Assembly (NCBI GenBank): GCA_002011035.2
Contig: MTLY02000001.1
Location: 320,001-384,000, forward strand
DNA: 64,000 nucleotides
Direction of reading: 5' to 3'
Origin: Candidatus Hecatella orcuttiae
Lineage (GTDB): Archaea; Thermoproteota; Bathyarchaeia; Hecatellales; Hecatellaceae
Positions within the stretch are counted from its first letter, which is position 1. Every line of letters starts with the position of its first letter. Below are positions 1 to 64,000 of this stretch, one piece after another. The position numbers and the translations under genes were made by a program. Below the pieces are notes generated by a model. That model was not told the DNA's origin and did no database searches. It saw only the letters and a program-made list of their open reading frames with translations.

Positions 1-1
1 G

Positions 2-514
2 GTAGAGGATATCCTAGCCCATGGGGGAGCCCCTGTAACGTCGAGGGTTGGACACTCCTACATTCAAGAAGCTTTTCTTCGGGAGGAGGCCGCTCTGGCC
101 GGGGAGGTCAGCGGCCATTATTATTTCGGCCGAGAATATTACGGCTACGACGACGGAATCTACGCTGCCCTCCGGATGGCTGAAATTCTCTCCAAGTCTC
201 CTGTGAAGTTCTCCCAGCTGGTGGATGGGCTACCTCGTTACGTTTCCTCCTCAGAGATACGTATCCCCTGCTCTGACTCCATAAAGTTTAAAGTCGTCAA
301 CAGACTTCGGGAAAAGTTTCAAGGGGAAGGTTACCGAACGGTGACCATCGACGGGGTGAAGGTGGAGCTGGAAGACGGCTGGGGAGCTGTGAGAGCCTCT
401 AACACCGAGCCGGTTCTGGTCTTCCGGTTTGAAGCCTCAACCTCAGAGAAGCTGGAGGAAATCCGCCGGTGGATGGTGGAGGAAGCAAAGAAGATGGCGA
501 CGTCTCTAACCTAG
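2..514 (+). CDS. Phosphomannomutase/phosphoglucomutase, C-terminal part (5' end outside window)
   Basis: Frame open from nt 2: RVGHSY, GEVSGH sugar-binding loop, DDGIYA, and C-terminal VRASNTEP motif. Confidence 0.9.
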   Translation, partial: VEDILAHGGAPVTSRVGHSYIQEAFLREEAALAGEVSGHYYFGREYYGYDDGIYAALRMAEILSKSPVKFSQLVDGLPRYVSSSEIRIPCSDSIKFKVVNRLREKFQGEGYRTVTIDGVKVELEDGWGAVRASNTEPVLVFRFEASTSEKLEEIRRWMVEEAKKMATSLT

Positions 515-611
515 CCGGAGGCAATGCCCTCCTCCAGCAACCTGATGCCGGGAACTGGAGCTTTCGCCTCAAGCGACTTCCACTTAAATATCTCCGTAGT
601 GTAAAAGAGGG

Positions 612-1193
612 TTGGGAAGGGTCTTGGGTGAAAATGAAGAGGTGGAGAAGCTTCGGCGGAGCCGAAGCAGAGTGGAGAAACGTATCACCCGCCTAAAAGC
701 TGAACTGGACCATCTGACTCATATTCTCTCCGTCATCGACAAGCATCTTGCCGAAAGAGAGAAAGCGGAGGCTAAGCCGCCTGAAGCCAAGCCTGCGGCT
801 CCGGAGGAGAAGGTTACTCCGAAGCCTCCACCGGTTTCAGTCCAAGCGATTCCCTTGGTGGCTGCCTCAGGGGTTACTCTTGGAACCCTATACTTAGGTG
901 AAAACGAGATTAGGGTGATTCCTTCTAGGGACTTAGAATTTAACGTCAATACTCCCCCTTTCAACCAGTTTCTCATAACCAAAGTGCTGGCGGGGATGGT
1001 GACTAAGGATAGGGAAGAAGCCGTGGCAGGAGCCATAACCCCGGATGAAATCTTAACCTACCGGGTGATGCGGGAGGGGGACATTCTGAAGGAGCTGGTA
1101 ATCAGAAACTACAGGGAAGAGAAGAGAGCCGTCACCCTCAAAAACTCCATCCGATGGACCTTAGAGAAAATGTACGAGAAGATGAAAACCTAG
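612..1193 (+). CDS. Hypothetical protein with N-terminal coiled coil and Pro/Ala linker
   Basis: 193-aa ORF, co-oriented with neighbours, ends TAG. Confidence 0.7.
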   Translation: MGRVLGENEEVEKLRRSRSRVEKRITRLKAELDHLTHILSVIDKHLAEREKAEAKPPEAKPAAPEEKVTPKPPPVSVQAIPLVAASGVTLGTLYLGENEIRVIPSRDLEFNVNTPPFNQFLITKVLAGMVTKDREEAVAGAITPDEILTYRVMREGDILKELVIRNYREEKRAVTLKNSIRWTLEKMYEKMKT

Positions 1194-1232
1194 CGGAAGG
1201 CTAAAATATTCTAGGCTGCAATAAAACCTTCG

Positions 1233-1892
1233 GTGCTGAAAATGCTGGAATATAAAGGCTTGAAGATAAGCTGGCTGGGCCACGCAGGCTTCAAGATAAC
1301 CGACGGTAAAACCATCTACATCGACCCCTACCAGATTAAAGGCGAAGGGGAAGCTGACTTGCTTCTGATCACCCATGAACACTTTGACCACCTGAGCCTC
1401 GAGGACATCAAAAAAATTGCTTCAGAAAAAACCGTGGTGATCACCACGCCTATGGCTGAACCTCAACTGGCTAAGCTGAAGGTTAAAGAGGTGAAAACTG
1501 TAAAGCCGGGGGATAGAGTTGACGTGGAAGGCGTCACCGTCGAGGCTGTACCCGCCTACAACTTGGACAAGTTTCGCTCACCAGGCCGAGTTTTCCACCC
1601 CAAAGAAGATGGGAAAGTAGGCTTTGTGCTCACCTTCCAAGGGGCGAAAATCTACCACGCAGGAGACACGGACGCTGTGCCGGAAATGAAAGACATCCAG
1701 CCCGATATCGCCTTGCTCCCCGTAAGCGGAACCTATGTCATGACGGCTGTAGAGGCCGCTGAGGCTGTGAAGCTCCTGAAGCCTAAGCTGGCTGTGCCCA
1801 TGCACTACGGAAGCATCGTCGGAGACGAGGAAGACGCTAAAAAGTTTAAAGAAACAGCCTCCTGCGACGTGCAGATCCTGAGTAAGGAGTAG
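1233..1892 (+). CDS. MBL-fold metallo-hydrolase (UPF0173-like)
   Basis: WLGHA, IDPY, THEHFDH, YHAGDT, PMHY motifs. Confidence 0.9.
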   Translation: MLKMLEYKGLKISWLGHAGFKITDGKTIYIDPYQIKGEGEADLLLITHEHFDHLSLEDIKKIASEKTVVITTPMAEPQLAKLKVKEVKTVKPGDRVDVEGVTVEAVPAYNLDKFRSPGRVFHPKEDGKVGFVLTFQGAKIYHAGDTDAVPEMKDIQPDIALLPVSGTYVMTAVEAAEAVKLLKPKLAVPMHYGSIVGDEEDAKKFKETASCDVQILSKE

Positions 1893-1968
1893 GCTTCCCT
1901 CCCTTTTTACTCCCTGAGGAAACAGCAGCCTCGTCCACCACCCCATTCAGCCTCATGGAGGCGACAGA

Positions 1969-2085
1969 GTGGAGGAAGAAAACCGCCTGATGAAAGAACA
2001 TGAGAAAAGGAGAAAGTCGAAAAGGAAAAGAAGAGGACCCTACCGGAAAGCTTTCTTGGGCGGGAAACAGCGGAAAATCGAATAA
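1969..2085 (+). CDS. Small basic protein (38 aa), not in ORF track
   Basis: GGAGG at 1957-1961, GTG start, MEEENRLMKEHEKRRKSKRKRRGPYRKAFLGGKQRKIE-TAA. Confidence 0.55.
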   Translation: MEEENRLMKEHEKRRKSKRKRRGPYRKAFLGGKQRKIE

Positions 2086-2142
2086 GCATACACATGAATA
2101 TGGAGGAGAGAACACTAGACCCCGGGCCAGATTACGTCTTTT

Positions 2143-2835
2143 TTAAACGGACTCTTCAAGGTCGAAAAGCCCCTTAAACAGGGGTTCCGCCTTCGTTTCC
2201 GCGGAGGTGCTTCCCTCACCTTCCTGTTTTTCTTTCCACGGCTCCTTCACGTAAAGGTACATGAAGACCGTTCCGAAGACTATGAGCAAAGCTCCTACTA
2301 GGAAGGTGATCCTGAAACCTGCCTGCTGAGCTAGGAAACCTCCGAAGGCCGGCCCTACAATCCAGCCCATATACCACACTCGCTCATAGATGCCCATGGC
2401 CCAGCCACGCTGCCTCGCGGGGGCTATGTCGGCGATGTAGGCGGGCACGGTGACGCCTAAGGCCGCCCAAGTGGCGCCTTCGAGGGCTTGGATGGGGAAC
2501 ACGGCTATGAAACTCCCCGCCGTAGCGTAGAGGGAGAAGGCGGCCATGAAGCCGACCATGGACAAAAGCATAATCGGCCTTCTCCCCACCCGGTCTGAAA
2601 GCCTGCCGAGCATAGGGGCGGCTAGTGCTCCTGCAAGGGCGCCGGTCATGAATATGAGGCCTATGTGAAATCTTGAAGCCCCCAAGTCGTCTACAATGTA
2701 GAGGGCGAGGATGGAGTAAACCATCCCTGAGCAGATCATGAGAGGCAGGATGGAGATGCACAGTAGGTACAGTTTTCTTTTTCTCCAACCCGTTGAGGCG
2801 GAGTCTTCTGAAAAACCGAAGATCTTCCCAGCCAT
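2143..2835 (-). CDS. MFS transporter, single 6-TM domain (half size)
   Basis: Motif A GRLSDRVGRR; about 6 hydrophobic segments; only 230 aa. Confidence 0.8.
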   Translation of the reverse strand: MAGKIFGFSEDSASTGWRKRKLYLLCISILPLMICSGMVYSILALYIVDDLGASRFHIGLIFMTGALAGALAAPMLGRLSDRVGRRPIMLLSMVGFMAAFSLYATAGSFIAVFPIQALEGATWAALGVTVPAYIADIAPARQRGWAMGIYERVWYMGWIVGPAFGGFLAQQAGFRITFLVGALLIVFGTVFMYLYVKEPWKEKQEGEGSTSAETKAEPLFKGLFDLEESV

Positions 2836-3003
2836 AAGAAACCCTCCTATAAAGGAAAGCGAACTACCTATTTATGCTGTGCAACACCGATTTCAACGTA
2901 TGGATTTATCTGAAAGCTTAGGCGGAGGAAGACCGCAGCAGATGTAGTAGTTTATATATTTTTTTGCCATTGGTTTTATCCATCGGAATAAGGGGGAGAT
3001 GCT

Positions 3004-4074
3004 GTGAAACTTTTCACCGTGGGACCCGTAGCCTGCTATCCTGAGGTTCTGGAAGAAATGAAACGCCAAATGTTCAGTCATAGAAGTAAAGAGTATAGGG
3101 AGCTTCACAGGGATACAGTGGAAAAAATGCAGCGTTTCCTTGAAACGAAAAACCAAGTATTCCTAGTGCCCAGTTCAGGGACGGGGATCATGGAGGGTTC
3201 GGTGCGAAACTGCGTGGAAAAAAAGATGCTGTGCTGTGTCAATGGCTCCTTCGGCGAACGCTACGTGGAGGTCGGGGAATCTAACGGAAAAATCGTCGAA
3301 AAACTTGAGCCTAAGCTTGGAAGCCCTATTACCCCTGAGCTTTTAGAGGAAAAGCTTTCTTCATGCCCGGATGTGGAAGCCGTCACCATCACCCACAACG
3401 AAACTAGTGTGGGGCTGATAAACCCGTTGAAAGACCTAGCCCGGGTGGTTAAGAAACATGGAAAACTCCTGTTCGTCGACGCGGTGAGCGCCATGGGTGG
3501 AACGGAGATCAGAGTGGACGAGTGGAAAATCGACGTTTGCTTTGCAAGCTCCCAGAAATGCTTCGGCCTCCCCCCAGGGTTGGCGGTGGGAAGCGTAAGC
3601 GAAGAAGCCTTAGAGAGGTCTGAGAAAGCCAAGAATAAGGGATGGTACTTTGACTTCAAACTCCTAGAGAAATATCAGAAAACCCAGTGGAGCACACCTA
3701 TGACTCCGGCGATCCCCCAAATATTTGCCCTGAAAAAGATGTTAGAGATGATCGAGGAGAGGGGAGGCAAGCAAGCGCATTTTCAGCTCTACAGGAAGAG
3801 AAGTGAAAAAATAATGAAGGGCGTGAAAGAGCTGAACTTGACCCTATTTCCGGAGAGGGGATATGAGAGCCCCACGGTTACATGTGTAAACGCTCCTCCA
3901 GGAGTCAGCGGTTTAGAGATCTACGAGAAGATGAGGGGGAAAGGTTTCGAGTTGGCTAAAGGTTATGGAGACATCAAGGAGAAAACCTTCCGAATCGGGA
4001 ACATGGGCTACATCTCCTTTGAAGACATAGACTCCATGCTTCAAGCACTGGAAGAGGTTTTGAAAAAACCCTGA
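3004..4074 (+). CDS. Class V PLP aminotransferase (serine-pyruvate/alanine-glyoxylate type)
   Basis: HNETS, VDAVS, SSQK PLP-lysine, FRIGNMG. Confidence 0.9.
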   Translation: MKLFTVGPVACYPEVLEEMKRQMFSHRSKEYRELHRDTVEKMQRFLETKNQVFLVPSSGTGIMEGSVRNCVEKKMLCCVNGSFGERYVEVGESNGKIVEKLEPKLGSPITPELLEEKLSSCPDVEAVTITHNETSVGLINPLKDLARVVKKHGKLLFVDAVSAMGGTEIRVDEWKIDVCFASSQKCFGLPPGLAVGSVSEEALERSEKAKNKGWYFDFKLLEKYQKTQWSTPMTPAIPQIFALKKMLEMIEERGGKQAHFQLYRKRSEKIMKGVKELNLTLFPERGYESPTVTCVNAPPGVSGLEIYEKMRGKGFELAKGYGDIKEKTFRIGNMGYISFEDIDSMLQALEEVLKKP

Positions 4075-4129
4075 AAAGGGGAAAGCTTTCTTTAAATATG
4101 AGGATCCGTCTATCTAGGTGTGAGCGGTC

Positions 4130-4681
4130 ATGAGCGAAGTTTTAAACACCATCAAAAATAGGAGAAGCGTCAGGAAATTTCTGACCACCCCCATAGAAGA
4201 AGATAAAGTTGAAGCCATCCTTACAGCTGGCCAGTGGGCGCCTTCCTTCGTAAATCTCCAACCTTGGAAATTCATCGTCGTCCGAGACCCTGAGACAAAG
4301 AAGAAGCTGGCTGAGATTTTGAAGATGCCCATGGTGGGGATTATCTATCGGGGGGAGATAGCCTACGATCAGCTTCCCCACGTTCCAGTTATCATCGTTG
4401 TTGTCGTCGACCCGAACAAAGACAAGCTTCACTATGTAGAGGATGGCGCTGTGGCTACTCAGAACATGGCCTTAGCCGCCCACAGCCTTGGACTTGGCAC
4501 CTATTGGATAGGCGTTTACAACCACACCTACATTGAAGATGAAATAAAGAAGGCTTTGGAAATTCCTGTCGACTGTAGGGTTATCTCGCTGATGCCCGTG
4601 GGAGTAGCTGCGGAGACTCCCCAAAAGGATAGGGAAAGCCTCGGAAACATTGTCTACTATGATAAATTCGGAAAACGCTGA
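4130..4681 (+). CDS. Nitroreductase family protein
   Basis: RRSVRKF, APS..NLQPW, QNMALAAHSLGLGT. Confidence 0.9.
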   Translation: MSEVLNTIKNRRSVRKFLTTPIEEDKVEAILTAGQWAPSFVNLQPWKFIVVRDPETKKKLAEILKMPMVGIIYRGEIAYDQLPHVPVIIVVVVDPNKDKLHYVEDGAVATQNMALAAHSLGLGTYWIGVYNHTYIEDEIKKALEIPVDCRVISLMPVGVAAETPQKDRESLGNIVYYDKFGKR

Positions 4682-4820
4682 ATTCAATTCAGAACTCTAA
4701 CTCATCTCTTTTTTAATTAATTCTTTAAAATGAGCTCTTCGCTTATTGGCAGGGTTCTGACATTAGTCCTAGGTTTTGGAGGGGGAAACTCTCCCCTTCC
4801 CCGGTTTCAAAGGGATGGCT

Positions 4821-4895
4821 TGTGGCCCGAATAACTAACACTCAGCATCACCGTTGAGCAGACGCTCATCTCAGCTGAGCTCTCTCGTATCGGGC
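4821..4895 (-). ncRNA. Box H/ACA guide sRNA (probable 23S rRNA helix 69 target)
   Basis: GCCCGA/UCGGGC lower stem followed by C-ACA; K-turn CUCAGC-U-GA / GGU-GA-U-GCUGAG with apical UGAGC/GCUCA stem; pocket strands GAGAGAG and UAGUUAU. Confidence 0.75.
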
Positions 4896-5061
4896 TTTTC
4901 CGCCAAACCCTTTGCCGCCACCGCCCTGTCCCGCCGCTGGGTTTTCTCCGTCTTCATTGTAAGCGCCCGGCTGGACGCTTCCTAGGTTGGATCCGTGTCA
5001 GCGGTTTTTCGGACGGTGGTTTCGGTTTCCTTGAGGCTAATGAAACTCTCGCGTTGGCGGC

Positions 5062-6735
5062 TTATATTTTTCCCTCTGGAAACAGTTGGGATAGGTTGAT
5101 CTCCAAAGCGACCACAGGGTTTGGTAAGCTGAAGTTTTCCAGTACTTGAGGGTGGATCTCGCCTAAGACGGCAAAGTCTTCTTTTCCATCGAGCCTTAAG
5201 CCCGCGGCTCTACCGGGGATAAAGCTGGGATGATTTAGTCTTCTTATCTCCCAGTTTTCCACTTTTACCAGCCTCAGGAATTCGAAGGCTAAGGCTTGGA
5301 TCTCCTCATAGCTGACTTTGTAGTTGCAAACAGCTGCAGCCAGTTTCCACTCTTCTTTGACGCTGTTATCGGTTTGGGGGTCAGGTTTTACGGTAGTCCC
5401 CAGCTCAAAGACCCTTTGAGGATAGTCCACATGGGTGTTGTGGGAAAGAAACTCCATCAAGCTTGGCAGCAGCCATAAGCGGAGTTGGGAAAATTCCGCG
5501 GTCATGGGGTTGGCCAACTCCACCAGTTCCCCCTCTTCAAGCCCCATCTTGGTAAGCTGGTTTTCTCTGCTTGTCAGAAGATAGCTGGCGACCTCTTGGA
5601 AGCCGAAGCCCACCATGAGGTCCCGGAGCTTTCTGGCTGCCACCGACCGGGGAAGCTCCCTGCCTAGAGTGGATGTGGGGGGAAGCTGAGGCCCCACCCG
5701 GTGGTAGCCGTAGCCTATGATAATGTCCTCAACGATGTCGATGGGGTGGAGAACGTCGCAGCGGTAAGGTGGGATAAGAACTTCCATTTCCCCTTTTCCC
5801 GTCGCCTTGGCTCCCAGCCTCATCCTCTCCGCCAGCCTACAAGCTTCCCGAAGGCTCAGGTTTAATCCTGAAACCTCGTTTACATAGGCTAGACTCAGCC
5901 GGAGCTTCGCAGCCTCAAGGCGGGGAGTCCTAATTCTCCGCCTCGGATAGTTCACCTGAACTCTCTCAATCCGGCCGCCTCTCTCCCAAAGGCTGGCGGC
6001 CAGAATGTTTACAGCCTTCTCAGCCACCTGCGGGCTTGTGCTTGTGGTGTCGATGAAGAGGTTTCGGGTCGAGGGCGTAACCTTAGTCTCTTCGCTGTTA
6101 ACGATAGGAGGCATGGAAAGCACTTGGCCTTCCGAGTCCACCAGCAGGGGGAAACGGGTTAAACCCTCCAAGAGGTGAGCGTACTCTAAACCTTGAGGAG
6201 TTTGGCTTAGAATCTCGCGGGCTGTGAGTGGCTGAGCGCCTTCTAAGGGGGTAAACTTTATCTTCTGAGGCTCAAGAGCCGTGTAGGTTATGGGCGGTTT
6301 CACCTTGTCTAGATCGTAGACTCCGATGGAGGCTTTTCTCCTTCGACGGCAGAGGTTTTCGTCGAGTTTATCCTGCAGTCTCATCAGCTGAGCTATGGTA
6401 CTGTCAGTCATCCGGAGGCCCCGCACCACAGCGCAGGCTATGTAGGGGCGAATCTTTTTAACAGAGTCTGAAACCTTCACCGAAACCCCGCTGGGCTTGG
6501 CGGAGTAGGGCCTGTAGCCTGTTTGAATTCCTAGGAAACCCTTGAGGGCGCGGGCGATGCCTTCGGCGGAAAGCATGTCCGGCCTGTCGGCGTTAACCTC
6601 CACCGTGAATTCCTCGCCTTCCATGTTCTTGACTTCGCATTTGATCCGAGGCAACCACTCTTCCAGTTCGGAGCGGGAGAGTTTTCTTCCCAGAAGCCGG
6701 TAGAAGTCCTTTTTTTCCAAAGTAACCGTGGGCAT
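5062..6735 (-). CDS. pheT: Phenylalanine--tRNA ligase beta subunit
   Basis: NADRPDMLSAEGIAR, YRCDVLHPIDIVED, archaeal-size 557 aa, next to pheS. Confidence 0.95.
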   Translation of the reverse strand: MPTVTLEKKDFYRLLGRKLSRSELEEWLPRIKCEVKNMEGEEFTVEVNADRPDMLSAEGIARALKGFLGIQTGYRPYSAKPSGVSVKVSDSVKKIRPYIACAVVRGLRMTDSTIAQLMRLQDKLDENLCRRRRKASIGVYDLDKVKPPITYTALEPQKIKFTPLEGAQPLTAREILSQTPQGLEYAHLLEGLTRFPLLVDSEGQVLSMPPIVNSEETKVTPSTRNLFIDTTSTSPQVAEKAVNILAASLWERGGRIERVQVNYPRRRIRTPRLEAAKLRLSLAYVNEVSGLNLSLREACRLAERMRLGAKATGKGEMEVLIPPYRCDVLHPIDIVEDIIIGYGYHRVGPQLPPTSTLGRELPRSVAARKLRDLMVGFGFQEVASYLLTSRENQLTKMGLEEGELVELANPMTAEFSQLRLWLLPSLMEFLSHNTHVDYPQRVFELGTTVKPDPQTDNSVKEEWKLAAAVCNYKVSYEEIQALAFEFLRLVKVENWEIRRLNHPSFIPGRAAGLRLDGKEDFAVLGEIHPQVLENFSLPNPVVALEINLSQLFPEGKI

Positions 6736-8244
6736 TTAGAGGGTCCTCTCCCGGAGGAACTCTAACCTTCTAGAGTGAAGCTCTCGGATGTCGTCGATGC
6801 CCAGTTTAGCCATGGCCAGTCTGCCGATGCCTATCCCCCAAGCCAGCACAGGGTATTTGGCTCCCAAAGGCTTAGCCACCTCAGGCCTGAACAGCCCAGC
6901 TCCCGCTGCTTCCACCCAGCCTAGCTTGGGGTGGTAGACGAAAGCCTCCACGCTGGGCTCGGTGAAGGGAAAGTAGCCGGGTTTGAAGCTGAGTTTTCCC
7001 AGCCCTAGGGCTTTTCCGATCTCCTCTAAGAATCCGAGGAGATGGCGGAAGGTAAGCCCGCGGTCCATGACGATGCCGTCGCATTGGTGGAACTCCATGG
7101 CATGCCGGGCGTCGAGGACGTCGGGTCTGAAGACTTGGGAAAGACAGAACATCTTCACAGGCGGCTTGGTGTGCTGGGCGAGAAACCTGACTGAAACTGC
7201 TGTGGTCTGAGTTCGGAGGATCAGCCTCTTAGCCACCTCTGGATTCCACTTGTACCGCCATCCTGTAGACCCTGTGACCCAGCCATTCTCATGAACCTTC
7301 TTAATCCTTCGGACAAGCTTTTCATTTCCTAGACTGCCACGGCTGGGCTTCTTCAACTGGTAGCTGTCGTGGATCTCCCGAGCTGGGTGGTCTTGAGGCT
7401 GAAAGAGAACGTCGAAATTCCAGAACTCCGTCTCCACACAGGGGCCCTCCGCCTCCTCAAAGCCCATGGAAAGCAGGATTCTTTTCACTTCTTCAAGAAA
7501 TTCCATGTAGAAATGCTTCCGGCCGGGGTAGACCTTGGGCGGGGAGGCTGCGATGTCGTATTCCCGAAACTTAACCTCCCTCCACCGGCCTGAGGTTATC
7601 AGCTCCCCGGTGAGGAGGGTTGTTTCCTCCGCCGCCGGCTTAGGCTCGAGGCTAAGCTGCCTTATGCCCTCCTCTGTCAGTTGGATTTCCCTCAGAACAG
7701 AGGTACGTTCCTCCACAAGCTTTCTCCTTTTCAGCTCCGCCGCCGCCTTCAGCTGCCTTGGGTCCAGCCGTTCTGACCGTAGCTCACCTTCCAGTTTCAG
7801 CTGCCTAAGAAAACGTTCGTCTTCTCCTTCTGGGGGAGGGACGGGGACGTGAAGCTCGATTTCCTCGTCTTTTCGGCTTATATGGCCCCAGCCTTTTCGA
7901 ACCAGCCATCCTGAGGCTATGCTGACGGCTGAACTGGGGACTCCTGCCTTTTCCATGGCTTCCTCCAAAAGAGCCCGGCCGCCGAGGGAGACCACGGTTT
8001 CCGCCAGCCTTCTTTCTGGCAGCCTGTTTTCCGCGTAGAGGCTTCCTTCCGGTGTGAGGGTGAAAACTTGCTGCTTTCTTTCGAAGGTTTGAGCCCATCC
8101 CTTTTCTACCAGCGTCAGGACGGCTCTCATGACGGAGGAATGGCTTAGGCCAGTGGCTTTGACGAGGGCTTCAACAGAGGCTTTACCCTCCTCCCTTCTC
8201 AACGCCTTCAGGACTTCGTAGACTGTTTCCTCCATCGACGGCAA
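6736..8244 (-). CDS. pheS: Phenylalanine--tRNA ligase alpha subunit
   Basis: FWNFDVLFQPQDHPAR, LRTQTT, FPFTEPS, GIGRLAM. Confidence 0.95.
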   Translation of the reverse strand: MPSMEETVYEVLKALRREEGKASVEALVKATGLSHSSVMRAVLTLVEKGWAQTFERKQQVFTLTPEGSLYAENRLPERRLAETVVSLGGRALLEEAMEKAGVPSSAVSIASGWLVRKGWGHISRKDEEIELHVPVPPPEGEDERFLRQLKLEGELRSERLDPRQLKAAAELKRRKLVEERTSVLREIQLTEEGIRQLSLEPKPAAEETTLLTGELITSGRWREVKFREYDIAASPPKVYPGRKHFYMEFLEEVKRILLSMGFEEAEGPCVETEFWNFDVLFQPQDHPAREIHDSYQLKKPSRGSLGNEKLVRRIKKVHENGWVTGSTGWRYKWNPEVAKRLILRTQTTAVSVRFLAQHTKPPVKMFCLSQVFRPDVLDARHAMEFHQCDGIVMDRGLTFRHLLGFLEEIGKALGLGKLSFKPGYFPFTEPSVEAFVYHPKLGWVEAAGAGLFRPEVAKPLGAKYPVLAWGIGIGRLAMAKLGIDDIRELHSRRLEFLRERTL

Positions 8245-8308
8245 GGGCTTCCCCCAGAAGCTTCGGACAATTCTTTACCTCGCAGGTTTCAAAAAGATTT
8301 CCTCTGGC

Positions 8309-8719
8309 TTAAGGCTGGGAGACTGGCTTCCTCACCCTGCTTCGAGGCTTTTGGAAGGCGGGCTCGCTGATTACCTTGGCTTCCACCATCTTGAGGACGG
8401 AACGGACACTGGCCTCTCCCTTAAGTTTGCCTAAGCCTCCAACGGAACGAGTCCACCTTAGCTTGGTGGAGCTGCTTTTGGAGTTGTAAACCACGCCCAC
8501 CACGTTTTCAGCCTTCGTAAACTGGATTTCCCCTATTTTTTTGAGGCTAACTTTGTCCTCCGCCTCCACGTAGATCAGGCCTTTTTCAGCCAGCCGCTCG
8601 GGGTAAACGGTTTCATCCCTCAGATACTCTGGAGGGATGAAAGAATAGCAACAGCTTAGGATTACAAACTTCCTGAAAGCCTCCAGCGGGCATGAGGTTT
8701 CAATGGATACCGACCTCTC
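8309..8719 (-). CDS. Hypothetical protein; true start uncertain, frame is open upstream of the called GTG (8569) to a TAG at 8722-8720
   Basis: 50 extra protein-like codons (ERSVSIETSCPLEAFRKFVILSCCYSFIPPEYLRDE...) with no ATG/GTG/TTG. Confidence 0.6.
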   Translation of the reverse strand, partial: ERSVSIETSCPLEAFRKFVILSCCYSFIPPEYLRDETVYPERLAEKGLIYVEAEDKVSLKKIGEIQFTKAENVVGVVYNSKSSSTKLRWTRSVGGLGKLKGEASVRSVLKMVEAKVISEPAFQKPRSRVRKPVSQP

Positions 8720-8787
8720 CTACCTCCTAACTGAACTCGCCTGAAACCCGGAAGCCAATCTATCATCTTTTTCAAAAGATTAAAACG

Positions 8788-9804
8788 TTATTCTTTGGGA
8801 AGGGAAGCAGCCTTCAAAGCCCGGGAAACAGCCTCATCCAGTTCCCTCTCGGAAGCCACCCCGACCATGCAGGCGGCCACCTTCGGGATGCTGTAAACGT
8901 AGCGGAAGGCGGTTTCAGGCGGTATCCTCCCTCCTCCCAGAGGTTTGATGGCGATAACCGGTCTGCTCGCCGCCTTCAGGGCCTCCACGGCCGCTTCCTG
9001 GGTGGGGAACATCATGATCCCCCGCCTGTTCACGGGAGTGACGTAGCCCTCAAAACGGATTCCCGCCTTTTCTAAAACAGGCACCGTCAAGCCTGCGTGA
9101 TGGATTCCTAAGAGCGTTGCGCAGCCAAGTCTATCCTGTAGCCGGCTGACGACTTCCCCCAGCAGGTCCAGCCTATCTGTGAGGGTGAGGAAATCGGTTT
9201 CAGAACCGGGTTCAGTGAACAGAAGCCTAAAGCCTTGAAGGCTTGAGGCAGCCTCGTCCAGTTTTTTAAAGTCGATTTTCATGTTTTCAATTTCTCTTCT
9301 TTCATAAGGCCTGCCGTGGAGGAGGGTGTAGCGGAATTTTTCTTCCCAGTTTTCCCTGCAGAGCAGCACCGGGTCTTCCATGTATTTCTTTAAAACTTCA
9401 CCGCTCACCTTCTTTTCAGCTTGGTAGTAGGTGAGCCATCTTCTGTAGTCGTCCACGGGTTTCCCTCCCACCACCAAGGGTATTCTGAAGCAGGCTATCA
9501 GGGCCAGTTCCACTGAGGTTCGCTGCTCGGTTTTCCTCACAGCCTCCAGAAACAGGGAAGCCAGCCGGCCTTCGCTTGGCTGAGCTCCGATGACGGCGAC
9601 CCCATAGTGGGCAACCGCTCTACTTAGAATTTTCACGGTGTTTTCCACGTTGGAGAAGCGGGAAGCCAACTCGCGGTTCTTTTCAGGGCCTTGGTAGGAT
9701 TCTCCGACGAAAGGGAGATGACCGAGGATCAGCCGGGGGACGGGGATTCCGCCTATCTTCACCAGGGGCAGGGAGGCGGCTTCCAGATAGTCTCTCATGC
9801 TCAC
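8788..9804 (-). CDS. Hypothetical protein, aldo/keto-reductase-like TIM barrel
   Basis: N-terminal 'PRLILG', C-terminal 'IAIKPLGGGRI' and 'VGVASERE' pattern. Confidence 0.6.
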   Translation of the reverse strand: MSMRDYLEAASLPLVKIGGIPVPRLILGHLPFVGESYQGPEKNRELASRFSNVENTVKILSRAVAHYGVAVIGAQPSEGRLASLFLEAVRKTEQRTSVELALIACFRIPLVVGGKPVDDYRRWLTYYQAEKKVSGEVLKKYMEDPVLLCRENWEEKFRYTLLHGRPYERREIENMKIDFKKLDEAASSLQGFRLLFTEPGSETDFLTLTDRLDLLGEVVSRLQDRLGCATLLGIHHAGLTVPVLEKAGIRFEGYVTPVNRRGIMMFPTQEAAVEALKAASRPVIAIKPLGGGRIPPETAFRYVYSIPKVAACMVGVASERELDEAVSRALKAASLPKE

Positions 9805-9940
9805 CGCCTGAATAATGAGGGGTTGTTAACTAGTTTTTCTCCTCTCACCCAAAAAGCTTGCTCGGCCTCTAGGCTGCGAAAAGGTTTATTTCTGCTCAAG
9901 GCTTCAAATTTCAGTATTTGGCGGTTTCGAGGGTAGGCTT

Positions 9941-11089
9941 ATGGCGGATTTCGAAGAGGAGATGGTGGTCACCCCTTGGAAAGTAGCCGGGAAGATAGAC
10001 TACGAAAAGTTGATCAAACAGTTCGGCGTGGAGCCTCTCACCGACGAGCTTTTGAGGCGTCTGGAGAAGTTTACAGGCCGCCTTCACCTCCAATTGAGGA
10101 GGAAGATATTTTTTTCCCATAGGGATCTAGACTGGATTCTAACCCTCTACGAACGAGGTGAAAAATTCGTCCTCTACACGGGAAGAGGCCCCTCGGGGCC
10201 TGTTCACATAGGCCACATCGTGCCTTGGATCTTCACCAAACATCTTCAGGAGGCCTTCGACGCTAAGCTTTACTTCCAGATGACCGACGATGAGAAATTC
10301 CTCATCCACGACGACTTCACCCTTCAAAAGGCGGTAAGCCTTACCTACGACAACGCCCTCGACGTGGTGGCAGTGGGCTTCAACCCTGAGAAGACGAGGA
10401 TCATTTCCGACGTGAGGCACATCGAGTCCCTCTACCATCTGGCTCTGAGAGTAAGCCGGCATATCACCTACTCCACCATCAAGGCGGTCTTCGGCATCGG
10501 AGAAAGCGACAACATAGGATTGTCCTTCTTCCCCGCCGTTCAGGCTGCCCCCGCCTTCCTCGAGTCCGTGCTGGCTGGGAAGCCTGTTCCCTGCCTGATC
10601 CCCGCGGCCATCGACCAAGACCCCTACTGGAGGGTCACCCGGGATGTGGCTCCGAAAATAGGCTTCTATAAGCCGGCTCAAATCCACAGCCGCTTCCTCC
10701 CAGGGCTTGGGAAAGGAGGCAAAATGTCGGCTTCCCAGCCTGAAACCTGCATCTTTCTCACCGACCCTCCGGAGGTGGCTGAGAAGAAAGTCATGAACGC
10801 CTTCACAGGCGGCAGGCCCACTGCGGAGGAGCAGAGGAAGCTGGGGGGGTTACCTGAAATCTGCCCCGTCCACCAGTACCTTTTTTTCCTTTTCGAGGAA
10901 GACGACGAGAAAATGCGGCGGCTTTGGGAAGACTGCAAGGGAGGCCGAATCCTCTGCTGGGAGTGCAAGGAAATCCTAGCGGCCAAGGTTAAAAAATTCT
11001 TGGCTGAACATCAGAGGAAACGGAGTAAAGCGGAGAAGACGGTGAAAAAATACTTCTTATCCAAGGCCATCACCCCCTTCAAGGCCTAA
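9941..11089 (+). CDS. trpS: Tryptophan--tRNA ligase
   Basis: YTGRGPS, HIGH, DQDPYW, KMSAS. Confidence 0.95.
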   Translation: MADFEEEMVVTPWKVAGKIDYEKLIKQFGVEPLTDELLRRLEKFTGRLHLQLRRKIFFSHRDLDWILTLYERGEKFVLYTGRGPSGPVHIGHIVPWIFTKHLQEAFDAKLYFQMTDDEKFLIHDDFTLQKAVSLTYDNALDVVAVGFNPEKTRIISDVRHIESLYHLALRVSRHITYSTIKAVFGIGESDNIGLSFFPAVQAAPAFLESVLAGKPVPCLIPAAIDQDPYWRVTRDVAPKIGFYKPAQIHSRFLPGLGKGGKMSASQPETCIFLTDPPEVAEKKVMNAFTGGRPTAEEQRKLGGLPEICPVHQYLFFLFEEDDEKMRRLWEDCKGGRILCWECKEILAAKVKKFLAEHQRKRSKAEKTVKKYFLSKAITPFKA

Positions 11090-11567
11090 GCCTCCGGCCT
11101 GCCCTGTCTATTTCTCCAGCCCGAATCCTCGTCGCTGAGATGGGTTTGCCGTCTTCAGCCAGCTGTTTTTCGAAGACCACGACCTCCACCTCCCTCAAGC
11201 CTCTTTCTCTTCGAGCCCTGTTTATTTCTCGGGCTACGGGATAGGTTTCCCGGCTTACCATGAGAGCATCCAGGTCTTCGAGGAAAGGAGCTGACCCCCA
11301 TCGGCTGTCGATGGGGACGACACTACTTCTTTCAAGGAAGTCCTCCGCTCGGAGAAAATCTTCCAACGCCTTTTTCCTCTCCGAGTAAGGTCTAACTGGA
11401 TGGCCTTTCGCCAACTCTTCAGCCAGCCGGTCGGTGCTCAGCCCGATGATGACGTATTCGCTCAGGCTGAAGGCTTCCCGCAGGATTTTTTCATGGCCTT
11501 GGTGGAGGATGTCGAAGGTTCCGCCTAAGGCCAGTTTCCTAAACTTTTTGACGGATTCCCTCGCCAA
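11079..11567 (-). CDS. coaD: Phosphopantetheine adenylyltransferase (archaeal type)
   Basis: GGTFDILHQGH, VSRET, ISATRIRAGEID. Confidence 0.85.
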   Translation of the reverse strand: MARESVKKFRKLALGGTFDILHQGHEKILREAFSLSEYVIIGLSTDRLAEELAKGHPVRPYSERKKALEDFLRAEDFLERSSVVPIDSRWGSAPFLEDLDALMVSRETYPVAREINRARRERGLREVEVVVFEKQLAEDGKPISATRIRAGEIDRAGRRLRP

Positions 11568-11622
11568 GGCTGAACCCTACTTTTATGTGCCACCTAACTC
11601 ATTTAAAATGGAGGCGTTCCGG

Positions 11623-12522
11623 TTGCTGGAGGAGGAGGAATTAGCTAAGCTCAGAAAGGCTGGAAAGATCGCGGGGGAAGTCAGGAGGTGGGTTGAAGGC
11701 TACGTGAAAGAGGGTATGAAGGTCATCGACCTATGCGAAGGGGTTGAAAGAGAGATCCGCCGACGGGGAGGCAGTCCAGCCTTCCCTTGCAATGTGGACA
11801 TCAACGAGGTAGGCGCCCACTATACTTCGCCTCCCAGCGACCCCAGCCTCATTCCCCCGGGTTCCATAGTGAAGGTGGACATTGGAGTTCACATCGACGG
11901 CTACATAGCCGACACAGCGGTTTCCATCTGCTTCAACCCAGAGCTCTACGTCCTCAAACAGGCTACGGACGAAGCCTTGGAGGCTGCCTTGGAGGCCTTG
12001 GCTCCGGGGGTTAAGGTTTCAGCCATAGGAGCCGTCATCCAGAAGATCATTGAAAAGTACGGGTTGAAGCCTGTGAAAAACCTGACAGGCCACGGGTTAG
12101 GCCGATACAAACTTCACACCGGAAAACCCATCCCCAACGTAGCCGGCTTAGACAGCCTAAAAATCGAGGAAGGGGAAGCCTACGCTGTAGAGCCTTTCTC
12201 CACCACTCAACAAGGAGCAGGGGAAGTGGGTGAGGCGGGATTCGGCCACATCTTCAGAATTCTGAAGATGAAGCCTCCGAAAGAAGAAAAAGCTCGAAGC
12301 CTCTTTGAAGGTATCAAGAACCGCTTCCACACCCTCCCCTTCGCCTTCCGCTGGGTTGAAGAAATATGGGGAAAGGAAAACTTAGCGGCCTTCAGCAGCC
12401 TCCTCAAAGAAAGACACGTGACCGAATACCCTTTACTAGCGGAGAAGAACAGGCAGCCGGTAGCACAATCAGAGCACACCGTCATAGTATTGAAAGACGA
12501 GGTTCAAGTTTTAACTCTCTAA
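11623..12522 (+). CDS. map: Type II methionine aminopeptidase
   Basis: AFPCN, AHYT, DIGVHIDGYIADTA, NLTGH, EPF, AQSEHT; start moved to TTG 11623 (GGAGG upstream) or ATG 11608 because the ORF-track start overlaps coaD. Confidence 0.92.
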   Translation: MLEEEELAKLRKAGKIAGEVRRWVEGYVKEGMKVIDLCEGVEREIRRRGGSPAFPCNVDINEVGAHYTSPPSDPSLIPPGSIVKVDIGVHIDGYIADTAVSICFNPELYVLKQATDEALEAALEALAPGVKVSAIGAVIQKIIEKYGLKPVKNLTGHGLGRYKLHTGKPIPNVAGLDSLKIEEGEAYAVEPFSTTQQGAGEVGEAGFGHIFRILKMKPPKEEKARSLFEGIKNRFHTLPFAFRWVEEIWGKENLAAFSSLLKERHVTEYPLLAEKNRQPVAQSEHTVIVLKDEVQVLTL

Positions 12523-12923
12523 AACTTTGGCTCCCGCCGCTTGGGCCGCTTCTCCTCCTCGGGATAGATGGCTTCAACCATCATAGTCCCCCCGCAACTG
12601 GGACAGCTGCCCATGGGCTTGGGGATGAAATCGCCCAGCTGAAAGTTGCGGAGACTTTTGAAGGCGCATTGGCTGCACTGGAGCAAGGTTAAGGTGACCT
12701 TGGGCGGAGGCAAAGACATTTGGCCGAGGATTCGGCTTACCATGAGGACGAGGAAGAGAATTCCGAGAAGACCTAAGAGGAGGGAGCCCGTGGATTCCCG
12801 GGGGCCCACTTCCATGTACTGGGCTATGCCTGAGAAGAGAAAGAACACGGCTAGGAACGCTATTAGAAGGAGAAGAAGCAAGCCGACGGGGGACTTTGGC
12901 GCAGGTTTTCCGGACACCTTCAA
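12519..12923 (-). CDS. Membrane protein with C-terminal Zn ribbon
   Basis: Two TM segments; CSQC...CPSC. Confidence 0.7.
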   Translation of the reverse strand: MKVSGKPAPKSPVGLLLLLLIAFLAVFFLFSGIAQYMEVGPRESTGSLLLGLLGILFLVLMVSRILGQMSLPPPKVTLTLLQCSQCAFKSLRNFQLGDFIPKPMGSCPSCGGTMMVEAIYPEEEKRPKRREPKF

Positions 12924-12934
12924 ACCTCCCAGGG

Positions 12935-14059
12935 TTACTGGCCTATCCCTATGGTGTTGCCTATTCCCGCTAGGATGAGGGTTTCCCCTTCCTGGGTGTT
13001 CTCCCTCACCAGCCGCTTAATCCGCTCCAAAGCTTTTTCCACGCCTTCGTAGATTTCCTTTTTCATGGGGGCTATGGCTTCCCGGAGGGATTCTTTGATG
13101 ATAACAGCGTACACCGGTATCTTATTCTTGTGGGCGATTTCCTCGATCTTAAACCTTTCAGTGCCTATGCCTCCGATGGCCGCTCCTACACCCTCAGCCA
13201 CATCCCCCGTGTTTTCACCCTCAAACTTGAGGGCTGCGTCCACCATGATGATGAGCGAGGGCTTAACGAAGCCCGAAGCCAGCAGGTTTTGAAGGGCGTC
13301 GCCCGGCTTGCCTACGTTGCCTCCTGGGCCTTCTGCTTTGAGGACGAGGGTTTTACGGCCTTCGATCTCCGTTTCGGCCATCACCATGTCTTTCTCTATC
13401 TTCTTTACCTCCTTCCCTCTCATGAGCTTGTTGACGAGGAGAGGCCCGGCGCCGTCTCCGATGGGCTGACCTTGGGCGAAGGCTTGCACGGCTCCGTCGT
13501 AGGCTGCGGCTATGTCCATGATCATGGGGAGGATCATGTGAAGCTGAGCGGTGATGATGTAGGCGTTGGTTCGTTTCCCCATCAGATAATAATGCTTCAC
13601 AATCCGGTAGATGAGGTTCAGGTCGAGGGAGGCTTCCAGAAGGTTTTCGAGGTTGTGAAGCGTGGGGTCGTCGGCTTTTGGGGCAATTCGCTTAACCTCC
13701 TCCTTCATGCTCATGTCCCTCACATCCAATAGATGGTCCAGCTTCCAAACGATACCCGCCGGGTCCATGTCCACCGGCTGGATGAAGAAGCGCTCCAGAA
13801 ACTGGTCTACCCGAGGCGTGGGGTCCTCGTTGGGTTTTCCCAGCTCTTGGACGGTGTTGAGGGAAATCTCCCTAGCCCTGTCCCTCATATACCGCAGTTT
13901 CCTCAACTGCCTTTCGATGTCGCGGTTCCACATGAACATCTGAATCTTCTGCCCGTAGAAGAAGTAGAGGAGGATGATAAACATGAAAGCGATTTGGAGA
14001 ATGTAAGCGAAGATTCCCGGCTGCTCTCCGCCTCCTAAAAGCGGTGAAAGTAAAGCCAT
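12935..14059 (-). CDS. DUF1512-family protein
   Basis: PIGDGAGP, KAEGPG..VG.PG, VDAALKFEGE, GIGNTIGIGQ C-terminus; ATG 14059 preferred. Confidence 0.8.
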   Translation of the reverse strand: MALLSPLLGGGEQPGIFAYILQIAFMFIILLYFFYGQKIQMFMWNRDIERQLRKLRYMRDRAREISLNTVQELGKPNEDPTPRVDQFLERFFIQPVDMDPAGIVWKLDHLLDVRDMSMKEEVKRIAPKADDPTLHNLENLLEASLDLNLIYRIVKHYYLMGKRTNAYIITAQLHMILPMIMDIAAAYDGAVQAFAQGQPIGDGAGPLLVNKLMRGKEVKKIEKDMVMAETEIEGRKTLVLKAEGPGGNVGKPGDALQNLLASGFVKPSLIIMVDAALKFEGENTGDVAEGVGAAIGGIGTERFKIEEIAHKNKIPVYAVIIKESLREAIAPMKKEIYEGVEKALERIKRLVRENTQEGETLILAGIGNTIGIGQ

Positions 14060-14239
14060 GAACCGTTCTCCTTCATACCTAACAGGGTTAAGATACTTCA
14101 AAAAAGAGGGAAGATTCCCTGTTATAAAGCTTTACTCTGCAAAAAAGATAGATTACTGGAGACTTTCACCATTAGCAAACAATAAATCCCATGCCTAAGA
14201 AAAGATATATAATGTACTTTTTCAGGTAGGGGAAAACCT

Positions 14240-15610
14240 GTGATCGATCTTCTAGAACTTTGGAAACGCTCAGAATCAGGGCCAGAGATAGGGGAGAGAG
14301 AATTCGACATGAAGATTCTCCCCAAAAAGCTGGAGGAGCTTCGGAAGGAATATGGCATCCGCTACAACCCAGAAGAAGTAGTGTCCACCGACGCCTCCCT
14401 CGCCAAGGCTGTCTATGAAGCCGCCCTCAAGCTCCTCTGCGACGTCGGAGTTTACTGTACCGACAGCGGACGAGTCATACAGGTGTCGGAGGAAGAGGTC
14501 GAGGAAGCCCTCCGCTCAGCCTCAACCCGGCTCTTTCTGGGCGGAGGAAAGGAAAGAATCGAACTCGCAGCCCGCCGGACGGGAGACGGCCGGAGGCCGC
14601 TCATAGCCGGAGGGCCTTGCGGCTGCCCTCTTTCCGAGAAATTCTACAGAAGAATCCTGTACAGCTACGCCAAGGAAACCTCAGCGGACATCATGGTGAT
14701 GGGGCCCTTGGAAAGCTTCAAGGGAATGACCATCAAACCCCGGTCGCCCATCGAAATGGCTGCTGCGAGGACTGAGGCTGTGGAGGCTAGAGAAGCCGCC
14801 AAGGCAGCGGGCAAGCCGGGCCTGTGCATCTTCGGAGGCATCTCCGTGGTCACGGCGGCAGCCTCCAACTTCGCCGACTCCCCCGACGGGCTCAGGCCCA
14901 CAGACCTGCATGAGGTGGCGCAGTTGAACGAGTTAAAGATGAGCTGGGAAGTCTTCAACAGGATGACCCACTGCCAATACCAAGGGAACCTTGTGGCCGC
15001 GGCTCAATGCCCTGTTCTCGGCCAAGCAGGCGGACCGGAGGCGACGGCCATCCTCTGCGCAGCTGAAGCCCTGCAGGCTTTCACCCTGACACGCGGCCAC
15101 CTTTTCTGCATGGCGCCCTCCCACATGTGGACTTCGACCACCACCGACAGGGAGGACCTCTGGGTGAGCTGCTTGGTCATGCAGGCGGTTAAAGGCGTTC
15201 ACCCAGTTCCCATGGGAAGCTACATCTACTCGGCAGCCGGGCCTTGCACCGAAATCCAGTGCTACGAACTGGCAGCCCAGACGGCAACTCACACCGCCTC
15301 CGGGGCAGACCTAATCTGCTCTGCAGGAGGCACGCGGGGGACCTATGTGAACCATTACACGGGAATGGAAGCTAGGATAGCGGGGGAAATCTGCCAAGCC
15401 TCAGCCTCCCTCAGAGCAGTGGAAGTCAACGAGCTTGTGAAGGAGCTGCTGAGCCGGTATGAGGAGCCGTTGCGGATGAGGAAGGCTCCTCCGGGGAAGA
15501 GGTTTGAAGAATGCTACGACATTGAGAAGATTTCACCTTCCGAGGAATATGTAAGGCTTTGGGAAACCGTTAAGCGAGAGTTGGAAAACTTAGGTATGAA
15601 TTTTCCCTGA
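14240..15610 (+). CDS. MtmB-family methyltransferase homolog without pyrrolysine
   Basis: Collinear with MtmB (GGPCG, LNELK, AGPCTE, YTGMEAR, PPGKRFEECYD); GKPGLCIFG has Phe at the Pyl position. Confidence 0.85.
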   Translation: MIDLLELWKRSESGPEIGEREFDMKILPKKLEELRKEYGIRYNPEEVVSTDASLAKAVYEAALKLLCDVGVYCTDSGRVIQVSEEEVEEALRSASTRLFLGGGKERIELAARRTGDGRRPLIAGGPCGCPLSEKFYRRILYSYAKETSADIMVMGPLESFKGMTIKPRSPIEMAAARTEAVEAREAAKAAGKPGLCIFGGISVVTAAASNFADSPDGLRPTDLHEVAQLNELKMSWEVFNRMTHCQYQGNLVAAAQCPVLGQAGGPEATAILCAAEALQAFTLTRGHLFCMAPSHMWTSTTTDREDLWVSCLVMQAVKGVHPVPMGSYIYSAAGPCTEIQCYELAAQTATHTASGADLICSAGGTRGTYVNHYTGMEARIAGEICQASASLRAVEVNELVKELLSRYEEPLRMRKAPPGKRFEECYDIEKISPSEEYVRLWETVKRELENLGMNFP

Positions 15611-15745
15611 ACCAGATAAGATCGCGCTTTATTCTACTGTTCCAACACAGCCAGAGGAATGTGCTTTGTCTGCTGAAAATCTGAAGCTGCCTACAAAACC
15701 AGTGTAGTCGGAGAGAACGCAGATTTATTTAATCGTTTACCGCCT

Positions 15746-16066
15746 TCAAGGTGAAAGCATGGTCAGGATTTCTTTCCGCTGCCTGGAGAGCTCTAGGAAA
15801 AGTCTTCCCCTTTCCGTGGTCATTATGCCCCCTCTTTCGGTGAGAGTTACTAGGCCCTTCTCCAACAAAAGTGAAACGTAGTTCTTGTAACGGTTAAAGT
15901 TGAGGTTAGCCCTGTAGACCACCTCGGTCTTTGATGCCCCGTTGAAGGCGACGGAAAGGATGTCCTCCACGATTTTTAGTCCATCCCGTCGTTTAAAGGA
16001 AATATTTTCCGGGAAACCGGAGGCCGCTGGAGGGGACTTCTGCTTGGTATCGAGGCGGCTATTCAA
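15746..16066 (-). CDS. Winged-helix DNA-binding protein
   Basis: RRD..IV.DIL, SKTEVVYRANLN, TERG pattern. Confidence 0.8.
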   Translation of the reverse strand: MNSRLDTKQKSPPAASGFPENISFKRRDGLKIVEDILSVAFNGASKTEVVYRANLNFNRYKNYVSLLLEKGLVTLTERGGIMTTERGRLFLELSRQRKEILTMLSP

Positions 16067-16321
16067 GGGGTTTTCCCCTCCTATATAAATAATATATGGT
16101 ATTATAAGCTGTTATTTATATGTTTTTAGAATTTTTGGTTCGAACTTTAAAATCTAGGGTAAACCGCCATGTTTAGCACATGTTCCTGTTAAAATTTGCA
16201 ACATTTGGGAAGAGGCTGGGCAGTTGTATGGTTGCAGTGAGCTGATAATTGATGTTTAAGCTTGATTGTATAAAGATTTTTAAAGGGGAACGCTAAAATT
16301 TAGGAGAGGTGTCTGTTTCCG

Positions 16322-16891
16322 ATGAAACTCTCCATTGCTTTAACAGCAGCTGCTTTCATGTTTGTGCTGTTGTTTTCGCCTCTCCCTGCCGCGGAGGGGG
16401 CTGAAGAGAGCCTCGGCGCCCTAGGTTTTGATTCCGCCGAAACCAAGACGGCGATCACGATCAACGTGGAGAGAATTCCGAAGAGAAGCTATCTGGGTGA
16501 AAGCATTTTGATCAGAGGAAACGTATACCCCGCCATGGAGGGACTTGAACTTAAAATATTCTATGGCTACGCCAAGGCCGGCGAGGAAACGGTGGAGTCG
16601 GTCATCGTCTTCACCGACGAAAACGGAGCCTTCCAATTTAGTATGATCCCGGAGGAGATTGGAAGCTTAGCCTTCGTAGTGACGCATGAAGGCTCTGACA
16701 GTACGTTGCCGGCTAGAGCCGAGCCTGTAGCCACTCTTGTTACTCAGAAGGTGCCCATCAAGCCAGAGCAGACTTTTCTACCTTTAATATTGGTGGCGAT
16801 CCTGCTTGCCCTCTGGTCTAGGTGGGACGACATTAAAGAGTTGAGGGGGAAAGGGAAGGCGACTAAAAAATTTGAGAAGTGGAGAAAATAG
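16322..16891 (+). CDS. Secreted, C-terminally anchored protein with Ig-like domain
   Basis: Signal peptide, TDENGAF beta-motif, C-terminal TM plus basic tail. Confidence 0.7.
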   Translation: MKLSIALTAAAFMFVLLFSPLPAAEGAEESLGALGFDSAETKTAITINVERIPKRSYLGESILIRGNVYPAMEGLELKIFYGYAKAGEETVESVIVFTDENGAFQFSMIPEEIGSLAFVVTHEGSDSTLPARAEPVATLVTQKVPIKPEQTFLPLILVAILLALWSRWDDIKELRGKGKATKKFEKWRK

Positions 16892-17032
16892 TTAGGAAAA
16901 TATTTTTAGCCAGTTAAATAATGTGTTCCAAGGTGAGATTTAAACTAGGATGTCCGCCCCTTATCTTTGGTTGGTTGTTTTCTTGATCGGCTATATGTGT
17001 TCGGCTTTAAGCTCGGGGAGTGAATTCAGTTT

Positions 17033-17257
17033 TTATCTGTATTTACGGATGCCGATGAAGCGTGCGGATGGGCCTCTGAAGTTCTCTTCAACCTCTCCCC
17101 AGTAAGTTCCGCAGACACGGCACCAAGGGACGTTGGTGACTTGCACTCCCCACCATCCTTGGTAGCCGCATTTGGGACAGTTGGGGCTGTTCTTCTCTGC
17201 TTTTGGTTTTACTATTTCAGGGACTACAACCTTCGGTTCTTCTAGGACGGTTTCCAT
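17033..17257 (-). CDS. Small Zn-ribbon protein
   Basis: CPKC...CRVC; strong SD GGAGGTGA upstream. Confidence 0.7.
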   Translation of the reverse strand: METVLEEPKVVVPEIVKPKAEKNSPNCPKCGYQGWWGVQVTNVPWCRVCGTYWGEVEENFRGPSARFIGIRKYR

Positions 17258-17277
17258 TTTTCACCTCCTCCTTTTTT

Positions 17278-17330
17278 ACCCGACCCGGGAAAGTTGGGTT
17301 TCGCTTGGTTTTCCCAAGCTCGTCAGGGGT
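17278..17330 (-). ncRNA. Type I hammerhead ribozyme
   Basis: ACCC-CUGACGA-GCUUGG(GAAAA)CCAAGC-GAA-ACCC(AACUUUCCC)GGGU-C-GGGU: full conserved core, three stems, GUC cleavage triplet. Confidence 0.85.
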
Positions 17331-17404
17331 TTATTGTGAAATTTTTTATCCGTAATAAAGAAAGTGTTGGCGGCATATAATTATTTAGCGAAAACTATAA
17401 ATTC

Positions 17405-17416
17405 TAGTATATACTA
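17405..17416. promoter_or_regulatory. Palindrome TAGTATATACTA, candidate operator upstream of PhoU-like regulator
   Basis: Perfect 12-bp palindrome ending 17 nt before ATG 17434. Confidence 0.35.
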
Positions 17417-17433
17417 AAGATAGTGGGGATTTT

Positions 17434-18522
17434 ATGGAGGGAAGAAAGCTTCAAAAGGTCGGCTACTCAACCCTCAGCGTTTCTCTCCCCAGCCGATGGA
17501 TCAAGCGGTTTAGGTTGAAGAAGGGGGACACCGTCGTCTGCAGCTATGAGAAAGACGGCTCCCTCAGATTGATGCCTTCGGAAATGGCTGAGTCTAAGGG
17601 CAGCTTGGATGTGGCAGTGAACTTAGACCTCTGCGACAGTCCCACGCTGCTGGAGAGGCTTGTCGTGGGCTGCTACATCGTAGGCTACGACACCATAACG
17701 GTGTTTTCGCGAAACAAGATTCACGGGGATTGGCTTACCGTCTTGAGGAACGTTTCCCAGAGGCTGATAGGGCTGAGCATCATGGATGAAAGGCCTGACG
17801 CTGTCGTCCTTCAATGCACCTTAGACCCTTCCAGCATCCCTCTGACGACGATGATGAGGAGGCTTTACGCTTTGACGGCGACCATGTACACTGAGGTTTT
17901 GGAGGCACTCATGGGATTTGATCCCACCCCCGCTAAGGAGGTGGTGAACAGGGAGTCTGAAGCCAACATGCTGTATTGGCTGATTTTACGCGTCATAGAG
18001 CTGGCTCTGACCGATGTGAGGATTGCGGAGAAAGTCGGCGTGCAGAACCAGCATTATCTGCCCACCTACCGGGTTGTCATTAAGTATTTGGAGGCCATAG
18101 CGGATTATCTGGAGGAGGCAGCAAGCAACATTCTCCAGCTTATCGAATTGAACAAGAAGCCGAACGAAGCCATGGTGAAGGAACTGCAGCGAATAGGAAA
18201 AATCGAGTTGGAGGTTTTCAGCGGCGCCTTCGAAAGCCTCATCACCGGCGACTTGCATAGGGCGAACAAGTCTGTTGAAGATAGGATGAGGTTAAAGGAC
18301 GATGCGGAGGAGATTGTCACCAGAATTCTGAGGGAAACCGAGGACCCGGAGATAGCGGTTCACATAAAGATTGTGAGTAGGGCTTTTAATAGGATCGCGG
18401 AGATAGGGGCCTCCATGGCCCATCTGGCCATCAACATGTATGTCAGCAAACCCAGTAAGATGGTGATGCCGACGGATTCCGGGAGGCTTCCGAAGGAGAA
18501 GACAGCTGAGTCTCAGGTCTGA
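17434..18522 (+). CDS. AbrB-PhoU family transcriptional regulator
   Basis: N-terminal RKLQKVGYSTLSVSLPSRW AbrB domain; YIVGYD; PhoU-like helical repeats. Confidence 0.85.
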   Translation: MEGRKLQKVGYSTLSVSLPSRWIKRFRLKKGDTVVCSYEKDGSLRLMPSEMAESKGSLDVAVNLDLCDSPTLLERLVVGCYIVGYDTITVFSRNKIHGDWLTVLRNVSQRLIGLSIMDERPDAVVLQCTLDPSSIPLTTMMRRLYALTATMYTEVLEALMGFDPTPAKEVVNRESEANMLYWLILRVIELALTDVRIAEKVGVQNQHYLPTYRVVIKYLEAIADYLEEAASNILQLIELNKKPNEAMVKELQRIGKIELEVFSGAFESLITGDLHRANKSVEDRMRLKDDAEEIVTRILRETEDPEIAVHIKIVSRAFNRIAEIGASMAHLAINMYVSKPSKMVMPTDSGRLPKEKTAESQV

Positions 18523-18780
18523 GAGGAAATGCCGAACGGTCCGTCGAATGTTGTGCCCTGAATGTTCCCAGAAATCTGTCATAGGTTTTTCCGGTTTTCA
18601 CTTTACATCCTTAAATTACTGGTAGCTTCCGAGAAACTCCCTCCCCCGTGCCCTAAGAGGCGGGGTAGAGTCTAAGATTCTTGGTTCTTACTTTAAGTTC
18701 GTCAAGTATAATAGCTCTCCTTCTCCAGTATCTCTGAAAATTGCTACGGTATCAAAAACCATGAGAGGAGACTCTGGAAA

Positions 18781-20370
18781 ATGGCAGGAGAAGAAATGAC
18801 TGTACAACAATTGGCTGAAATGCTACAGTATGCGCATGGTGTATGGGTGGAGTGGTTCTACTGGGTTACGGTCATCGTCATGTTCTTCATCCACATCGGC
18901 TTCGGCATGTACGAGGTAGGTGTTGCTAGGAGAAAGAACGTCGGCCACACGCTGATGAAGAACAACATGCTTTTCGCCCTCATCCTCTTCACCTTCTACC
19001 TCTTCGGGTGGTGGGTTTACGGCAGCTTCATGGGCCCCAACCCCATCAACGCCTTCATACCCAACTACGAGGGCAACCCCTATGTGGGAGGAGACTTCGG
19101 ACCTCTAAGCCCATTCATGACTGGCAATCTACAGGAGTTACCGCCGGGCTTCATGTTGGCTTTCTGGGCTGCCTTCCTCCTCTTCGCCCAAACCGAGGGC
19201 TCCATCATCTCCGGAGGCATGATCGAAAGATGCCGCATCAGCTCATGCGTCGTCCTCGCCGTGATTGTGGGTTCGTTCGTGTGGATATGGCTGGCCGCCC
19301 AAGGGTGGAGCAACGGCGGATGGATGCTGAAATGGTTTGGCATCCACGACGCCTACGCCAGCGGCATCATCCACACCATCGCCGGCTTCTTCCTCTTAGG
19401 CTGCCTCATCAACCTAGGCCCCAGAATAGGCAAATTCGACCCGCAGGGAAGACCGAGAGACATTCCCCTCCACAACCAGTGGATGACGGCTGTGGGGTTG
19501 TTCATCATTGTCACCGGTTTCTGGGGTTTCTACTTCGCCTGCAACGTCCCCCTGATAATAGCCTGGGACTTAACGCTGCCCTACTGGGGAACGGTCAACA
19601 TCTTCGGGAACCCCACCACGCTGTCGCTGGTCGGCACCAACTTCCTCATGTCTCTGGCAGGAGGGATGATGGGTGGATTCACCGTGGGCCGAGGCAATCC
19701 CTTCTGGACTTGGAGCGGAGTCTTAATGGGTATCATCGGCGCCTCGTCGGGGAACGACCTCTACCATCCCTTCCAAGCCTTCATCATAGGGTTCATCACG
19801 CCTTTCATCGGTTACAAGCTTCACTACTGGGTTGAGCGGAGGTTCAAGATCGACGACGCCGTGGGAGCCTGCGCGGTGCACGGATACTGCGGCTTCATAG
19901 GCCTAGGCATCTTCCCAGGCTTTCTGCTCTGGGGCTACCCGACCGGGGGGGCCTACTACTTTGGCTTTGACTACATCGCAGGGGTCACCACGCCTTGGGG
20001 TCAGTTTGCCTCCGCTCTCTGGGAGGCCGGATGGGCCTTTGCCATTGGCTTCGTCTGCAGCTGGGTTCTTAAAAAAGCAAAGCTTCTCAGAGTAGAACCT
20101 CTGGTAGAGTTGGTAGGCTTAGACATGTCTTCGCCGGCCTTTGGAGACATGTACCCATACTTCCCGCAGCTTCCAACCGATAAGCTTCCGGAAATCGACA
20201 GGGTGCAGTACACGGAGATCGCTAAATACCTCGGCAAGACACGTTCCAGTCGAGGACGGTTCGCAAGCAAGGACGCGGGTAGGAAGGACTACCTGCCGCC
20301 GGCATCGCCCAAGGAAATGCTGGAGGATGCCATAAGGCTTCAAAGAAAGCTGATGGGGGGAATTAAATGA
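18781..20370 (+). CDS. amt: Amt-family ammonium/methylamine transporter
   Basis: IISGGMIER, IHDAYASGIIH, GPRIGKF, IDDAVGACAVHG (twin His). Confidence 0.88.
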   Translation: MAGEEMTVQQLAEMLQYAHGVWVEWFYWVTVIVMFFIHIGFGMYEVGVARRKNVGHTLMKNNMLFALILFTFYLFGWWVYGSFMGPNPINAFIPNYEGNPYVGGDFGPLSPFMTGNLQELPPGFMLAFWAAFLLFAQTEGSIISGGMIERCRISSCVVLAVIVGSFVWIWLAAQGWSNGGWMLKWFGIHDAYASGIIHTIAGFFLLGCLINLGPRIGKFDPQGRPRDIPLHNQWMTAVGLFIIVTGFWGFYFACNVPLIIAWDLTLPYWGTVNIFGNPTTLSLVGTNFLMSLAGGMMGGFTVGRGNPFWTWSGVLMGIIGASSGNDLYHPFQAFIIGFITPFIGYKLHYWVERRFKIDDAVGACAVHGYCGFIGLGIFPGFLLWGYPTGGAYYFGFDYIAGVTTPWGQFASALWEAGWAFAIGFVCSWVLKKAKLLRVEPLVELVGLDMSSPAFGDMYPYFPQLPTDKLPEIDRVQYTEIAKYLGKTRSSRGRFASKDAGRKDYLPPASPKEMLEDAIRLQRKLMGGIK

Positions 20371-20675
20371 GCATCGTTTCAGCCCTTCTATTCGCTCAGC
20401 TGCTGGCCTTCGGTACGGGAGTCACCGACTGGGAGGGCGCCTACTGGGGCGGACCGATAGAGGTCATCAGTCCTCTGTGGGGGATAGGCACCGTCATCAG
20501 CGCCCTCGTCGCCGTGGCCATATGGGCCTTCTATCACATCCTTGACGCGGTTCGAGAGGACAGGACGGAGAAAGCCGCTGTGAGGGAGTGGCTGGAGAAA
20601 GGCCTCCCAGAACCCTATACCACCTACGTCCAAGAACTGACTGCCGCAGCGAAACCTGAAGAAGCCGAAAAATAA
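20367..20675 (+). CDS. Small membrane protein coupled to amt
   Basis: Short overlap with the amt stop; hydrophobic segments; same codon bias. Confidence 0.65.
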   Translation: MSIVSALLFAQLLAFGTGVTDWEGAYWGGPIEVISPLWGIGTVISALVAVAIWAFYHILDAVREDRTEKAAVREWLEKGLPEPYTTYVQELTAAAKPEEAEK

Positions 20676-20698
20676 GCCGACTGTAAACCCTAAAACTC

Positions 20699-20717
20699 TT
20701 TTTTTTTTAAAAAAAAA
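20699..20717 (+). terminator. T10-A9 tract, probable terminator after amt operon
   Basis: Oligo-T 23 nt after stop. Confidence 0.5.
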
Positions 20718-20795
20718 TCAGAAAATTCTACCGGTAAACCTTTTATATTCAAAAAAGGAGAGAATACCCTCGGAGAAAAAGAGGAGGGATAGATA

Positions 20796-21440
20796 ATGTC
20801 TTCTGAAGAAGCCTTGAAAAAGCTCTACGACGCCATCTTCGCCCAAGATGTGGAAGCCGCCTCCAAAGCCGCCAACGACTGTGTGGCCGCAGGCCTCGAC
20901 CCTCTGAAGGCCTTGGAAGCCGCCTCCAAAGCCATGACAGACCTAGGAAACCTCTTCGAGAGAGGCGAAGTCTTCCTCCCCCAAGTCGTCGTGGCAGCCG
21001 ACGCCATGAAAGCCGCTGCCCAAGTTCTTCTCTCCAAGCTGCCCACCAAACCGTCTAAAGCAGGCAGAGTCCTCATAGGCACGGTGGAGGGCGATGTCCA
21101 CGATGTCGGCAAGGGAATAGTCTCTGTTCTCCTCGACGCCGCCGGCTTCGAAGTCATCGACATAGGTCGGGATGTCCCCACCAAGGTCTTCGTCGAGAAA
21201 GTCAAAGAGCTCAAACCCAACATCGTAGGCTGCTCAGCCCTCATGACCGTCACCCGCGTAGGGCAGAAAGCCGTCATCGACGCCCTAGCGAAGGAAGGCA
21301 TAAGAGACCAGGTGAAGGTCATGGTAGGCGGAGGAGCTACCACAGGCGTTTGGGCTGAGGAAATAGGCGCCGACGCATGGGGTGAAGACGGACCGGACAG
21401 CGTGAGGAAAGCCAAAAAATTACTCGGCATAACCGAGTAG
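20796..21440 (+). CDS. mtbC: Dimethylamine corrinoid protein
   Basis: GDVHDVGK B12-binding motif, SALMT, MVGG; directly upstream of mtbB. Confidence 0.88.
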   Translation: MSSEEALKKLYDAIFAQDVEAASKAANDCVAAGLDPLKALEAASKAMTDLGNLFERGEVFLPQVVVAADAMKAAAQVLLSKLPTKPSKAGRVLIGTVEGDVHDVGKGIVSVLLDAAGFEVIDIGRDVPTKVFVEKVKELKPNIVGCSALMTVTRVGQKAVIDALAKEGIRDQVKVMVGGGATTGVWAEEIGADAWGEDGPDSVRKAKKLLGITE

Positions 21441-21457
21441 GAAGGTGAAAAAGAAAA

Positions 21458-22855
21458 ATGGACTACCTAACCAGAATGGGAGACGGCCGACCGGTAAGAA
21501 TGAGCAAAGAGCAGATAAAAGCCGACATCGAAGCCGGAACCAAGGACGCGGCGGAAAAAGCCCACGTCCCCGAGCTTTCAGGAGCCGAACAAGAGCATCT
21601 GCTGGAGATCATCACCGACCCCAACCGGCTGGTAGCCGTGGAGCCGGGGAGAGAAGTCGTCCTCACCCACGACGTAGGGCCTTTGAAGGTGATGGCCGAC
21701 CAGTCCAACAGCGGAGTGAGCATCCCATGCTCCCGGGAGCAAGCCATGTGCATCTACGAGAAAGCCTTCAGCGCCGACACCGCCGAGCTGGGGCACATCG
21801 ACTACAGCTTCAAACCCGTTAAACCCATCATCACCCAGGAGCAATCGGTCCTGCAGAACGTCCTGCACATGACCATCCTCCCCATCTTCTACGGAGCCAT
21901 GCCTAACCTAGGCCTATACTACGCCCCAGACGGACCCTTCCCCGAACCCATCGGGCTCATCAAGGACCGCAAGATAGGGGAAGCAAAAGAATCCATGGAA
22001 AACGCCGCCCACAGGTTTGTGGAAGACCTAGAATACATCACCGTGAGACTCTACGAGGTAGGCTTGGACGCCTTGAACATCGACACCACCGGCGCCGGAG
22101 GCGACGCAGACTTCTACGCCTCCCTTACCGCCACGGAAAAGATAAAGAAGGAATGCCCCTACCTCTGCGTGGAAATGGGCATGGCGGGAGAATTCATCCT
22201 AGGATTCCACACCGAGCTGAAATATCAAGGCGTCAAACTGGCGGGACTCTGGCCTCACCAGCAAGCCAGCCTCGCTGAAAAGGCAGGAGTGGACATCTTC
22301 GGCCCGGTGGTCAACACCAAGCCTTCTCTGTCCTTCCCCCTCAACATCGCCAGAGCAGTCACCTTGGTCAAGCACTGCGTCAAAGAATCCAAAATCCCCA
22401 TCCACGTCAACATGGGCATGGGCGTTGGGGGAATCCCCATGTACGAAACTCCGCCGGTGGACGCTGTGACCCGGGCCAGCAAGGCAATGGTTGAAATCGC
22501 CGAGGTAGACGGCTTATAGGTGGGAGTGGGCGATCCCTTTGGGATGCCCATAGCTCACTGCGCCGCCAGCGGCATGGGAGGCATCAGGACGGCGGGAGAC
22601 ATGGTGGCTAGGATGCAGATGCTGAGATATAGGTTGAAGGACGCGAAGGACTACGTGGCCAAGAAGCTGGAAACCGACACCATGGCTCTGCGGGACGAAT
22701 TTGAGATGAGAAGGCTGAGGGAGAGGCTCAACATCGGCACTATCACAGGCGTCCCAGGGGTCGCCAGGGGCCTCGAAGCCAAAGCCCGAATCGCCGAGAT
22801 CCTCGGCATCCGCATCAACGCTGTCGAACGCCTTAAGGAACTGGTGAAACTCTAA
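21458..22855 (+). CDS. mtbB: Dimethylamine methyltransferase with pyrrolysine (in-frame TAG 22517-22519, codon 354), 465 aa
   Basis: YLTRMGDG start; VDGL-TAG-VGVGDP continues in frame to [16 protein letters not shown]. Confidence 0.95.
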
Positions 22856-22863
22856 AGAGCCAA

Positions 22864-22936
22864 GCCCAGAGCCACCGCCCACCGACCCACGCGTGAAGCG
22901 AGGGGGATGAGGGAACGGCTAAGCCTCTGGGCCACA
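22864..22936 (+). ncRNA. Box H/ACA-type guide in mtbB 3' region; pocket matches mtbB amber codon
   Basis: GCCCAGAG/CUCUGGGC stem, C-ACA, K-turn CC-GA-CCC / GGG-GAU-GA-GG, pocket CCACC + UAAGC. Confidence 0.85.
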
Positions 22937-23198
22937 AACCCCATCTTCCTTTTTTTGAGCCGGAAGTATTGTGAAGGCTGATCTTAGAAAAAGTTAAATT
23001 CAGTGCACCGCTAGCCTTTTTAGAGGTAAAAATTGAAAAAGGACGGCAGCCGCCGAGCCTGCGTATTTCAGGTGGAAGCCAAGGAAACGGCACCTGATGT
23101 AACGGTGTCTCATCTGGGAGGCAGCCTTGGAAAAACCATGCCAAATATGTTATATTTGACATAGCCTTTTTTGGGGAAGCCTTCTTTTAGGTGATTTA

Positions 23199-23429
23199 AT
23201 GGAGGAAGCTCACGAAGTATTGGACGTTCGAAAAAAAGCCTGCCCCATGCCCGTTTTGTTGACGAAGAGAAAACTTGCGGAGTTGGAGGTGGGGAAAATT
23301 CTCAAGGTCATCGGAGACTATCCGTCGGCTAAAGAAAATATTCAAAGATTCGTCCTCAGAGAGGGACATGAGATCCTAAACATCAAAGAGAACCGAGCTA
23401 AGTTTGAAATCGTCATAAAAAAAGCTTAA
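23199..23429 (+). CDS. TusA/SirA-family sulfur carrier
   Basis: LDVRKKACPMP motif, 76 aa. Confidence 0.85.
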   Translation: MEEAHEVLDVRKKACPMPVLLTKRKLAELEVGKILKVIGDYPSAKENIQRFVLREGHEILNIKENRAKFEIVIKKA

Positions 23430-23496
23430 ATCACATATTTCCCATATTCTATTTAGAGGCAGGCTAAACCCTTAGCCACCTTTTAGGAGGAATTTT

Positions 23497-23841
23497 TTGA
23501 AAAAAATTGAAGCCTACATTAGGGCTGAAAGATTGAAGGAAACTATACAGAAATTGAAGGAAATAGGCGCACCCGGGTTCACCTACTATGATGTGAGAGG
23601 CCATGGCAGAGAATACAAGTCTGGGTTCACCCCCACGCCCTTCACGCCGCCCATCGTAGAAGATATTCTTCCTAGGTCGAAGATTGAAGTCTTCTGCGAG
23701 GATGGAGATGTAGAAAAGATCGTCGACGCCATCCGAGGAGGATGCTGCACGGCAAAGCCAGGGGATGGCATGGTTTTCATAAGCACCATCGACGAAGCCC
23801 AACGCTTAAAAACCAAAGAAAAAGTGCAAAAACTCGAATAG
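23497..23841 (+). CDS. glnK: P-II family nitrogen regulator
   Basis: MKKIEAYIR, VRGHGRE, KIEV, PGDGMVF. Confidence 0.85.
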   Translation: MKKIEAYIRAERLKETIQKLKEIGAPGFTYYDVRGHGREYKSGFTPTPFTPPIVEDILPRSKIEVFCEDGDVEKIVDAIRGGCCTAKPGDGMVFISTIDEAQRLKTKEKVQKLE

Positions 23842-24026
23842 CCGAAAACTGAAACAAACACCTCCTCCTTTTTATGGAGAAGGCGCTGTTTTTGGTGGAA
23901 ATTTTGTGAGAGTAGAAACAGCCTCTCTCAAAATCTACGCTGGGAGAGGGGCAAAGTTTTAAAGAATATACCGGTAAACCATAGAATACACGGGGACGGA
24001 ATCATCTCAGCGTTGTTGATGCCAGA

Positions 24027-24242
24027 ATGGATGTTGAAATCGAGGAACACAGACATTGTAGCGTTTGCGGCAGCGTGGTGCGGGGAAAGGGAAGAGCTAG
24101 GTCTGGCGTGGTGCTTTGCGGGCCCAGATGCGCTAAGATGTACGAGGATGAGATGGCGAAAGCTCGAAGGCTGAAGGTGATGTGGTTTTTCCCCATCATA
24201 TTTTTCCTCATAATCTTCATAATACTAGTTTTGAGAGGCTGA
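24027..24242 (+). CDS. DUF2116-like Zn-ribbon membrane protein
   Basis: EEHRHCSVCG...CGPRC, C-terminal TM. Confidence 0.75.
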   Translation: MDVEIEEHRHCSVCGSVVRGKGRARSGVVLCGPRCAKMYEDEMAKARRLKVMWFFPIIFFLIIFIILVLRG

Positions 24243-24441
24243 AAAACCCATAGCATATGGCCACATGTGGCTCTTGTTTTCAGGCTGATCTTCCCCGACG
24301 CGAATAACCGCGTCCAGCCAGCTCCATCAAACCGAGGAATGGCTCGCCGAAGCTGTCTTCAAAGGCAACTACTCTTTGAAGACTTTTACAGATACCTGCC
24401 TTAAGGCATGAAACAAAAATTTTAGACTTCAATTTGGGTTG

Positions 24442-24466
24442 TTTTTTTTAAAAAAAAAAAAAAAAA
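24442..24466 (-). terminator. T8/A17 tract, probable bidirectional terminator
   Basis: U17 on minus strand just after permease stop. Confidence 0.5.
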
Positions 24467-24481
24467 GTTGTGGGAGGGTTT

Positions 24482-25903
24482 TCACTCGACCACACGTAGT
24501 CTTTTCACTTCTTGCGGGTATATCAGATGCATGAGGAGCCAGTACAAGGCGATGGCATAGCCGAACACTAGGAGAAGCCCTGAAACCCATGGGAAGCCGA
24601 CGCCGAAGTAGCCTACGTAGCCTGTCAGAGGGTTGTAGACTCCCAGGTAGATTATGACACTGGAGAGATAGGTGATCCAAGCTGCCAGGTTGAAGCCTTT
24701 GTGGTATCGGAATATCTTCCCCATCATGTACATGTCTCTTATCTCGTCCACCGTCCAGTAGCCTTTCTTCTTCCTGAAGGCGAAGAAGTCGGTGAAGATT
24801 ATAGCCCCGTACACCGTCCACAGACAGCCGATGAGCGTCAGGAAGACAGCGTAGTTGTTGAACACCACTTCCTGAAACAGCACTACGGCCGGTACTGCCG
24901 CTATCGTGACGCTGGCATGCACCCACCTTATCCTAGGTATGGCCACCTTGATGGGTATAGCCGCCGTGTAGATAAGCAGCACAATCGACCCTATGTTGGC
25001 AATGGCGAAGAGGAAGAGCCCTATACCGCCGAAAGTTGCTCCACCGATAGCCATGAACCAGTCGGTTGGATCGAAGGTTCCAACGATCAAAGCCGTGAGA
25101 ATGGAGAAGACCACAGCAATGCACAGGACAGGCCCCCAGCCCCACCATGGACCGTGAAGGGCCGCTGACTCGGTCTTTGCCAGACGGGACCATTGCCCCC
25201 AATAGTAGCACCAAGCAAAACCTAAGCCTAGGTTCCACTCAAAGGCATTCATCCAAGATAGATGACGAGTCTCGTATGCTGCTACCGGTTGACGGGCGAA
25301 AACAGCGCCAATTCCTTCCACGGCGAAGATGTAGTAGATCAGGCCGCCTAGCACTATCAGCATCAATGGGGACGTAACCCTCGTAAACCACTTGCATGCA
25401 ATGGGACCCTTCCAAGCTACGTAGGAGGCAATGGCCGTTGCTATAACTGCCCAGAGGGTGGCGCCCGGCCATACGGTTGCGAGAACGGAGGGCACCTGAG
25501 GCCAGATCAGCGGGGTTAATTTTATCGCAGACATGCCGAAGAGAAACGCTGAATACGCTATCCACCCGTAGTTGATAGGTATCCATATGGCCAGCTGAAG
25601 GTTGCCTCCTCTGTTTCCAAAGGCAGCTCTCGTCAATAGGAACTGGTCGGCTCCATATCTGCCAAATATCACAGCATAAAAGGCGGATGCGAAGAGGCCT
25701 AATCCCTCACCGGCTATGGCGGCTGTTATGGCTTCAGTGGCAGGCAGTACTATTCCAGTCAAGCCGCCTACTAGGAAAGCCCAAGAGGCTATACCGTAGG
25801 CCATCTGCAGCCAGACATAGTCCACGAAACCGTAGACCCGGTCTTCCGCCAGCACCGGCAAAGCGCCGAACAGTACTTCCTTTTCAATCGCTTCTTTGGC
25901 CAT
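24482..25903 (-). CDS. NCS1 (cytosine/purine permease-like) transporter
   Basis: About 12 TM, RAAFGNRG, WSRLAK, GFNLAAW. Confidence 0.85.
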   Translation of the reverse strand: MAKEAIEKEVLFGALPVLAEDRVYGFVDYVWLQMAYGIASWAFLVGGLTGIVLPATEAITAAIAGEGLGLFASAFYAVIFGRYGADQFLLTRAAFGNRGGNLQLAIWIPINYGWIAYSAFLFGMSAIKLTPLIWPQVPSVLATVWPGATLWAVIATAIASYVAWKGPIACKWFTRVTSPLMLIVLGGLIYYIFAVEGIGAVFARQPVAAYETRHLSWMNAFEWNLGLGFAWCYYWGQWSRLAKTESAALHGPWWGWGPVLCIAVVFSILTALIVGTFDPTDWFMAIGGATFGGIGLFLFAIANIGSIVLLIYTAAIPIKVAIPRIRWVHASVTIAAVPAVVLFQEVVFNNYAVFLTLIGCLWTVYGAIIFTDFFAFRKKKGYWTVDEIRDMYMMGKIFRYHKGFNLAAWITYLSSVIIYLGVYNPLTGYVGYFGVGFPWVSGLLLVFGYAIALYWLLMHLIYPQEVKRLRVVE

Positions 25904-25906
25904 TTT

Positions 25907-26218
25907 TTATCGCCCCTTCCTCACCCGGTCAATTCCTATGAGTACCACTAGGATCAGTAGAGACCCGTAGAAGGACATGTGCGCCCAGAGGGGTATAGGG
26001 TTCACATAACCCAGCACTGCGAAAACAATAGCCCACAGCATGGCGAACGCCAAGGCCGCATAAGACCACATGGGGCATTTGGTAACCAAGGAGCCTTCGG
26101 TTCGAAGTTTTTCATCTAGGATCTTCAGTCTCCTCTCAAGCTCAGCGTGGAAGGCAGGGTAGAATGTTTCCGCGTCCATTCCAAACCAGAAACCTGCTCC
26201 TTTTTTCTTCTCACTCAC
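25907..26218 (-). CDS. Small 2-TM membrane protein upstream of permease
   Basis: 3 nt from permease start, two hydrophobic segments. Confidence 0.65.
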   Translation of the reverse strand: MSEKKKGAGFWFGMDAETFYPAFHAELERRLKILDEKLRTEGSLVTKCPMWSYAALAFAMLWAIVFAVLGYVNPIPLWAHMSFYGSLLILVVLIGIDRVRKGR

Positions 26219-26377
26219 AGTTCTTCACCGGTTTATCTTTTGGAGAATTTTCAGCTACATTCAAGTTAGTATTAACTATTCTTTTAGTATTTAAATTTTT
26301 GCGGCGATCAGCTTATAAAAAACAATTAATAATTTATTTAACAAAAAATAGATTTTTCGTAAGCCTGTTAAAATCAT

Positions 26378-26596
26378 TTAACCGAAAAGAAGCGCCAAAA
26401 TTGCCAGAGGAACGAGCACGATGAACGTGGAGAGGTACCAGAGAAGTTTTATTCTCTTAACTTTTTTAACCCGCTTATCATATGTTTTTGAACACTGCTC
26501 ACTGCATACGTAGGCTTTCCCAGGTTTGCCCTTGTCCTTGTGAGATATGACTGCTCCGCAAACCGCGCAGTGCTTGTGCTCCTCAAGGCCTTCCAC
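26378..26596 (-). CDS. DUF2116-like Zn-ribbon membrane protein (paralog of 24027)
   Basis: C-terminal part of ORF 26378..27139: EEHKHCAVCG...CSEQC plus TM; start reassigned to GTG 26596. Confidence 0.7.
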   Translation of the reverse strand: MEGLEEHKHCAVCGAVISHKDKGKPGKAYVCSEQCSKTYDKRVKKVKRIKLLWYLSTFIVLVPLAILALLFG

Positions 26597-26734
26597 GCTC
26601 AAAACTCCCACCATGAGAGGGGTTATCGAAAAGAAACTAGGGCTCAACCATGTTATTAAATTATTTGAAGACGGTTGTCTGACCTTTAACCAAAGCTTAT
26701 TTTTCAGGAGATGGTTATTTTTGAAAGATAAACA

Positions 26735-27322
26735 GTGCTCAAAATACTTGAAACCTCTCCGGGCGAGAAAAGGGAATCCTTCAAAAATCTCATAATCAAA
26801 CTTTTGAAGAAAACAGGGATAACCATCCACCAAGAAAAAATCCAAACCAAACCCCCTATAATCGATATGACCGGGCGGAAGTTCATAGGCGGAGATAAAA
26901 CCGTTGTGAGAATCGACTTCAGCAGGGAAGCCGTCTCCAAGCAGCTTAAAAATTTTTCCTCCTACATCAAATCCATGAAACTCAACCAGGGCGTATACAT
27001 TCCTTTTTATAAAAAAATCTGCAAGCCGAGTTTTCTGGTTCCCCCTAACGTCTACATGATCGACGGCGAAAGGCTGAGGCAGCTTATGGACAGGTTTCTG
27101 ATAAAAATCTCCTCCCGCGAAGCTGAACGCATGGTTCAAAACCTAAGTCGTGGAAAACAGCCTACTAGAAAACCGAAACTGGTATGCTGCAGAGGGCAGC
27201 TTAACTGGCTGGTCATGGCTGTGAAAAACAGGAGAAATAAGCGAATGTACTTAGTGGACGTGGAAACTGGAAACATCACTGTTAAGCCAGCCTCACCTAA
27301 AAAAAGAGATAGACTTGTATAA
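26735..27322 (+). CDS. Hypothetical basic protein, possibly degenerate Mrr-like nuclease fold
   Basis: IIDMTG, VYMIDGERLRQL, C-terminal YLVDVETG. Confidence 0.55.
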   Translation: MLKILETSPGEKRESFKNLIIKLLKKTGITIHQEKIQTKPPIIDMTGRKFIGGDKTVVRIDFSREAVSKQLKNFSSYIKSMKLNQGVYIPFYKKICKPSFLVPPNVYMIDGERLRQLMDRFLIKISSREAERMVQNLSRGKQPTRKPKLVCCRGQLNWLVMAVKNRRNKRMYLVDVETGNITVKPASPKKRDRLV

Positions 27323-27342
27323 AAAAATAGAGGGGAAATTTA

Positions 27343-27359
27343 GGCTGATTTAATCAGCC
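27343..27359. terminator. Inverted repeat between convergent genes
   Basis: GGCTGATT-T-AATCAGCC. Confidence 0.35.
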
Positions 27360-27362
27360 AAG

Positions 27363-28847
27363 CTACCCGCGCGCAGCCCTGTCCGCTTCTTTGACGATAG
27401 CCTCCATGGAGGCCAACAGGTCTTTGTCGATGGGTGGAACCTGGTGAGTCTTCAAGATTTCCTTCGACTTTTGGTAGGCCAAGTAGGCTAGGTCCTTCTT
27501 GTCTGTTTTTTTCTCCCAAGTTCCTCGCATGTCCCTGTTCAGCAGCGTGGGGAAGGATTCCTCCGCGTCCATCCATTGGAGGGTGTGCTTCTTGGAGAGG
27601 AAGTTCCCCCCAACCCCCACCTCTTTTATGAGGTCTGTCGCCAAGGTGTCATCGTTCACAGAGATGCCCTTGGTAGCCCTCCGGCACATGGCTATGATAT
27701 CGTGGTCGATGATCAGCTGCTCCAAGCTGAACGTTTGACCCAGCTCCAGCATCCCAGCGCCGTAGATGGCATTGGCCCCCGCCAGCATGGGCAGGAGGGT
27801 GGTTATGGTCTTCTCGTGGGCAGCCTGCGCGTCGGGGAGCTTGGCATCAGCCTAGGTGCCTGCCACATAGCTGGGCAGCCCATAATACTGCGCAAGTTGC
27901 GAAACAGCGGCGCTTATCAGCCCCAGCTCCGGCGCTCCCACGGGTGCTGTGGCCGTCCTGAGGTCGAACATGGTGGTGGAGCTGCCGTAGATGACAGGTG
28001 CACCGGGCTCTGTCAGCTGGGCGAGGACGATGCCTGAGAGCACTTCTGCGTTATGGGTCACCAAAGTGCCGGCCAACGTCACGGGGCCTGTAGCTCCAGA
28101 CATGGCCATGCTTAGCACGTTCACCGGGATGTCGTAGCGGGCTCCTTGGATGATGACTCCGCAGGCGTTGGCGTGCAGCTGGAGGGGACTGGTGGGACAC
28201 AGCAACACGGATATGATGGGCCTCTTCCTGAAGGCTTCTTCGTCGCCTCCATAGTAGGCGACACCCATCTTGAAGTAGTACTCCATGTGCTCAGCCACCG
28301 GGTCGACGTGGTGGAAGTGTTTTCTCGTCCCCACCCAGGAAGTGAAGGTTTCGTGGACGTCCGAAGCCAAGCCTTCCATCAGAAGCTCTCTGGCTGCACA
28401 GGGCAGGGAGAAGAAGTCGATGGTGGAGCACCAATCTGCAAGGACAGCGGCTTCATAGACGTCTTGATTGTTCGACTCTCGAATGGAATTGGTTTCATAT
28501 TCGTAGGTGTACAGCCCCGTGCCGAAGGTAGTGTTACCCACTTTTCTTCCAGCCTCTAGAAGCACGTCGCTTCCCTTTTCACGGCCGGCTAAAAGGACTC
28601 GGCCGGGACACTTGTGGAGGGCGTCCTTAACGATGTGCTCAGGAATCCTCACCATGCGTTTCACCGGGTCAACGTCACATCCTCCCTTTTTGAAGATTTC
28701 CAAAGCCTCTTCATGGTAGACTCCAACTCCGCTGGTCTTCAATACGTCCATCGTCTCCGAGTTGATGCGGTCTAGGGCGTCTCTGGAAAGTAGCTCCAAC
28801 CTAGCTCCTTGAACCATGTCAAGTCCGGCGAAGAGTTTCACTGGCAT
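27363..28847 (-). CDS. mttB: Trimethylamine methyltransferase with pyrrolysine (in-frame TAG 27854-27852), ~494 aa
   Basis: YGLPSYVAGT-TAG-ADAKLPDAQAAHEKT...GANAIYGAGMLE; ATG 28847 after GGAGGTGA; final stop is also TAG. Confidence 0.95.
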
Positions 28848-28913
28848 TGCATTTTTCACCTCCCTTTTTTCTGGGTATTTGTTTCATCACGCCCCTCCTC
28901 GGCGCTCGATGAG

Positions 28914-28977
28914 TGTACCCTTCAAGCATCTCCGCCCCTCATCAACATGGTTCAGGGCAGCGGCTTGGCTGAAGGGT
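28914..28977 (-). ncRNA. Box H/ACA-type guide in mttC-mttB spacer; pocket resembles mttB amber context
   Basis: ACCCUUCAG/UUGAAGGGU then ACA; CUGCCCU-GA / GA-GGGGCGG K-loop; pocket CCAAGCC + GAUGC. Confidence 0.8.
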
Positions 28978-28993
28978 TAAACCGGATGATGGG

Positions 28994-29644
28994 TCATTTC
29001 TTTTCCAGAAGTTCTTTAGCCTTGTTCACAGCGTCGACAGCATCTTCTCCTCGAGCGTCAGCACCGATGACTTTAACCCAGTCAGCGGTAACCGGCGCGC
29101 CTCCGACCATGTAGACTACTTTGTCCCTGATGCCTGCCTTCTTCAACTCTTCAGCCAAAGTCTTCTGCTCAGGCATGGTGGTAGTCATGAGGGCAGAAGC
29201 GCCGACGATATCAGCGTTGACCTCTTTGGCCTTGTCTACGATGGTTTTAGCCGGTATGTCGCGGCCTAGGTTGAACACTTGGAATCCGGCGGCCTCCATC
29301 ATCACGGCGACGATGTCTTTTCCTAGGTCGTGAACGTCTCCGAGGACTGTGGCTATCACTACTTTGCCTAGGTATTTTCTTTCCTTTCCCGCCTGAAGCT
29401 TAGGCGTCAGCATGACTATCGCTTCCCTCAGAGCATCAGCCGCCATCATGACGTGAGGGAGGTAGAGTTCACCTTTCTGGAAGGCTTCCCCTATCTTCCG
29501 CATTTCTTCGGTGCTGGCGTCGATGGCCGCTAAAGCGTCTATGTCAGACTCGAGGATCTTGTTCACGACAGCCTTCGTGGCTTCCACGTCACCTTCGCGG
29601 ATCGCTGCGCACAATTTACGCAATATTTCTTCTTTTTCAGCCAT
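28994..29644 (-). CDS. mttC: Trimethylamine corrinoid protein
   Basis: GDVHDLGK, SALMTTT, MVGGAP; upstream of mttB. Confidence 0.88.
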   Translation of the reverse strand: MAEKEEILRKLCAAIREGDVEATKAVVNKILESDIDALAAIDASTEEMRKIGEAFQKGELYLPHVMMAADALREAIVMLTPKLQAGKERKYLGKVVIATVLGDVHDLGKDIVAVMMEAAGFQVFNLGRDIPAKTIVDKAKEVNADIVGASALMTTTMPEQKTLAEELKKAGIRDKVVYMVGGAPVTADWVKVIGADARGEDAVDAVNKAKELLEKK

Positions 29645-29861
29645 AGGAGAACAACCCCTGTCGTTTCACCCCCAACTAGTAAACATTGTTTGCATTAAAA
29701 AATTTTTCCAGCTACTACTTTTCTGGTAGCGGGGAAGCGGCAGAAAAATTGAGCGGTTTAAATAATTAATGTAAGCAGATTCAAAAAAATCTCTGATTTA
29801 GATAAACCAATTTATAGGGGAAAGATAAAAGTACAAATTGGTGAACTGCGAAAAAATTGAT

Positions 29862-29929
29862 GGGGGATCGGCCGGGGGGCCACAAGAGTTCTAACCTCTT
29901 GGAGCCGGGTTCGACTCCCGGATCCCTCG
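29862..29929 (+). tRNA. pylT: tRNA-Pyl (anticodon CUA at 29891-29893)
   Basis: GGGGGAU/AUCCCUC acceptor, single C linker, GGCC-GGGG-GGCC D arm, 6-bp CAAGAG/CUCUUG anticodon stem, 3-nt variable loop, CCGGG-UUCGACU-CCCGG, G discriminator, no encoded CCA. Confidence 0.95.
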
Positions 29930-29969
29930 GCACAGGAAAAGGGCTTATTTAAAATCTATGTGAGCTTCC

Positions 29970-30812
29970 ATGGGCGATTCCTCCATCACCTTTACCCCCA
30001 GCCAAAAGCAGCGTTTGATAGAGCTTGGTGCTGAGCTCAGCAAACTGGAAGCTTCTTTTACCTCCCCCAGAGAGCGGGAAAAGGTTTTCAACAGCCTAGC
30101 TGAGAAGCTTACGAGAAAAAACCGGGAAACGATAAAGAAGCTGAAGGACAGCGGAAAAAGGCCTCCCCTTAAAACCGTTGAAAGTAAGCTGGTGAACGTT
30201 TTAACCTCTCTGGGGTTCGTTGAGGTTGTCACTCCCACGATAATTCCGAAGACCTTCATCAGCCGAATGGGGATCGAAAAGGAAAGCAACCTCTGGCAGC
30301 AGATACTCTGGCTGGACGGCCGGCGATGCCTCCGCCCCATGCTGGCACCTAACCTATACTTCGTAATGGGGAAGCTTAGAAGATTCTGGAAGCCTGTGAG
30401 GATATTCGAGGTTGGATCCTGTTTTCGAAAAGACACTCGGGGGTCCTTCCACACCGAAGAGTTCACCATGCTCAATTTCGTGGAGTTAGCTCCTGATGCA
30501 AACCCTCGGGAACGTTTGGCGGAGCTGATAGCCAAGACTATGGGAGGCCTCGGCATCGGATCCTACGAGGTTCGATCTGAAAGCTCAGAAGTCTACGGGG
30601 AAACCTTAGATGTCTTGGTCAAAGATGTGGAGATAGGCTCCGCTGCCATAGGGCCTAAGCCCATGGATGTCAACTGGGGCATCGTTGACCCTTGGGTAGG
30701 GTTGGGCCTCGGCATTGAAAGAGTAGCCATGGTGACAGGGAACCATCACCCCATAGCGAGGGTGAGTAGAAGCCTCATATACCTCAACGGCGCTAGGTTG
30801 GATATCAAATAG
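29970..30812 (+). CDS. pylS: Pyrrolysine--tRNA ligase, catalytic domain only (no N-terminal domain)
   Basis: LRPMLAPNLY, FEVGSCFRKD, EEFTMLN, VYGETLDV, 280 aa, directly after pylT. Confidence 0.95.
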   Translation: MGDSSITFTPSQKQRLIELGAELSKLEASFTSPREREKVFNSLAEKLTRKNRETIKKLKDSGKRPPLKTVESKLVNVLTSLGFVEVVTPTIIPKTFISRMGIEKESNLWQQILWLDGRRCLRPMLAPNLYFVMGKLRRFWKPVRIFEVGSCFRKDTRGSFHTEEFTMLNFVELAPDANPRERLAELIAKTMGGLGIGSYEVRSESSEVYGETLDVLVKDVEIGSAAIGPKPMDVNWGIVDPWVGLGLGIERVAMVTGNHHPIARVSRSLIYLNGARLDIK

Positions 30813-30816
30813 GGCT

Positions 30817-31926
30817 GTGGAATTGATGCCCCTGACGAGCACCGCCTTGAAGGGCGAGGCTTCCCGCGAGGTTCAGGAAATTCTGGCAAAAGCCGCTGAG
30901 GGAAACTTAGAGGAGAAGGACGCCCTACGCTTGATGAAAGCCGAAGGCATAGACGACTTGTTCGCCCTGTTCAACACCGCCCATGAGATAAGAAAACGAC
31001 AGTTCGGCGACAAGGTTTTCGCCTACGGCTTCGTCTATTTTTCCACCTACTGCCGGAACAATTGCTCCTTCTGCCTTTACCGGCGTGCAAACCGGTGTGC
31101 TCCCCGCTATAGGAAAAAAGCAGACGAAATAATGGAGATAGCGGAGATGTTGAAGAAGTCGGGAGTGCACCTCATCGACTTAACCTCGGGGGAAGACCCT
31201 CAAATCCATTCGGAGAAAGGGTACCGCAGACTGTTGAGCTACGTGGAGAGGCTGAAGAAGGAATTGGACATGCCTCTCATGGTTTCACCGGGGGTTTTAC
31301 CGAAAACCGTTCTCAGGGAGTTGGGAAGAAAAGGTTTGGACTGGTATGCCCTCTACCAGGAAACCCACAACCGCCTTCTTTTCTCCAAGCTCCGCTGCCG
31401 CCAAGACTATGATGAAAGGATGAAAGCCAAGACCTACGCCAGAGAAGAGGGAATGCTTATTGAGGAGGGAATTCTCATCGGTGTAGGCGAAAGCAGGGAA
31501 GACGTGGTCGATTCCGTCTACCAGATGAAAAAGATGAAAGCCCACCAGGTTAGAGCCATGGGCTTCATACCTCAGAGAGGAACTCCTATGGAAAGCCGCC
31601 CCTCGCCGCCGATTCTCGAAGAAATGAAGGCCATATCTTTGATGCGCCTTGTCCACCCAGATAGGCTGATCCCAGCTTCCTACGACATCGACGGTCTTAA
31701 AGGCCTAGGCCTACGCCTGATGGCTGGGGCCAACGTGGTGACCTCCCTGATACCTCCAAGGTTTCACCTCCGGGGAGTAGCCCAGGCGGAGTTGGATGTG
31801 GAAAGCAGCCTGCGAACGCTTTCTGGCGTAAAACCCTACCTCCAAAAGCTGGGATTGGAGGTAGCTTCCCTGAAGAGTTACAGGAAATGGATTGAAGAAG
31901 AGAAAGCTCGCCTCCCGGGGAAATAG
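30817..31926 (+). CDS. pylB: Methylornithine synthase (radical SAM)
   Basis: YGFVYFSTYCRNNCSFC, YQET, LIPASYDIDG, GANVVTSLIP. Confidence 0.93.
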   Translation: MELMPLTSTALKGEASREVQEILAKAAEGNLEEKDALRLMKAEGIDDLFALFNTAHEIRKRQFGDKVFAYGFVYFSTYCRNNCSFCLYRRANRCAPRYRKKADEIMEIAEMLKKSGVHLIDLTSGEDPQIHSEKGYRRLLSYVERLKKELDMPLMVSPGVLPKTVLRELGRKGLDWYALYQETHNRLLFSKLRCRQDYDERMKAKTYAREEGMLIEEGILIGVGESREDVVDSVYQMKKMKAHQVRAMGFIPQRGTPMESRPSPPILEEMKAISLMRLVHPDRLIPASYDIDGLKGLGLRLMAGANVVTSLIPPRFHLRGVAQAELDVESSLRTLSGVKPYLQKLGLEVASLKSYRKWIEEEKARLPGK

Positions 31927-31932
31927 GCTTCC

Positions 31933-33141
31933 ATGCCCGTCAAAACCTTATGCATCGCAGGCGGACGGCTTCAGGGAATTGAGGCTGCCTACCTTGCCAG
32001 AAAAGCCGGATACAAAACAGTGCTCGTAGACCGGAGAGCCAAGCCACCTGCCTCAACGCTCGTTGACAACTTCAAGAGACTGGACGTGGCGAAGGATAAA
32101 GGCAGGTTGAAGAAAGCAGTAGAGGAAAGCGACGCAGTCTTACCAGCTCTAGAGGACGAAGAAGCCTTACGGGTTCTGGAAGAAACTTGCTGCCAGGCAG
32201 GGGTTCCCTACCTGCAGGATAACAGCGCCTTCGCCGTCACCTCCAATAAAATCCAGTCTCAGAGCTTCTTCAGGAAAATGGGCCTTCCAACTCCAGAAAT
32301 CTGGCCTCGATGCCGGCTGCCCGTGATAGTCAAGCCCGCTCATGCGAGCGGAAGCACCAGCATATACAAGGTGGAAAGGATAGAGGAGCTGAGCCAAGCT
32401 GTGGATGCTGTGTTGAAGACAGACCGTGAATACCTGATCCAAGAATACGTGGAAGGCCCATCCTTGTCCTTGGAGGTTTTATCCTGGAACGGCGAAGGGC
32501 AGCCTCTTCAGGTCACAGGCCTAGAATTCGACCGAACCTTCGGCTGCAAACGGGTTGTGGCTCCATGCCGGCTTGATAGCTTTCTGGAGGAAGAGATATT
32601 CGAAATGGGAAGGAGGATGGCTGAAGGGCTGAACCTATCGGGTTTAACTGATGTTCAATTAATCCTAGGCCCACAGGGGATCAGGGTCATAGAGATGAAC
32701 GCTAGGCTGCCAAGTCAAACACCTACGGTGGTATACCATTCAACCGGCGTAAACATGGTTGAATTGCTCTGCTCACTTTTCACCCAAGGCAATCTGCGCC
32801 CTGTGAAAATACCCGACCAGAAGGCTGTCATCTACCAGCATGTGAAAATTGAAGGAAAGCAACTGACAGTGACAGGAGAGCACAGCCTCTCGGACGCTGA
32901 AGGCTTGAGGTTTGAGAAAAACTTCATGGGAGCGGATGAAGCCGTCACCAACCTCAACCCTGAGGGGGAGGCTGAAGGATGTGTAGCAACATTGATAACC
33001 GTGAGCCGTCGCCTCCGAGACGCGAAAAAGAAAATGGAAAAATCCGTGAACTCCCTTCGACACCGTTATGGGCTCACCGGCTTCTCTGACCCCTCACCAG
33101 AAGGTTTGAGGCAGAAGTTCTATGACGAGATTGACTCCTGA
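31933..33141 (+). CDS. pylC: 3-methylornithine--L-lysine ligase (ATP-grasp)
   Basis: GGRLQGIEAAYLA, QEYVEGPSLSLEV, EMNARLPSQTP. Confidence 0.93.
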   Translation: MPVKTLCIAGGRLQGIEAAYLARKAGYKTVLVDRRAKPPASTLVDNFKRLDVAKDKGRLKKAVEESDAVLPALEDEEALRVLEETCCQAGVPYLQDNSAFAVTSNKIQSQSFFRKMGLPTPEIWPRCRLPVIVKPAHASGSTSIYKVERIEELSQAVDAVLKTDREYLIQEYVEGPSLSLEVLSWNGEGQPLQVTGLEFDRTFGCKRVVAPCRLDSFLEEEIFEMGRRMAEGLNLSGLTDVQLILGPQGIRVIEMNARLPSQTPTVVYHSTGVNMVELLCSLFTQGNLRPVKIPDQKAVIYQHVKIEGKQLTVTGEHSLSDAEGLRFEKNFMGADEAVTNLNPEGEAEGCVATLITVSRRLRDAKKKMEKSVNSLRHRYGLTGFSDPSPEGLRQKFYDEIDS

Positions 33142-33949
33142 GATTTTAAAGCCCATCCCCGAGACGGTTCCCCGATTTGATGAGGAGTTAAAAGCTAAAA
33201 TCGGCGTCAGCCTTCTGGAAGCAGCCCTCCGCGCAGCCGACTGCGGTGCAGCCGTAGAGAGGGCGTTGAAACGCTGTCGGGCCGCCGTTGTACCCATAAC
33301 TTCCGGGGAAGGCATCATTCCCGGCTTCGCTGAGGCTGTGGCATCCACTCTCCGCCATTTGGGATTGCAGGCTGAGCCAACCCGGAATTCGGACGTTCGG
33401 GGGTTCATCGAGGCTTTGGAGAAAAAATGTCAGCTCCTCTTCGCCGCCGACGACCATGTTTTCGCAGGCATGAACCTTCGAAATTTTAAGGTAGTGGACA
33501 ACGCCCCTGCCACCGGCCGAGGCTATGCGGCGGTTTTGGAATTAAAGCTAAAGGAGAAAAGTAAGTGCGCAGCAGTCATCGGAGTGGGAAAGGTGGGCTC
33601 CGCCGCCGTCGCTTATCTAGCTGGAAGAGGGTTTCCGGTTTATATCTACGATTCAAACCGCGCCAAAGCTGAGCATGTGAAAAACACGAACCCGGGGAGA
33701 AACATTCAGGTATGCAGCTCTGTGGAAGAATGTTTCAGCAAAGCTAGGGGAGTCATCTTGGCAGCTCCAGCCGCCAACTTGGTGACGGAGGCCATGGTGG
33801 ACGAAGACACCGTGATAGCCGCCCCGGGGATTCCTTTGGGACTCACAGCGGAGGCAAGGCGGAAGCTTCCTGAGAGGAATCTTATCCACGAACCTCTCAT
33901 GCTGGGAGTGGCGACTATGGCGGTGGAGCTTCTCAAACCTAAACCCTAA
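33122..33949 (+). CDS. pylD: Pyrrolysine synthase (dehydrogenase)
   Basis: MTRLT, VPITSGEGII, ADD, DNAPATGRGY, GVGKVG, IHEPLMLGVATM. Confidence 0.93.
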   Translation: MTRLTPEILKPIPETVPRFDEELKAKIGVSLLEAALRAADCGAAVERALKRCRAAVVPITSGEGIIPGFAEAVASTLRHLGLQAEPTRNSDVRGFIEALEKKCQLLFAADDHVFAGMNLRNFKVVDNAPATGRGYAAVLELKLKEKSKCAAVIGVGKVGSAAVAYLAGRGFPVYIYDSNRAKAEHVKNTNPGRNIQVCSSVEECFSKARGVILAAPAANLVTEAMVDEDTVIAAPGIPLGLTAEARRKLPERNLIHEPLMLGVATMAVELLKPKP

Positions 33950-34084
33950 GCTATCGGTGTCTGAAAAACCAGCAACCCCTCTAAGATTATTACCTTACCC
34001 TTGCTTTTCAGCTTAAGGAAATATGAAAGAGAAAAATACAGAGGGTAGTAGGGGAGACTGGGCGGAAATAAAAGAGAGAGGTGT

Positions 34085-35476
34085 TTAGAAGGTGAACTTC
34101 AACCCTAGTCCTTCCAAGGTCTCCACAGCCTTCCCGTAGACCTCCACGTACTCCGGTGTAGGAGTCACTTTAACCACGTCGTAGCATTGCTGGAATGTCT
34201 TACCCTGAGGCGGGTTCCTGTAGTTTCCCTCGTAAAGGGATATCAGCTTGTCCAAGATCTCGTTCACAGTCTCCACCTTCATCCCAGCCACAGCCTTGGC
34301 AGCTTCACCCATAATCCTCGCCTCCATACCTGTGGTGTAATCCAAGGCCACACCCTTAGCCGCAGCGGACCCAGACATCAGCTCCCGGCCGCTGCCTGTG
34401 TCCGTGATGGCCTGCGCAGCCGTTTCCAGGAGACACATCTCCGTGCAAGGCTGGGCTAGAGGATAGTACTGGTTGGAAGTCAACAGGTGCGTGTTGGCGT
34501 CGATGGCCATGTTGCAGTGCCCAGCCACCGTCAAGGGCTCCCGGGCGGTGGTGATCCCCCACCTGACATGAACAGGCCCGTCTAGGTGGAAGTCGGCGTT
34601 GCAGATGGTGAAGGCGATGAGGTGGGAGGACACGTCCACGATGGTGGTTTCCTCCAAGCCGCCGGCGTAGCCGCCGAAAGTGGGCATCTGCTCGATCATG
34701 ATGATGTCGCCGTTCATGATCCACCCTGCTATCATCTGAAGCCCTCCTAGGTCCACCTTCAACTCGTTGAGCAGGGACATTTCATGGGGGTCAGACGCCC
34801 TCATGCCGCCTTCGAAGTCGGCGGCAATTCGCCCCGCAGGGCTTAGGGGCGTCTCTGGTCCCTATAAGCCCATGCCAGGCCTGCCCACCTTATGGCAGGC
34901 TTGCCTGACTAAAGCGACCTCCATTCTTGTCCCTTTGATTTCCCAAGGCGAGTTGGGGAAGGGCTCGTTTCCTTCCACGGTGTTCATCACTCCGCTGACA
35001 ATACAGTCGACAATGGCTTCCTGAGCGTAGCTTTGCATCATGGGAAGGAAAATTTCCTCCGAAACCGGAGCGCCTGTAGGTCCGCCTTGGACGATAGGCC
35101 ATCGGGAGTCTTGAGGAGACCTGGGAACCATGTCCACGGCGTCCCTTCCTTCGCCGATGACCAGCTTATCAGGGGCTTTCTTGATGGCCTCCTTGACCTC
35201 TTCCTCGGTGACTTTTATAACCCGACCGGTGTTGATGCAGTAGACGCCGTTCTGAACCAGCATCTCCATGCCGGCTAGGAACAGGCTGTTGATGGTGTCC
35301 TTGTCGGTGGGTATGACTTCCTTTTCATTGAACTTTATCCCGTATTTCTTCTTGAGCGCCGACGCGCTTTGAGGGATAATTTTAAAGTCCCATTCTTTTT
35401 CGGAAACCTTAGGCCCTGTCTTAGCTCTGTTGAAAGCTTCAAACACGTCTACCGGTCTTTCCACAACTTTTTTCAA
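34085..35476 (-). CDS. mtmB: Monomethylamine methyltransferase with pyrrolysine (in-frame TAG 34864-34862, codon 205), 463 aa
   Basis: GRPGMGL-TAG-GPETPLS...LNELK...PCTEM...TGMEAR continuous frame. Confidence 0.95.
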
Positions 35477-35507
35477 TTTCTCACCTCCTTTCCCTTTGAT
35501 TTTTAAC

Positions 35508-35569
35508 TGTCTCTTTTACCCTTTAGCACACCCTCATGCTCAGTCGGGCATGCGGGTTTGGTAAAAGAG
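35508..35569 (-). ncRNA. Box H/ACA-type guide in mtmC-mtmB spacer; pocket core matches mtmB amber context
   Basis: CUCUUUUACC/GGUAAAAGAG then ACA; GCAUGCCC-GA / GA-GGGUGUGC K-loop; pocket AAACCC + UAAAG. Confidence 0.8.
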
Positions 35570-35574
35570 TTGCA

Positions 35575-36225
35575 TCATCTACCAACTAGGTTTTTGGCTA
35601 CCTTAACCGCTTCCGCTGCATCCGCCGCGTAGCCGTCGCCGGCAATCTGCTCCACATACTCCCTTGAAACCGGCGCCCCTCCGTGGAGAGTTTTAACCCT
35701 GTCTCTTAACCCTGCCTCCTTCAGAGCGTCCACTATTTCTTTTTGAGCCGGCCTGGTGGTGGTCATCAAGGTTGAGGCGGCGACGATGTCGGCGTCGATC
35801 TCCTTAACCTTCTTCAGAAACTCTGCGATGGGGACATCTCGGCCTATGTCTACAACCTCAAAACCTGCCCCTCGCAGCATGGTGGCCACGAGGTTTTTGC
35901 CGATTTCATGGATGTCCCCCTCCGGTGTGCCTATGACAACTTTCCCCAGTTTGGCTTTCTCCGCCTGAGCGGTGGTCATTTTTTCCTCCAGTATTTTTGT
36001 GGCTTCGCTCATGGCATCGGCTGCCAGCACTATTTGGGGAAGGTATAGTTCCCCTTTGTCGAAACGGTCTGAAATGGTCTCCATTCCTTTCGCGAGGCCT
36101 TGGGTGATAGCTTCATAGGGGTCAATGCCGGCTTTAAGGGCTTCTTTAGCTCCCTCGACAGCCGCAGACACGTCCATCTCTTCGATAGCCCGCTTTAGTT
36201 TATTAAATATCTCTTCTTTGGACAT
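35575..36225 (-). CDS. mtmC: Monomethylamine corrinoid protein
   Basis: GDIHEIGK, STLMTTT, GGAPV; upstream of mtmB; ATG 36225 preferred. Confidence 0.88.
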   Translation of the reverse strand: MSKEEIFNKLKRAIEEMDVSAAVEGAKEALKAGIDPYEAITQGLAKGMETISDRFDKGELYLPQIVLAADAMSEATKILEEKMTTAQAEKAKLGKVVIGTPEGDIHEIGKNLVATMLRGAGFEVVDIGRDVPIAEFLKKVKEIDADIVAASTLMTTTRPAQKEIVDALKEAGLRDRVKTLHGGAPVSREYVEQIAGDGYAADAAEAVKVAKNLVGR

Positions 36226-36395
36226 ATAGAACAAATCCTCTTTTCATTCAGCAAGATTTTATAGGCAAATCGCGGGTATTTAAATTTTAGGAACTTGGAG
36301 GATATCGAAGAAAAAGCGTTTTCTGATGGAGATTTTACCGTTAAATGGTAGGCTGCATCTTTACTTCGAAGAAGAAGCTGGTTTCTGTCTCTTCT

Positions 36396-37028
36396 TTATA
36401 TTCTTCCCCTTTTTTCGAGGGTTGTTATGACTTCTTTTATCGTTTTAGGCTCCACATCCAAGCCGTATTTCTCTTTGAATTTTCTGCTGGCTTCCCTGAA
36501 GTTTTTGCAGATGTTAGGGTCGGTTTTAATGGCTCTTTCCATGAGGTTGCAGAGGTCCTCGGTGAGGTTCCACGGGTAAACGAACCACGCCCACCCTCTC
36601 ACCTTGACGGCATAATAATCGGGAATAAACTCGGAGCTAGTGATGTACTGCAGGACGGCTACCTTAAGCTCCTCGGGGTTGAAGCGTTTAATGTACTCGA
36701 CGGAGACCTTCATGCTTTTACCGGTGTCCACGATGTCGTCCACCACCAAGACCTTCCGCCCTCTGAGTTTAAAAGGAACCTTGTAGGGGATGGTTGCCTC
36801 ATCCCTATGCTGCCCTGTGGTGTCCAGCCAATGTTCAACCTTAAGCCCCAAGAGGTTGGTTATGCCTAAGAGGTCGGAGATGATCCTTCCCGGCACAAAG
36901 CCGCTGCGGGCGAGGGCTATGAGCGTATCAGGCCTGTAGCCGGATTTCTCTATCTTGGCCACGAGATTTTTGCACCATCGGTATATTTCATCCCAAGTTA
37001 CTATCCTGCACCGCATCTCCAACGGCAT
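36396..37028 (-). CDS. Purine phosphoribosyltransferase (HGXPRT-like)
   Basis: LVVDDIVDTGKS PRPP loop, WFVYPW. Confidence 0.85.
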   Translation of the reverse strand: MPLEMRCRIVTWDEIYRWCKNLVAKIEKSGYRPDTLIALARSGFVPGRIISDLLGITNLLGLKVEHWLDTTGQHRDEATIPYKVPFKLRGRKVLVVDDIVDTGKSMKVSVEYIKRFNPEELKVAVLQYITSSEFIPDYYAVKVRGWAWFVYPWNLTEDLCNLMERAIKTDPNICKNFREASRKFKEKYGLDVEPKTIKEVITTLEKRGRI

Positions 37029-37089
37029 GATCTCCTCAACCCTGCGAGAGAACTTCCGCCATTTAGGTGGATGAACCTTTCCATGGGGT

Positions 37090-37240
37090 TGGTGGGCCCG
37101 TCCGGATTTGAACCGGAGACCATTCCCCGAGGAGGCAGGGCTTGGCCGTTCCTACCTCCCTACAGGTTATGAGCCTGTCGCTCTTTTAGTGGGTATGTCT
37201 CCCTTTGAGGCATACCATAACCTAGCTGAGCTACGGGCCC
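37090..37240 (-). tRNA. tRNA with CAU anticodon (probably Ile2), two non-canonical introns, CCA encoded
   Basis: GGGCCCG acceptor, ACAGG-CUCAUAA-CCUGU, UCCGG-UUCAAAU-CCGGA; ~34-nt insert in D loop (~37184-37217) and ~39-nt insert at variable region (~37122-37161). Confidence 0.88.
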
Positions 37241-37414
37241 TGATCCTAATTGGAGGGATTTACCATTTAAGATTTTTCCGAGAACAACATTAAATCCTGA
37301 CTTACAGCCTACTTCTTCGCCTTTTTCCCCGTTTTCTTTTTACTTCCACACGGCAAACTGTTTCGCCCCCTTTTAATTAACCGATTAAACGAGAGTTAAA
37401 CGTTTCGACTGCCT

Positions 37415-37900
37415 TCAGGTTAAGGCTCGGGTTATCTCTCTTCTAAGCTCTTCCGCAGTTTTACCCTCCGTGGATATCCCCAGCTCCTCAGCTATCTTAA
37501 CGAGCTTATCTCGGCCTACCTTTAGACTCGGAGGGGTAACCGGTAGAGGAGTGGAGGGCGCCTGTTCTCTTTTTTCAACTTTCAAATTTTTTCCGTACAC
37601 GATTCTTTCTTTAGGCCTGCTCAGAGGAGGAGTCTTCCTTACTGTTTCAGGTTTTTTGGCAGTGGCAACGGGGGGATTCGGGGTGGGGGCTTCAGGGTAC
37701 ACTGCCTTTTGTAGCTCCCTCTCCATTTCCATTCTAGCTTTTTCAAATTCCCCTGTGGCCCTGCCGAGGGCTCGGGCTAGTTCCGGAAGCTTGTTGGTGC
37801 CGAAGAGAAGGAAGAGAATGGCGATTAAGATGATGAACCATTCTAGCCCCCGGATTCCGCCGACTTGTAGGATGAAGTCCAGATTCCCTGAGGTGAGCAT
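37415..37900 (-). CDS. tatA: Twin-arginine translocase TatA/E with long C-terminal tail
   Basis: LLFGTNKLPELARALGRATGEF. Confidence 0.85.
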   Translation of the reverse strand: MLTSGNLDFILQVGGIRGLEWFIILIAILFLLFGTNKLPELARALGRATGEFEKARMEMERELQKAVYPEAPTPNPPVATAKKPETVRKTPPLSRPKERIVYGKNLKVEKREQAPSTPLPVTPPSLKVGRDKLVKIAEELGISTEGKTAEELRREITRALT

Positions 37901-38062
37901 GCTGCCTACATTTAACTTTAGTCTCCCTTCCAGCTTATCAAGATTTTCCCTCGAATCCGGAATCCGGAAACGCTGCGGGAACGGGAAAACGTATTTTTGG
38001 CACAGCGTCGGTTTAATTTCAGCTGAGGAATAGTATTAACGGCTGCGAAGCAGGCGCTTGGG

Positions 38063-39859
38063 ATGAGGGTTGCAGTCATCGACAGAGACGTCTGCCGTCC
38101 TAAAGACTGCGGAAGGGCATGCTACCGTTTCTGCCCTATGGTTAGGAATAAGGTCTACGCTGTGAGGTTTGAAGAGGGAGAAGAAAAGCCGACCATCGTG
38201 GAGCCTCTATGCACAGGCTGCGGCATTTGCATCAAAAAATGCCCCTTCTCAGCCCTAAGCATCGTAAACCTTCCGGAAGAACTGGAGGGGGAATGCAGCC
38301 ACCGCTACGGCGCCAACGCCTTTAAGCTCTACAGGCTTCCTGTGCCGGCGCCCTCGAAGGTAACCGGGCTCCTGGGGAAAAACGGAATAGGCAAATCCAC
38401 CGCCCTCCGGATTCTTTCAGGGGAGAGTAAACTTAACCTAGGGGAATTCGCTGAGCCCCCGGACTGGAGTCGGATAATAAGGCGTTTCAGGGGGTCGCTC
38501 CTCCAAGAATATTTCACCAAACTCAGCCGGGGGGAGTTAAAAACAGTTCACAAACCCCAGTACATAACCCGCATACCTCAGCTGTTGAAGGGGGAAGTGG
38601 AAGAAGTTTTGGAGAGGCTGGATGAGCGGGGTAAGATGCGCTATGCGGTGGAGGTCTTGGAGCTTCAGGAACTCTTGGACAGGCCTGTGGAAGTCCTTTC
38701 AGGAGGAGAATGCCAAAGGCTGGCCATAGCCGCCGCCCTCTGCAAGGAAGGAGACGTTTACATTTTCGACGAGCCCTCCAGCTATTTGGATGTGAGGCAG
38801 AGGATTAACGCTGCCAAGGCTATCCGAAGCTTGCTAGGCGAAGGTAAGACGGTGCTAATAGCGGAGCACGACCTAGCTGTCTTAGACTACCTCTCCGATC
38901 AAGTGTGCCTTTTCTACGGAAAGCCGGGAGTCTACGGAGTGGTTTCTCCACCCCAAGGAGTTAGGGCGGGAATAAACATCTACCTCGAAGGCTACCTGCC
39001 CAGCGACAATGTCAGGTTCAGGGATGAGCCTATCCGTTTCCACATCAAGCCTCCGACTCCCAGCTGGGTTTCCACGAAGCCGCTCTTCCAGTGGAGCCGC
39101 CTGCAGAAATCCTACGGAGGCTTCAGCCTGAAGGTGGAAGAGGGCGCTGTCCACGAAGGCCAAGTGGTAGGCGTCCTCGGACCCAACGGCATAGGTAAGA
39201 CTACCTTCATGAAAATGTTAAGCGGGTTGGAGAAGCCGGATGAGGGCTCCGTGGCCAACCCTGAGGAAGTTTCCGTCAGCTACAAGCCTCAATACGTTTC
39301 CACAGACTACCCCGGCTCCGTGGAGGAGTTCCTTAGGTCTTCTGCCGGCGAGGAGTTCGATTCCCCGAGGGTCAAGTCCGAGGTCTTAGCCCCTCTGGGG
39401 TTGGAGGAATTTCTGGAAAGGGATTTTTCAAGCCTCAGCGGAGGGGAAGCCCAGAAGGTAGCCATAGCCGCTTGCTTGGCTAAACGGGCTACGCTGTATC
39501 TCCTAGACGAGCCCAGCGCCTTCCTCGACGTGGAGGAAAGGCTGGCGGTGGCTAGAATCATCAGGAAGACAGCGGAGACTTGGGGTGCAGCGGCCCTTGT
39601 GGTGGAGCACGACGTCATCGTCCAAGACTTCACAGCCGACAGGCTGATACCCTTCTCCGGAACACCGGGAAGAAACGGCTACGCGTCTTCTCCCACCGGC
39701 CTGAGGGAGGGAATGAACTCTTTCCTGAAAGGGTTAGGTGTAACCTTCCGGAGAGACCCCTCCAGCGGGAGGCCTAGGGTTAACAAGGAAAACTCCCAGC
39801 TGGACCGCCGTCAAAAGGCGTTGGGCGAGTACTACTATGTTCCCTCTAGCGGAGAATAG
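38063..39859 (+). CDS. rli: Ribosome recycling ATPase ABCE1/RLI
   Basis: N-terminal Fe-S cysteines, two ABC domains, TFRRD..SGRPRVNK. Confidence 0.95.
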   Translation: MRVAVIDRDVCRPKDCGRACYRFCPMVRNKVYAVRFEEGEEKPTIVEPLCTGCGICIKKCPFSALSIVNLPEELEGECSHRYGANAFKLYRLPVPAPSKVTGLLGKNGIGKSTALRILSGESKLNLGEFAEPPDWSRIIRRFRGSLLQEYFTKLSRGELKTVHKPQYITRIPQLLKGEVEEVLERLDERGKMRYAVEVLELQELLDRPVEVLSGGECQRLAIAAALCKEGDVYIFDEPSSYLDVRQRINAAKAIRSLLGEGKTVLIAEHDLAVLDYLSDQVCLFYGKPGVYGVVSPPQGVRAGINIYLEGYLPSDNVRFRDEPIRFHIKPPTPSWVSTKPLFQWSRLQKSYGGFSLKVEEGAVHEGQVVGVLGPNGIGKTTFMKMLSGLEKPDEGSVANPEEVSVSYKPQYVSTDYPGSVEEFLRSSAGEEFDSPRVKSEVLAPLGLEEFLERDFSSLSGGEAQKVAIAACLAKRATLYLLDEPSAFLDVEERLAVARIIRKTAETWGAAALVVEHDVIVQDFTADRLIPFSGTPGRNGYASSPTGLREGMNSFLKGLGVTFRRDPSSGRPRVNKENSQLDRRQKALGEYYYVPSSGE

Positions 39860-39991
39860 CCCACCCATGGGAAGGAACTTCCAGAAGCATATACTCCTCC
39901 CGGGGATTTTCTGCCACATAAAAAACCTATCGCCATATATGGCCATATAAGATGAGACTCGCCCGGTCTGCTGCGGCTCGTTAGGCTGTTT

Positions 39992-40339
39992 TTAGAAGGT
40001 CATTATTGTGAATCCTTCACTCAGCCGGTCTGCGATGTAGATGGGGGCGCCCACTATCTTCACACCTTGTTCCTGAACATCCAAGTCTAAGCCCAGTTCT
40101 CTGACGTTGGCGGAGCACGCGGCTATCTCAACCCCTAAGCCCTTCACCTCCTCTAGGAGGTCTTTGACTTCCCCTGAGAGGTCTAGGGCCAGCCACTCCA
40201 CGCCTGAGCCGTAGAAAAGCAGCCTGATTTCTCTGAGGAAGTCAAGCTTCTTCAGGTCTCGGGTGAGGATCAAGCCCTGCCTCACCCTGTCCTCCCCGTT
40301 CCGGCTGCTGAGGATGACCACCAGCAGTTTTTCACTCAA
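39992..40339 (-). CDS. DsrE-family protein
   Basis: LFYGSGV, IAACSAN, ends ..MTF. Confidence 0.75.
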   Translation of the reverse strand: MSEKLLVVILSSRNGEDRVRQGLILTRDLKKLDFLREIRLLFYGSGVEWLALDLSGEVKDLLEEVKGLGVEIAACSANVRELGLDLDVQEQGVKIVGAPIYIADRLSEGFTIMTF

Positions 40340-41147
40340 GGCTGATGTCCCCCAACAAGTCTCTGTAGTGAGCTTCCTTCAACCTTTCCACCTGCAGCCC
40401 AGCGGACATTAGATCTTTCCAAGAGCCGGGGTAAAGCTTAACTTTTTGGAAGCCTGCAAGCCTGAAGGCATAGAAAACAAGCGCCGCGGAGGCTCCGTCG
40501 CTGGAGTAGGTTATTATCTCCTTATCCCGGGATATGAAATGCTCGTCGATGAGTCTTTCCATTTCCTCCCGGCCTGCGAGGACTTTTCCCCTTCCAGCAA
40601 ACATCTTCCAAGGCATGGTTTTAGCCCCCTTGAGGTGACCGTCCAGATAGTCAAGCCTGCTCCTCACGTCGACAAGGACCATGTGGGGGGACCCGGCTTT
40701 CTCCCTGATTTCTTCCCCCGTGGCTACTATGTGGATGTTCTCTCGGACGCTGTGCATTTTGGTTTCTTCAAGAGGCTTCTTCAAACTCACGGGGAGGCCT
40801 CTGTCAGCCCAAGAGCGGAACTCCACCTCGAGGACGGCGACCTTGAAATGGCCTGCCCGCTCCAGAGCCCATGCCAGCCTTGAAGCGTGGGTTCCCCCTC
40901 GGTCGTCGTAGGTTACCACCAGTGTTTCATCTTCCACCCCCAGCTTCCCCAGCAAAGCAGCCACCCTCTCCGGCTGTTCATCTTCGAGAATTCTTTGAAG
41001 AGGCAGAGATACAGCTCCCTTTACATGACCCCTGCGAAAGTCTTCCGCATCCCTAGCGTCCACAACTTTCACCCCCGGGTCCTCAAGCCTTGCGCTGAGC
41101 CATTCAGCTCCCACCAGGGGGTGGGGATACCCGGTTTTCCCGCTCAA
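40332..41147 (-). CDS. Two-domain rhodanese/sulfurtransferase
   Basis: VVDAR..F.RGHVKGA repeated, LYPGSW; usual active-site Cys appears replaced (ITYSSDG). Confidence 0.82.
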   Translation of the reverse strand: MSGKTGYPHPLVGAEWLSARLEDPGVKVVDARDAEDFRRGHVKGAVSLPLQRILEDEQPERVAALLGKLGVEDETLVVTYDDRGGTHASRLAWALERAGHFKVAVLEVEFRSWADRGLPVSLKKPLEETKMHSVRENIHIVATGEEIREKAGSPHMVLVDVRSRLDYLDGHLKGAKTMPWKMFAGRGKVLAGREEMERLIDEHFISRDKEIITYSSDGASAALVFYAFRLAGFQKVKLYPGSWKDLMSAGLQVERLKEAHYRDLLGDISLE

Positions 41148-42946
41148 GCGGCACACTCACCCCGCGCAGTTTTCGCCACAAACTTCTCTTCACTGCCCCA
41201 GTCCATGTAAGCCTTAGGGTCTTCCCGAGGCGAAGGCAGTTTAGCCGCTTTCTCCAGCTCCCTTCTCAGGTCCTCAGCGTTTTTAATGACCGAAGCTCCT
41301 CCCCCTCGGAGGACCCGGTCGATCCAGTTGTGAAAGTCCTCGCCCTCCGCCTTCTCAGCCTTGTAAAGCTCAAACAGCCTCACCAAAACCTCCGGAAGCT
41401 TTTTGGCGGGAACCCTCATGAAGGGCTTCCCTATCCTCGCATCCAAGCCTGTCTTCCCTCCCAACAGCATCAGATAGGCGGGGGTGAGGATGCCCTCAAT
41501 CCTCTGGGTGGACCCCACCAATCCCACCGCCCCTATGGCGTGATGACCGCAGCTGTTGGGGCAGCCGCTGAGCTTCACCGCCAAATTTTTTAGATCCCCG
41601 TCCATGTCAAGGCCAAGCTCAAGAAACTTTTTCCGAACCTCCTTGGCGACTCGATGGGAATTGGTAATGGCCAAGTTGCAGGAGGCAGTCCCCGTGCAGC
41701 CTACTACAGAGGCCACGGAGAGGGCGCCGGGGCTAGCCAAGCCTGCCTCCTTCAGCTTCCAGTAGACTTCAGGCACATTCCTCCCGGGTATCCACCGGAA
41801 AACCAGACCTTGCAGAGGCGTCACCCGAACCAAACGCTCCTCCGAGTGATTTCGAGCAACCTCAGCAACGGCTCTAACCTGCTGGGCGAGCATGTCGCCG
41901 GCGGGGGTGCTGAGGTAAACCGCGTAGTAGCCTTTCTGCTTCTGGGCTGTGACGTTGGTGGTGAACCATCTCAGGTAGGCCTCATCCTTCACCCCCTGAG
42001 CCGGGTTGAAACTTTCTTCAACCTCCTTGAGGGGTGAACTCGCCTGGGGGAGGCTGAGTCTAAAATTCGCCGGCTGGGTTACTTGGACGATGCGGCGTTC
42101 CCTCAGAACCAGTTCCTTAAACTTTTGGAAACCCATTTCCTTGACCAGATACCTCATCCGGTTTTTATGCATCTTCACCCGGTCGCCCAGCCTGTCGAAA
42201 ACTCTTATCACCGACGCCACTGTCTCGAGAAGCCGGTCTTCAGGCGTGAAATCTTCAAGAAGACCCCCCACATAGGAGGCAGGCCCTAAGCCTCCGCCCA
42301 CGTAGACCCTGAAGCCCTTTACCCTTCGACCACCGTCCTCCCGCTCCTCAGCTACAAGGCCTACATCGTTTAGGGGAGCGAGGCTGCACCATCTCCCACA
42401 TCCGGAGAAATTGATCTTGAACTTTCGGGGAAGATCCTGATTCATGGGGTTTCTCAGCAGATAGCGGGCTGTGGCTAAGGCGTAGGGGGTTACGTCGAAA
42501 GCCTCATGGGGGCAGCAGCCGGCCAGGGGACAGCAGGTCACGTTTCTGACAGTGTTCCCGCAGGCTTCCCGAGTGGTCAGACCTGCTTCAGCCAACCTCC
42601 TCAGGATTTCAGGCACATCTTCGAAGAGAAGCCAGTGGAGTTGAATGTTCTGCCTCGTCGTCAGGTGAAGGCTGCCGATGGAGAAGACTTCCGCCAAGTC
42701 GGCGAGGAGCTCCAACTGTTCGGGGGTGATGACTCCGGCTGGAAGTTTAACCCTAAGGAGGCCGAAGTCTGTTTGAAACCTTTCGCTGTAGATTCCATGC
42801 TGAAGCCGAAACCGTCTGAAATCGTCTTCTCCGAGTTTCCCCTCCCTGAAAAGCCTTAGAACGTGAGCAAACCGCTCAGCTTCCTCCGGCATCGCAAACC
42901 CTAAGCCACCCGCGGAGGCTGCATGCTCTTCTTTTCCCGGATTCAA
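41144..42946 (-). CDS. Ferredoxin-dependent sulfite/nitrite reductase (siroheme)
   Basis: LTTRQNIQ, LPRKFK, CTGTASC, SGCPNSC. Confidence 0.9.
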   Translation of the reverse strand: MNPGKEEHAASAGGLGFAMPEEAERFAHVLRLFREGKLGEDDFRRFRLQHGIYSERFQTDFGLLRVKLPAGVITPEQLELLADLAEVFSIGSLHLTTRQNIQLHWLLFEDVPEILRRLAEAGLTTREACGNTVRNVTCCPLAGCCPHEAFDVTPYALATARYLLRNPMNQDLPRKFKINFSGCGRWCSLAPLNDVGLVAEEREDGGRRVKGFRVYVGGGLGPASYVGGLLEDFTPEDRLLETVASVIRVFDRLGDRVKMHKNRMRYLVKEMGFQKFKELVLRERRIVQVTQPANFRLSLPQASSPLKEVEESFNPAQGVKDEAYLRWFTTNVTAQKQKGYYAVYLSTPAGDMLAQQVRAVAEVARNHSEERLVRVTPLQGLVFRWIPGRNVPEVYWKLKEAGLASPGALSVASVVGCTGTASCNLAITNSHRVAKEVRKKFLELGLDMDGDLKNLAVKLSGCPNSCGHHAIGAVGLVGSTQRIEGILTPAYLMLLGGKTGLDARIGKPFMRVPAKKLPEVLVRLFELYKAEKAEGEDFHNWIDRVLRGGGASVIKNAEDLRRELEKAAKLPSPREDPKAYMDWGSEEKFVAKTARGECAA

Positions 42947-43239
42947 TTCACCCGCACCCCTCCTGCTGGTTGGGTTTTAGAAAGCAAAAGGTTGGACTGC
43001 GGATTTTCCAGTCTCCATCCAAAAAAGAGATTGAGCCAAAGACCCCTTAGCTTGAAGATGAAGCGGTGGTGAGAAATCTTCGTAGCCGGAGCTGGGGAAA
43101 GCAAAAGCACAGGGCTATCCTTGGCCCCGGAGGCAAACAGGGTCCCCTCTTTCCATCCGCTTCACCTATAACACTGTTATTGGTTGATTATTTAAGAATA
43201 TCGCCCAAAAACTCAGCCGGCAAGCTGAAGGCTCCGAAG

Positions 43240-44493
43240 CTAAGCCGCCAGCCTTCGGGCAGCGACCTTTGCAACAGCGTCCTCCACGAGGTCGTAGGTT
43301 TCCACAGGCTCGATTCCCGCTTCCCTCAGATACTGCTTAGGGCCGTAGCCGATCCTCAGGCAGAGTACGGCTTGACAGTCTTTGAGAAGCTCCACCGTCC
43401 GCAGGAGGCTTTCCTCCTTATCTCCGCAGAAAGACTTTCCAAAACAGTATTGGCCTACGTTTCTCTTTTCCAAAAACTCCGTCGACTGAAGAGAAGCTCG
43501 GTAGATCAGAAAGGAGTCGGCGTGGCCGAAATGCTGGTCCACGAGCCTGCCGCTCTTGGTCGCCACAGCCACCTTTATACCTCCGGCGGGAGAAAGCTCC
43601 CAGGGCTTCTTCTCCCTACGCTCCACCAGCTCTACTGTTAGGTTGTTTCCCAGGAAGCCCACAGCGTCCGATCGGCACTGCCGACAGTGGCGCATCTGTT
43701 TGATGTGAACTTCACACTGGTCTCGCAGTCTCTTCAGCTCAACCAAGCTGGGTTTGCGTAGGCCTTGAAAATCGGTTCCCTCCACTGGAATGAGAGGCAT
43801 GACATTCATCATGAAAGCCCCCCATTTCTTCACCTGCTCAGCAACTTGGGGAAGGTGGCTGCTGTTGACTTCGGGGATCATCACGGAGTTAACTTTGACG
43901 AGAATACCCTCTTCAGCCAGCTTCCTGACGCCCTCCTCTTGCTTGGAGAGCAACAGGGAGGATGCTTCCCTTCCCCAGTAGGTTTTCCCCTCGTAATGAA
44001 CCCAAGAGTAAATTTTTTCCCCCACGGAGGGCTCCACAGCGTTTACGGTGACGGTGACATGGCCTACTCCCAGCTGGAGAATCTGGGGAACCCGCTCGGG
44101 CAACAGCAGCCCGTTGGTGCTTAGGCAGAGAATCAGCTCAGGGTACGCCCTGCGCAAAAGCCTGAGAGACTCTAAAGTCTGCTCGTTGGCCAGAGGCTCC
44201 CCCGGCCCTGCCACAGCTACCACGGTAAGCTGAGGCAGAGAACTCCGAACCTCCGCAACCTTCGCTACGACTTCCTCAGGCCTCATAACCCGGCTGGTTA
44301 CGCCGGGTCGACTTTCGTTTACGCAGTCATAACGCCTATTGCAATATTTGCACTGGATGTTGCACCTTGGCGCAACAGGCAGATGCATCCTCGCATAGGT
44401 ATGGCAAGCGTAGGGGCTGTAGCATGGATGAAGCGCTATCCTATCCTCAGCCTCCCAGCCTACTTTAGGGATAGCAATCTCCCTCGAACTCAT
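43240..44493 (-). CDS. nifB: NifB-family radical SAM protein with C-terminal NifX-like domain
   Basis: HPC, CNIQCKYC, ESRPG, AGPGEP, CRQCRSDA, HFGHA. Confidence 0.85.
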   Translation of the reverse strand: MSSREIAIPKVGWEAEDRIALHPCYSPYACHTYARMHLPVAPRCNIQCKYCNRRYDCVNESRPGVTSRVMRPEEVVAKVAEVRSSLPQLTVVAVAGPGEPLANEQTLESLRLLRRAYPELILCLSTNGLLLPERVPQILQLGVGHVTVTVNAVEPSVGEKIYSWVHYEGKTYWGREASSLLLSKQEEGVRKLAEEGILVKVNSVMIPEVNSSHLPQVAEQVKKWGAFMMNVMPLIPVEGTDFQGLRKPSLVELKRLRDQCEVHIKQMRHCRQCRSDAVGFLGNNLTVELVERREKKPWELSPAGGIKVAVATKSGRLVDQHFGHADSFLIYRASLQSTEFLEKRNVGQYCFGKSFCGDKEESLLRTVELLKDCQAVLCLRIGYGPKQYLREAGIEPVETYDLVEDAVAKVAARRLAA

Positions 44494-44597
44494 GGGGAAT
44501 CAACTCGTATTGTTCCGCTTCGTAAGGCTTATTGTGAGCCTTGTTTTAACAAGTGTTAAAAAAGTATTTAAGTTTAACGGACGTTAAATATTAGATC

Positions 44598-44930
44598 ATG
44601 AGACATCCCTCGGCTGACGTTGCCAGGTACCTTCTCCCGGCGGTTAATGCTCTCATAGCCCGGGAGCTTGTTGAAAAATACGGCTTAAAAAGGTCTGAGG
44701 CTGCCAAAGTCATGGAGGTCACTCCGGCGGCTGTGACCCAGTATCTGAAACTATCGCGGGGCGGGAAAATCGTGGAGCAGCTGGAGGGCTCGGAGAAAAT
44801 CATGCGCATTATTTTCTCCTTAGCTAGGCGAATGCGGACTGGAAAGGTGAACTCGGAAGGTTTCAACTTGGCAATTCGGAGGGTTTGTCGGGAGGCAAGG
44901 ACACTGGGCATAATTCCCTGCCAGCCGTAA
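44598..44930 (+). CDS. HTH transcriptional regulator (archaeal)
   Basis: LPAVNALIAREL, TPAAVTQYL..SRG. Confidence 0.8.
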   Translation: MRHPSADVARYLLPAVNALIARELVEKYGLKRSEAAKVMEVTPAAVTQYLKLSRGGKIVEQLEGSEKIMRIIFSLARRMRTGKVNSEGFNLAIRRVCREARTLGIIPCQP

Positions 44931-45017
44931 GCTCGCAGAGTCAAAAGGCCGGTGAGTAGGTTTAAAGGAAGAACATGGTTTTCCCGCCTGAACGCAGGGT
45001 TGGGGTTGCTTTCTTCG

Positions 45018-45323
45018 CTAACCTTTAGACTGTTCTCCGCCTCTCAGCTTAGAAAGCTCCTTAGCCAAGAGTTTTAAGGTTTCTCCCTTGGAGTTGATTT
45101 TATCCATTACCACGTAGCCGGCTTCCTTCCACCAGCATCGGGGATAGCGGGCTTCATATTTGGGTTGAGGTGAAAGGTTCAGCCTGCTGGCCGCTTCCAC
45201 GATTTCCTTCAAGCTGGGAGAGGCCACGGCCATCCTTTTGGGAATCTTCCGCCCCTCGCTTCGGCTTCGGGCGATGTCAAAGTAGATGCTCCAAACCACA
45301 ACTCGGCGGTTGAGCTTTCTCAG
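45018..45323 (-). CDS. srp19: Signal recognition particle protein SRP19
   Basis: WSIYFD, RSEGRKIP, RYPR.WW; N-terminus probably starts at CTG 45323 (LRKLNRRVVVW). Confidence 0.88.
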   Translation of the reverse strand: MRKLNRRVVVWSIYFDIARSRSEGRKIPKRMAVASPSLKEIVEAASRLNLSPQPKYEARYPRCWWKEAGYVVMDKINSKGETLKLLAKELSKLRGGEQSKG

Positions 45324-45369
45324 AGGCTTCTCCGTCTCCTCTGGGGTGAATCTAAGCTGGACTGCCCGT

Positions 45370-45762
45370 CTAAGCCTGCTTGGGCTTCAGCAGCACAGCG
45401 TTAAGGACTCCGTGCTGGCCAGGTCTTGAGGTAACTTTGGCCGTGCCTATCTCCGTCTCCAGAATGGTTCCCTTTGTGATGATTCCCTGCCTGTCATAGG
45501 CGACATTGGAGGGGTTGCTTATAACCCTCAGGATTTGAGCAGTTTGAGTCTTTCCAGTTTTAGGATTGGAAACCTGAACCTTGCCAGCGGCTCTCAGACG
45601 CAGCTTGTAGTTGCCTCCTCGCCCCCTTTTTGGAACCCTCAAATCCTCTCCGACCACCGTCTCAGCGGGGTAGCCGCCGCGTTCAAACTTTCGCCTACCT
45701 CGGTAGGGAGTCTTCGCGCCTCCCGTCCTCTTCCGCTTGTGGAGGTCTGAATGCCAAGCCAT
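45370..45762 (-). CDS. rps8e: 30S ribosomal protein S8e
   Basis: RKRTGG, RGRGGN, IITKG, VTSRPGQHG. Confidence 0.95.
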   Translation of the reverse strand: MAWHSDLHKRKRTGGAKTPYRGRRKFERGGYPAETVVGEDLRVPKRGRGGNYKLRLRAAGKVQVSNPKTGKTQTAQILRVISNPSNVAYDRQGIITKGTILETEIGTAKVTSRPGQHGVLNAVLLKPKQA

Positions 45763-45968
45763 AGACGTTCCTTCCAGTTTACGGTATAAGCGAAACTACG
45801 CGTTCAGCTTAAATTTAAGCATGACTATGCGCGATGGTAGCACCTGATGCTACTTGAAATATGGCGGAGTATTTAAGCTTAGCATCGGCGGGACCTTAGC
45901 GAAAGGGGGGTAGATAGTTTTATATACGACAATAAGGGAAAAAAAGGTTCTAAGGTGAAACTATAAAA

Positions 45969-47042
45969 TTGGCTAGTGAACCACGTAGGAAGGCCCTGAA
46001 ATACGGCATCGTCGCCATTGTCGCCGCTGTGGTGGCCGGTGTGGGCGGCTACGCCGCCTGGCAGGCCGCGAGGCCAGCTCCAGCCCCAACACCTACTCCT
46101 GCTCCCGTGGAAAAACCCATTAAAGTGGCCGCCATATATGTCACACCGCTTGAAGAGCCGTGGAATACGGTTCTCCATGAATCGTTAACTTGGGCTCAAG
46201 AAAATTTGGGTATCGAATACGTCTATTCGGAAAAAGTTGACACTGCGGATGCGGAGAGGGTGGCAAGAGAATTCATCGATGCGGGTGTCGATGTACTCTT
46301 CACTCACAGCTGGGGGTACCATCCGGTGGCCATTAAGCTCGGAGAGGAGTTCCCCGATCTAGCCCTAGCTCAAGGCTCAGGCCCCACGGACATTGAATGG
46401 CCGCCGAACATTGTGCTCTACGACTATTGGATTCAGGACGCTGCATACCTTGCTGGGATGGCTGCGGGCATGATGACCAAGGGCGACCAGATAGGCGTCG
46501 TAACAGCCTACGCTGTGCCCGACGTGAACAGGCTGGTTAACGGCTACATTGCCGGCGCTAAATCGGTCAACCCCAACGTTAAGGCTTCGGTGGTATACTT
46601 GGAAAGCTGGTTTGACCCTGTCCGCGCAAAAGAAGCTGCACGCGCCATGATCGACGGTGGGGTGGACTTCATATACGCTGAACGATTTGGAGTGTTCGAA
46701 GCGATAAGAGAGGCTGACAAGGTCGGTCAAGTATACGCCTTCGGGAACATTGTGGATCAGTCACCCCTAGACCCAGAGGTTGTCCTAGCCAGCATAGTTT
46801 GGGATCTACACTCGTTCGTGGAACTCCTGGTGGAGATGGCGAAGACGAACACATGGCAAGGCGGAATTTATGATTGGGGGATGAAGGAAGGCTGGGCTAA
46901 GCTGGTGTGGAATGAAGACCTCAAGGCGAAAGTGGTACCGAAAGATGTGCTGGAGGCCATAGAAGCAAAACAGGAGGAAATGCTGAAAGGCGAATTCGCA
47001 GCGCCCATCTACGAAGACTGGGTTCCGGAACGCTGGGAATAA
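45969..47042 (+). CDS. BMP-family nucleoside/purine ABC substrate-binding protein
   Basis: RRKALK Tat-like leader, YLAGMAAG, GAKSVNP, SWFDP. Confidence 0.85.
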   Translation: MASEPRRKALKYGIVAIVAAVVAGVGGYAAWQAARPAPAPTPTPAPVEKPIKVAAIYVTPLEEPWNTVLHESLTWAQENLGIEYVYSEKVDTADAERVAREFIDAGVDVLFTHSWGYHPVAIKLGEEFPDLALAQGSGPTDIEWPPNIVLYDYWIQDAAYLAGMAAGMMTKGDQIGVVTAYAVPDVNRLVNGYIAGAKSVNPNVKASVVYLESWFDPVRAKEAARAMIDGGVDFIYAERFGVFEAIREADKVGQVYAFGNIVDQSPLDPEVVLASIVWDLHSFVELLVEMAKTNTWQGGIYDWGMKEGWAKLVWNEDLKAKVVPKDVLEAIEAKQEEMLKGEFAAPIYEDWVPERWE

Positions 47043-47047
47043 ACCCC

Positions 47048-48574
47048 TTGACGGAGCAGCTGTCTGCCGGTTTAATCGTTTCAATGCAGGGAATAACCAA
47101 AGTCTACGAAGGGCAAGTATTAGCCTTAGAAGACGTGGATTTCGACCTTCGAAAAGGAGAGATCCACGTCCTTCTGGGGGAGAATGGAGCCGGTAAAAGT
47201 ACTTTAATGAAAATTCTAGCCGGGGCCTTAAAGCCTACTGAGGGACGGATATTCGTTAAAGGCCGTGAAGTGAGTTTCTCTTCTCCCAGAGATGCGTATA
47301 GAGAAGGCATAGGCATGGTCCACCAGCATTTCACCCTGATCCCTTCACTCAACGTGGCTGAAAACATACTTCTTGGCGATGAAAAAATGGACTTTCTCCT
47401 GCACATGCCTAAGATAGCAGACACCGTGATGAAGTTTGCAGATAGAGTTAATCTAAGCGTGGACGCGAGGACGCCCCTTCACACTCTTTCGGTTGGAGAG
47501 AAACAGAGGGTTGAGATTCTGAAGCTTCTCTATAGGGGGGCGGACATAATGATATTCGACGAGCCTACATCCGTCTTAGGAGGCCTTGAAGTGGAAAGCT
47601 TTTTTGAAACCCTCAGATCCTTGACGGCTCAAGGCTCCTCCGCCATCTTGGTAACTCACAAGATAAGCGAGGCGATGAACATAGCTGACCGCCTAACGGT
47701 GTTGAGAAAAGGAAAGAAAATTGCAACCCTCACCAAAGATGAAGCAGATGAAAGAAAACTTGTAGAGCTCATGATAGGGCCGGGCGAGGTCATACCTCCT
47801 CCTCCCAGCGCAGAGCGTAAGACAGGCTCCGTGGTCCTTAAAATTAGAGGCCTCCAAGTTTTCGACGACCTAGGAAACCTGGCAGTGAGGGGGGTGAACC
47901 TCGACCTCTTTGAAGGGGAAATCCTCGGCCTCGCAGGCGTGGAGGGTAACGGTCAAGAGGAACTCGTCGAGACGCTGGTAGGACTGAGGAAAGCGCATGG
48001 AGGAACCATAGAATATCAAGGTGCGCGGATCAGAAACCTAAAGCCCAGAGACCTCCTCGACCTAGGATGGGCCTACATTCCAGCGGATAGGTTAGGCCGG
48101 GGGGTGGCACCTGAACTCGATGTTATGCTCAACTGTTGTATGAAAAAACTGGACGAAGTGGCGGATAAATTTAAACTGATTAATCAACGCAATCTTTCTG
48201 AGCTGGCTAAAAAAGTCATTTCCATGCTGGGAGTGAAAGCTCCTTCCCAAAAGGCACCCGTCAAGTATCTTTCAGGAGGCAACATCCAGAAGCTTATTGT
48301 AGGGAGGGAGGCGCACCTGAATCCAAAGCTACTGATAGCCGAGCAGCCTACAGCCGGACTGGATGTGAAGACCACAAACCTGACCCATTCTATCCTGCTG
48401 GAGATGAGAAATAGAGGAGCTTCGGTGCTGCTGGTTTCCACCAACCTCGACGAGATACTTAAGTTGAGCGATAGAATAGCCGTAATCTATAAAGGGGAGA
48501 TCGCGGGAATCTTCTCGCCCAAGGACGATGTAGGTCTTATTGGAACATGCATGCTAAGGGGAAAACAAGGCTAA
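47048..48574 (+). CDS. Nucleoside ABC transporter ATPase (two domains)
   Basis: GENGAGKST, MVHQHF, LSGGNIQK. Confidence 0.9.
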   Translation: MTEQLSAGLIVSMQGITKVYEGQVLALEDVDFDLRKGEIHVLLGENGAGKSTLMKILAGALKPTEGRIFVKGREVSFSSPRDAYREGIGMVHQHFTLIPSLNVAENILLGDEKMDFLLHMPKIADTVMKFADRVNLSVDARTPLHTLSVGEKQRVEILKLLYRGADIMIFDEPTSVLGGLEVESFFETLRSLTAQGSSAILVTHKISEAMNIADRLTVLRKGKKIATLTKDEADERKLVELMIGPGEVIPPPPSAERKTGSVVLKIRGLQVFDDLGNLAVRGVNLDLFEGEILGLAGVEGNGQEELVETLVGLRKAHGGTIEYQGARIRNLKPRDLLDLGWAYIPADRLGRGVAPELDVMLNCCMKKLDEVADKFKLINQRNLSELAKKVISMLGVKAPSQKAPVKYLSGGNIQKLIVGREAHLNPKLLIAEQPTAGLDVKTTNLTHSILLEMRNRGASVLLVSTNLDEILKLSDRIAVIYKGEIAGIFSPKDDVGLIGTCMLRGKQG

Positions 48575-49626
48575 GTCTAAGGCAGAAACTCCTTCTGCTT
48601 AGACTGGGAACCGCCTTCATAGCAATAGTCGCAGCCCTTCTCATAGCCTCCATCCTAATAGTTTCCGCGGGAGCTAACCCCCTCAGCGCCTTCTACCACA
48701 TGTACGTCGGATCCATAGGCAGCTTTCCAGCTCTCGTTGAAACTCTTGTTCGCGCCACCCCAATAATGTTGGTAAGTCAAGGTTTGGCGGTGGCATTCAG
48801 GGCGAGGCTCTGGAACATCGGCGCCGAAGGTCAGCTTCTCATCGGCGGCACAGTGGCCGGCGCCTTGGGTCTTTACCTCCACGCTCTACCTCAACCTTTG
48901 GCGGTTCCCCTCATTCTTTTGGCTTCCGGGCTGGGGGGCGCTGTTTGGATAGTTATCCCCGCCCTCTTGAGGGCGTATTATGAGGTTAACGAAATATTCA
49001 CAACTCTCATGAGCTACTACATTGCCCTTTACTTCGTCAGTTTTCTGCTCTCAGGACCCCTGCGGGACCCTGTTGGTCTTTTTCCGGAAACGACAACCCT
49101 CCCCAAGGAGATGATGCTTCCCATCATCATCAAAGAAACTAGGTTTCACGCGGGAATACTTATTCCACTGATGATCTTCGGCCCTCTTCTCTACATGGTC
49201 ATCGGAAGGTCCACTGTAGGCGTGAAGCTTTCGATGGTAGGATGCAACCCCACCGCGGCGCAATATGCAGGAGTGGATTTAAAGAGGGTGACCGTTTTCA
49301 GCTTGCTCTTCAGCGGTTTTCTGGCAGGACTTGCCGGCGGCGTCGAAGTCCTCGGCATCCAGTCGAAGATGAGGCTTGACATTTCACCAGGCTATGGGTT
49401 TACAGGCATAGTGGTGGCTTTGCTGGGATACATGGACCCCATCGGAGTTATGGTTGCTTCGATGATCATGGGAGGCTTGATCAACGGAAGCACCACCATG
49501 CATCGGCTTGACAGGGTTCCTGTGGGAATGGCGTTCATGATCCAAGCCATGGTCGTCATCTTCGTCATGGTAGGCTATCTTCTCTACGATAGATTTTCAA
49601 GGAAGGTTGTGGGCAGAGTTGAGTGA
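48547..49626 (+). CDS. Nucleoside ABC permease 1
   Basis: WNIGAEGQ, GYGFTGIVVALLG. Confidence 0.88.
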   Translation: MHAKGKTRLSLRQKLLLLRLGTAFIAIVAALLIASILIVSAGANPLSAFYHMYVGSIGSFPALVETLVRATPIMLVSQGLAVAFRARLWNIGAEGQLLIGGTVAGALGLYLHALPQPLAVPLILLASGLGGAVWIVIPALLRAYYEVNEIFTTLMSYYIALYFVSFLLSGPLRDPVGLFPETTTLPKEMMLPIIIKETRFHAGILIPLMIFGPLLYMVIGRSTVGVKLSMVGCNPTAAQYAGVDLKRVTVFSLLFSGFLAGLAGGVEVLGIQSKMRLDISPGYGFTGIVVALLGYMDPIGVMVASMIMGGLINGSTTMHRLDRVPVGMAFMIQAMVVIFVMVGYLLYDRFSRKVVGRVE

Positions 49627-50566
49627 GTTCATAGACTTGCTGATTTCCGTCGGCATAGCATCCGCCATGATCAGGTTAATGACGCCTCTTTTGCTCGCAG
49701 GGGTCGGAGAACTCTTCGTTCAGAAGAGCGGTGTTTTGAATTTAGGTGTTGAAGGCATAATGCTCTTCGGAGCTTTCTTCGCTTTCATAGGCACGTTTTT
49801 CACAGGCAATGTAGGCTACGGGCTTGCGTTAGCCATAGTTGTGGGGGTGGCCATCAACCTTCTTTTCGCCTTCCTCACGGTCTCCATGGCAGTGGACCAG
49901 GTGGTGACAGGGCTTGCCATAAACATCGCTGCGATAGGGACCACCTCCTACCTTTACAGGGCTACCTTCCCTTATGCTACAGCCATCCCTGCAAAGACCG
50001 AAACCATCATAGAGGTGGAACCTATTCCGTTTCTGTCTTCCATTCCCTACATCGGCCCTGCCTTGTTCTCGCATACCGTGTTCACCTACGCTGCGCTGCT
50101 TCTTGTCCCTGTAGCTGCATTTATGATATCTCGCACCAGCTGGGGGCTGAGGGTCAAGGCGATAGGGGAAGACCCCCACGTAGCCGATCTTCTGGGCTTG
50201 AATGTGGTGAGAACCAGGTATTTTATTCTCATCATGGAAGGGGTGCTAGCCGCCCTAGCAGGCTCCATGCTTTCCATTTCACAGTATAACATGTTTCTGG
50301 ACAATATGACGCAGGGGCGGGGATACATAGTCGTAGCCCTCATAATCTTGGGAAGATGGTCCCCCATCAACTTCTTAGCTGGCTCACTTTTCTTCGCTTA
50401 CATCGACGCGCTTCAGCTGAGAATCCAAGCCGCCGGCATCACCATCATACCCTACCAGTTTGCACTCATGCTCCCCTATCTCGCATCCTTCGCCGCTTTG
50501 GCGTTGGTGGGCAGAAGGGTAAAGGGCCCAGCAAGTCTGGCAAAACCGTATAAAAAGGTTAAATGA
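49607..50566 (+). CDS. Nucleoside ABC permease 2
   Basis: SGVLNLGVEG, GRGYI..LGRWSP, MLPY. Confidence 0.88.
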   Translation: MWAELSEFIDLLISVGIASAMIRLMTPLLLAGVGELFVQKSGVLNLGVEGIMLFGAFFAFIGTFFTGNVGYGLALAIVVGVAINLLFAFLTVSMAVDQVVTGLAINIAAIGTTSYLYRATFPYATAIPAKTETIIEVEPIPFLSSIPYIGPALFSHTVFTYAALLLVPVAAFMISRTSWGLRVKAIGEDPHVADLLGLNVVRTRYFILIMEGVLAALAGSMLSISQYNMFLDNMTQGRGYIVVALIILGRWSPINFLAGSLFFAYIDALQLRIQAAGITIIPYQFALMLPYLASFAALALVGRRVKGPASLAKPYKKVK

Positions 50567-50661
50567 ACACCCGTAATCCGGGTTGAAGCTTCAGCCTGAA
50601 GAATTGCAGAAACCCTGCGCGGCATTCAGGCTTTGAATTAAAATTAAATTTGAACGGAGTT

Positions 50662-51303
50662 TCACGCCGTCTGGCTCTCCGCCTTCTCCAAGTCTCTCAG
50701 GGGGATTGTCGGCAGCTTCTTTTTAAGCAACACAGCTACCAGCTGGATGGCAGCGGCCTCCTCCAGAATTTCCACCCTCATCCTCGCCTCCGAGAGGCTT
50801 CGACCCACACCCACCACCCCGTGGTTTTGAAGGATCACAGCCTCCGCTTTTTCCAGTCTTTCAGCCGCCAGCTCCGCCAACCTCCGGGTTCCCGGGAAAA
50901 CGTAGGGTATCATCCGGGTCTTCCGTAGGTGGAGTCCTGTTTCCACCGTGAGAGGTTTAAGCTCCCCACCGGTTAAGGTAAGTCCCACGGTCAGGGGGTT
51001 GTGGGCGTGGACAACAGCGTTTACATCAGCCCTCCTTCGATAGATGGCCGCGTGCAAGAGAGTTTCATGGGACGGCTGGCCTGCGCCTTTCACAGTCCTT
51101 CCCTGCAAGTTCACCTTGATCAAGTCTTTTGGCTTCAGCTCAGTTTTGAAGAGGCCGCGGGGCGTAATCCAAAACTCTTCCGCCCCGGGAAGTCTGGCGC
51201 TGGCGTTCCCTCCCACCGAGGAGATCAGCCTCCTTTCAAAAAGGACTCTCATGACATTGCAGATCTCTCTCTTCAAAGTTTTCTCCGAAATTTTTTTCTT
51301 CAA
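50662..51303 (-). CDS. Class II aldolase/adducin family protein
   Basis: GGNASAR, PSHE..LH, HAH, LQNHG. Confidence 0.88.
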   Translation of the reverse strand: MKKKISEKTLKREICNVMRVLFERRLISSVGGNASARLPGAEEFWITPRGLFKTELKPKDLIKVNLQGRTVKGAGQPSHETLLHAAIYRRRADVNAVVHAHNPLTVGLTLTGGELKPLTVETGLHLRKTRMIPYVFPGTRRLAELAAERLEKAEAVILQNHGVVGVGRSLSEARMRVEILEEAAAIQLVAVLLKKKLPTIPLRDLEKAESQTA

Positions 51304-51478
51304 TTCAGCCGCCTCTTTCCGGGAGCTACACGTCTTGTTTTCACTCTGATTCTTAAGTCTTGGTGTCTAGGAAAACTTCCGACGTCCTCTGTTGGCTGTG
51401 GCGTGCGGTGGGCGAGGTTCCGATGTCCGACAAGTATAAAAGCTTGGCTTTTTCCACCTCCTTTGAAGGCGGAATTAA

Positions 51479-52765
51479 ATGACGGTTATGGATGAGGCTA
51501 GACGGGGTAGGATCACGGAGGAAGTCAAAGCCGCTGCGAAGGAGGAAGGCCTTGAGCCTGAGAAGCTGAGGAGAGGCATAGCTTCAGGGAAAATAATTCT
51601 AACAGGATATGCCCGCGGGGAACGCTGCAAAATCGTAGCGGTTGGGGAGGGGCTGAGGACCAAGGTAAACGCCAACGTGGGCGCTTCCTCAGAATTCAGC
51701 AACATCAAAATCGAGCTGGAAAAAGCCTTGACCGCCGTCAGATACGGCGCGGACACCCTCATGGACCTCAGCACCTCTGAAGACCTGAACGAGATCAGGC
51801 GCCTGATCCTCAAGGAGACCCCTCTGCCCGTTGGCACCGTTCCCATCTACCAAGCAGGTGTGGAGGCCATTCGGAAACACGGCGCCATCGTCGACATGGG
51901 TGAAGACGAAGTCCTCCGGGTGGTTGAAAACCACGCGAAGGAAGGTGTAGACTTCATGACAATTCACGCCGGCATCACGCAAGGGATAACCGCCCAGCTC
52001 GCTGAGCATCCTCGGGTTGCAGGCGTGGTGAGCCGGGGAGGCGTCTTCCTGGCTAGCTGGATACTTCACCATAAGGCTGAGAATCCCTTTTACAAGAACT
52101 TCGACTACCTTCTCGAGATAGCTAGGTCCTATGATTTTTGCATAAGTCTAGGCGACTCTCTGCGGCCCGGAAGCCTAGCTGACGCCTCAGATTGGTTTCA
52201 GATCCAGGAGTTGCTCACCGTTCAAAAACTGGTGGAGAGATGCTGGAGAGCGGGAGTTCAGGTGATGGTGGAAGGCCCGGGGCATCTTCCCCTAAACCAA
52301 GTGGAGGCCAACGTCGTCCTTCATAAATCCCTCTGCAAAGGGGCGCCTCTCTACCTTCTCGGTCCCATAGTTACAGATATCGGAGCAGGCTACGACCACA
52401 TCGTAGGAGCTGTGGGGGGAGCCGTCGCAGCCATGGCGGGAGCGGACTTCCTATGCTACGTCACCCCTTCGGAGCATCTAGCCCTACCGACGGTGGAAGA
52501 TGTCCGCGAGGGGGTTATCGCAGCCCGGCTGGCTGCTCACTGCGCGGACGTGGTCAAATTGGGGGAGAGAGCAAGCCGCCATGACTTGGAGATGGCGCAG
52601 GCCAGAGCCAAGCTGGACTGGGAGACCATGTACAAACTGTCCTTGGACCCTGTGCGGGCTAGGGAGGTCAGGGAGAAGGGTAAGACCAAAACCGACGCCT
52701 GTACCATGTGCGGGCAATACTGCGTCTATAGGATTCTGCCCGCCAAGCAGACTGGGTGCATTTAG
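51479..52765 (+). CDS. thiC: Phosphomethylpyrimidine synthase ThiC (ThiC/Bza family)
   Basis: KVNANVG, MDLS, GTVPIYQ, VSRGG, SLGDSLRPG, EGPGH, CTMCGQYC. Confidence 0.85.
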   Translation: MTVMDEARRGRITEEVKAAAKEEGLEPEKLRRGIASGKIILTGYARGERCKIVAVGEGLRTKVNANVGASSEFSNIKIELEKALTAVRYGADTLMDLSTSEDLNEIRRLILKETPLPVGTVPIYQAGVEAIRKHGAIVDMGEDEVLRVVENHAKEGVDFMTIHAGITQGITAQLAEHPRVAGVVSRGGVFLASWILHHKAENPFYKNFDYLLEIARSYDFCISLGDSLRPGSLADASDWFQIQELLTVQKLVERCWRAGVQVMVEGPGHLPLNQVEANVVLHKSLCKGAPLYLLGPIVTDIGAGYDHIVGAVGGAVAAMAGADFLCYVTPSEHLALPTVEDVREGVIAARLAAHCADVVKLGERASRHDLEMAQARAKLDWETMYKLSLDPVRAREVREKGKTKTDACTMCGQYCVYRILPAKQTGCI

Positions 52766-54009
52766 CCTTTCAGTTTCCCGTAGCCGATGAGCCGCCATTT
52801 GCCAGCTATTCTTCTGCTTAAGGCTATTCTAGCCCCATGCTTGGCGCAGACAGGTTTCTTGAGGGCTATTTCTACGTGGTTTTTGCGGGCTAGGGTGACC
52901 ACACCCACGCTGACGGCAGTGCCCACGTTTACGACGAGGCTCTCCTTAAGCTTCACCGACTCCACGTTTGTCAGCTCCGGGGTTCCCACCACATGCTGGA
53001 AGAGGGTGGGTTCGAAGCTGAGGGTTTTCTCAGCTTCAGGAAGCTGCCCTGGTCTGCCTACGACGTTGCCTATGAGGCCGTCGGCCTTGGTTAGGGAGGG
53101 GTCGAGTTTTGAGCCTAAGCCGATAAGCCCCCCGCAGCCGGCTTCCTCAACTTTTTTACCCCCCGCATGAAGACTGGTTACCTCAGTGAACAGGGTTCGG
53201 TAGTTCTGGCTTTCAGCCCATTTTATTCCAGGCCTTATCTCGATCTCCTCTCCAACCCTCAGCTTACCCTCCACCATGGTTCCTCCGAGGACACCGCCTT
53301 GAAGGTCCTCTATCTTCGTCCCCGGCTTGTTGATGTCGAAGGACCTTACTACATGCATGAAGAGAGAGCTTTTGGGATCCCGCTTCGGGGTTGGAATGCA
53401 TCTCTCCAGCGCCTCGATCAAAAGATCTAAGTTAACCATGTGCTGGGCTGAAACGGGAATGATGGGCGCCTCTTCGGCCACGGTTCCTTCAAGAAACGCC
53501 CGAATAGCCTTGTAGTTTTCCAGAGCCTTTTCTTTAGAAACTAGGTCAACCTTGTTCTGAACCACCACTATCTTGTTGGCTCCGACGATTTCCAAGGCGG
53601 CCATGTGCTCGCGGGTTTGAGGCTGAGGAACAGGCTCGTCGGCCGCTATGACCAAGATTGCCCCGTCCATCACCGCTGCCCCCGAGAGCATGGTTGTCAT
53701 CAGGACCTCGTGGCCGGGGCAGTCAACAAAGCTCACAGCCCTCAAAAAATCTGTTTTACCTCCGCAGTTGGGGCATGTTGGCTGGGTAGTATAACAGGTG
53801 GGCGGAGGGCAGCTGGGGCATTTGTAGAAGGCGCAGTCAGCGTAGCCAAGCCGGATGGTGATGCCGCGGCGGAGCTCCTCCGAGTGTTTACTAGCCCAGA
53901 CTCCGGTTAGGCCTTTTATCAGAGTGGTCTTCCCATGGTCCACATGGCCGGCTGTTCCGATGTTAACCTCAGGCTGGGCTGGAAGAGGAGAAGTCAACTG
54001 CCATTTCAC
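52762..54009 (-). CDS. eif2g: Translation initiation factor aIF2 gamma
   Basis: QPEVNIGTAGHVDHGKT, GITIRLGY, DCPGH, NKVD, WRLIGYG. Confidence 0.95.
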   Translation of the reverse strand: MKWQLTSPLPAQPEVNIGTAGHVDHGKTTLIKGLTGVWASKHSEELRRGITIRLGYADCAFYKCPSCPPPTCYTTQPTCPNCGGKTDFLRAVSFVDCPGHEVLMTTMLSGAAVMDGAILVIAADEPVPQPQTREHMAALEIVGANKIVVVQNKVDLVSKEKALENYKAIRAFLEGTVAEEAPIIPVSAQHMVNLDLLIEALERCIPTPKRDPKSSLFMHVVRSFDINKPGTKIEDLQGGVLGGTMVEGKLRVGEEIEIRPGIKWAESQNYRTLFTEVTSLHAGGKKVEEAGCGGLIGLGSKLDPSLTKADGLIGNVVGRPGQLPEAEKTLSFEPTLFQHVVGTPELTNVESVKLKESLVVNVGTAVSVGVVTLARKNHVEIALKKPVCAKHGARIALSRRIAGKWRLIGYGKLKG

Positions 54010-54094
54010 CTAAGTTTCGTCTCATGAGCATAGGATGCATGTCGATTAAAAACATTACTAACCGGGTAAGGGTAAGTCTTAAGACGTCCTTGCA

Positions 54095-55105
54095 TTAACG
54101 TCTCCAAGGGATGGGCACAGAATCCAGCCGCCAACGAGGTTTAACGAGACTCCGCTCTATGCTTACCTTCACTCCTTGAAGGTGGGCGAGGAGGCCGGTC
54201 CAAGCTATCTGGGCTCCGCAGTCTCCGCTGTACTCGCGGGGGACAACGTAAAACTTGGCTTTATGCTCCTCAGCCACCTGTTTCAGCATGGTTTGAAGAC
54301 GCTTGTTCGCTGCAACGCCTCCCGTCAGCAGCAGTTCCTTTTTCTCAAGAAACGCCAGAGCCCTCTCGGCAGCCTCAGCCAAAGCGGTGAAGGCAGTTTC
54401 CTGGAGGGAGTAGCAGAGGTCTTCCAGTTTATCTCCCCCCTTCTTCAGCCTCCTAACCGCCGCTGTGAGCAGGCCTGAATAGGAGACATTGTTGCCTTTG
54501 ACAACCAAGGGTAGGTCGACGAGTTTTTTCCCTTCCGAAGCTTTAGCTTCAACCGCGGGGCCGCTGGGAGAAGGCAGGCGAGCCTCCCTTCCAAAGACGT
54601 CTAAGAGGTTCCCTAGGGTGATGTCTTCCGTCTCCCCGAAAACCCTCCACCGCCCCCCGGCAAAGGAAGTCACCGTGGTATGTCCTCCAGAAACCAGAAC
54701 CGTCAAAGGGTCTGAAGCTCCCGTCTTTAAGGCAGCTAACTCGATGTGGCCTACTGCGTGGTGAACCGGCACCAAGGGAACATCCAAGTAGGCGGCCAGC
54801 GCCCTTGCCACCGTGGCTCCTGTTCTCAGACAGGGTCCGAGGCCGGGTCCTTGAGAGAAGGCCACAGCGCTCAATTCCTCCGGGGTCTTTCCAGCTTTCC
54901 TCAGCGCCTCCCTAACGACCAGGGGGGACGCTTGGGAGTGATGTTGAGCGCTTTCTCGGGGGTGAATTCCCTTCCCAACGGGAGGGGCGTAAACTTTTTT
55001 TTCATCGGAAAGGATTCTTCCCCGGCTGTCCACTAGGCTGACGCCGAAAGTGTGAGCCGTGCTCTCGATGCCTAAGCAGATTATCTCGCCTCTGTTCAGC
55101 TTCAC
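54095..55105 (-). CDS. kae1: KEOPS t6A carbamoyltransferase Kae1
   Basis: GIESTAHT, GPGLGPCL, HHAVGHIE, VSGGHT, GGVAAN. Confidence 0.93.
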   Translation of the reverse strand: MKLNRGEIICLGIESTAHTFGVSLVDSRGRILSDEKKVYAPPVGKGIHPRESAQHHSQASPLVVREALRKAGKTPEELSAVAFSQGPGLGPCLRTGATVARALAAYLDVPLVPVHHAVGHIELAALKTGASDPLTVLVSGGHTTVTSFAGGRWRVFGETEDITLGNLLDVFGREARLPSPSGPAVEAKASEGKKLVDLPLVVKGNNVSYSGLLTAAVRRLKKGGDKLEDLCYSLQETAFTALAEAAERALAFLEKKELLLTGGVAANKRLQTMLKQVAEEHKAKFYVVPREYSGDCGAQIAWTGLLAHLQGVKVSIERSLVKPRWRLDSVPIPWRR

Positions 55106-55268
55106 CGGCCATCAACCAACAATAGAACTTAGAATCGGTAAAAGCTTTAATGTGCCGGTAGGCTGATTTTCATGTTTACAATTTTCCTTTTACTTTACAT
55201 TACGAAAAACCTTAAATCTTTAATAGAGGTAAACTAAAAAGATTAAGTAATTCCAGTTCGGTGTTCGT

Positions 55269-56141
55269 ATGCCTGTTTTCAGACCTTCTGAGTATCTTGT
55301 GCCTGAAACAGTGGATGAGGCAGTAGCCCTTCTACGGGATTACAAGGATAGGGCGAAGATAATAGCCGGGGGAACCCAAGTCTACGAAACCGCCATGAAA
55401 GGCATGATCCCAAAAGTTGAAAAGCTACTGGACATCAGGAAGCTCGGGCTCAATTACATCAAAGAAGAAGGGGGCCATGTGAAGATAGGCGCCATGACCA
55501 CCTTCACAGATATGCTGGAGTCAGAACTGCTGAAGAAGGCGCTTCCCATCATAGTCGAGGCGGTTTCCCTCATTCGCCCCGTGCAAATAAGAAACGTAGC
55601 CACCATGGGAGGAAGTATTTGCAGCGGGCTTCCCTTCTTCGACATACCCTCAGCGCTGCTTACCTTAGACGCGACGGTGAAAGCCGTCAGTTCCAGCGGG
55701 GAAAGGGTTTTGAATGTAGACGGGTTTTTCATAGACTATTTTCTGACAGCATTGAAGCCGAATGAGCTGATTACAGAGATAGCGATACCGAAACCGCCAG
55801 CCAATACGGGGTCGGCGTTTCTGAAGATGGAAAGGACCCTTGTCGACCTCCCCACAGTAAACACAGCAGTAAGGCTGACTATGGATAATGGGCGATGTAA
55901 AGTTGCGAGAATAGCCGTGGGGGCGGTAGCTCAGGTTCCCCTAAGGCTCAAGAAAGCTGAGAAAAGATTGGAAGGAAAGGAACTAACAGAAGCAGCCATC
56001 GCTGAAGCCGCTGAGGAAGCATACAGAGAAGTTAAACCGGTCAGAGGTGTTCATGCCTCTGCCGAATACAAAAGACACGTGTGCAGAGTCCTAGTTAAGC
56101 GCGCTCTAACTCAGGTGAAAGAAAAGCTGAAAGGAGGCTGA
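55269..56141 (+). CDS. Xanthine dehydrogenase family FAD subunit (CoxM-like)
   Basis: IAGGT, QIRNVATMGG, ASAEYK. Confidence 0.88.
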   Translation: MPVFRPSEYLVPETVDEAVALLRDYKDRAKIIAGGTQVYETAMKGMIPKVEKLLDIRKLGLNYIKEEGGHVKIGAMTTFTDMLESELLKKALPIIVEAVSLIRPVQIRNVATMGGSICSGLPFFDIPSALLTLDATVKAVSSSGERVLNVDGFFIDYFLTALKPNELITEIAIPKPPANTGSAFLKMERTLVDLPTVNTAVRLTMDNGRCKVARIAVGAVAQVPLRLKKAEKRLEGKELTEAAIAEAAEEAYREVKPVRGVHASAEYKRHVCRVLVKRALTQVKEKLKGG

Positions 56142-56148
56142 GTGAGCG

Positions 56149-56622
56149 TTGAAAAAAACCATAAGATTAACCGTGAACGGGGAAGACTACACCGTATCCA
56201 TTGAGCCTTTTGACACTTTAAACAAAGTTTTGAGAGAATACCTTGGCCTAACAGGAACCAAAAAAGGCTGCGATTACGGAGGCTGCGGGTCGTGCACGGT
56301 GATCGTGGACGGGAGAGCCGTTTACTCCTGCATGTTTTGGGCAGGTCAAGCCGATGGGAGGAAGATAACGACGATAGAAGGGTTGGTGAAAAACGGCGAA
56401 CTGGACCCAATTCAGGAGGCGTTCATTCAGCATGGGGCAGTTCAATGCGGCTACTGCACTCCCGGCATGATCATGAGCACAAAAGCCCTGCTGGATAAAA
56501 AGTCGAACTTCACCGAAATGGAAGCCAGGGAAGCCATCGCCGGCAACCTTTGCAGGTGCACTGGCTACGTGAAGATCGTGTCGGCGATGATGTCCTTGGC
56601 TAAAAAATCTTCGGAGGGATAA
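56149..56622 (+). CDS. Xanthine dehydrogenase family 2Fe-2S subunit (CoxS-like)
   Basis: GCDYGGCGSC, QCGYCTPG, GNLCRCTGY. Confidence 0.92.
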   Translation: MKKTIRLTVNGEDYTVSIEPFDTLNKVLREYLGLTGTKKGCDYGGCGSCTVIVDGRAVYSCMFWAGQADGRKITTIEGLVKNGELDPIQEAFIQHGAVQCGYCTPGMIMSTKALLDKKSNFTEMEAREAIAGNLCRCTGYVKIVSAMMSLAKKSSEG

Positions 56623-56627
56623 GAACC

Positions 56628-56741
56628 GTGTCTGGGCTGGGTTATCAGAAATGCCCCAAGTGCGGCTATGAGTTAAACCCGCCTATGGCTAGGTTTTGTG
56701 TAAAATGTAAGGCAGTTCTGCCTAGAAAGGTTCCAATGTAA
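56628..56741 (+). CDS. 37-aa Zn-ribbon protein, not in ORF track
   Basis: GTG-SGLGYQKCPKCGYELNPPMARFCVKCKAVLPRKVPM-TAA fills the gap between coxS- and coxL-like genes; GGAGG upstream. Confidence 0.65.
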   Translation: MSGLGYQKCPKCGYELNPPMARFCVKCKAVLPRKVPM

Positions 56742-56755
56742 GAAAGGGGATATGT

Positions 56756-59065
56756 ATGACTGAACTGTCGGTTGTTGGGAAAAGGATTCCGAGAGTTGAT
56801 GCCAAATCTAAAGTTTCAGGAAGAGCCGTATATTTCGGAGACACCGTCCTACCTAGGATGGTCTACGGGAAAATACTTCGAAGCCCCTATCCCCATGCAC
56901 GGATAACAAAAATAGACACCAGCGAAGCGGAAAAGCTACCTGGAGTCAGAGCCACCCTCACCTACAAGGACGTCCCCCGGGTTATAACCTACATAGGGCA
57001 CCTGCATCCTCCAGACACCCCGCTCGACCGATACATTCTGGATAATGTTGTGCGCTACGTAGGCGACGAAGTGGCGGCGGTGGCGGCGGACAGCCCGGAA
57101 ACAGCGGCGGAAGCTGTTGAGAGAATCCATGTGGAATATGAACGTCTACCAACCGTCTTCGACCCCGAGGAGGCGATGGAACCTGGGGCTCCGAAGCTCC
57201 ATGATGAAGGAGAATTCATCTTCGATATGGATCGAAACATTGCGTCCCACATAAAACTGGCTTTCGGCGACGTGGAAAAGGGCTTTAAGGAGTCAGCGGT
57301 GGTCGTCGGCCCTGAAAAATTCAAGGTTTCAGCAGCCCACACGAACCCCATAGAACTGTACGGCTGCATAGCCCAATGGGACCCCCTAGAGAACAGGGTG
57401 ACATTCTGGGCTCCCAGCCAGATGATCTTCAGATTCCGCACCGTCCTAGCCCACCAGTTGGGCTTGCCGGAAAACAAGGTGCGGGTTATATCACCCTACG
57501 TGGGCGGAGCCTTTGGAAGCCGATGCCACGTTTACCCGTTTCACGCCATCGCCGCTTTTCTCTCCAAGAAAACAGGCGGCAGACCTGTGAAGATCACGCT
57601 TTCAAGGGAGGAAACCTACGTAGGCGGCACCAGCAACAGGCATCCAGGGACCCTTACGTTGAAAATGGGCGCAGCGAAGGACGGGCTGTTTAAAGCCTTC
57701 GATGCGAGGATAGTCTTCAGCGCCGGGGGATACGCCTATGTGAGCAGCGGCCCCATAGGCTTCTGCTGCTCCATCATCACCTCCCTCTACAGGTTCGGCG
57801 CCTACAACGTCGAAGGCTACAACGTGTACACCAACACTCCGCCGAGCGGAGCCTTCAGAGGATTCGGAGGCCCTCAAGCGCATTTCGCCCTTGAGCAGAT
57901 CGTCGACATGGTGGCTGAGGAGCTGAAACTTGACCCCATAGAGTTGAGGAAGAAAAACCATGTCCGCGTCGGAGATGTTATCCACTGGAGCGGAGTGGAG
58001 GTCAGAACCTGCGGCTTGGACGAATGCCTCGACAAAGGGGCGGAGGCCGTAGGCTGGAAGCGGAGATACGACTCAGCCTACCGGGGAACAGGCGTCAAGA
58101 GGCGAGGCATCGGTGTTGCTATGATGGAGCATGTCAGCGGAACAAAGTATATTCCCGGGGAAGCGGAGATAACCAGCGCGATAATCAAGCTGGATGAAAG
58201 CGGAAAGATTACTCTGCTCTCCCCCGCCCACGAGCTTGGACAAGGCTCGAGAACGGTTGCCACACAGATAGTGGCTGAGGAGTTGGAGGTAGACCCTGAA
58301 GACGTCGTCATACCGGAGCTGGACACGGACTATCTACCTTATGGGCTGGGTAGTTTCGGAAGCCGATACACCTACGTCGACGGCACCTTGATCAGGGCCG
58401 CGGCGGCTGATACCAAGAGGCAGGTCTTGGAATGGGCTGCTAAGAAATTCGACACAACGGTGGCGAACCTAGAATACAAAAAGGGGAAAGTCACCGTGAA
58501 AGGAGCTCCTGAAAACACGGCTACACTGGCTGAGATTGTCAAATTTGCTCAATGGTACAATCCCGACGACGTGGGAGCCATCATAGGGAAGGCCACAGGT
58601 CCCCCGCTCTACAACGCCCCGCCCTTCGGAGTTCAGTTCGCAGAGGTGGAAGTGGACGTGGAAACAGGGGTGGTGAAAGTTCTGAAGCTGGTGGCGGCTC
58701 ACGACGTAGGGAAAGCTATCAACCCCACAACAGCGGAGGGACAATTGGAGGGAGGCTTGACCCAAGGGCTAGGCTACGCGTTGACAGAAGGCGTGATAGT
58801 GGACCCTGAGACCGGAAAAGTCCTCAACAGCGACCTTATGGACTACAAAATCTTCACAGCCTTGGACATGCCGGAAACCAGGGTTTTCCTCATCGAACCC
58901 ATCGACCCCACCGGGCCTTTCGGCGTTAAAGGCATAGGGGAGCCTGCGCTGGTTCCCACCGCTCCAGCCATAGCCAACGCCATATATAATGCAATAGGTG
59001 TAAGAGTTAAAGAGCTCCCCCTTCTCCCAGAGAAAATTTTGAAAGCTCTTGAAGAAAAACAGTAA
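56756..59065 (+). CDS. Xanthine dehydrogenase family molybdopterin subunit (CoxL-like, not CODH)
   Basis: GGAFG, GAFRGFGGPQ, ELGQG, GQLEGG, KGIGE. Confidence 0.9.
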   Translation: MTELSVVGKRIPRVDAKSKVSGRAVYFGDTVLPRMVYGKILRSPYPHARITKIDTSEAEKLPGVRATLTYKDVPRVITYIGHLHPPDTPLDRYILDNVVRYVGDEVAAVAADSPETAAEAVERIHVEYERLPTVFDPEEAMEPGAPKLHDEGEFIFDMDRNIASHIKLAFGDVEKGFKESAVVVGPEKFKVSAAHTNPIELYGCIAQWDPLENRVTFWAPSQMIFRFRTVLAHQLGLPENKVRVISPYVGGAFGSRCHVYPFHAIAAFLSKKTGGRPVKITLSREETYVGGTSNRHPGTLTLKMGAAKDGLFKAFDARIVFSAGGYAYVSSGPIGFCCSIITSLYRFGAYNVEGYNVYTNTPPSGAFRGFGGPQAHFALEQIVDMVAEELKLDPIELRKKNHVRVGDVIHWSGVEVRTCGLDECLDKGAEAVGWKRRYDSAYRGTGVKRRGIGVAMMEHVSGTKYIPGEAEITSAIIKLDESGKITLLSPAHELGQGSRTVATQIVAEELEVDPEDVVIPELDTDYLPYGLGSFGSRYTYVDGTLIRAAAADTKRQVLEWAAKKFDTTVANLEYKKGKVTVKGAPENTATLAEIVKFAQWYNPDDVGAIIGKATGPPLYNAPPFGVQFAEVEVDVETGVVKVLKLVAAHDVGKAINPTTAEGQLEGGLTQGLGYALTEGVIVDPETGKVLNSDLMDYKIFTALDMPETRVFLIEPIDPTGPFGVKGIGEPALVPTAPAIANAIYNAIGVRVKELPLLPEKILKALEEKQ

Positions 59066-59134
59066 AGGCGGCCGACCTCACCCAGCCCTAAGCTGGAGTT
59101 TCAGGGGAAAGGTGAAGCCGCGCTTTTCTCTTTT

Positions 59135-61165
59135 TTAGCTGTGTATTTCTAAGTCCACCGGCTTCAGTTCTTCTGTGTCCGTGAGGCCGAACTCGGTTAT
59201 CTTGTAGGTTGGGATGAGGGGGTAGGCCATGAACGCTAGGGTGAGGAAGGGCGCCCTTATGGTGCAGCCTAAGGTCCTAGTGGCTTCCACCGTCTTCTCC
59301 ATCTCCACGGCTACCTCTTCAATGGGTTTTTCCGAAAGGATGCCCAATATCGGCAGTTGCATTTCGCTGAGGATTTTGCCTCCGTCCACGACCACAAATC
59401 CTCCGTTCATTTCCTTTATCCTGTTAACGGCTCTTGCCATGTCTGCGTCGTTGGTTCCCACCACGATGATGTTCTCAGGGACTGGAGCGTAGGATTCGCC
59501 TATGGCACCCCTCTTAAGGTTGAAGCCTTTGATGAAGGCTTTCCCCATCAACCCAGACCCTTTATGCCTCTCGACCAAAGCCACCTTCAGAACATCGTTG
59601 TCGACATCGGGCATGATGAGCCCATTGCTGACCTTCAGTTTAGCGGTTTTCCTCTCGGAAATAAGCGAGCCGTCCACAACACCTATTACTCTCACTTCAA
59701 CTTCACCTGAGGATTTTGTCTTTATTTCAAAATCCTCCGGGCGGAAGTCTCGGGGGAGGTTGAAGGTTTTCCTCATGAAATCCGGGTAAACCGGAGTTTT
59801 AATCTCGCCTGTGAAGCGCCCTTTCTCAGCCACGACCTTCCCGTTGGCTATGACCAACTCCGCCCTGAAATCGGAGAGGTCGTTGACGATGACTATGTCG
59901 GCGATCTTACCTTGGGCAATGCTCCCTATCTCCTTGTCTACCTTAAAGTACTCCGCAGCGTTTATTGTAGCCATTTGGACAGCGACAACGGGGTCTAGCC
60001 CCAGCTTCACCGATTTCCTGATCTTATAGTCCAAGTGCCCGTACTTCGTGAGGTCCACAGGGTCCTCTTCGTCGGTGCAGAACATGAAATGCCGCGGATC
60101 CACCTTATGCTCTGTCACGGCCTTGATCACATTAGCCAAGTCCGTGGCCGCAGACCCTTCCCTCACCATGATCTTTAAGCCAAGCCTCACTTTCTCCAAC
60201 GCCTCCTCCGCAGCCACGGATTCATGGTCTGAAGAGGGGCCGAAGGCCATGTAGGAGGCTAGGTTTCTCCCCGAAAGCTCGCAGGCGTGACCTACCACTA
60301 TCTTATTCTCCCGCAGAGTTTTTCGTATCAAATCCCTGACAGCTGGGTCAGAGAGGGTGGGCGCTTGAACCTCGCACAAGGCGACGGTGGGCCCCCATCC
60401 GATCATGATGGACAACTCATCCGGGGTAACTTTGTCCGTGTTTCCCAAGGGGTTGTTCTGCAGATACGCCAACAGCGGCACATTGAAGAGGATTTTGAGA
60501 GGAGTACCCTGAGACTCGGCTAAGGCAAACTTGATAGCTTCCACCCCAGCCACAGCGCCGTATTCGTAAAAGTCGCTGGCAGTGGCGGTTGTGCCTCTGG
60601 GCAGCAAGGCCTTGGCAAGGTTTGACATGGTCAAATGCGTTCCAGCCACATGGTAATGAGTGTCAATCAGCCCCGGCACCAGATATTTACCTTTGGCGTC
60701 GATGATCCTTGTTTTCTCGCCTACGAGGTCATCCAGTTTTTCGTCGATCATGGCTATTCTTTCCCCGTAAACAGCTACGCTGGTTTCGTAGATTTCAGCC
60801 GTGTGAACGTTCACCAGTTTTCCGTTCTTAACTACGATGTCCGCCTTCAAACCCTTGTCCAGCAACAGATCCGACAGCTTAGACCTTGCATCGTAGACCT
60901 CTTCCCCGGTCTCCGGCCAGACTTCAAACCACACGGGATTTCGGCCGTCGGGGCACACCAGCAGATACTTGCCCTTCTTGTCGAAGGTAAAGGGAGCCTT
61001 CCACCCCAACCCGAAGATAATGTTCCAGAAAGCCACCAGAGCGCTGGGGCATAAGCCTCCGTGGATTTTTTCATCCTCATCGATCAGGAACTCGTGGCCT
61101 ACTTCATGCCCTGCATGACAGTAGCCTTGTTTCTTAACAACCTTCAGTCTGACTTTCCGAAGCAA
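59135..61165 (-). CDS. ade: Adenine deaminase with extra N-terminal Cys-containing (TIGR04076-like) domain
   Basis: PGLIDTHYH, SDHE, REGSAA, FCTD, ERH, LPILGILS; N-terminal CHAGH..CP..CPDG..PVWFEV. Confidence 0.85.
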   Translation of the reverse strand: MLRKVRLKVVKKQGYCHAGHEVGHEFLIDEDEKIHGGLCPSALVAFWNIIFGLGWKAPFTFDKKGKYLLVCPDGRNPVWFEVWPETGEEVYDARSKLSDLLLDKGLKADIVVKNGKLVNVHTAEIYETSVAVYGERIAMIDEKLDDLVGEKTRIIDAKGKYLVPGLIDTHYHVAGTHLTMSNLAKALLPRGTTATASDFYEYGAVAGVEAIKFALAESQGTPLKILFNVPLLAYLQNNPLGNTDKVTPDELSIMIGWGPTVALCEVQAPTLSDPAVRDLIRKTLRENKIVVGHACELSGRNLASYMAFGPSSDHESVAAEEALEKVRLGLKIMVREGSAATDLANVIKAVTEHKVDPRHFMFCTDEEDPVDLTKYGHLDYKIRKSVKLGLDPVVAVQMATINAAEYFKVDKEIGSIAQGKIADIVIVNDLSDFRAELVIANGKVVAEKGRFTGEIKTPVYPDFMRKTFNLPRDFRPEDFEIKTKSSGEVEVRVIGVVDGSLISERKTAKLKVSNGLIMPDVDNDVLKVALVERHKGSGLMGKAFIKGFNLKRGAIGESYAPVPENIIVVGTNDADMARAVNRIKEMNGGFVVVDGGKILSEMQLPILGILSEKPIEEVAVEMEKTVEATRTLGCTIRAPFLTLAFMAYPLIPTYKITEFGLTDTEELKPVDLEIHS

Positions 61166-61339
61166 TTTAAACCCTCCTTAATTAAGCTGATTTTTGACTT
61201 TTTAAAATTTATGCATTTAATTTCTCAACTGCCAGTTGGTTCGCTCCACAGCCCCTCCTTTCCGCTAAAAAGAAAAATAGCCTAAAACAATTCTGTCACA
61301 AGGCAAGACTTCCCAGCTTCCCTTGGGCGGGCAGATGTT

Positions 61340-61615
61340 ATGGAATGCATCTTCAAGCATGATGACAGTTGCATGATCTGCGAGGCTCATAGGCTACACG
61401 GCAGACCCATCGCCTATGTAAGGGATGAAACTCATAAAGCCGAGTTCTGCCGTAAGGGACGGTTCCGCGAATGCCCAGTGTACATTGAGGCTAGGGAGAA
61501 CCCGCTTGCCTGCAGTTTCACCCCATGCCATCACCATATCTACTACCCACACTACCTTTGCGTCTCGAAATATCTGAAATTAGTGAAAACCGAGCTACGC
61601 CACAATAGAGTTTAG
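61340..61615 (+). CDS. Cys/His-rich hypothetical protein
   Basis: 91 aa; C..C, FC....F.ECP.Y pattern. Confidence 0.5.
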   Translation: MECIFKHDDSCMICEAHRLHGRPIAYVRDETHKAEFCRKGRFRECPVYIEARENPLACSFTPCHHHIYYPHYLCVSKYLKLVKTELRHNRV

Positions 61616-61641
61616 GAGGCCTAAGTCCTTTACCCGTGCTC

Positions 61642-63105
61642 CTAGCTATGTTTTCGCTCTGCGGCTTTCACTATTTCCCTTATTTTGGCTTGAGCTTCTT
61701 TGTCCAAAGGTTCAGGTTGATGGACGGACAGAATTTCTTTGACTTTTTCCTTCGCCACTTGGAAGAGGTCTTTGCCTCCGCCCTGTTCCCATTCTTCTCT
61801 GGTGGTTCTGTCGCTGAGCTGGGGCATCCATTGTTCCTGTCGGAAGTATTTTTTGGTGTGCTTGTGCTTTATGAAGTTCCCTCCGATGCCGATTTCTTTG
61901 ATGATGTCTACGGCGAGCGTATCCTCGTTTACCTCGATGCCTTGCAGTATTCTTCCCGCCAGTTCACATATTTCATGGTTTAACAGTATCTGCGGATAGC
62001 TTGAAGCCAAGAGGCTGTCCACCCACCCGGATAACGCTCCATGGACGACATCAGCTCCGGACAGGGTTGAAAAGAGGATGCTGGCAGCTTTCTCAAAGCC
62101 GGCTTGAATGTCGGAGATTTTAGATTCAGTGGCTCCCGCGGTTCCTATGTAGGGTACATCGTAGTAGCGGGCTAGTTGCGCCGACGCAGCCACCATCAGA
62201 GGCATCTCAGGCCCTCCGGAGGCAAAGCAAGCGTATCTCTGGTCGAGAACAGCGGCGAAGGAGCCTATCAGCGTACGTGTCCCCGCCCGAGTTGCCTGAG
62301 CCAACGTCAACCCGGCTAGAAGCTCAGCGTTCTGCACGACAAGCGTACCCGCCAAGGTAGCCGGCGCTGTCCCTCCGGCTTGGGGCAGCGTCCAAACGGT
62401 TACCGGGAGGCCTTCTTTGCTGAATTCCACGATGCCGCCTGCTACGCCATCCCCTATTATCAGGGGAGAGGTGAGGGATTCCTGACAGCTTAAGATAGGC
62501 TTTTTCCGAAGCTCGGCTTCACCGCCGACGACAGCCTCGCACATCTTGATGATGTCCCTCGCCCCTTCCGCATCGTAGGTGTCGGCTATGAGGTGTTTTC
62601 CCGTATTATTCAGCAGCGTCTCCACGATGTATCGGTCTGCAATTATCCCCGGTATATCTTGGGGAATAGCCTCGGTCATGACCATGTGAGGGTATTTTAG
62701 GGCGTCGAGAATCCTGATGATGTTGGCCAGGTCTTCCCGGCTGGTGGGCCTGCGTCTCCCCGTGTCCATGTCTAAAATGTTGGGGGCTCCGTAACCGTTC
62801 ACCAAGTAAACCTGACGGGTTCCAAGCGTTACCTCGTTCTTCGGACTTCTTCCATAGAGGGTAAACCGGTGAGGCGCCTTCTTTACCATCTCCTTAACAA
62901 TGTGGGAGGAAATCCTCACCACTTGCTTTTGAAAGTCAACTTCAGCGCCCACGCCGCTCATGATCTTAAGAGCTTCTTCATTTTCTATTCTCATGCCAAC
63001 TGTTTCAAGAACCTCCAAAGTGGCTTGGTGAATGTCGTAGACCTCTTCGCTGCTCAGAGGCTCGACCACCCGTCCATACAGAGGTCTTATTCCCTGCATC
63101 TTCAC
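61642..63105 (-). CDS. MttB-family methyltransferase without pyrrolysine (MtgB-like, quaternary amine substrate likely)
   Basis: GGTAPATLAGTL..NAE, GGPE, YIGTAG-A-TESK (Ala at Pyl site), QAGFEK. Confidence 0.88.
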   Translation of the reverse strand: MKMQGIRPLYGRVVEPLSSEEVYDIHQATLEVLETVGMRIENEEALKIMSGVGAEVDFQKQVVRISSHIVKEMVKKAPHRFTLYGRSPKNEVTLGTRQVYLVNGYGAPNILDMDTGRRRPTSREDLANIIRILDALKYPHMVMTEAIPQDIPGIIADRYIVETLLNNTGKHLIADTYDAEGARDIIKMCEAVVGGEAELRKKPILSCQESLTSPLIIGDGVAGGIVEFSKEGLPVTVWTLPQAGGTAPATLAGTLVVQNAELLAGLTLAQATRAGTRTLIGSFAAVLDQRYACFASGGPEMPLMVAASAQLARYYDVPYIGTAGATESKISDIQAGFEKAASILFSTLSGADVVHGALSGWVDSLLASSYPQILLNHEICELAGRILQGIEVNEDTLAVDIIKEIGIGGNFIKHKHTKKYFRQEQWMPQLSDRTTREEWEQGGGKDLFQVAKEKVKEILSVHQPEPLDKEAQAKIREIVKAAERKHS

Positions 63106-63111
63106 TCCTCC

Positions 63112-63762
63112 TTACTCAGCGCCTAAAAGACGTTTAGCAACCTCCACTGCATGCACAGCGTCTCTTCCATAGCCGTCTGCGCCTGCTTCTTCTGTCCATT
63201 CCGGTGTGATGGGGGCTCCGCCTAGAATAACCTTGACCTTGTCGCGGAGTCCAGCTTTTTTCAGCTCTTCGACGACTTCCCGTTGCTTCGGCTTGGTGGT
63301 GGTCATGAGGGCGGAGAGCCCTAAAATGTCAGGTTTAATCTCGCCCACTTTCTGAACGATGACGCTGCTGGGGATGTCTATTCCTAAATCAACAACTTCA
63401 AACCCCGAGGCTGCAAGCATGGTCGCCACAATGCTTTTGCCAATGTCGTGAATGTCGCCTTCCACCGTGGCTATGAGCAGTTTTCCTTTTTTGGCAACAG
63501 CTTCCCCGGCGAGAAGATGAGGTGTAACCACTTCGGTGCCAGCCTTCATGGCCTCACCGGCCATCGCCAAATCCGTGAGAAACATTTCCCTCCTTCCAAA
63601 AGCATCCCCCACATATCTGACGCCTTTAGCCAAGCCTTCTTCCAGTATTTTTAAGGGGTCTATTTTCTGTTCAAGGGCCTTCTTCACTAGGTCGACGGTT
63701 TTTTCCGCGTCGCCTTCCACAACAGTTTGGCTGATTTCTTCCAGAATTTCTTTCTCACCCAA
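63112..63762 (-). CDS. Cognate corrinoid protein
   Basis: GDIHDIGK, LSALMTTT, GGAP; 6 nt from MttB homolog; TTG 63762 preferred. Confidence 0.88.
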   Translation of the reverse strand: MGEKEILEEISQTVVEGDAEKTVDLVKKALEQKIDPLKILEEGLAKGVRYVGDAFGRREMFLTDLAMAGEAMKAGTEVVTPHLLAGEAVAKKGKLLIATVEGDIHDIGKSIVATMLAASGFEVVDLGIDIPSSVIVQKVGEIKPDILGLSALMTTTKPKQREVVEELKKAGLRDKVKVILGGAPITPEWTEEAGADGYGRDAVHAVEVAKRLLGAE

Positions 63763-64000
63763 TGATAGCCACCTCATGTTTTTCAAATGTTGCGGGTTTT
63801 TTATATATGTGGACTGTTAGGAATATTTAACATAATCGGTAACAGCGCCTCGCTTCGCCCATTGTGCGCCTTCAAGCCGAAGATTTTCTTCAAATAATTG
63901 AAAAACGGATGATTTCTCGGTCGAGCATTGTTATTATGAAGAGGACATTACAATATGTGGTGGCCTTAAGACTTTTTAGGCTGGGGATGATAGCGTTTAC

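Follow-up and report, generated by a model that had tools for sequence, protein, structure and literature searches.

The minus strand of the window, by which we mean the whole 64,000-nt stretch of the Candidatus Hecatella orcuttiae genome analyzed here, carries a type I hammerhead motif just upstream of a small zinc-ribbon gene, and we consider it quite probable from the sequence that positions 17330–17278 encode a genuine ribozyme that cleaves in the cell. Hammerheads occur in all domains, and to our knowledge few have been reported from archaea. The initial annotation of this DNA had proposed a hammerhead in the leader of the zinc-ribbon gene, and this proposal is now backed by the fit of the candidate to a natural class of short-stem hammerheads, by covarying relatives in other archaea, and by a parallel in a provirus of a second genome from the same family (G001).

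Reading the minus strand places the stems and the conserved core segments CUGACGA, GAAA and GUC exactly where they had been annotated, and the same holds for the predicted bond between 17282 and 17281 and for the 24-nt leader that keeps the Shine-Dalgarno sequence (Table 1). Hammerhead numbering puts the scissile bond 3′ of C17, so that the predicted 3′ product starts at G17281 with a 5′-OH and has a leader of 24 nt (17281–17258) before the ATG at 17257. The core is complete, with C3 U4 G5 A6 N7 G8 A9, G12 A13 A14, the pair A15.1–U16.1 and H17 all present (the last two positions read being U17283 and C17282), and the core-adjacent pairs are all standard (1.1–2.1 G-C, 10.1–11.1 G-C and 15.1–16.1 A-U) within stems of 4, 6 and 4 bp. 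Stem I is open and stems II and III are closed by loops, which is the topology of type I, as seen both in the order of the elements along the minus strand and in the alignments to two covariance models, R1 and Hammerhead_HH9, that are described below. The acceptance rules set out in the excerpted text of Perreault et al. (2011; PMC3088659) are a conserved core, three helices and core-adjacent pairs that are not mispaired, and the core and helices of the candidate conform to them.

Table 1. Features of the candidate ribozyme and of its surroundings, in window coordinates.
Feature	Positions	Strand	Basis or remark
ORF, 74 aa, orphan zinc-ribbon protein (CPKC ... CRVC)	17033..17257	-	translation
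Shine-Dalgarno-like GGAGGUGA, 3 nt before ATG	17261..17268	-	sequence read
Type I hammerhead ribozyme candidate, 53 nt	17278..17330	-	sequence read; R1 match span 17276-17332
Stem I, 4 bp, ACCC/GGGU	17330-17327 with 17281-17278	-	sequence read
Predicted scissile bond, 3′ of C17 (= 17282)	17281..17282	-	position from hammerhead numbering
Stem-loop III: A15.1-U16.1 and three C-G pairs, 9-nt loop	17283..17299 (17299-17296 with 17286-17283)	-	sequence, fold
Core G12 A13 A14 and A15.1 (GAAA)	17299..17302	-	sequence read
Stem-loop II, 17 nt: 6 bp GCUUGG/CCAAGC, loop GAAAA	17303..17319 (17319-17314 with 17308-17303)	-	
Core strand C3-A9, CUGACGA	17320..17326	-	sequence read; fits the acceptance consensus as excerpted from PMC3088659
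TATA-like block GCTAAATAATTAT, putative promoter of the ribozyme-gene transcript	17377..17389	-	inside conserved block 17377-17422
Perfect 12-nt palindrome TAGTATATACTA, shared intergenic region	17405..17416	.	sequence, relatives
Divergent gene, PhoU + MazE/AbrB-like regulator	17434..18522	+	Pfam PF01895, PF04014

Natural counterparts of the candidate were retrieved from public collections with a pattern that fixed the core and the letters of the candidate's stems I and III while leaving stem-loop II and loop III free. The pattern matched 97 metagenome stretches and 11 stretches of viral contigs (108 matches, 73 distinct natural cores), against a chance expectation that a rough estimate by hand puts below one. 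Although the pattern left the region free, a stem II of at least 4 bp stands directly at the core in 54 of the 73 natural cores, and in 50 of the 73 this stem has 5 bp and a 7–8-nt loop of the form UGARAnU. The candidate departs from the class in its loop II, which is GAAAA closed by G-C, while its 17-nt stem-loop II aligns to R1 without a gap in the stem and equals in total length the 5 bp and 7-nt loop usual in the class. Stem I is 3 bp long in 15 of these cores, 4 bp in 23, 5 bp in 25 and longer in 10, so that the 4 bp of the candidate are typical as well, and many of the metagenome members are tightly packed in the order stop codon, ribozyme, start codon. When the stems of the pattern were changed to CGC/GCG as a control, the viral matches numbered more than 114, from which it follows that such ribozymes are abundant in tailed-virus contigs whatever their stem letters, and that retrieval through the candidate's stems alone is no proof of common descent. 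A second control with GGG/CCC stems had no viral match, but it violates the natural preference for C15.2–G16.2 and serves poorly as a control. A pattern with fixed stem II found three stretches in genome contigs in which no complete hammerhead is visible.

From these matches we assembled an alignment (A1) of 71 sequences that have stem II directly at the core, comprising 55 of 74 CCC-type and 16 of 89 CGC-type rows; the 19 CCC-type and 73 CGC-type rows left out mostly have an extra U after the core. When the hammerhead structure is imposed on A1, 89.9% of cells are paired, compared with 72.9% in shuffles, and the positions vary in the manner of paired bases: the stem II pair 15–32 is CG in 34 sequences, UA in 25, GC in 6, AU in 5 and GU in 1 and is never unpaired, and the fourth pair of stem I is formed in 59 of the 71 by six pair types. 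The covariance model built from A1, R1, gives the candidate 55 bits, corresponding to an E of about 1e-12 over the genome, with a runner-up of 15.5 bits both in the window and in the whole 1.75-Mb genome. The 55 bits are partly circular, because the CCC-type rows of A1 were retrieved with the candidate's own stem letters, and the non-circular part consists of the terms for stem II, spacing and flanks. By R1 score, a stem I within 3–5 bp, a stem-loop II of about 17 nt and a site before a start codon, the candidate falls inside this class, itself retrieved with the candidate's stem letters, and these features make it very probably a member of the short-stem-I, virus-associated type I hammerheads.

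The Rfam models for hammerheads, a check proposed in the initial annotation, do not confirm the motif, and they fail in the same way on natural members of the class. No Rfam hammerhead reaches its gathering score in the window or E ≤ 10 in the 301 nt around the candidate, and the best match within the hammerhead clan, obtained in a 73-nt scan, reaches 13.8 of the 52 bits required for gathering by Hammerhead_HH9. The local HH9 alignment nevertheless spans exactly 17278–17330 on the minus strand and pairs the same stems as we do. The gathering thresholds of RF00163, RF00008, RF02275–7 and RF03152 are not reached by the candidate; compared with RF00163, RF02275 and RF00008, the best alignment agrees in span and stems and the score stays below gathering. 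Likewise, 16 natural loci of the short-stem class contain no Rfam hammerhead at gathering score, and in a second set of 10 natural class loci the matches have 17.8–26.8 bits, all below gathering. Because Rfam misses natural members too, its silence on the candidate is uninformative, and the class, which escapes the current Rfam thresholds, is probably under-annotated.

Running R1 over 151 genomes of the class Bathyarchaeia, including that of the window (G000), gave matches at E ≤ 0.01 in 11 genomes, seven of which score at least 42 bits: G053 (66.1), G062 (60.3), G000 (55), G147 (48.4), G073 (45.7), G001 (45.2) and G070 (42). Strong hammerheads are thus present in six of the 150 other genomes, and these were not chosen by the candidate's stem letters. 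The letters of stem I are changed with pairing kept in G147 and G001, as are those of stem III in G147 and G073, and the hammerhead of G147 has its predicted cut after A. In a model-fitted alignment of the seven archaeal sequences (A3), pairing holds in 96.2% of cells and both partners have changed in 11 of the 15 pairs, with the proviso that such fitting favors the structure. At the family level, strong R1 matches occur in two of 14 genomes, G000 and G001, and in a sample of 151 genomes from the phylum, which included G000, G001 and G073, six match at E ≤ 1e-4, three of them being further genomes. A 29-bit match in G127 is, as read by eye, a type III hammerhead. Three matches of 22.9–24.1 bits (G028, G115 and G030) look incomplete and were left out of the count of class members.

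In their packing these relatives resemble many of the metagenome loci. In four of the six the ribozyme starts 0–2 nt past a preceding stop codon, and 4–11 nt separate its end from the next start codon; placement before a start codon is shared by G053, G147, G001, G073 and many metagenome members, and the 24 nt of the candidate fit this placement. The ribozymes of G053 and G147 lie between two genes for secreted or surface proteins, whereas that of G073 precedes an 84-aa ORF with ribozyme-linked homologs in metagenome loci. Stem I of G001 and of G053, and at a longer distance that of G147, contains in its 3′ strand a purine-rich stretch resembling a ribosome-binding site (GAGG, GGGG, GGAGGU), and many members of the class have a run of 5–8 U in loop III.

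The closest parallel comes from G001, in which the ribozyme occupies a tailed provirus whose genes run from terminase large subunit, portal, scaffold and major head protein through the ribozyme to a 93-aa CPKC zinc-ribbon ORF and the tail genes. The G001 ribozyme and the candidate are of the same type, agree in the starts of stem II and loop III, and are each followed by a small CPKC zinc-ribbon ORF, which in G001 begins 6 nt after the ribozyme. They differ in that stem I of G001 carries compensatory changes, stem II has 8 bp and a 3-nt loop, loop III has five U, and the ribozyme stands directly after the gene for the major head protein. Between the two zinc-ribbon proteins there is hardly any likeness (pairwise E 0.042, at which homology is not demonstrable), and a word search found no relatives of the G001 protein. 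A CxxC ... CxxC pattern occurs in none of the 68 downstream ORFs of metagenome and viral class loci, so that the parallel may be a coincidence. A search for the same ribozyme–gene pair in relatives or viruses had been suggested in the initial annotation: a provirus does carry a hammerhead before another zinc-ribbon gene, but none of the relatives searched has an orthologous ribozyme locus and the proteins are not demonstrably homologous.

The 74-aa protein itself has no Pfam or PHROG family, and in a word search among 5.8 billion proteins it matched itself alone. An exhaustive search of 1.84 billion representatives returned one weak relative of 97 aa (CPKCG ... CRxCGTYW, E 3e-5) together with repeat proteins. 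Its nearest clusters by language model are small hypothetical proteins of tailed viruses, a lead only, given a score of 0.92 with low feature overlap. The searches of metagenome and viral loci confirmed no relative. A genome search at the level of the order gave weak zinc-ribbon matches only, in three of which a small zinc-ribbon gene adjoins one with an S1 domain; we take these pairs to be ribosomal protein S27e and eIF2-alpha and judged them non-relatives.

To gauge chance matches, we compared the genome with simulated ones. A loose type I descriptor (the core with minimum lengths of 4, 4 and 3 bp for stems I, II and III) has one match in the real 1.75-Mb genome, the candidate, and 14 matches in 60 first-order Markov genomes (0.23 per genome), two of which equal the real one in quality (about 0.03 per genome, or ~1 per 30 genomes). 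Such decoys make the bare motif weak evidence across a large scan, and a scan of many windows would meet them, which is what one would expect if random sequence had merely matched a minimal descriptor here. The absence of an Rfam call can be read in the same way, as can the fold energy: RNAfold predicts the three-way hammerhead junction as the minimum free energy (MFE) structure of a 71-nt segment (−17.9 kcal/mol), but this energy is ordinary for the composition (z only −1.08). Against a chance origin, a descriptor with natural preferences (C2.1–G1.1, G10.1–C11.1, C15.2–G16.2 and GUC, drawn from the natural family and the published consensus and picked after the natural family had been seen) finds the real site alone in the genome and no decoy in 330 simulated genomes. 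The gap between 55 bits and the runner-up, the details common to the candidate and the ribozyme from the same family in G001, and a site on the sense strand 24 nt before a start codon, as in natural members, also argue against it, and we give a chance motif hardly any credence.

The site is chromosomal. Its neighbors include genes for phenylalanyl- and Trp/Tyr-type tRNA synthetases, an M24 peptidase, MtmB, the PhoU + MazE/AbrB-like regulator, an ammonium transporter and corrinoid/dimethylamine methyltransferases, and the content of the window is of archaeal type, including an MtmB-like gene, pyrrolysine insertion elements and a gene for dimethylamine methyltransferase that is interrupted by an amber codon. 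Three relatives (G002, G009 and G010) conserve the block 17377–17422 alone, at 83–92%; this block holds the palindrome and two TATA-like stretches beside the regulator gene, and the palindrome is probably the operator of that neighboring regulator. In G002 and G009, as read, GCTAAATAATTAT lies about 40–45 nt before the start codon of a different divergent neighbor gene, which was not found in G000 with the query used. In G000 the block 17389–17377 stands 120 nt before the ATG, and the added length is mostly ribozyme. An archaeal TATA box has a usual spacing to the start site, and given this spacing and the position of the block, transcription would start near 17350–17355, 20–25 nt before the ribozyme, so that the whole ribozyme would be transcribed. 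The second TATA-like stretch is nearer to the ribozyme and could put a start inside the core. Directly before the ribozyme, a TAA at 17333–17331 closes no ORF and resembles a leftover stop codon.

The G+C content is lowered to 0.41–0.48 across about 15.4–17.6 kb. Provirus signs were not found around the site in the window, where the only PHROG match is a winged-helix gene (15746–16066; a PHROG without assigned function). The lowered G+C, the G001 parallel and the viral-like nearest clusters of the ORF, these last as a lead only, suggest that a virus-derived ribozyme–gene cassette may have replaced the ancestral neighbor gene, and we infer that the ribozyme and the small zinc-ribbon gene most likely came together from a tailed archaeal virus.

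An element acquired in this way could also be a relic, descended from a real, probably viral, hammerhead that arrived with the zinc-ribbon gene and is inactive here, whether by an internal or downstream transcription start, by misfolding, or by slowness without a tertiary contact. That the cassette is unique to this genome, with another gene at the same place in relatives, is consistent with such a history, as are the absence of an upstream cistron needing separation (the ribozymes of relatives begin 0–2 nt after a stop codon), the departure of loop II from the class norm, the competing fold favored in the full leader (see below), and the TAA that looks like a leftover stop codon without an ORF to close. 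However, all core positions and three helices are intact, which would be unexpected after long neutral drift, the conserved TATA-like block is far enough upstream for the full ribozyme to be transcribed, and the loop II region also varies among the archaeal relatives, with a 5-nt loop in G073 and an 8-bp stem in G001. On balance we regard an inactive relic as unlikely, and an active ribozyme remains our preferred reading.

The folding of the leader bears on a further alternative. In the full 118-nt leader the MFE fold pairs ACCCCU, which comprises the 5′ strand of stem I together with C3 and U4, with the ribosome-binding site AGGAGGU; the most stable fold with an intact hammerhead lies 2.5 kcal/mol above it, and the hammerhead makes up less than 1% of the predicted ensemble. 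Such pairing is what would be seen if the region were a structured leader that regulates translation without cleavage, with hairpin II and C-rich segments switching the ribosome-binding site between masked and exposed states and the likeness to a hammerhead being incidental. Yet the 118-nt fold is no better than those of shuffles (z −0.95), and such a leader would leave the intact catalytic core and the 55-bit match unexplained, so that we find this alternative very unlikely; a non-cleaving structure and a chance motif together carry, in our estimation, a small probability. In one and the same frame, the hammerhead occupancy of the candidate is 0.23, compared with a median of 0.006 in the 71 natural sequences, and since natural members fare so poorly, nearest-neighbor occupancy is a poor guide here.

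A pseudoknot or switch between loop III and the stem II/loop II region had also been suggested, starting from the complementarity of UUUCCC (17292–17287) to GGGAAA (17315–17310). The complementarity is there, but the structure is not supported: taken as a competing fold, this helix loses 3.5 kcal/mol against the hammerhead and occupies ~0.6% of the ensemble. In solved hammerheads stems II and III stack coaxially, end to end, so that their loops point apart and a helix between loops II and III cannot coexist with the active architecture. A contact between loop II and a flank, described as a common tertiary contact in the excerpted text of PMC3088659, is likewise not supported in the short-stem class, in which comparisons with own and foreign flanks are alike: pairing of at least 4 bp is found for 36% of own and 29% of foreign 5′ flanks, and for 32% and 24% of 3′ flanks. 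In the CGC/GCG control class, by comparison, such pairing of loop II with the 3′ flank is in excess (69% own vs 44% foreign). A 4-bp match of UUUC with GAAA, found upstream of the candidate, is no more than chance would give, judged on Watson-Crick pairing only.

If the candidate is active, transcription would proceed from the conserved TATA-like block at 17389–17377 with a start about 20–25 nt upstream of the ribozyme, and the 53-nt ribozyme would fold and cleave after C17282. Because it is complete before the ribosome-binding site is transcribed, it could fold and cut first, and with a stem I of just 4 bp the cleavage products would separate immediately. A 2′,3′-cyclic phosphate would remain on the 5′ piece (about 70 nt), and the freed mRNA would begin at G17281 with a 5′-OH and a 24-nt leader in which GGAGGUGA is unpaired. 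Cleavage would also strip off the ACCCCU segment, the predicted partner of the ribosome-binding site in the uncut RNA, and by removing it, processing would favor translation in addition to altering the chemistry of the mRNA 5′ end. Since the fold energies are not better than those of shuffles, we put forward the unmasking of the ribosome-binding site as a hypothesis.

In the excerpted text of the 2011 survey (Perreault et al.; PMC3088659), prophage hammerheads lie in short intergenic gaps, flanking genes and often with several per prophage, and are thought to cut long transcripts into gene-length mRNAs. The candidate has the same catalytic core and the same junction with an open stem I as these type I ribozymes, but it is archaeal, sits in a promoter-proximal leader with no upstream cistron, has a stem I of 4 bp, and shows no pseudoknot between loop II and the flanks that we could find. 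The same text counts ‘at least three’ archaeal hammerheads, and describes a variant in the haloarchaeal viruses HF1/HF2 that precedes the first ORF of a transcript, 13 nt from its start codon, the mapped 5′ end being at most 3 nt from the cleavage site, which suggests an mRNA 5′ end defined by the ribozyme. As excerpted there, the HF1/HF2 variant shares with the candidate the archaeal domain and a position a few nucleotides before a start codon, whereas it is viral, its core is a variant one and it is discussed as salt-tuned, and the candidate is chromosomal and has a consensus core. A limited literature search for hammerheads together with Bathyarchae gave no report of natural ones, and in the paper that it returned the ribozyme serves as a tool.

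It is possible, although we hold this tentatively and with more doubt than confidence, that short-stem-I hammerheads in this archaeal class and in its tailed viruses serve generally to create mRNA 5′ ends and are not stray passengers of mobile elements. The uncut ribozyme would then mask the ribosome-binding site, and the cut would leave a 5′-OH mRNA with a leader of no more than 24 nt. A run of U could double as a terminator in archaea, and through the U run of loop III one element might terminate the upstream message as well as begin the downstream one. The copy in the window would on this account be host-captured, coupling promoter-driven transcription to ribozyme-dependent unmasking of the ribosome-binding site.

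Seen from the window alone, the finding is one more hammerhead before a gene without assigned function, very probably a new example of a known RNA type, here placed by its sequence in the chromosome of a methylamine-methyltransferase-bearing archaeon. Of wider interest to specialists may be the escape of these ribozymes from Rfam, their presence in seven of 151 genomes of the class, and the packing of stop codon, ribozyme and start codon, a tight arrangement in which the definition of archaeal mRNA 5′ ends by ribozymes could be tested.

Some hammerheads of this class are found with a recurrent protein-coding partner, and those of three archaeal genomes carry a putative translation signal within the ribozyme fold itself. 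A small protein of 55–84 aa with the pattern MxVRxQxF ... EGY ... I/L-IT is encoded downstream of the hammerhead in G073, a class genome, and at four metagenome loci, and forms with it a recurrent ribozyme-gene pair. In the hammerheads of G147, G001 (same family as the window genome) and G053, a purine-rich, ribosome-binding-like stretch lies within the 3′ strand of stem I, close to a downstream start, where it would be masked by stem I until cleavage. One metagenome contig bearing a hammerhead of the short-stem-I class also contains a permuted tmRNA (Rfam RF04321, 65.6 bits).

Loop III frequently contains a run of 5–8 U (T in the DNA), as seen, for example, in the hammerheads of G053, G062, G147 and G001 (loci L245–L248) and in many of the metagenome loci L015–L111; loop III of the window copy has no such run. 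Oligo-T runs are terminator signals in archaea, and a U-run hammerhead might therefore be one element that both terminates the upstream message and starts the downstream one.

Read by eye, the weaker match in G127 is a complete type III hammerhead with an open stem III and a stem I closed by a 5-nt loop, and its loop II, UGAAAGU, is the same as in the type I class. Most of the CGC/GCG-stem hammerheads of viral contigs L123–L236 have a core followed by one additional U, together with a 3′ flank that is conserved (GGAGCCA...) and able to pair with ..UGGC.. of loop II, a pairing of the published pseudoknot type (PMC3088659), and several of these contigs carry two or three copies.

Upstream of the window ribozyme, an intergenic block that adjoins the gene for the PhoU plus MazE/AbrB-like regulator is 83–92% conserved in three other genera, and probably comprises divergent promoters and an operator for autoregulation. 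Elsewhere in the window, a PYLIS_2 element (71 bits) starts exactly at the amber codon that ends the dimethylamine methyltransferase ORF, the opposite strand carries a PYLIS_3 element (79 bits), and the MtmB-like ORF has no in-frame stop. Together, these sequence features point to the use of pyrrolysine by the window genome, whose same-family relative is named Bathyarchaeia in one source.

Coordinates of the features discussed
Feature	Sequence	Position	Detail
MtmB-like ORF	window	14240-15610	456 aa
Intergenic block	window	17377-17422	perfect 12-nt palindrome, two TATA-like stretches
Palindrome TAGTATATACTA	window	17405-17416	perfect, 12 nt
Dimethylamine methyltransferase ORF and PYLIS elements	window	21458-22616 and 27755-27854	
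Region with GGAGGU, stem I 3′ strand	L247 (G147)	1551-1570	11 nt upstream of 298-aa ORF start
Region with GAGG, stem I 3′ strand	L248 (G001)	1557-1571	8 nt upstream of ATG
Region with GGGG, stem I 3′ strand	L245 (G053)	834-847	7 nt upstream of GTG
Small-protein locus after hammerhead	L249 (archaeal genome G073)	1569-1823	
Small-protein loci after hammerhead	metagenome L020, L029, L102, L111		
Type III hammerhead	L251 (G127)	about 1495-1570	minus strand, read by eye
Permuted tmRNA	metagenome contig L016	122-390

Follow-up and report, generated by a model that had tools for sequence, protein, structure and literature searches.

Three pyrrolysine (Pyl)-dependent methylamine methyltransferase operons of the uncultured archaeon Candidatus Hecatella orcuttiae each contain one H/ACA-like hairpin (H1–H3, Table 1; positions are those of the window, the whole 64,000-nt stretch of DNA that was analysed). 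The methyltransferase genes had been named mtmB, mtbB and mttB in an earlier, sequence-only reading, and these identities agree with Pfam. The same-strand, non-coding hairpins that it described are present exactly where it had placed them. The pylS gene in the same region encodes a product of 280 aa that consists of the catalytic domain only. H1–H3 are predicted to be transcribed as parts of the three operons, with the hairpins starting 6 nt (H1, after mtbB), 16 nt (H2, after mttC) and 5 nt (H3, after mtmC) beyond the upstream stop codon. H2 and H3 fall wholly inside mtxC–mtxB spacers, in a genome that is approximately 89% coding.

Table 1. Coordinates of the Pyl genes, the hairpins and their parts
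Feature	Position	Strand	Description
mtbC	20796..21440	+	corrinoid protein, B12-binding domains; ends 17 nt upstream of mtbB
mtbB	21458..22858	+	dimethylamine methyltransferase; Pfam Dimeth_Pyl, 687 bits
mtbB in-frame UAG	22517-22519	+	residue 354
mtbB stop	22856-22858	+	TAA
PYLIS_2 match in mtbB	22517-22616		Rfam
H1	22864..22936	+	H/ACA-like hairpin, 3′ UTR of mtbB
H1 P1	22864-22871/22925-22932	+	8 bp, perfect
H1 PS1	22872-22874	+	CCA
H1 P2	22875-22880/22911-22918	+	6 bp plus AA bulge
H1 GA and GA	22884-22885 and 22909-22910	+	extra ACC before the first; 23-nt distal part between
H1 PS2	22919-22924	+	CUAAGC
H1 ACA	22934-22936	+	followed by a U-run
mttB	27363..28859	-	trimethylamine methyltransferase; Pfam MTTB, 297 bits; Rfam PYLIS_3
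mttB stop	27363-27365	-	TAG; UGA two codons further
mttB in-frame UAG	27852-27854	-	residue 336
H2	28914..28977	-	H/ACA-like K-loop hairpin, 134-nt mttC–mttB spacer
H2 P1	28977-28969/28925-28917	-	9 bp, perfect
H2 PS1		-	CCAAGCCG
H2 P2	28960-28954/28938-28932	-	7 bp
H2 GA and GA	28953-28952 and 28940-28939	-
H2 PS2		-	AGAUGC
H2 ACA	28916-28914	-
mttC	28994..29644	-	corrinoid protein
pylT	29861..29931	+	tRNA-Pyl, anticodon CUA
pylS, pylB, pylC, pylD	29970..33949	+
mtmB	34085..35476	-	monomethylamine methyltransferase; Pfam MtmB, 731 bits
mtmB in-frame UAG	34862-34864	-	residue 205
PYLIS_1 match in mtmB			Rfam, 59 bits, below gathering score
H3	35508..35569	-	H/ACA-like K-loop hairpin, 98-nt mtmC–mtmB spacer
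H3 P1	35569-35560/35520-35511	-	10 bp, perfect
H3 PS1		-	AAACCC
H3 P2	35553-35546/35533-35526	-	8 bp
H3 GA and GA	35545-35544 and 35535-35534	-
H3 PS2		-	UAAAG
H3 ACA	35510-35508	-
mtmC	35575..36234	-	corrinoid protein

Geometry and kinship of the hairpins

The archaeal H/ACA architecture attributed to the hairpins holds in every testable feature of shape under the rules quoted in PMC7075261. Each upper stem is capped by GA...(A)UGA, the distance from upper-stem base to ACA is exactly 15 nt in all three, and the distal G:A lies 10, 9 and 10 nt (H1, H2 and H3) from the P2 base on the 3′ side; an n+15 spacing and a 9–10 nt rule are those given for archaeal single-hairpin box H/ACA RNAs in Majumder et al. 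2020 (PMC7075261). The pockets measure 3+6 (H1), 8+6 (H2) and 6+5 nt (H3). H1 fits the shape only with bulges, and its K-turn is ambiguous. The fold energy of H3 stands out (z of −4.9, with 0/200 shuffles folding equally well), while H1 and H2 have ordinary fold energies (z of −1.6 and −1.3), and an Rfam search returned no family match for any of the three. The assignment of H1–H3 to the archaeal H/ACA type, made purely on shape, is supported. Genes for cbf5 and l7ae, which the sequence-only reading wished to see confirmed elsewhere in the genome, are present along with those for Nop10 and Gar1; the Cbf5 gene product has DKCLD, TruB and PUA domains, and the L7Ae family is represented by two genes.

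Although the three hairpins do differ in sequence, as had been claimed, they are diverged paralogues of a small family rather than independent designs. Similarity is highest between H2 and H3 (z of 4.4, 0/500 shuffles as good), followed by H1 and H2 (z of 3.4, 1/500) and H1 and H3 (z of 1.0, 86/500), and all three lie within 13 kb. The best-conserved stretch is the 5′ pocket plus upper-stem strand; AUGAGGG, the core of the K-loop, is retained, as is the ACA, whereas the sequence of P1 is wholly different among the paralogues and still pairs perfectly. That P1 was rewritten while the ACA, the 15-nt spacing, the 9–10-nt K-loop distance and AUGAGGG were kept argues for selection on the features that define H/ACA RNAs. 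It also argues against H1–H3 being plain intercistronic or 3′-end stem-loops for mRNA stability or processing, which would act without H/ACA proteins and carry GA/GA and ACA by chance and descent. Kinship itself, however, favours such stem-loops, since a shared ACA and 15-nt spacing in paralogues are not three independent events. The U-run after H1, like that of a 3′-end element, and the ordinary fold energies of H1 and H2 lean the same way.

Genome-wide scans bear on this question from both sides. In a descriptor scan of the whole genome (1.75 Mb), H3 is the best and H2 the second-best of the H/ACA-like hairpins: the strict version gave 31 raw matches at 13 places, with a P1 of at least 9 bp and a P2 of at least 7 bp only in H2 and H3, and the relaxed version scored H3 at 16, H2 at 14 and the next candidate at 13.5. 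In 15 shuffled genomes, however, 5 matches reached 14 and 2 scored 16 (a score of at least 14 is expected about 0.33 times per shuffled genome), and the case for H/ACA hairpins therefore depends on location. Stems of at least 6 bp closed by GA...UGA are frequent (197 in the genome versus 99–115 in shuffles), as plain stem-loops would have it, yet the top two matches genome-wide both fall in equivalent mtxC–mtxB spacers. The ACC and AA bulges of H1 kept it out of both the strict and the relaxed scan, and model R1, which matched H2 at 13.2 bits, also missed it. On balance, we consider plain stem-loops an unlikely explanation.

Targets in trans and related genomes

Complete H/ACA geometry and a genome that encodes the partner proteins would equally suit ordinary trans-acting guide sRNAs for rRNA, tRNA or other RNA, released by processing from UTRs and spacers within a 15-kb gene island. 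Local duplication of such a family, whose members lie so close together, could explain the shared location, and archaeal guide sRNAs often adjoin or overlap ORF ends. Against this, the scan of the pockets against host rRNA and tRNA that had been suggested with the original claim gave no convincing rRNA target (H2 and H3 reach at most 8 contiguous pairs, 2+6) and none among 24 tRNAs (best match of 7), and the H1 pocket is very small. The rRNA set of the assembly is doubtful, consisting of two unlike operons with long insertions, one of them cut at a contig end, so that a genuine target may have escaped the scan; the hairpin at window positions 4821-4895, which is the most canonical of the other candidates, had no target either, and no bona fide rRNA-guiding H/ACA RNA was identified in the genome as a positive control.

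Neither blastn nor model R1 found a homologue of the hairpins in 30 related genomes (13 of the same family and 17 others of the same class), which argues against ordinary conserved rRNA guides, as these are usually conserved at family or class depth. No hairpin scored at least 14 in 57 foreign loci (385,013 nt). H2 and H3 are lineage-specific inserts in mtxC–mtxB junctions that are tight in 27/35 other MtmB/MttB loci, where the corrinoid gene ends −4 to +37 nt from the methyltransferase match. Insertion exactly at cistron boundaries, and in the three Pyl methyltransferase operons only, is likewise at odds with a trans-acting function, which we regard as rather unlikely.

Pocket fit to the Pyl UAG codons

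The sequence-only reading had proposed that the hairpins are H/ACA guides acting in cis, which would convert the U of each Pyl UAG to pseudouridine or leave an L7Ae/Cbf5 particle sitting there. If so, tRNA-Pyl would decode these UAGs, and termination would continue at ordinary UAG stops. The setting is compatible with this proposal: every Pyl-gene operon has one hairpin and none of equal quality occurs elsewhere in the genome, and TAG is still the stop of 296/1137 long ORFs genome-wide, so that the organism needs a means to limit Pyl insertion.

The pocket of H1 provides evidence in its favour. Under a tolerant scoring scheme, applied identically to every site but chosen post hoc, H1 pairs 5+3 around the mtbB UAG with UAGG unpaired (8/8 possible pairs, and thus full complementarity to the flanks), a score equalled by 3/40,640 TAG sites and 2/14,572 TAGG sites; this codon is also the best H1 site among the 327 U of its own operon RNA. 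In strict geometry, the pairing is 0+0. The arms of the 5+5 pairing first put forward find two all-Watson–Crick sites among 841,521 genomic U, one of which is the mtbB UAG, but this pairing requires opening of the lowest upper-stem pairs, and with the P2 base melted, the K-turn-to-pocket distance drops under 9–10. The structure-preserving alternative leaves 4 target nt and 1 guide nt unpaired; more than two unpaired nt are tolerated in a yeast pocket according to PMC6049503. Judged by its complementarity, the H1 pocket alone could hold a Pyl UAG, that of mtbB.

The claim that every pocket targets its gene's own UAG and leaves the U and A free holds in strict geometry for H3 (3+3 bp) but fails for H1 and H2. 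The H3 pairing is equalled or exceeded at 5.9% of TAGG sites, and that of H2 (0+0 in strict geometry, 1+4 with one-nt offsets) at 15%. Better sites occur in the respective operon RNA, one for H3 and eight for H2; one of the eight, lying 135 nt upstream of the UAG, pairs 4+4. Both pairings fall short of the 8-bp minimum for H/ACA guiding given in PMC6049503, and H2 has no pairing on the 3′ pocket side, the more important one in one archaeal study (PMC7075261). The 5′ pocket strand is common to H2 and H3 instead of being tailored to the gene. When windows are ordered by plain duplex energy, those with the UAG lie only in the top 0.9%, 4.2% and 2.6% of own-gene windows, and cross-pairs behave similarly. 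On the other hand, H1, H2 and H3 each score above the genomic median on their own gene, and in 3/3 pairings the guide co-varies with position +4. With two of three pockets fitting poorly and their scores common among TAGG sites, we consider H1–H3 as a set unlikely to be a UAG-marking device; of the proposed three-part system, only the H1 pocket convincingly matches its codon, and guidance to the Pyl codons is, overall, improbable.

A possible cis-structural role and known systems

We tentatively favour, at somewhat short of even confidence, a reading of H1–H3 as mRNA-embedded H/ACA-type RNP hairpins that have a cis-structural role on the operon RNA and no convincing common target. L7Ae would bind the GA/GA K-loop, and the lower stem and ACA would be bound by Cbf5–Nop10–Gar1, giving a particle that may stay on the operon RNA or be trimmed out. 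At H2 and H3, it would act as a stable block separating the cistron for the corrinoid protein from that for the methyltransferase, and at H1, as a block at the 3′ end of the transcript; in this way, it could shape the processing, stability or translation of the operon transcripts. Against such a cis-structural role stands the good match of the H1 pocket to the mtbB UAG flanks, which it leaves unexplained.

Among the closest known systems are the archaeal guide sRNAs of the single-hairpin box H/ACA type, for example Pf9 of Pyrococcus. H1–H3 resemble such sRNAs in their stems, pocket-like loop, tandem G:A, ACA, n+15 spacing and 9–10 nt distance, by the rules quoted in PMC7075261. Unlike these sRNAs, they sit in protein-coding operons, 5–16 nt past stop codons, and have short pockets, no rRNA or tRNA target, no Rfam match and no counterpart found in relatives. 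In archaeal mRNAs, too, L7Ae binds k-turns and thereby regulates translation (Daume et al. 2017, PMC5539422), and a GA/GA kink that precedes a translated cistron, in its leader or in a spacer, is likewise predicted here. The mRNA k-turns described in PMC5539422 are simple and lie in the 5′ UTRs of sRNP-protein genes, in a feedback arrangement, whereas the motif here caps a hairpin that has the full H/ACA shape, ACA box included. H2 and H3 end 31–54 nt upstream of the start codon and do not overlap the ribosome-binding site.

Two further comparisons concern the decoding of stop codons. Karijolich and Yu reportedly obtained read-through in yeast in 2011 by engineered H/ACA-guided pseudouridylation of stop codons, and a pocket around the stop-codon U is conceivable for H1 and the mtbB UAG; their system is artificial, eukaryotic and of full-length complementarity, whereas two of the three pockets here do not fit. 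The literature searched contained no natural guide directed at a stop or Pyl codon. Like PYLIS and SECIS elements, H1–H3 would be RNA structures tied to decoding a stop as the 21st or 22nd amino acid. The PYLIS matches at this locus, however, consist of the coding sequence immediately 3′ of the individual UAGs, whereas H1–H3 are 350–1100 nt distant and in two cases precede the gene. In the eukaryotic SECIS, an L7Ae-family protein binds a GA/AG kink motif, but the AUGA of H1–H3 is on the 3′ strand, the opposite arrangement.

The pyrrolysine island and its three hairpins

The complete pyrrolysine island spans 20.8-36.2 kb of the window, with operons on both strands. When TAG is read as pyrrolysine (Pyl, O), three full-length methyltransferases of the Dimeth_Pyl, MTTB and MtmB families result, and matches to the Rfam PYLIS models are confined to coding sequence directly 3' of each in-frame UAG. 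The host assembly is archaeal (1.75 Mb, three contigs, stated contamination of 4.25%), and the window sequence is also present in subsurface and marine metagenome runs. The island looks acquired by this host, because searches for MtmB return nothing from the 13 further genomes of its family (E <= 1e-30) or among 400 from its class (E <= 1e-100), and the closest outside MtmB, from a scan of genome contigs that recovered 44 MtmB loci, is 66% identical. The genome (G000, contigs C1-C3) also encodes eleven MtmB paralogues, two pairs of them in tandem, which are 31-36% identical to Pyl MtmB and have no in-frame stop.

TAG stops are not purged in this Pyl-encoding archaeon: among 1137 non-overlapping ORFs of at least 200 aa in the whole genome, 296 end in TAG, 429 in TAA and 412 in TGA. 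A search for further TAG-interrupted genes yielded 87 same-frame ORF pairs, none of them informative because TAG is a common stop here. The mttB gene itself ends in TAG, followed by CUU GGC and then UGA, so that read-through by tRNA-Pyl would give just three extra residues.

Coordinates and strands of the features (window positions unless a contig is named)
Feature	Position	Strand	Remark
mtbC-mtbB		+	pyrrolysine island
in-frame UAG of mtbB	22517-22519		
mtbB UAG and region past it	22517-22531		UGGGC at +10 to +14 past the UAG
H1	22864-22936	+	3' of mtbB
GCCCA, 5' strand of H1 lower stem	22864-22868		
mttC-mttB		-	pyrrolysine island
mttB stop TAG	27363-27365	-	UGA to 27354
in-frame UAG of mttB	27852-27854		
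H2	28914-28977	-	mttC-mttB spacer
pylT and pylS-B-C-D		+	pyrrolysine island
PylS	29970-30812	+	280 aa, class II catalytic core only
mtmC-mtmB		-	pyrrolysine island
in-frame UAG of mtmB	34862-34864		
H3	35508-35569	-	mtmC-mtmB spacer
Intergenic hairpin	4821-4895 (G000:C1:324821-324895)	-	
MtmB paralogue	14243-15604	+	one of eleven
MtmB paralogue pairs	C1:531364-534124; C3:604927-607720		tandem
rRNA sets	G000:C2:464353-470232; G000:C3:4-4683		
cbf5	G000:C3:210850-211859 (locus L105:1477-2486)		two overlapping frames

The sequence-only reading placed a hairpin of archaeal H/ACA architecture on the coding strand of each methyltransferase operon. The positions of these hairpins (H1-H3) are confirmed exactly, and all three display a perfectly paired lower stem (P1), a pocket with 5' and 3' strands (PS1 and PS2), an upper stem (P2) and the spacings of this RNA class. 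The P2 base lies 15 nt from the ACA in 3/3 hairpins, in agreement with the n+15 (+/-1) spacing from pocket top to ACA that Majumder et al. (2020, PMC7075261) describe for this archaeal class. The same source gives a rule of 9-10 nt between the distal G:A pair and the P2 base, which the 3' sides follow and which played no part as a search constraint. In H2 and H3, GA stands directly above each P2 strand, with a loop of 11 or 8 nt and (A)U preceding the 3' GA, which is compatible with a K-loop at the level of sequence only; in H1, ACC is inserted ahead of the 5' GA. In H2, RNAfold also predicts an alternative register of the upper stem.

Elements of the three hairpins
Hairpin	P1 (bp)	PS1	P2 and closure	PS2	Nt before ACA	Pocket (nt)	Distal G:A to P2 base, 3'/5' side (nt)	Hairpin start
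H1	8	CCA	CCGCCC/GGG-AA-CGG, then ACC-GA...GA	CUAAGC	1	3+6	10/11	6 nt past mtbB stop
H2	9	CCAAGCCG	7 bp closed by GA-11 nt-GA	AGAUGC	0	8+6	9/9	16 nt past mttC stop
H3	10	AAACCC	8 bp closed by GA-8 nt-GA	UAAAG	0	6+5	10/10	5 nt past mtmC stop

H3 and H2 end 31 and 54 nt before the start codon, leaving the GGAGGUGA ribosome-binding sites uncovered. H1, which follows its own gene, is the weakest member: its 5' pocket side has 3 nt only, two bulges are needed, and it is missed both by the two descriptor scans and by R1, a covariance model built from H3 alone. No H/ACA-like hairpin was found 3' of mttB or mtmB, and a bacterial-type scan, on this archaeal host, returned 0 promoters and 0 terminators around H1. 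An Rfam search of the hairpins gave no match to an H/ACA family. Two other element types were rejected: a MITE, since the would-be terminal-repeat stems differ wholly between copies and the genome holds no further copies, and a C/D-box RNA, since the CUGA...UGAUGA pair occurs only as the internal K-loop of H2, without terminal C and D boxes.

Elsewhere in the window, an intergenic hairpin (4821-4895) resembles a textbook H/ACA sRNA. Its lower stem of 6 bp can be lengthened by an outer stem, the pocket is 9+9 nt and the upper stem 7 bp, and there are G:A pairs with U.U beneath and a distal GAGC/GCUC stem. The spacing to the ACA is 16 nt, and the distal G:A lies 10 nt above the stem base. Target searches on rRNA and elsewhere gave no match for it.

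Kinship and occurrence of the hairpins

A strict descriptor (P1 of at least 6 bp, pocket, P2 of at least 5 bp with GA...GA on its flanks, and 14-16 nt down to the ACA), applied to both strands of the genome, gives 31 raw matches at 13 places, with long stems in H2 and H3 only, and a relaxed scored scan ranks H3 (16) first and H2 (14) second among 357 matches, the next scoring 13.5. On their own these scores are only mildly unusual, because 15 shuffled genomes contain 5 matches that reach 14 and 2 that reach 16. Stems closed by GA...UGA are likewise common (197 in the genome vs about 105 in shuffles), so the K-loop by itself proves nothing. What sets H2 and H3 apart is their location: about 89% of the genome is coding and the other descriptor matches lie mostly inside ORFs, whereas H3 and H2 stand in sense orientation in spacers of 98 and 134 nt that separate the gene for a corrinoid protein from that for a Pyl methyltransferase.

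The hairpins also resemble one another. The similarity of H2 and H3 has a z of 4.4 (0/500 shuffles as good) and that of H1 and H2 a z of 3.4 (1/500), with 1.0 for H1 and H3, and by this measure the three are paralogues. MAFFT does not align them in structural register, and compensatory change is seen solely among these three paralogues. Across them, the P1 sequence is wholly rewritten with pairing still perfect, and the AUGAGGG core of the K-loop, the ACA and both spacings are retained. This would be the expected trace of selection on the features that define H/ACA RNAs, and it argues against simple stem-loops whose resemblance to H/ACA RNAs arose by chance and was inherited, an alternative that we regard as rather unlikely.

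Orthologous hairpins, for which the sequence-only reading had looked to related genomes, did not appear in 30 relatives: blastn with the H2 and H3 spacers returns short chance matches only (E >= 0.014), and model R1 finds nothing at E <= 0.1. Within the host, H2 is a weak match to R1 (13.2 bits, E 0.78, fourth of 14) and H1 is not found. A metagenome scan with PylS gave no match, and one with MttB yielded 13 loci; the top locus (75% identical) has 44 nt of upstream sequence on a contig of 1,582 nt. The strict descriptor has 0 matches in 44 foreign MtmB loci (250,407 nt), and relaxed scoring over 57 foreign loci (385,013 nt in all) peaks at 13.5, with none at 14 or above. In 27 of 35 foreign MtmB/MttB loci, the corrinoid gene ends -4 to +37 nt from the methyltransferase match; one locus with a long mtmC-mtmB gap (L072, 166 nt) has a plain hairpin, a U-run and AT-rich DNA, and the remaining seven are without a recognisable corrinoid ORF directly upstream. 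The mtbC-mtbB junction of the host is also tight (17 nt), and the hairpin there is placed after mtbB. From these comparisons, the hairpins are lineage-specific inserts. Four DNA sequencing runs showed no other letters, gaps or joints, and so offer no natural variation to draw on.

Pocket complementarity to pyrrolysine codons and other RNAs

The central proposal of the sequence-only reading was that each pocket is aimed at the UAG of its own gene. When all sites are scored by identical rules under several schemes, this holds up for H1 and not for H2 or H3. Under the strict geometry, which leaves UN unpaired and requires contiguous pairing from the top of the pocket, H3 forms 3+3 pairs with the mtmB UAG, a score reached at 0.24% of 841,521 genomic U, and both H2 and, with P2 intact, H1 score 0+0 at their own UAG. 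The arms originally assigned to H1 (CCACC and UAAGC) make 5+5 pairs with the mtbB UAG and have two all-Watson-Crick matches genome-wide, one being this UAG; they require melting of the lowest P2 pairs. With free placement, where each flank pairs anywhere in its own half of the hairpin, the background fractions are 2e-4 for H1, 0.011 for H2 (6 bp, using the lower-stem strand) and 0.15 for H3. A tolerant, structure-preserving scheme allows 0-1 unpaired guide nt atop each arm and 2-4 unpaired target nt.

Tolerant scoring of each pocket at its own UAG (fraction or number of sites as good)
Pair	Score	All U	TAG	TAGG	Rank among U of own operon RNA
H1/mtbB	5+3 = 8	1e-4	3/40,640	2/14,572	1 of 327
H3/mtmB	3+3 = 6	0.011	0.024	0.059	one better, two equal, of 410 (2nd-4th)
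H2/mttB	1+4 = 5	0.049	0.072	0.15	8 better, 14 equal, of 441 (9th-23rd)

The H1 score takes in every position that its pocket offers and leaves UAGG and one guide nt unpaired. Better targets, which were also to be sought, are thus absent for H1 within its own operon RNA and present for the other two, those of H2 including one that lies 135 nt upstream of the UAG and pairs 4+4. RNAduplex energies, which permit large loops and are not discriminating, put the UAG windows among the best 0.9%, 4.2% and 2.6% within their own genes, with similar values for cross-pairs.

The match of H1 to the mtbB UAG is a genuine outlier, at about 1e-4 per site, or about 5e-3 when corrected for nine hairpin-gene pairs and several scoring schemes, one of which was picked after the data were seen. 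The matches of H2 and H3 could not separate a Pyl UAG from thousands of other TAGs, and these two hairpins are not aimed at their own UAGs by any known rule. The apparent three-fold agreement is in large part due to one shared feature: in 3/3 genes, the C-rich top of the common 5' strand of the pocket faces both the G of UAG and the first G of the next codon. The 3' pocket side is the more important one in an archaeal system (PMC7075261), and H2 has essentially no pairing on that side at the mttB UAG. Separately, GCCCA in the lower stem of H1 is complementary to UGGGC shortly past the mtbB UAG, so that this region mimics H1's own 3' stem strand.

A UAG-directed function, whether for all three hairpins or for H1 alone, is favored by the H1 outlier and opposed by the 1+4 pairs of H2 and 3+3 pairs of H3, which fall below the 8-bp minimum given for H/ACA guiding (De Zoysa et al. 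2018, PMC6049503); we consider it improbable. In its full form, which is quite improbable, H/ACA RNP hairpins would lie in each Pyl transcript, and at least H1 would bind in cis to the two flanks of the mtbB UAG and convert this codon to PsiAG or shield it from release factor; for H2 and H3, the effect would come from weaker pairing in cis (to UAG plus the next, G-rich codon) or from particle recruitment.

Convincing rRNA or tRNA matches, which the sequence-only reading had counted against itself, did not emerge. The best rRNA match of H2 and H3 is 8 contiguous pairs split 2+6, on which mismatch-tolerant scoring does not improve, and the best match among 24 ARAGORN tRNAs, including tRNA-Pyl, is 7. 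Bipartite complementarity of at least about 8 bp with UN unpaired was not found for H1-H3 on rRNA, tRNA or their own UAG, and the best whole-genome pocket matches are in ORFs or antisense to ORFs. With such rRNA and tRNA matches, it is unlikely that the hairpins are ordinary trans guides with unrecognised targets. A target-first hunt for rRNA guides gave 209 candidates (best rRNA match 8+3), among which no convincing rRNA-guiding H/ACA RNA was recovered as a positive control for this genome. Blank target searches are of limited value here, because there is no such control and the two rRNA sets are unlike in sequence, one cut by a contig end, and contain long insertions (a 16S match of 2169 nt and one 23S match of 3857 nt vs models of 1478 and 2987 positions).

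Partner proteins and likely role

The Cbf5 and L7Ae-family genes that an H/ACA particle was expected to need are present in the genome, together with Nop10 (78 bits) and Gar1 (33 bits); the two L7Ae-family genes score 110 and 73 bits. One frame of cbf5 encodes DKCLD (115 aa) and the other part of TruB_N with TruB_C_2 and PUA (247 aa), a split for which a short intron, a frameshift and an assembly error are candidate causes. Summed over the readings considered here, H1-H3 are probably H/ACA-class RNP-binding elements.

What appears to be new as it stands is the presence of H/ACA-shaped hairpins inside protein-coding operons. Our literature search returned no publication joining pyrrolysine with H/ACA; among the matches listed for pyrrolysine, pseudouridine, stop codons and archaea, none describes a natural guide to a Pyl or stop codon, and those on both L7Ae and pyrrolysine concern, to judge by title and abstract, unrelated matters. 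A wider question is how organisms that read UAG as Pyl discriminate a Pyl codon from a true stop, and it is sharpest in recent acquirers of Pyl with unpurged TAG stops, to which this host would belong. The locus offers a concrete and cheap test, with three short hairpins of complete H/ACA geometry, confined to the three Pyl-dependent operons, and an H1 pocket that fits the mtbB UAG exactly. Action of H1 on that codon, if true, would be categorically new, and with a UAG-directed function the 22nd amino acid would have a natural recoding signal that is specific to individual transcripts. Should recoding fail, H/ACA-class particles within protein-coding operon transcripts would still be unusual for archaea.

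The likeliest role, which we put forward tentatively, is that of a cis-acting particle on the operon RNA. H1-H3 would be co-transcribed with the three operons, and the particle would sit at a cistron boundary or at the 3' end of the operon RNA, where it may influence processing, stability or translation. This suggestion draws on precedent, since some mRNAs of archaea carry k-turns that L7Ae binds (Daume et al. 2017, PMC5539422). An L7Ae-regulated mRNA k-turn would be expected in the leader, at a place where bound L7Ae blocks initiation; H2 and H3 end before the start codons, at the distances noted, and H1 lies 3' of its gene.

Follow-up and report, generated by a model that had tools for sequence, protein, structure and literature searches.

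Classic single-hairpin H/ACA guide RNAs of archaea, such as those of Pyrococcus (Pab/Pf) and sR115 and sR435 of S. islandicus, are built of a lower stem, a bipartite pocket and an upper stem carrying a K-turn, with the ACA 14-15 nt off and two target bases left unpaired (PMC2377435, PMC11077068). The archaeal rule counts the 14-15 nt from the target, the functional guides of Pyrococcus have 5-6 bp with at most one bulge between pocket and K-turn, and the 3′ guide weighs more than the 5′ guide (PMC2377435). Functional archaeal guides get by with 8-11 bp, and some do without ACA and lower stem; these atypical H/ACA RNAs of Pyrobaculum and Sulfolobus work with the standard Cbf5, and Pyrococcus proteins take guides of foreign origin (PMC11077068). 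Designer H/ACA guides made for yeast by the Yu laboratory follow the same logic, with the pocket set on the U of a UAG, and the resulting PsiAG (Psi, pseudouridine) is read through (PMC7430670). PYLIS (RF02509 in Rfam) and SECIS are cis RNA elements for stop-codon recoding. Archaeal and eukaryotic SECIS elements lie in the 3′ UTR, and the K-turn of the eukaryotic SECIS is bound by an L7Ae-family domain. For pyrrolysine (Pyl), no mechanism of conditional UAG suppression has been identified, according to PMC12626013. Among the titles and abstracts listed, our literature search turned up none connecting the pyrrolysine codon with either H/ACA guides or pseudouridine.

A hairpin behind the dimethylamine methyltransferase gene mtbB of Candidatus Hecatella orcuttiae shares with the classic guides the lower stem, the bipartite pocket, the K-turn in the upper stem, the distance of the ACA and the two unpaired target bases. 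Unlike them, it would target an mRNA codon, the Pyl UAG of its own carrier gene, with no target in the rRNA that we scanned. It also differs from them in its 3′ UTR location, in an upper helix that is irregular in the window (the whole 64,000-nt stretch analysed) and in having no Rfam match. Judged by its sequence, the hairpin has most of the defining features of a classic single-hairpin archaeal guide and is not a plain member of that class. Compared with the atypical type of Pyrobaculum and Sulfolobus, the window has both lower stem and ACA, and two related hairpins from Methanomethylicus (L036 and L076, described below) lack the ACA only. The yeast designer guides are artificial and eukaryotic, whereas the mtbB hairpin occurs naturally in an archaeon, is encoded in cis and comes with a cognate suppressor tRNA. 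Like PYLIS and SECIS, it would be a cis element for stop-codon recoding. PYLIS, a local stem 3′ of the UAG, is present in the window as well (22517-22616); the mtbB hairpin would pair with the flanks of the codon and not serve as a landing pad for a protein or elongation factor.

A hairpin between mtbB and a U-tract

The window (G000:C1:320001-384000) lies in the 1.75-Mb genome of Ca. Hecatella orcuttiae, which shares its GTDB phylum with Ca. Methanomethylicus; the classes differ. Its mtbB, with one in-frame TAG at 22517-19, is preceded by the genes for a B12-binding corrinoid protein and an ammonium transporter. The mtbB mRNA would be the host of both the candidate guide hairpin and the target UAG. 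Rfam places PYLIS_2 at this codon and PYLIS_3 in mttB. The host genome codes for Cbf5, Nop10, Gar1 and two L7Ae-family genes. Its cbf5 occupies two reading frames because a 20-nt insertion after the GHGGTL motif shifts the frame; we take this insertion to be probably the short intron known from crenarchaeal cbf5. Counting the stops of all open reading frames of at least 300 codons in the whole genome, we obtained TAG in 208 of 803, TAA in 310 and TGA in 285. By this crude count, made with no gene calling, TAG is not depleted as a stop in this Pyl-encoding genome. The features of the locus are as follows (positions are those of the window unless a contig is given).

20796-21437: B12-binding corrinoid protein, upstream of mtbB
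21458..22855, +: mtbB (dimethylamine methyltransferase), read-through open reading frame with in-frame TAG; Pfam Dimeth_Pyl, E 1e-206
22512..22516, +: 5′ target flank GCUUA, pairs with the 3′ arm UAAGC
22517..22519, +: pyrrolysine codon UAG of mtbB and start of PYLIS_2 (Rfam); U22517 proposed target, A22518 second unpaired base
22517-22616: PYLIS_2 (Rfam)
22519..22523, +: 3′ target flank GGUGG, pairs with the 5′ arm CCACC; just 5′ of the PYLIS stem
22526-35 with 22541-51: local PYLIS stem, 3′ of the target flanks
22864..22871, +: 5′ strand of the lower stem, all 8 positions in Watson-Crick pairs with 22925-32
22872..22876, +: CCACC, the 5′ arm of the guide pocket; no listed change in the X9 strain
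22877..22919, +: upper part, with pocket-top pairs, internal loop, K-turn motif and apical stem-loop
22877-79 with 22917-19, +: pocket-top pairs, 3 bp, internal loop above
22882-83 with 22911-12, +: NC pairs of the K-turn
22884-85, +: GA of the K-turn, opposite GAU-GA 22906-10 (bulge GAU 22906-08, GA 22909-10)
22886-88 with 22903-05, +: C-stem of the K-turn
22890-22900, +: apical stem-loop
22920..22924, +: UAAGC, the 3′ arm of the guide pocket; the same in L116 and L117, no listed change in X9
22925..22932, +: lower stem, 3′ strand; pairs with 22864-71
22934..22936, +: ACA box, 1 nt past the lower stem; 14 nt separate it from the pocket top (U22920)
22950..22956, +: U-tract, likely transcription terminator
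29861-29931: tRNA-Pyl (ARAGORN)
33122-33946: PylD
G000:C3:210886-211856: cbf5, in two reading frames
G000:C3:406540-410934, -: locus of the second mtbB of the host genome (mtbB2, L034)

The hairpin (22864-22936) begins 8 nt past the mtbB stop codon (22853-55) and ends before the U-tract at 22950-56. We compared it with an H/ACA descriptor that calls for a lower stem of at least 7 bp, an internal loop of 5-11 nt per strand and an ANA 14-15 nt from the target U. The window has a stem of 8 bp, a loop of 5+5 nt and an ACA (22934-36) within that range, 14 nt from U22920. A K-turn motif with tandem sheared G-A pairs and a 3-nt GAU bulge is recognizable at the sequence level, with GA 22884-85 facing GAU-GA 22906-10. 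A first-pass annotation had described the hairpin in these terms, and its letters and coordinates for arms, target flanks, stem and distances all hold. The helix between pocket and K-turn departs from the 5-6 bp of functional guides (the H2 helix), since it consists of 3 bp, an internal loop and 2 bp; three of the six upper-stem pairs of its relatives are unpaired in the window. The annotation had also noted a competing fold that partly closes the pocket, and this fold, pairing 22875-80 with 22911-18, is in fact the minimum free energy (MFE) structure. The fold z-score of the single window sequence is unremarkable (-1.12), and the case thus rests on comparison and not on folding energy. Searching 22450-23000 against Rfam, we obtained PYLIS_2 only, with no match to an H/ACA family at E<=10.

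The pocket pairs with both flanks of the UAG at 10 of 10 positions and leaves only U22517-A22518 unpaired, exactly as had been annotated. When the 213 U of the mtbB mRNA are scored against this pocket, that of the UAG reaches 10 and the runner-up 5. The target flanks fall in a single-stranded stretch just 5′ of the PYLIS stem, so that pocket and PYLIS are compatible. A genome-wide search for the exact 12-nt target pattern (3.5 Mb, both strands), as the annotation had suggested, returned the mtbB UAG together with a second site at C3:26987. A host rRNA target had been named as the observation that would count against the match; in the 16S and 23S genes, in any register, at most 7 of 11 pocket bases are paired. 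A loose scan of the 3.5 Mb on both strands gave about six other hairpin-like sites of the CCACC...UAAGC type (5+5), which puts the chance of one inside this 100-nt UTR at about 2e-4, before K-turn and ACA are counted. Two other searches were too permissive, namely an unconstrained pocket search, in which the UAG ranked 3rd to 14th, and an RNAduplex scan of the UTR against the coding sequence, in which the UAG region came third of about 470 windows. RNAcofold of hairpin plus target, a check that the annotation had proposed, is unsuited to this complex, which is a pseudoknot with the lower stem; it opened that stem and scored shuffled targets alike.

Related hairpins and their pockets

Performing a protein-guided search for mtbB, we took the best 80 of 318 metagenome matches and the best 80 of 496 genome matches, and further hairpins may exist beyond these. 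Seven of the 166 mtbB loci had no D-x-O-V/I-G motif and were dropped (L063, L070, L120, L141, L147, L182 and L193). A DNA search of 40 related genomes with 22700-23000 gave no match. The gene itself is rare among the genomes searched (4/301 in the class, 3/401 in the phylum and 2/62 in the class of G554). Related hairpins stand behind mtbB in at least five other sequences, which are two metagenome contigs, two Methanomethylicus genomes and the mtbB2 of the host.

The two metagenome contigs (L116 and L117) are the closest among the matches listed, with MtbB 76-77% identical to that of the window, and both carry a clearly homologous hairpin directly past the mtbB stop. Three of the eight lower-stem pairs are changed on both sides between window, L116 and L117, and all are still paired. 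Both contigs have a regular 6-bp upper stem, within the 5-6 bp of the H2 helix and including one compensatory pair. They keep the K-turn motif, and their ACA stands one base past the lower stem, as in the window. A further strain, known from a DNA contig of run X9, is about 89% identical to the window; the changes listed for it spare the arms, the lower stem, the ACA and the GA of the K-turn and place seven in the rest of the upper part, with six further differences outside the listed changes.

More distant hairpins stand behind mtbB of Ca. Methanomethylicus mesodigestus (L036, the same as L119 and L196; MtbB 71% identical), of a second Methanomethylicus genome (L076, the same as L197; 57%) and behind the host's own mtbB2 on C3 (L034; 57%). 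Their stems have no sequence in common with those of the window. The mtbB2 hairpin has an 8-bp lower stem and an ACA at the same 14-nt distance, and U-tracts lie downstream of the two Methanomethylicus hairpins as well. Taken over the six mtbB hairpins, the lower stem is kept in all, and the ACA stands at the canonical distance in four (window, L116, L117 and L034). The K-turn motif is found in the window, L116, L117 and L076, is weak in L034 and deviates in L036. A covariance model built from window, L116 and L117 (R1) matches only those three among 11 loci, and only the window hairpin in the host genome. The 4-6 hairpins probably descend from one ancestor, and the independent lineages are few. 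This conservation supports the reading of the hairpin as a real H/ACA-like RNA of the mtbB 3′ UTR.

We then compared each pocket with the codon context of its own gene. The window sets the arms UAAGC/CCACC against GCUUA-UA-GGUGG. The two Methanomethylicus hairpins set UACA/CAACC against their own UGUA-UA-GGUUG, and mtbB2 sets AAUGC/CACC against its GCAUU-UA-GGUG. Three of the five homologues (L036, L076 and L034) thus have arms unlike those of the window, and these fit the flanks of their own UAG. Relative to the window, five changes are compensated on both partners, at -1, at -3 (two different changes), at -4 and at +5. In none of these four loci does any other of the 213-320 U of the own mRNA come close to that of the UAG as a target, with pocket scores of 9-10 for the latter against 4.5-6 for the next best. 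The four good matches all leave exactly U and A unpaired. When the pockets were tabulated against all contexts, the own context gave the best fit each time, identical contexts aside. For L036 and L076, the MFE alone opens the internal loop that defines the arms CAACC and UACA.

Some pocket borders had been chosen with the target known, and a blind scan of the 153 unique mtbB loci was run as well. A locus passed if the pocket formed 8 or more pairs, no more than one of them G-U, and if the upper and lower stems measured at least 2 and 5 bp, respectively. Four of the 153 loci passed, and these were the window, L036, L076 and L034. When the contexts were swapped, a mean of 0.62 and a maximum of 2 loci passed in 40 runs. 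With a K-turn-like motif added, three loci passed, against 0.03 with swapped contexts. We conclude that the match between hairpin and UAG is not due to chance. Short as the arms are, these data support selection on the pocket for pairing with the two flanks of the Pyl UAG.

Some features do not fit this pattern. L116, L117 and X9 have GUA instead of GUG after the UAG, and their 5′ arm is unadjusted. In the homologous register their 3′ arm forms 5 pairs and their 5′ arm only 3, each arm leaving its topmost guide base unpaired, and the perfect 5+5 match is peculiar to the window. The 5+3 pattern agrees with the dominance of the 3′ guide (PMC2377435). L036 and L076 have no ANA box, and their upper stems measure 8 and 7 bp, respectively. 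No hairpin was found behind mtbB of L118, whose MtbB is 71% identical. No such pocket hairpin was found at the Methanosarcinales and bacterial loci among the 153 scanned, nor behind the Pyl-containing mttB and mtmB of the host genome. Scanning the genome for guides to the UAGs of mttB and mtmB, we obtained only loose 4+4 noise among the matches listed. A pattern search for trans guides in three genomes of genus g80 returned fewer matches than its reversed control.

Further RNA features of the genome and near pyrrolysine genes

An H/ACA descriptor scan of the host genome was noisy and yielded one convincing classic candidate. This candidate, at C2:62228-62284 (+), combines a lower stem of 6 bp and an upper stem of 4 bp with a pocket, an ACA and a K-loop-like GAUGA...UGA apex, and forms 5+7 pairs (2 G-U) with 16S position 1206. 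The 16S gene (G000:C2:464353-466521) covers 2169 nt against a model of 1478 positions, and the two 23S copies (C2:467043-470232 and C3:827-4683) differ by about 670 nt in length. These long insertions suggest introns in the rRNA genes. Part of a second 16S is present at the end of a contig.

Over the first 13 nt past the mtbB2 stop, the sequence is perfectly antisense to positions 8-20 nt after the Pyl UAG of the same gene, and a degenerate H/ACA-like hairpin begins 20 nt past the stop. The two might combine into an extended guide.

A different conserved RNA occupies the mtbB 3′ UTR at four loci (L031, L032, L033 and L035) in three genomes of genus g80, which belongs to the class of the window. 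It has a basal stem of 7-8 bp with a K-turn motif (GA opposite GAU-GA) directly on it, a long C-stem that ends in an apical hairpin and, on the 3′ side, one additional hairpin; it has no pocket and no ACA. Many compensatory changes are seen among the four copies. At L031 and L032, the first 10-11 nt of the UTR are exactly antisense to the post-UAG stretch (13 bp with G-U).

The mttB of the window (27343-27365, 27840-27854, -) ends in a second UAG (27365-63), and the CUUGGC behind it is the complement of the GCCAAG 7-12 nt after the mttB Pyl UAG (27854-52). A strand of its terminator-like hairpin (27349-43) complements the 7 nt from the G of the Pyl UAG onwards. The ending UAG plus CUUGGC recurs in the mttB of a Methanomethylicus genome (L202, G384). 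In mtmB (34839-34871, -), the Pyl UAG (34864-62) sits in the loop of a local hairpin, in which the 7 nt before the UAG pair with 7 nt beginning 17 nt after it. This hairpin uses the same GGCUUA/UAAGCC pairing as mtbB and has no conserved counterpart in the mtmB of G554. Genome-wide, and including 12896-14101 and 34085-35476 in the window, there are 12 MtmB-family and 4 MttB-family genes, with an in-frame TAG in one of each only; non-Pyl paralogues are thus many.

Candidate guide function and competing readings

Our preferred reading, which we hold tentatively as just short of probable, is that the hairpin is an H/ACA-type guide that would convert UAG to PsiAG and thereby favour pyrrolysine insertion. 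The geometry speaks for it; two unpaired bases of the form U-N at the foot of the upper stem, 14 nt from an ACA and with a K-turn nearby, point to a pseudouridylation of U22517 catalysed by Cbf5. The mtbB 3′ UTR would carry a single-hairpin guide RNA with its probable end at the U-tract, and trimming may turn it into a stable small RNP of about 75 nt. L7Ae would bind the K-turn, and Cbf5-Nop10-Gar1 the lower stem and ACA. The arms would pair with GCUUA and GGUGG beside the Pyl codon, in cis or on other mtbB transcripts, and place U22517 in the active site of Cbf5. The resulting PsiAG would still be read by tRNA-Pyl (anticodon CUA) and would be a poorer substrate for the release factor. Pyrrolysine insertion would be favoured in this way at one particular UAG, in a genome that freely uses TAG as a stop. 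With TAG ending 208 of the 803 long open reading frames, such site-specific help at the Pyl UAG is plausible.

Two further considerations speak against the guide reading. Under coupled transcription and translation, the first ribosomes would reach the UAG before a guide in cis exists. In bacterial systems in vitro, a pseudouridine in the stop codon had only a modest influence on release. The effect on decoding that we assume for Psi is taken by analogy from yeast, the only setting for which it is known (PMC7430670). The annotation had put forward the guide reading itself. The conserved H/ACA-like RNA and the co-variation of arms and target support it in part, while the irregular upper helix of the window and the two homologues without ANA do not fit it.

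The main alternative, which we consider unlikely though deserving of weight, keeps the pairing and dispenses with catalysis. A K-turn hairpin, perhaps bound by L7Ae, would clamp the UAG flanks and regulate mtbB by holding back translation of the 3′ part, by shielding the site or by folding the mRNA until Pyl-tRNA is available, and the H/ACA shape would be inherited scaffolding. The cleanest pockets (L036 and L076) suit it well, having no ANA box and upper stems above the functional 5-6 bp, as does the irregular upper stem of the window. Other mtbB and mttB 3′ ends are plainly antisense to the post-UAG stretch, over 13 nt in L034, over 10-11 nt in L031 and L032 (13 bp with G-U) and also in the mttB of the window, which suggests that the RNA-RNA contact itself is selected. 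A clamp leaves the ACA unexplained, however, which is at exactly the canonical distance in four of six hairpins. It also has no obvious use for the unpaired U and A of all four good matches, which is the substrate geometry of H/ACA guides. Guides without ACA are functional in Sulfolobus (PMC11077068), and this is relevant to L036 and L076. Moreover, a pairing that covers the codon must melt before decoding. From the known size and footprint of the ribosomal mRNA channel, we infer that a pairing which includes the G of the UAG cannot persist in the A site. The contact would then act only before decoding, and a lasting mark such as Psi fits this better than a roadblock.

It is improbable, in our estimate, that the selected contact is a long-range antisense of the 3′ UTR to the PYLIS region, with the pocket match secondary. 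Here 22876-82 and 22886-90 would pair with 22520-32, akin to long-distance read-through stimulators. Read by eye, the window offers 12 possible pairs with a 1x3 loop, the duplex scan placed the UAG region third, as given above, and there are strong analogues in L034, L031, L032 and the mttB 3′ end (window and G384). In the window, however, neither the K-turn hairpin nor the local PYLIS stem would survive this pairing. Its position is not conserved in L116 and L117, where just a 6-mer is common (chance about 0.3). The lower stem, the ACA, the K-turn and the co-varying 3′ arm would remain unexplained.

The hairpin might also be an ordinary H/ACA sRNA for rRNA or tRNA that lies behind mtbB by position, with a coincidental UAG match. 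It has the shape of that class, and the other perfect 12-nt site at C3:26987 would sit well with a coincidence. Yet the best rRNA match remains at 7 of 11 pairs, the arms differ between lineages and follow the mtbB flanks, and the position directly behind mtbB is kept in six loci among the matches listed; we regard this reading as very improbable. A terminator or stabilising hairpin with a chance match is disfavoured and hardly credible, since its place between stop codon and U-tract and its fold z-score of -1.12 stand against stems kept by compensatory changes, a conserved K-turn and ACA, the swapped-context permutation test and the roughly 2e-4 chance of a loose 5+5 match in this UTR.

Returning to the guide reading, we would extend it, as a possibility that falls some way short of probable, to a strategy of some Thermoproteota. 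These would mark the Pyl codon chemically, through a 3′-UTR guide and Cbf5, as PsiAG, and so bias decoding to tRNA-Pyl over termination. If true, RNA-guided recoding of a stop codon would have its first natural example and archaeal H/ACA guides their first mRNA target, and the range of the archaeal H/ACA RNPs would extend from rRNA, tRNA and crRNA to mRNA. Nature would then be using the nonsense-suppression trick that has been engineered in yeast. The ambiguity between Pyl-UAG and stop-UAG is real in this organism, where about a quarter of the long open reading frames end in TAG, and the guide would be a site-specific answer to a UAG that means both stop and pyrrolysine. Even without pseudouridine, a conserved RNA of the 3′ UTR, pairing to either side of a recoded codon, would be a new kind of recoding-linked element.

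Follow-up and report, generated by a model that had tools for sequence, protein, structure and literature searches.

The spacer between the corrinoid protein gene mttC and the methyltransferase gene mttB of Candidatus Hecatella orcuttiae contains a stable stem-loop that exhibits the geometry of an archaeal H/ACA guide RNA and is followed directly by ACA, and for which we find no credible target. Its pairing with the in-frame amber codon of mttB, which the original prediction had taken for the target, is no better than chance, and guidance to this codon is unsupported. On balance, we lean towards reading the element as a cis-acting intercistronic stem-loop of H/ACA shape and not as a guide.

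Genomic context

The host genome comprises 1.75 Mb in 3 contigs and scores 1417 bits with the archaeal SSU model against 1033 bits with the bacterial one. A genome search shows that Cbf5 (TruB_N), Nop10 and Gar1 are all encoded, so that H/ACA particles are expected in this organism. The window, that is the whole stretch of 64,000 nucleotides analysed here, corresponds to C1:320001-384000, and the positions given below are those of the window unless a contig is named. It harbors a tRNA-Pyl gene with the anticodon CUA (29861..29931, plus strand) upstream of pylS, pylB, pylC and pylD, which lie on the plus strand and adjoin the mttC-mttB operon. The mttC gene (28994..29644, minus strand) exhibits the Pfam domains B12-binding (1.2e-27) and B12-binding_2 (1.3e-13), and ends with a TGA stop codon at 28996-28994. 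The mttB gene (27354..28847, minus strand) belongs to the MTTB family. It exhibits an in-frame TAG for pyrrolysine at 27854-27852, and the Rfam family PYLIS_3 matches it at 27755-27854 with 79.2 bits. A second TAG of mttB is found at 27365-27363, followed by CTT GGC TGA. From the sequence and from a comparison of the N-terminus with another mttB locus (L029), the start codon is likely the ATG at 28847-28845, preceded by a Shine-Dalgarno sequence GGGAGGUGA (28856..28864, minus strand). Farther along the window are mtmC-mtmB on the minus strand and mtbC-mtbB on the plus strand, with one in-frame TAG per methyltransferase.

TAG is a common stop codon in this host, not a rare one: of the 1363 crude ORFs with 150 codons or more, which are rough gene calls, 363 end in TAG. 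Context-specific help for the read-through of particular TAG codons would thus make sense. A genome search found no internal stop codon in the other MttB-family genes of the host. Within the family and order (14 genomes, host included), only the host has a pyl-type mttB. Similarly, a pyl-type mtmB is found in the host only, being absent from all 160 other sampled genomes of the class (161 including the host). This lack of close relatives is consistent with a recent acquisition of both genes.

Structure of the spacer hairpin

The mttC-mttB spacer is 146 nt long; folded as a whole, over 137 nt, it has a z-score of -2.72. The stem-loop (28917..28977 without its ACA, minus strand) is unique in the genome by blastn and folds stably. 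The 70-nt stretch containing it exhibits a minimum free energy (MFE) of -27.0 kcal/mol and a z-score of -2.77, with 2 of 200 shuffled sequences being as stable. The lower stem (H1) consists of 8 bp between the 5' strand ACCCUUCA (28970..28977, minus strand) and the 3' strand UGAAGGGU (28917..28924, minus strand). Seven of these pairs have probabilities of 0.92-1.0 and are firm at 60 and 75 °C too, the innermost A-U pair having a probability of 0.56. The trinucleotide ACA (28914..28916, minus strand) stands directly 3' of this stem, 15 nt from the upper stem. The folding and the geometry thus bear out one part of the original prediction, namely the existence of a stem-loop with a flush ACA between mttC and mttB.

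Above the lower stem, the structure can adopt two forms. The 5' pocket strand is GCCAAGCCG (28961..28969, minus strand) in the alternative fold and GCCAAG in the MFE fold; the 3' pocket strand is AGAUGCU (28925..28931, minus strand). In the MFE fold the first GC of the 5' pocket strand pairs with 28926-28927, and the two resulting G-C pairs extend H1 with a probability of 0.81 at 37 °C and 0.54 at 75 °C. The pocket measures 4 x 4 nt in this fold, and its strands become 6-9 and 7 nt long once those G-C pairs open. The MFE upper stem is composed of CCGC/GCGG and CCCU/AGGG (4 bp + 4 bp) separated by a 2-nt UG bulge. In the alternative register, CUGCCCU (28954..28960, minus strand) pairs with GGGGCGG (28932..28938, minus strand) over 7 contiguous bp, two of which are G.U. 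The alternative fold has energies of -24.2 and, with the pocket open, -22.0 kcal/mol, against -26.7 and -22.8 kcal/mol for the MFE fold; the penalty for the alternative stem is thus +2.5 kcal/mol, or +0.8 kcal/mol with the pocket open. The apex (28939..28953, minus strand), composed of GA, an 11-nt loop and GA, resembles a K-loop and sits flush on the alternative upper stem. The MFE and alternative folds alike place the ACA 15 nt from the upper stem. Since the MFE structure contains Watson-Crick pairs only, the hairpin folds on either strand. By inspection of the sequence, no T run follows the hairpin and no AT-rich box precedes the leader element described below.

Several of these features argue for an element acting in cis. 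The fold is stable and more ordered than shuffled sequences, and it separates, on the sense strand, two genes of a single and presumably co-transcribed operon, with no T run behind it.

Comparison with archaeal H/ACA RNAs

The RNAMOT-style descriptor given in Muller et al. 2008 requires an H1 of at least 7 bp, an H2 of at least 5 bp and loop strands of 5-11 nt (PMC2377435). It further includes an apical loop of 8-35 nt and an ACA flanking H1 (PMC2377435). In archaeal H/ACA sRNAs, an ANA, usually ACA, flanks the 3' side of H1 (PMC2377435). The ruler from the ANA to the target U is 14-15 nt, or 14-16 nt according to PMC11077068. The mtt hairpin matches the descriptor. Its H1 length, its flush ACA and its ruler all lie within these published values (H1 of at least 7 bp, ruler of 14-16 nt), and its pocket strands reach 5-11 nt only with the two G-C pairs open. 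The upper stem departs from the published pattern. The GA motif is located 7 bp above the pocket and 22 nt from the ACA, against 5-6 bp in the functional motifs of Pyrococcus, where 7 bp is inactive (PMC2377435; PMC7991803); specifically, a 7-bp version was non-functional in Pyrococcus abyssi (PMC2377435). The H2 of the mtt hairpin can be read as 6 bp only with a 16-nt ruler. The GA...GA of the apex, flush on the alternative H2, encloses a loop of 11 nt. The K-loop, a motif of tandem sheared G.A pairs to which L7Ae binds, is described with a 7-nt loop in PMC7991803. A K-loop at this apex is plausible from the modelled fold. Judged on the predicted structures, the outline of a single-hairpin H/ACA guide holds up.

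Searches with existing RNA models gave no further indication. No Rfam family matches the spacer at E-values up to 10. The HgcF and snoR9 models gave nothing useful genome-wide, and they also remained below the cut-off in archaeal control genomes. De novo candidates for the host's own rRNA guides, sought as positive controls and including C2:298898-298961, C2:330043-330118 and C1:494176, could not be validated as true guides, and the first two are not conserved in the family at the DNA level.

A sister hairpin in the mtmC-mtmB spacer

A second hairpin of the same shape is found in the mtmC-mtmB spacer (35508..35569, minus strand). Its 10-bp lower stem is flush with an ACA, 15 nt separate this ACA from an 8-bp upper stem, and the apex consists of GA, 8 nt and GA. 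In an alignment of the mtt and mtm hairpins, 37 of 85 columns are invariant. Little sequence is thus common to the two, and what is shared is the geometry. Of the 14 corrinoid-protein paralogues, only mttC and mtmC have a long, hairpin-bearing spacer of this kind behind them. This links the hairpin to the architecture of these operons, and again speaks for an element acting in cis. Two mtbC-like genes are followed immediately by an mtbB-like frame, with no such hairpin; one of these junctions is in the window, where the frame exhibits an in-frame TAG, and the other is on C3.

Such hairpins are ordinary in this genome. A hairpin of comparable class is present in 377 of the 1936 intergenic strands, and on the sense strand of 42 of the 414 co-directional spacers of 50-200 nt, the latter count being in keeping with a cis-acting intercistronic element. 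Against this stands the near equality of sense and antisense hairpins in the co-directional spacers (111 and 101, respectively, n = 538), so that the presence of a hairpin alone says little about a function at the RNA level. ACA follows 10 of 589 hairpin configurations, where 9.2 are expected, and the combination of hairpin and ACA is therefore not a selected class in general. The overall frequency of hairpins (377 of 1936 strands) and that of the following ACA would suit a palindrome that is present by chance or as a relic and has no function of its own, such as a leftover of operon assembly. The purely Watson-Crick MFE structure, foldable on either strand, would suit it too, as would the absence of the spacer from the nearest mttC-mttB loci (see below). 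The same holds for the lack of close pyl-type relatives (none for mttB within the family and order, 14 genomes; none for mtmB among 161 sampled genomes of the class), in line with a recent acquisition.

We nevertheless regard a chance or relic palindrome as rather improbable, given that the same special geometry is found in two paralogous operon spacers. A strict descriptor that leaves the box free asks for 7 bp or more in H1, a pocket, 5-8 bp in H2, GA...GA placed flush and a 14-16 nt ruler; it retrieves 84 loci in the genome. At the box position of these loci, ACA occurs more often than any other triplet (5 observed against 1.3 expected). Eleven of the loci are intergenic, and the two of them that end with ACA are exactly the mtt and mtm hairpins. 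If the 10 loci with hairpin and ACA were placed at random over the 1936 intergenic strands, the probability of hitting both the mtt and the mtm strand would be about 3e-5. This coincidence is hard to explain by chance, and it keeps an H/ACA-like reading of the two hairpins alive. It is also the main difficulty for the cis-acting stem-loop that we prefer: a plain stability hairpin leaves the flush ACA, the 15-nt ruler and the GA...GA of both hairpins unexplained.

Pairing with the amber codons

The pairs counted in the original prediction are indeed present at the amber codon of mttB. Upstream, five of six pairs can form, one of them G.U, the sixth position being a C.A mismatch; four consecutive pairs follow downstream, and the ACA is 14 nt away. 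In this register the 5' guide ends with ..CCAAGCC and the 3' guide starts with GAUGCU; it needs the alternative upper stem, which is not the MFE one, and in addition to the UA of the target, a guide nucleotide stays unpaired on either side of the stem. However, the conclusion that the pocket is aimed at the amber codon is not supported: the pairing exists in a non-canonical register only and is matched by four other U of the same mRNA. The contiguous score of the amber site is 0 in all three canonical registers, which use the MFE stem, the alternative stem and the latter shortened to 6 bp. With permissive scoring, which covers 25 registers and allows one mismatch, the score of the amber site is reached by 5 of the 288 U in the mttB mRNA, the amber U included.

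Shuffled guide arms equal the permissive score at the mttB amber codon in 1.6% of 20,000 trials (1.9% of 5,000); if a match at any of the window's three amber codons is counted, the share is 21.7%. When the amber-pairing register alone is considered, 569 of the 841,536 U sites in the genome do equally well. The predicted duplexes between guide and target are weak, with -3.8 and -5.5 kcal/mol at 37 °C. Counted from the target U, the mismatch falls on the second pair, within the 3' guide helix, which Muller et al. 2008 described as more important than the 5' one (PMC2377435); the same work found no activity for a 3' helix of 4 bp that included two G.U pairs (PMC2377435). The downstream-pairing GGCU sits in UAGgCuGA, the start of the PYLIS_3 consensus, and hence belongs to a conserved coding context which is not peculiar to mttB. 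A separate 10-nt complementarity between the 5' arm of the hairpin and the 3' end of mttB (GCUUGGCUGA) was discarded, about 0.2 such matches being expected by chance between spacer and mRNA.

With its own amber context, the sister hairpin forms 3+3 pairs in a canonical register, and of 267 U the amber U alone is paired in this way. Shuffled arms reach this canonical score with P = 0.12. The permissive score of the mtm hairpin has P = 0.48, with 20 of the 267 sites being tied.

A guide for pseudouridylation of the U of the mttB UAG, favouring read-through or pyrrolysine insertion, would be attractive in several respects. Both H/ACA-shaped hairpins lie just upstream of genes with an in-frame UAG, in a host where TAG is a common stop codon. 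The permissive pairing at mttB has P of about 0.02 and the mtm hairpin singles out its own amber codon. Yet the same measurements weigh heavily on the other side: no canonical pairing at mttB, a mismatch close to the target U in the guide helix that matters more, four tied U, P = 0.22 over the three amber codons, mtm scores within reach of shuffled arms, and weak duplexes. Furthermore, the mtbC-like genes reach their mtbB-like frames without a hairpin, even where the frame exhibits an in-frame TAG, and the nearest mttB genes of other genomes do without one. We therefore hold amber guidance by this hairpin to be extremely improbable.

A broader form of the idea is that both hairpins recruit Cbf5-Nop10-Gar1-L7Ae and either pseudouridylate the amber codons through short non-canonical pairing or mark the mRNA for pyrrolysine read-through. 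We judge it very improbable as well. If true, it would be the first natural case of RNA-guided stop-codon recoding, and an archaeal H/ACA particle would for the first time have an mRNA as its target.

Search for other targets

The original prediction allowed for a better target elsewhere, such as another mttB paralog, or for an rRNA site matched in an alternative register; our searches found neither. An H/ACA guide is expected to form two duplexes with its rRNA or tRNA target, one on each side of an unpaired UN. We scanned the 16S and both 23S rRNA copies in eight registers, and no target with at least 8 contiguous pairs was found in the canonical registers. The best rRNA matches were 4+5 with two G.U pairs, in an insertion of the 23S copy on C3, and 5+3. 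No target was found in the 43 tRNAs, tRNA-Pyl included, the best match being 3+5. An in-frame UAG target was found in none of the registers tried. The genome-wide search for sites resembling GCAUC-UAG-GCUUGG gave no better target. Its best UAG-containing match, UCUCC-UAG-GCUUGGU at C3:378925, lies within a pyrB-like gene but outside its reading frame. More generally, the top genome-wide matches either run antisense to ORFs or coincide with unremarkable sense codons, at the level expected by chance.

The hairpin could still be a genuine H/ACA-type guide, or an RNA that forms an RNP, cut from the operon transcript and having its target outside the RNAs examined. The host encodes Cbf5, Nop10 and Gar1, the hairpin passes the descriptor of Muller et al. 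2008 (PMC2377435), ACA is in excess at the box position of the strict-descriptor loci with only the mtt and mtm hairpins among the intergenic ones, and these two hairpins are alike in geometry and little in sequence. On the other side, the MFE structure has a 2-nt bulge in its upper stem and a pocket of 4 x 4 nt, and the GA motif is at the 7 bp found inactive in Pyrococcus (PMC2377435; PMC7991803). In addition, no rRNA or tRNA target was found in the searches above, there is no Rfam match, and the spacer is kept at no other mttB locus examined. We take an orphan guide or RNP-forming RNA to be possible, if doubtful. The absence of a guide target in the rRNAs and the 43 tRNAs, together with the chance-level matches genome-wide, is what one would expect of a cis-acting stem-loop.

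Comparison with other genomes

The comparison of orthologous spacers, which the original prediction had also proposed as a check, yielded no locus that keeps the spacer. It covered 14 genomes of the family and order, 12 loci on genome contigs and 26 loci on metagenome contigs. At the nearest mttB loci (62-79% protein identity), the spacers are 0-35 nt long or mttC is absent upstream, and there is no hairpin. The locus with 62% identity (L016) has a spacer of about 35 nt, mttC abuts mttB at the two loci with 64-65% (L031 and L032), and mttC is absent upstream of mttB at the locus with 79% (L029). At two further loci (L028, 77%; L030, 84%) the contigs end before or at the start of mttB. That the closest mttB loci do without the hairpin counts against a cis-acting role as well as against a guide. 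Contigs from the X6-X9 DNA runs cover parts of the window, and their letters are identical with no variants.

The leader element

A second element, GA-GCGCC-GAGGAGG-GGCGU-GAU-GA-AACAAAUACCCA (28872..28907, minus strand), occupies the spacer directly 3' of the hairpin. It is a K-turn-like hairpin with a Shine-Dalgarno-like loop, and it stands between the ACA and the Shine-Dalgarno sequence of mttB. Among 401 sampled genomes of the phylum, this leader has 11 matches in 10 other genomes, which belong to three families (f21, f33 and f6). The matches exhibit 82-90% identity over 34-50 nt, ten of the 11 having 88-90% over 34-39 nt. A 16-nt core is present with at most 2 changes in 11 of the 12 loci fetched, and the genes that follow are different and unrelated. 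Contigs of other organisms in three metagenome runs likewise match the 36-nt leader with 2-5 differences, within unlike flanking sequences. In one genome (G116), the leader lies about 35 nt after a TATA-like box, and we read it there as the putative 5' end of an mRNA.

The K-turn is described as a 3-nt bulge with G-C pairs on one side and two sheared G.A pairs on the other (PMC7991803). The leader segment 28907-28884, which reads GA / GCGCC-loop-GGCGU / GAU / GA, appears to fit this pattern as written. The K-turn-like layout is kept in 10 other loci. The first GA is AA in six loci of family f21, and in one of these six the letters before the core are AT. No covariation is seen in the leader because its stem is nearly invariant. 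A box C/D reading of the leader (GUGAUGA with a 12-nt guide) was rejected, as no rRNA complementarity of at least 10 nt was found. Being conserved across families before unrelated genes, the leader may have a more general regulatory role in this phylum.

The leader also bears on the hairpin. Its recurrence before unrelated genes, and its apparent position at an mRNA 5' end in G116, lend support to a cis-acting hairpin that stands just before it. The spacer may then be composed of two modules, an H/ACA-shaped stem-loop closing the mttC cistron and a K-turn-like leader opening the mttB cistron. The hairpin would act in cis on the mttC-mttB transcript, with or without a bound protein, by blocking exonucleases or by marking a processing site. 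The mttB message would then begin with the K-turn-like leader, and the mttC and mttB messages could have separate lifetimes and translation rates. In view of the H/ACA outline, Cbf5-Nop10-L7Ae are possible binders of the hairpin.

Relation to known systems

The mtt hairpin resembles the archaeal single-hairpin H/ACA sRNAs, such as the Pab/Pf RNAs of Pyrococcus and sR115 and sR435 of Sulfolobus islandicus, in its flush ACA, internal loop, 15-nt ruler and tandem GA...GA apex, and in belonging to a host with Cbf5, Nop10 and Gar1. In contrast to them, it has no rRNA or tRNA target, its GA motif is at 7 bp instead of 5-6, and it sits between the cistrons of a protein operon. PMC7991803 leaves it undecided whether archaeal H/ACA particles act on RNAs other than rRNA. 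A full-text search gave no publication that treats pyrrolysine and H/ACA together among the matches listed, which does not prove that the combination is unpublished.

It is a long-standing question how UAG can specify pyrrolysine in a small number of genes and still terminate many others. A natural guide RNA marking the amber codon would answer it and would give archaeal H/ACA RNAs their first mRNA target, but this is unsupported for mttB. In yeast, an engineered H/ACA guide reportedly directed pseudouridylation to a stop codon with full complementarity and thereby led to read-through (Karijolich and Yu 2011, cited in PMC7991803). The idea of a pseudouridine on the U of a stop codon is the same here; the pairing is not, as the mtt hairpin offers none in the canonical registers and 5/6 + 4 pairs at best, where that design had full complementarity.

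The small RNA sR666 of Sulfolobus islandicus has a potential K-turn hairpin and binds L7Ae and Cbf5-Nop10 (PMC11077068). As it exhibits no single-stranded regions for substrate binding, it represents a binder of H/ACA proteins without a guide job (PMC11077068). The mtt hairpin differs from this separate small RNA, whose binding was found by experiment, in being intercistronic, in having pocket strands and in that any binding of such proteins is putative.

Finally, intercistronic stem-loops set differential mRNA stability in operons. The mtt hairpin is like them in being a stable spacer hairpin between co-directional genes of the same pathway with no T run. It is unlike them in that they have no reason to carry a ruler-spaced ACA or a GA...GA apex. 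The remaining oddity is that just two intergenic hairpins of this genome combine the H/ACA and K-loop shape with an ACA, and that both are located in the spacers of pyl-type methyltransferase operons.

The leader of mttB

Directly 5' of the mttB Shine-Dalgarno sequence, on the minus strand, lies a 36-nt leader (28872-28907) that reads GA-GCGCC-GAGGAGG-GGCGU-GAU-GA-AACAAAUACCCA. Counterparts of this leader occur in 10 other genomes, which belong to three families of the phylum; identity is 82-90% over 34-50 nt and in most cases 88-90% over 34-39 nt. Three metagenome runs also contain copies, on several other contigs. The genes downstream of the copies in the other genomes, including loci L069-L078, are unrelated, encoding secreted proteins and small ORFs. 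The layout of the leader is consistent with a K-turn, with a Shine-Dalgarno-like loop. Because of these two features, the sequence may represent an L7Ae-dependent translational leader. In the loci L071-L076, all from one family (f21), the conserved leader is preceded, at a distance of about 70 nt, by sequence with box C/D-like motifs (UGAUGA and CUGA); these motifs suggest a small RNA gene directly upstream of it.

The mtm spacer hairpin and the end of mttB

A hairpin of the same geometry as that of the mttC-mttB spacer is located in the mtmC-mtmB spacer (35508-35569, minus strand). Its lower stem is 10 bp long with a flush ACA, its 8-bp upper stem includes two G.U pairs and stands 15 nt from the ACA, and its apex is composed of GA, 8 nt and GA. 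The mtmB amber context forms 3+3 pairs with this hairpin in the canonical register, and no target was found for it when rRNA and tRNA were searched.

The mttB gene terminates in a second TAG, after which the reading frame continues as CUU GGC UGA (27354-27365, minus strand). Next come a hairpin (GGCUGAU/AUCAGCC) and a U run, the GGCUGAU being the same heptamer that occurs 3' of the internal amber codon. On the minus strand, the 5' arm of the mttC-mttB hairpin (UCAGCCAAGC, 28962-28971) is a perfect 10-nt complement of the mttB 3' end (GCUUGGCUGA, 27354-27363); by an arithmetic estimate, about 0.2 such matches between spacer and mRNA are expected by chance. TAG terminates 363 of the 1363 crude ORFs and so is commonly used as a stop in this genome, which uses pyrrolysine.

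Two MtmB-family homologues, one at 14240-15610 (plus strand) and one on contig C3 (606347-606922), contain no internal stop and share 37-39% identity with the pyrrolysine-type MtmB across its first 204 residues. Both are non-pyrrolysine paralogues beside the pyrrolysine-type gene.

rRNA genes and a candidate atypical guide

The 16S gene (C2:464353-466521) is 2169 nt long for a model of 1478 positions, and of the two 23S copies the one on C3 (827-4683) measures 3857 nt and the one on C2 3190 nt. Large insertions, which are possibly introns, are thus present in the rRNA genes.

A scan without lower-stem requirement yielded, as the top rRNA match of 106, a hairpin at C1:494176 (plus strand). Its apex is a flush GA...GA, and its flanks (9+8, with 2 G.U) are complementary to 16S position 1808. 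It lacks an ANA at the ruler distance, the spacing from upper stem to box in H/ACA RNAs. Atypical H/ACA-like guides have been described in Pyrobaculum and Sulfolobus, and this hairpin might be a guide of that type.
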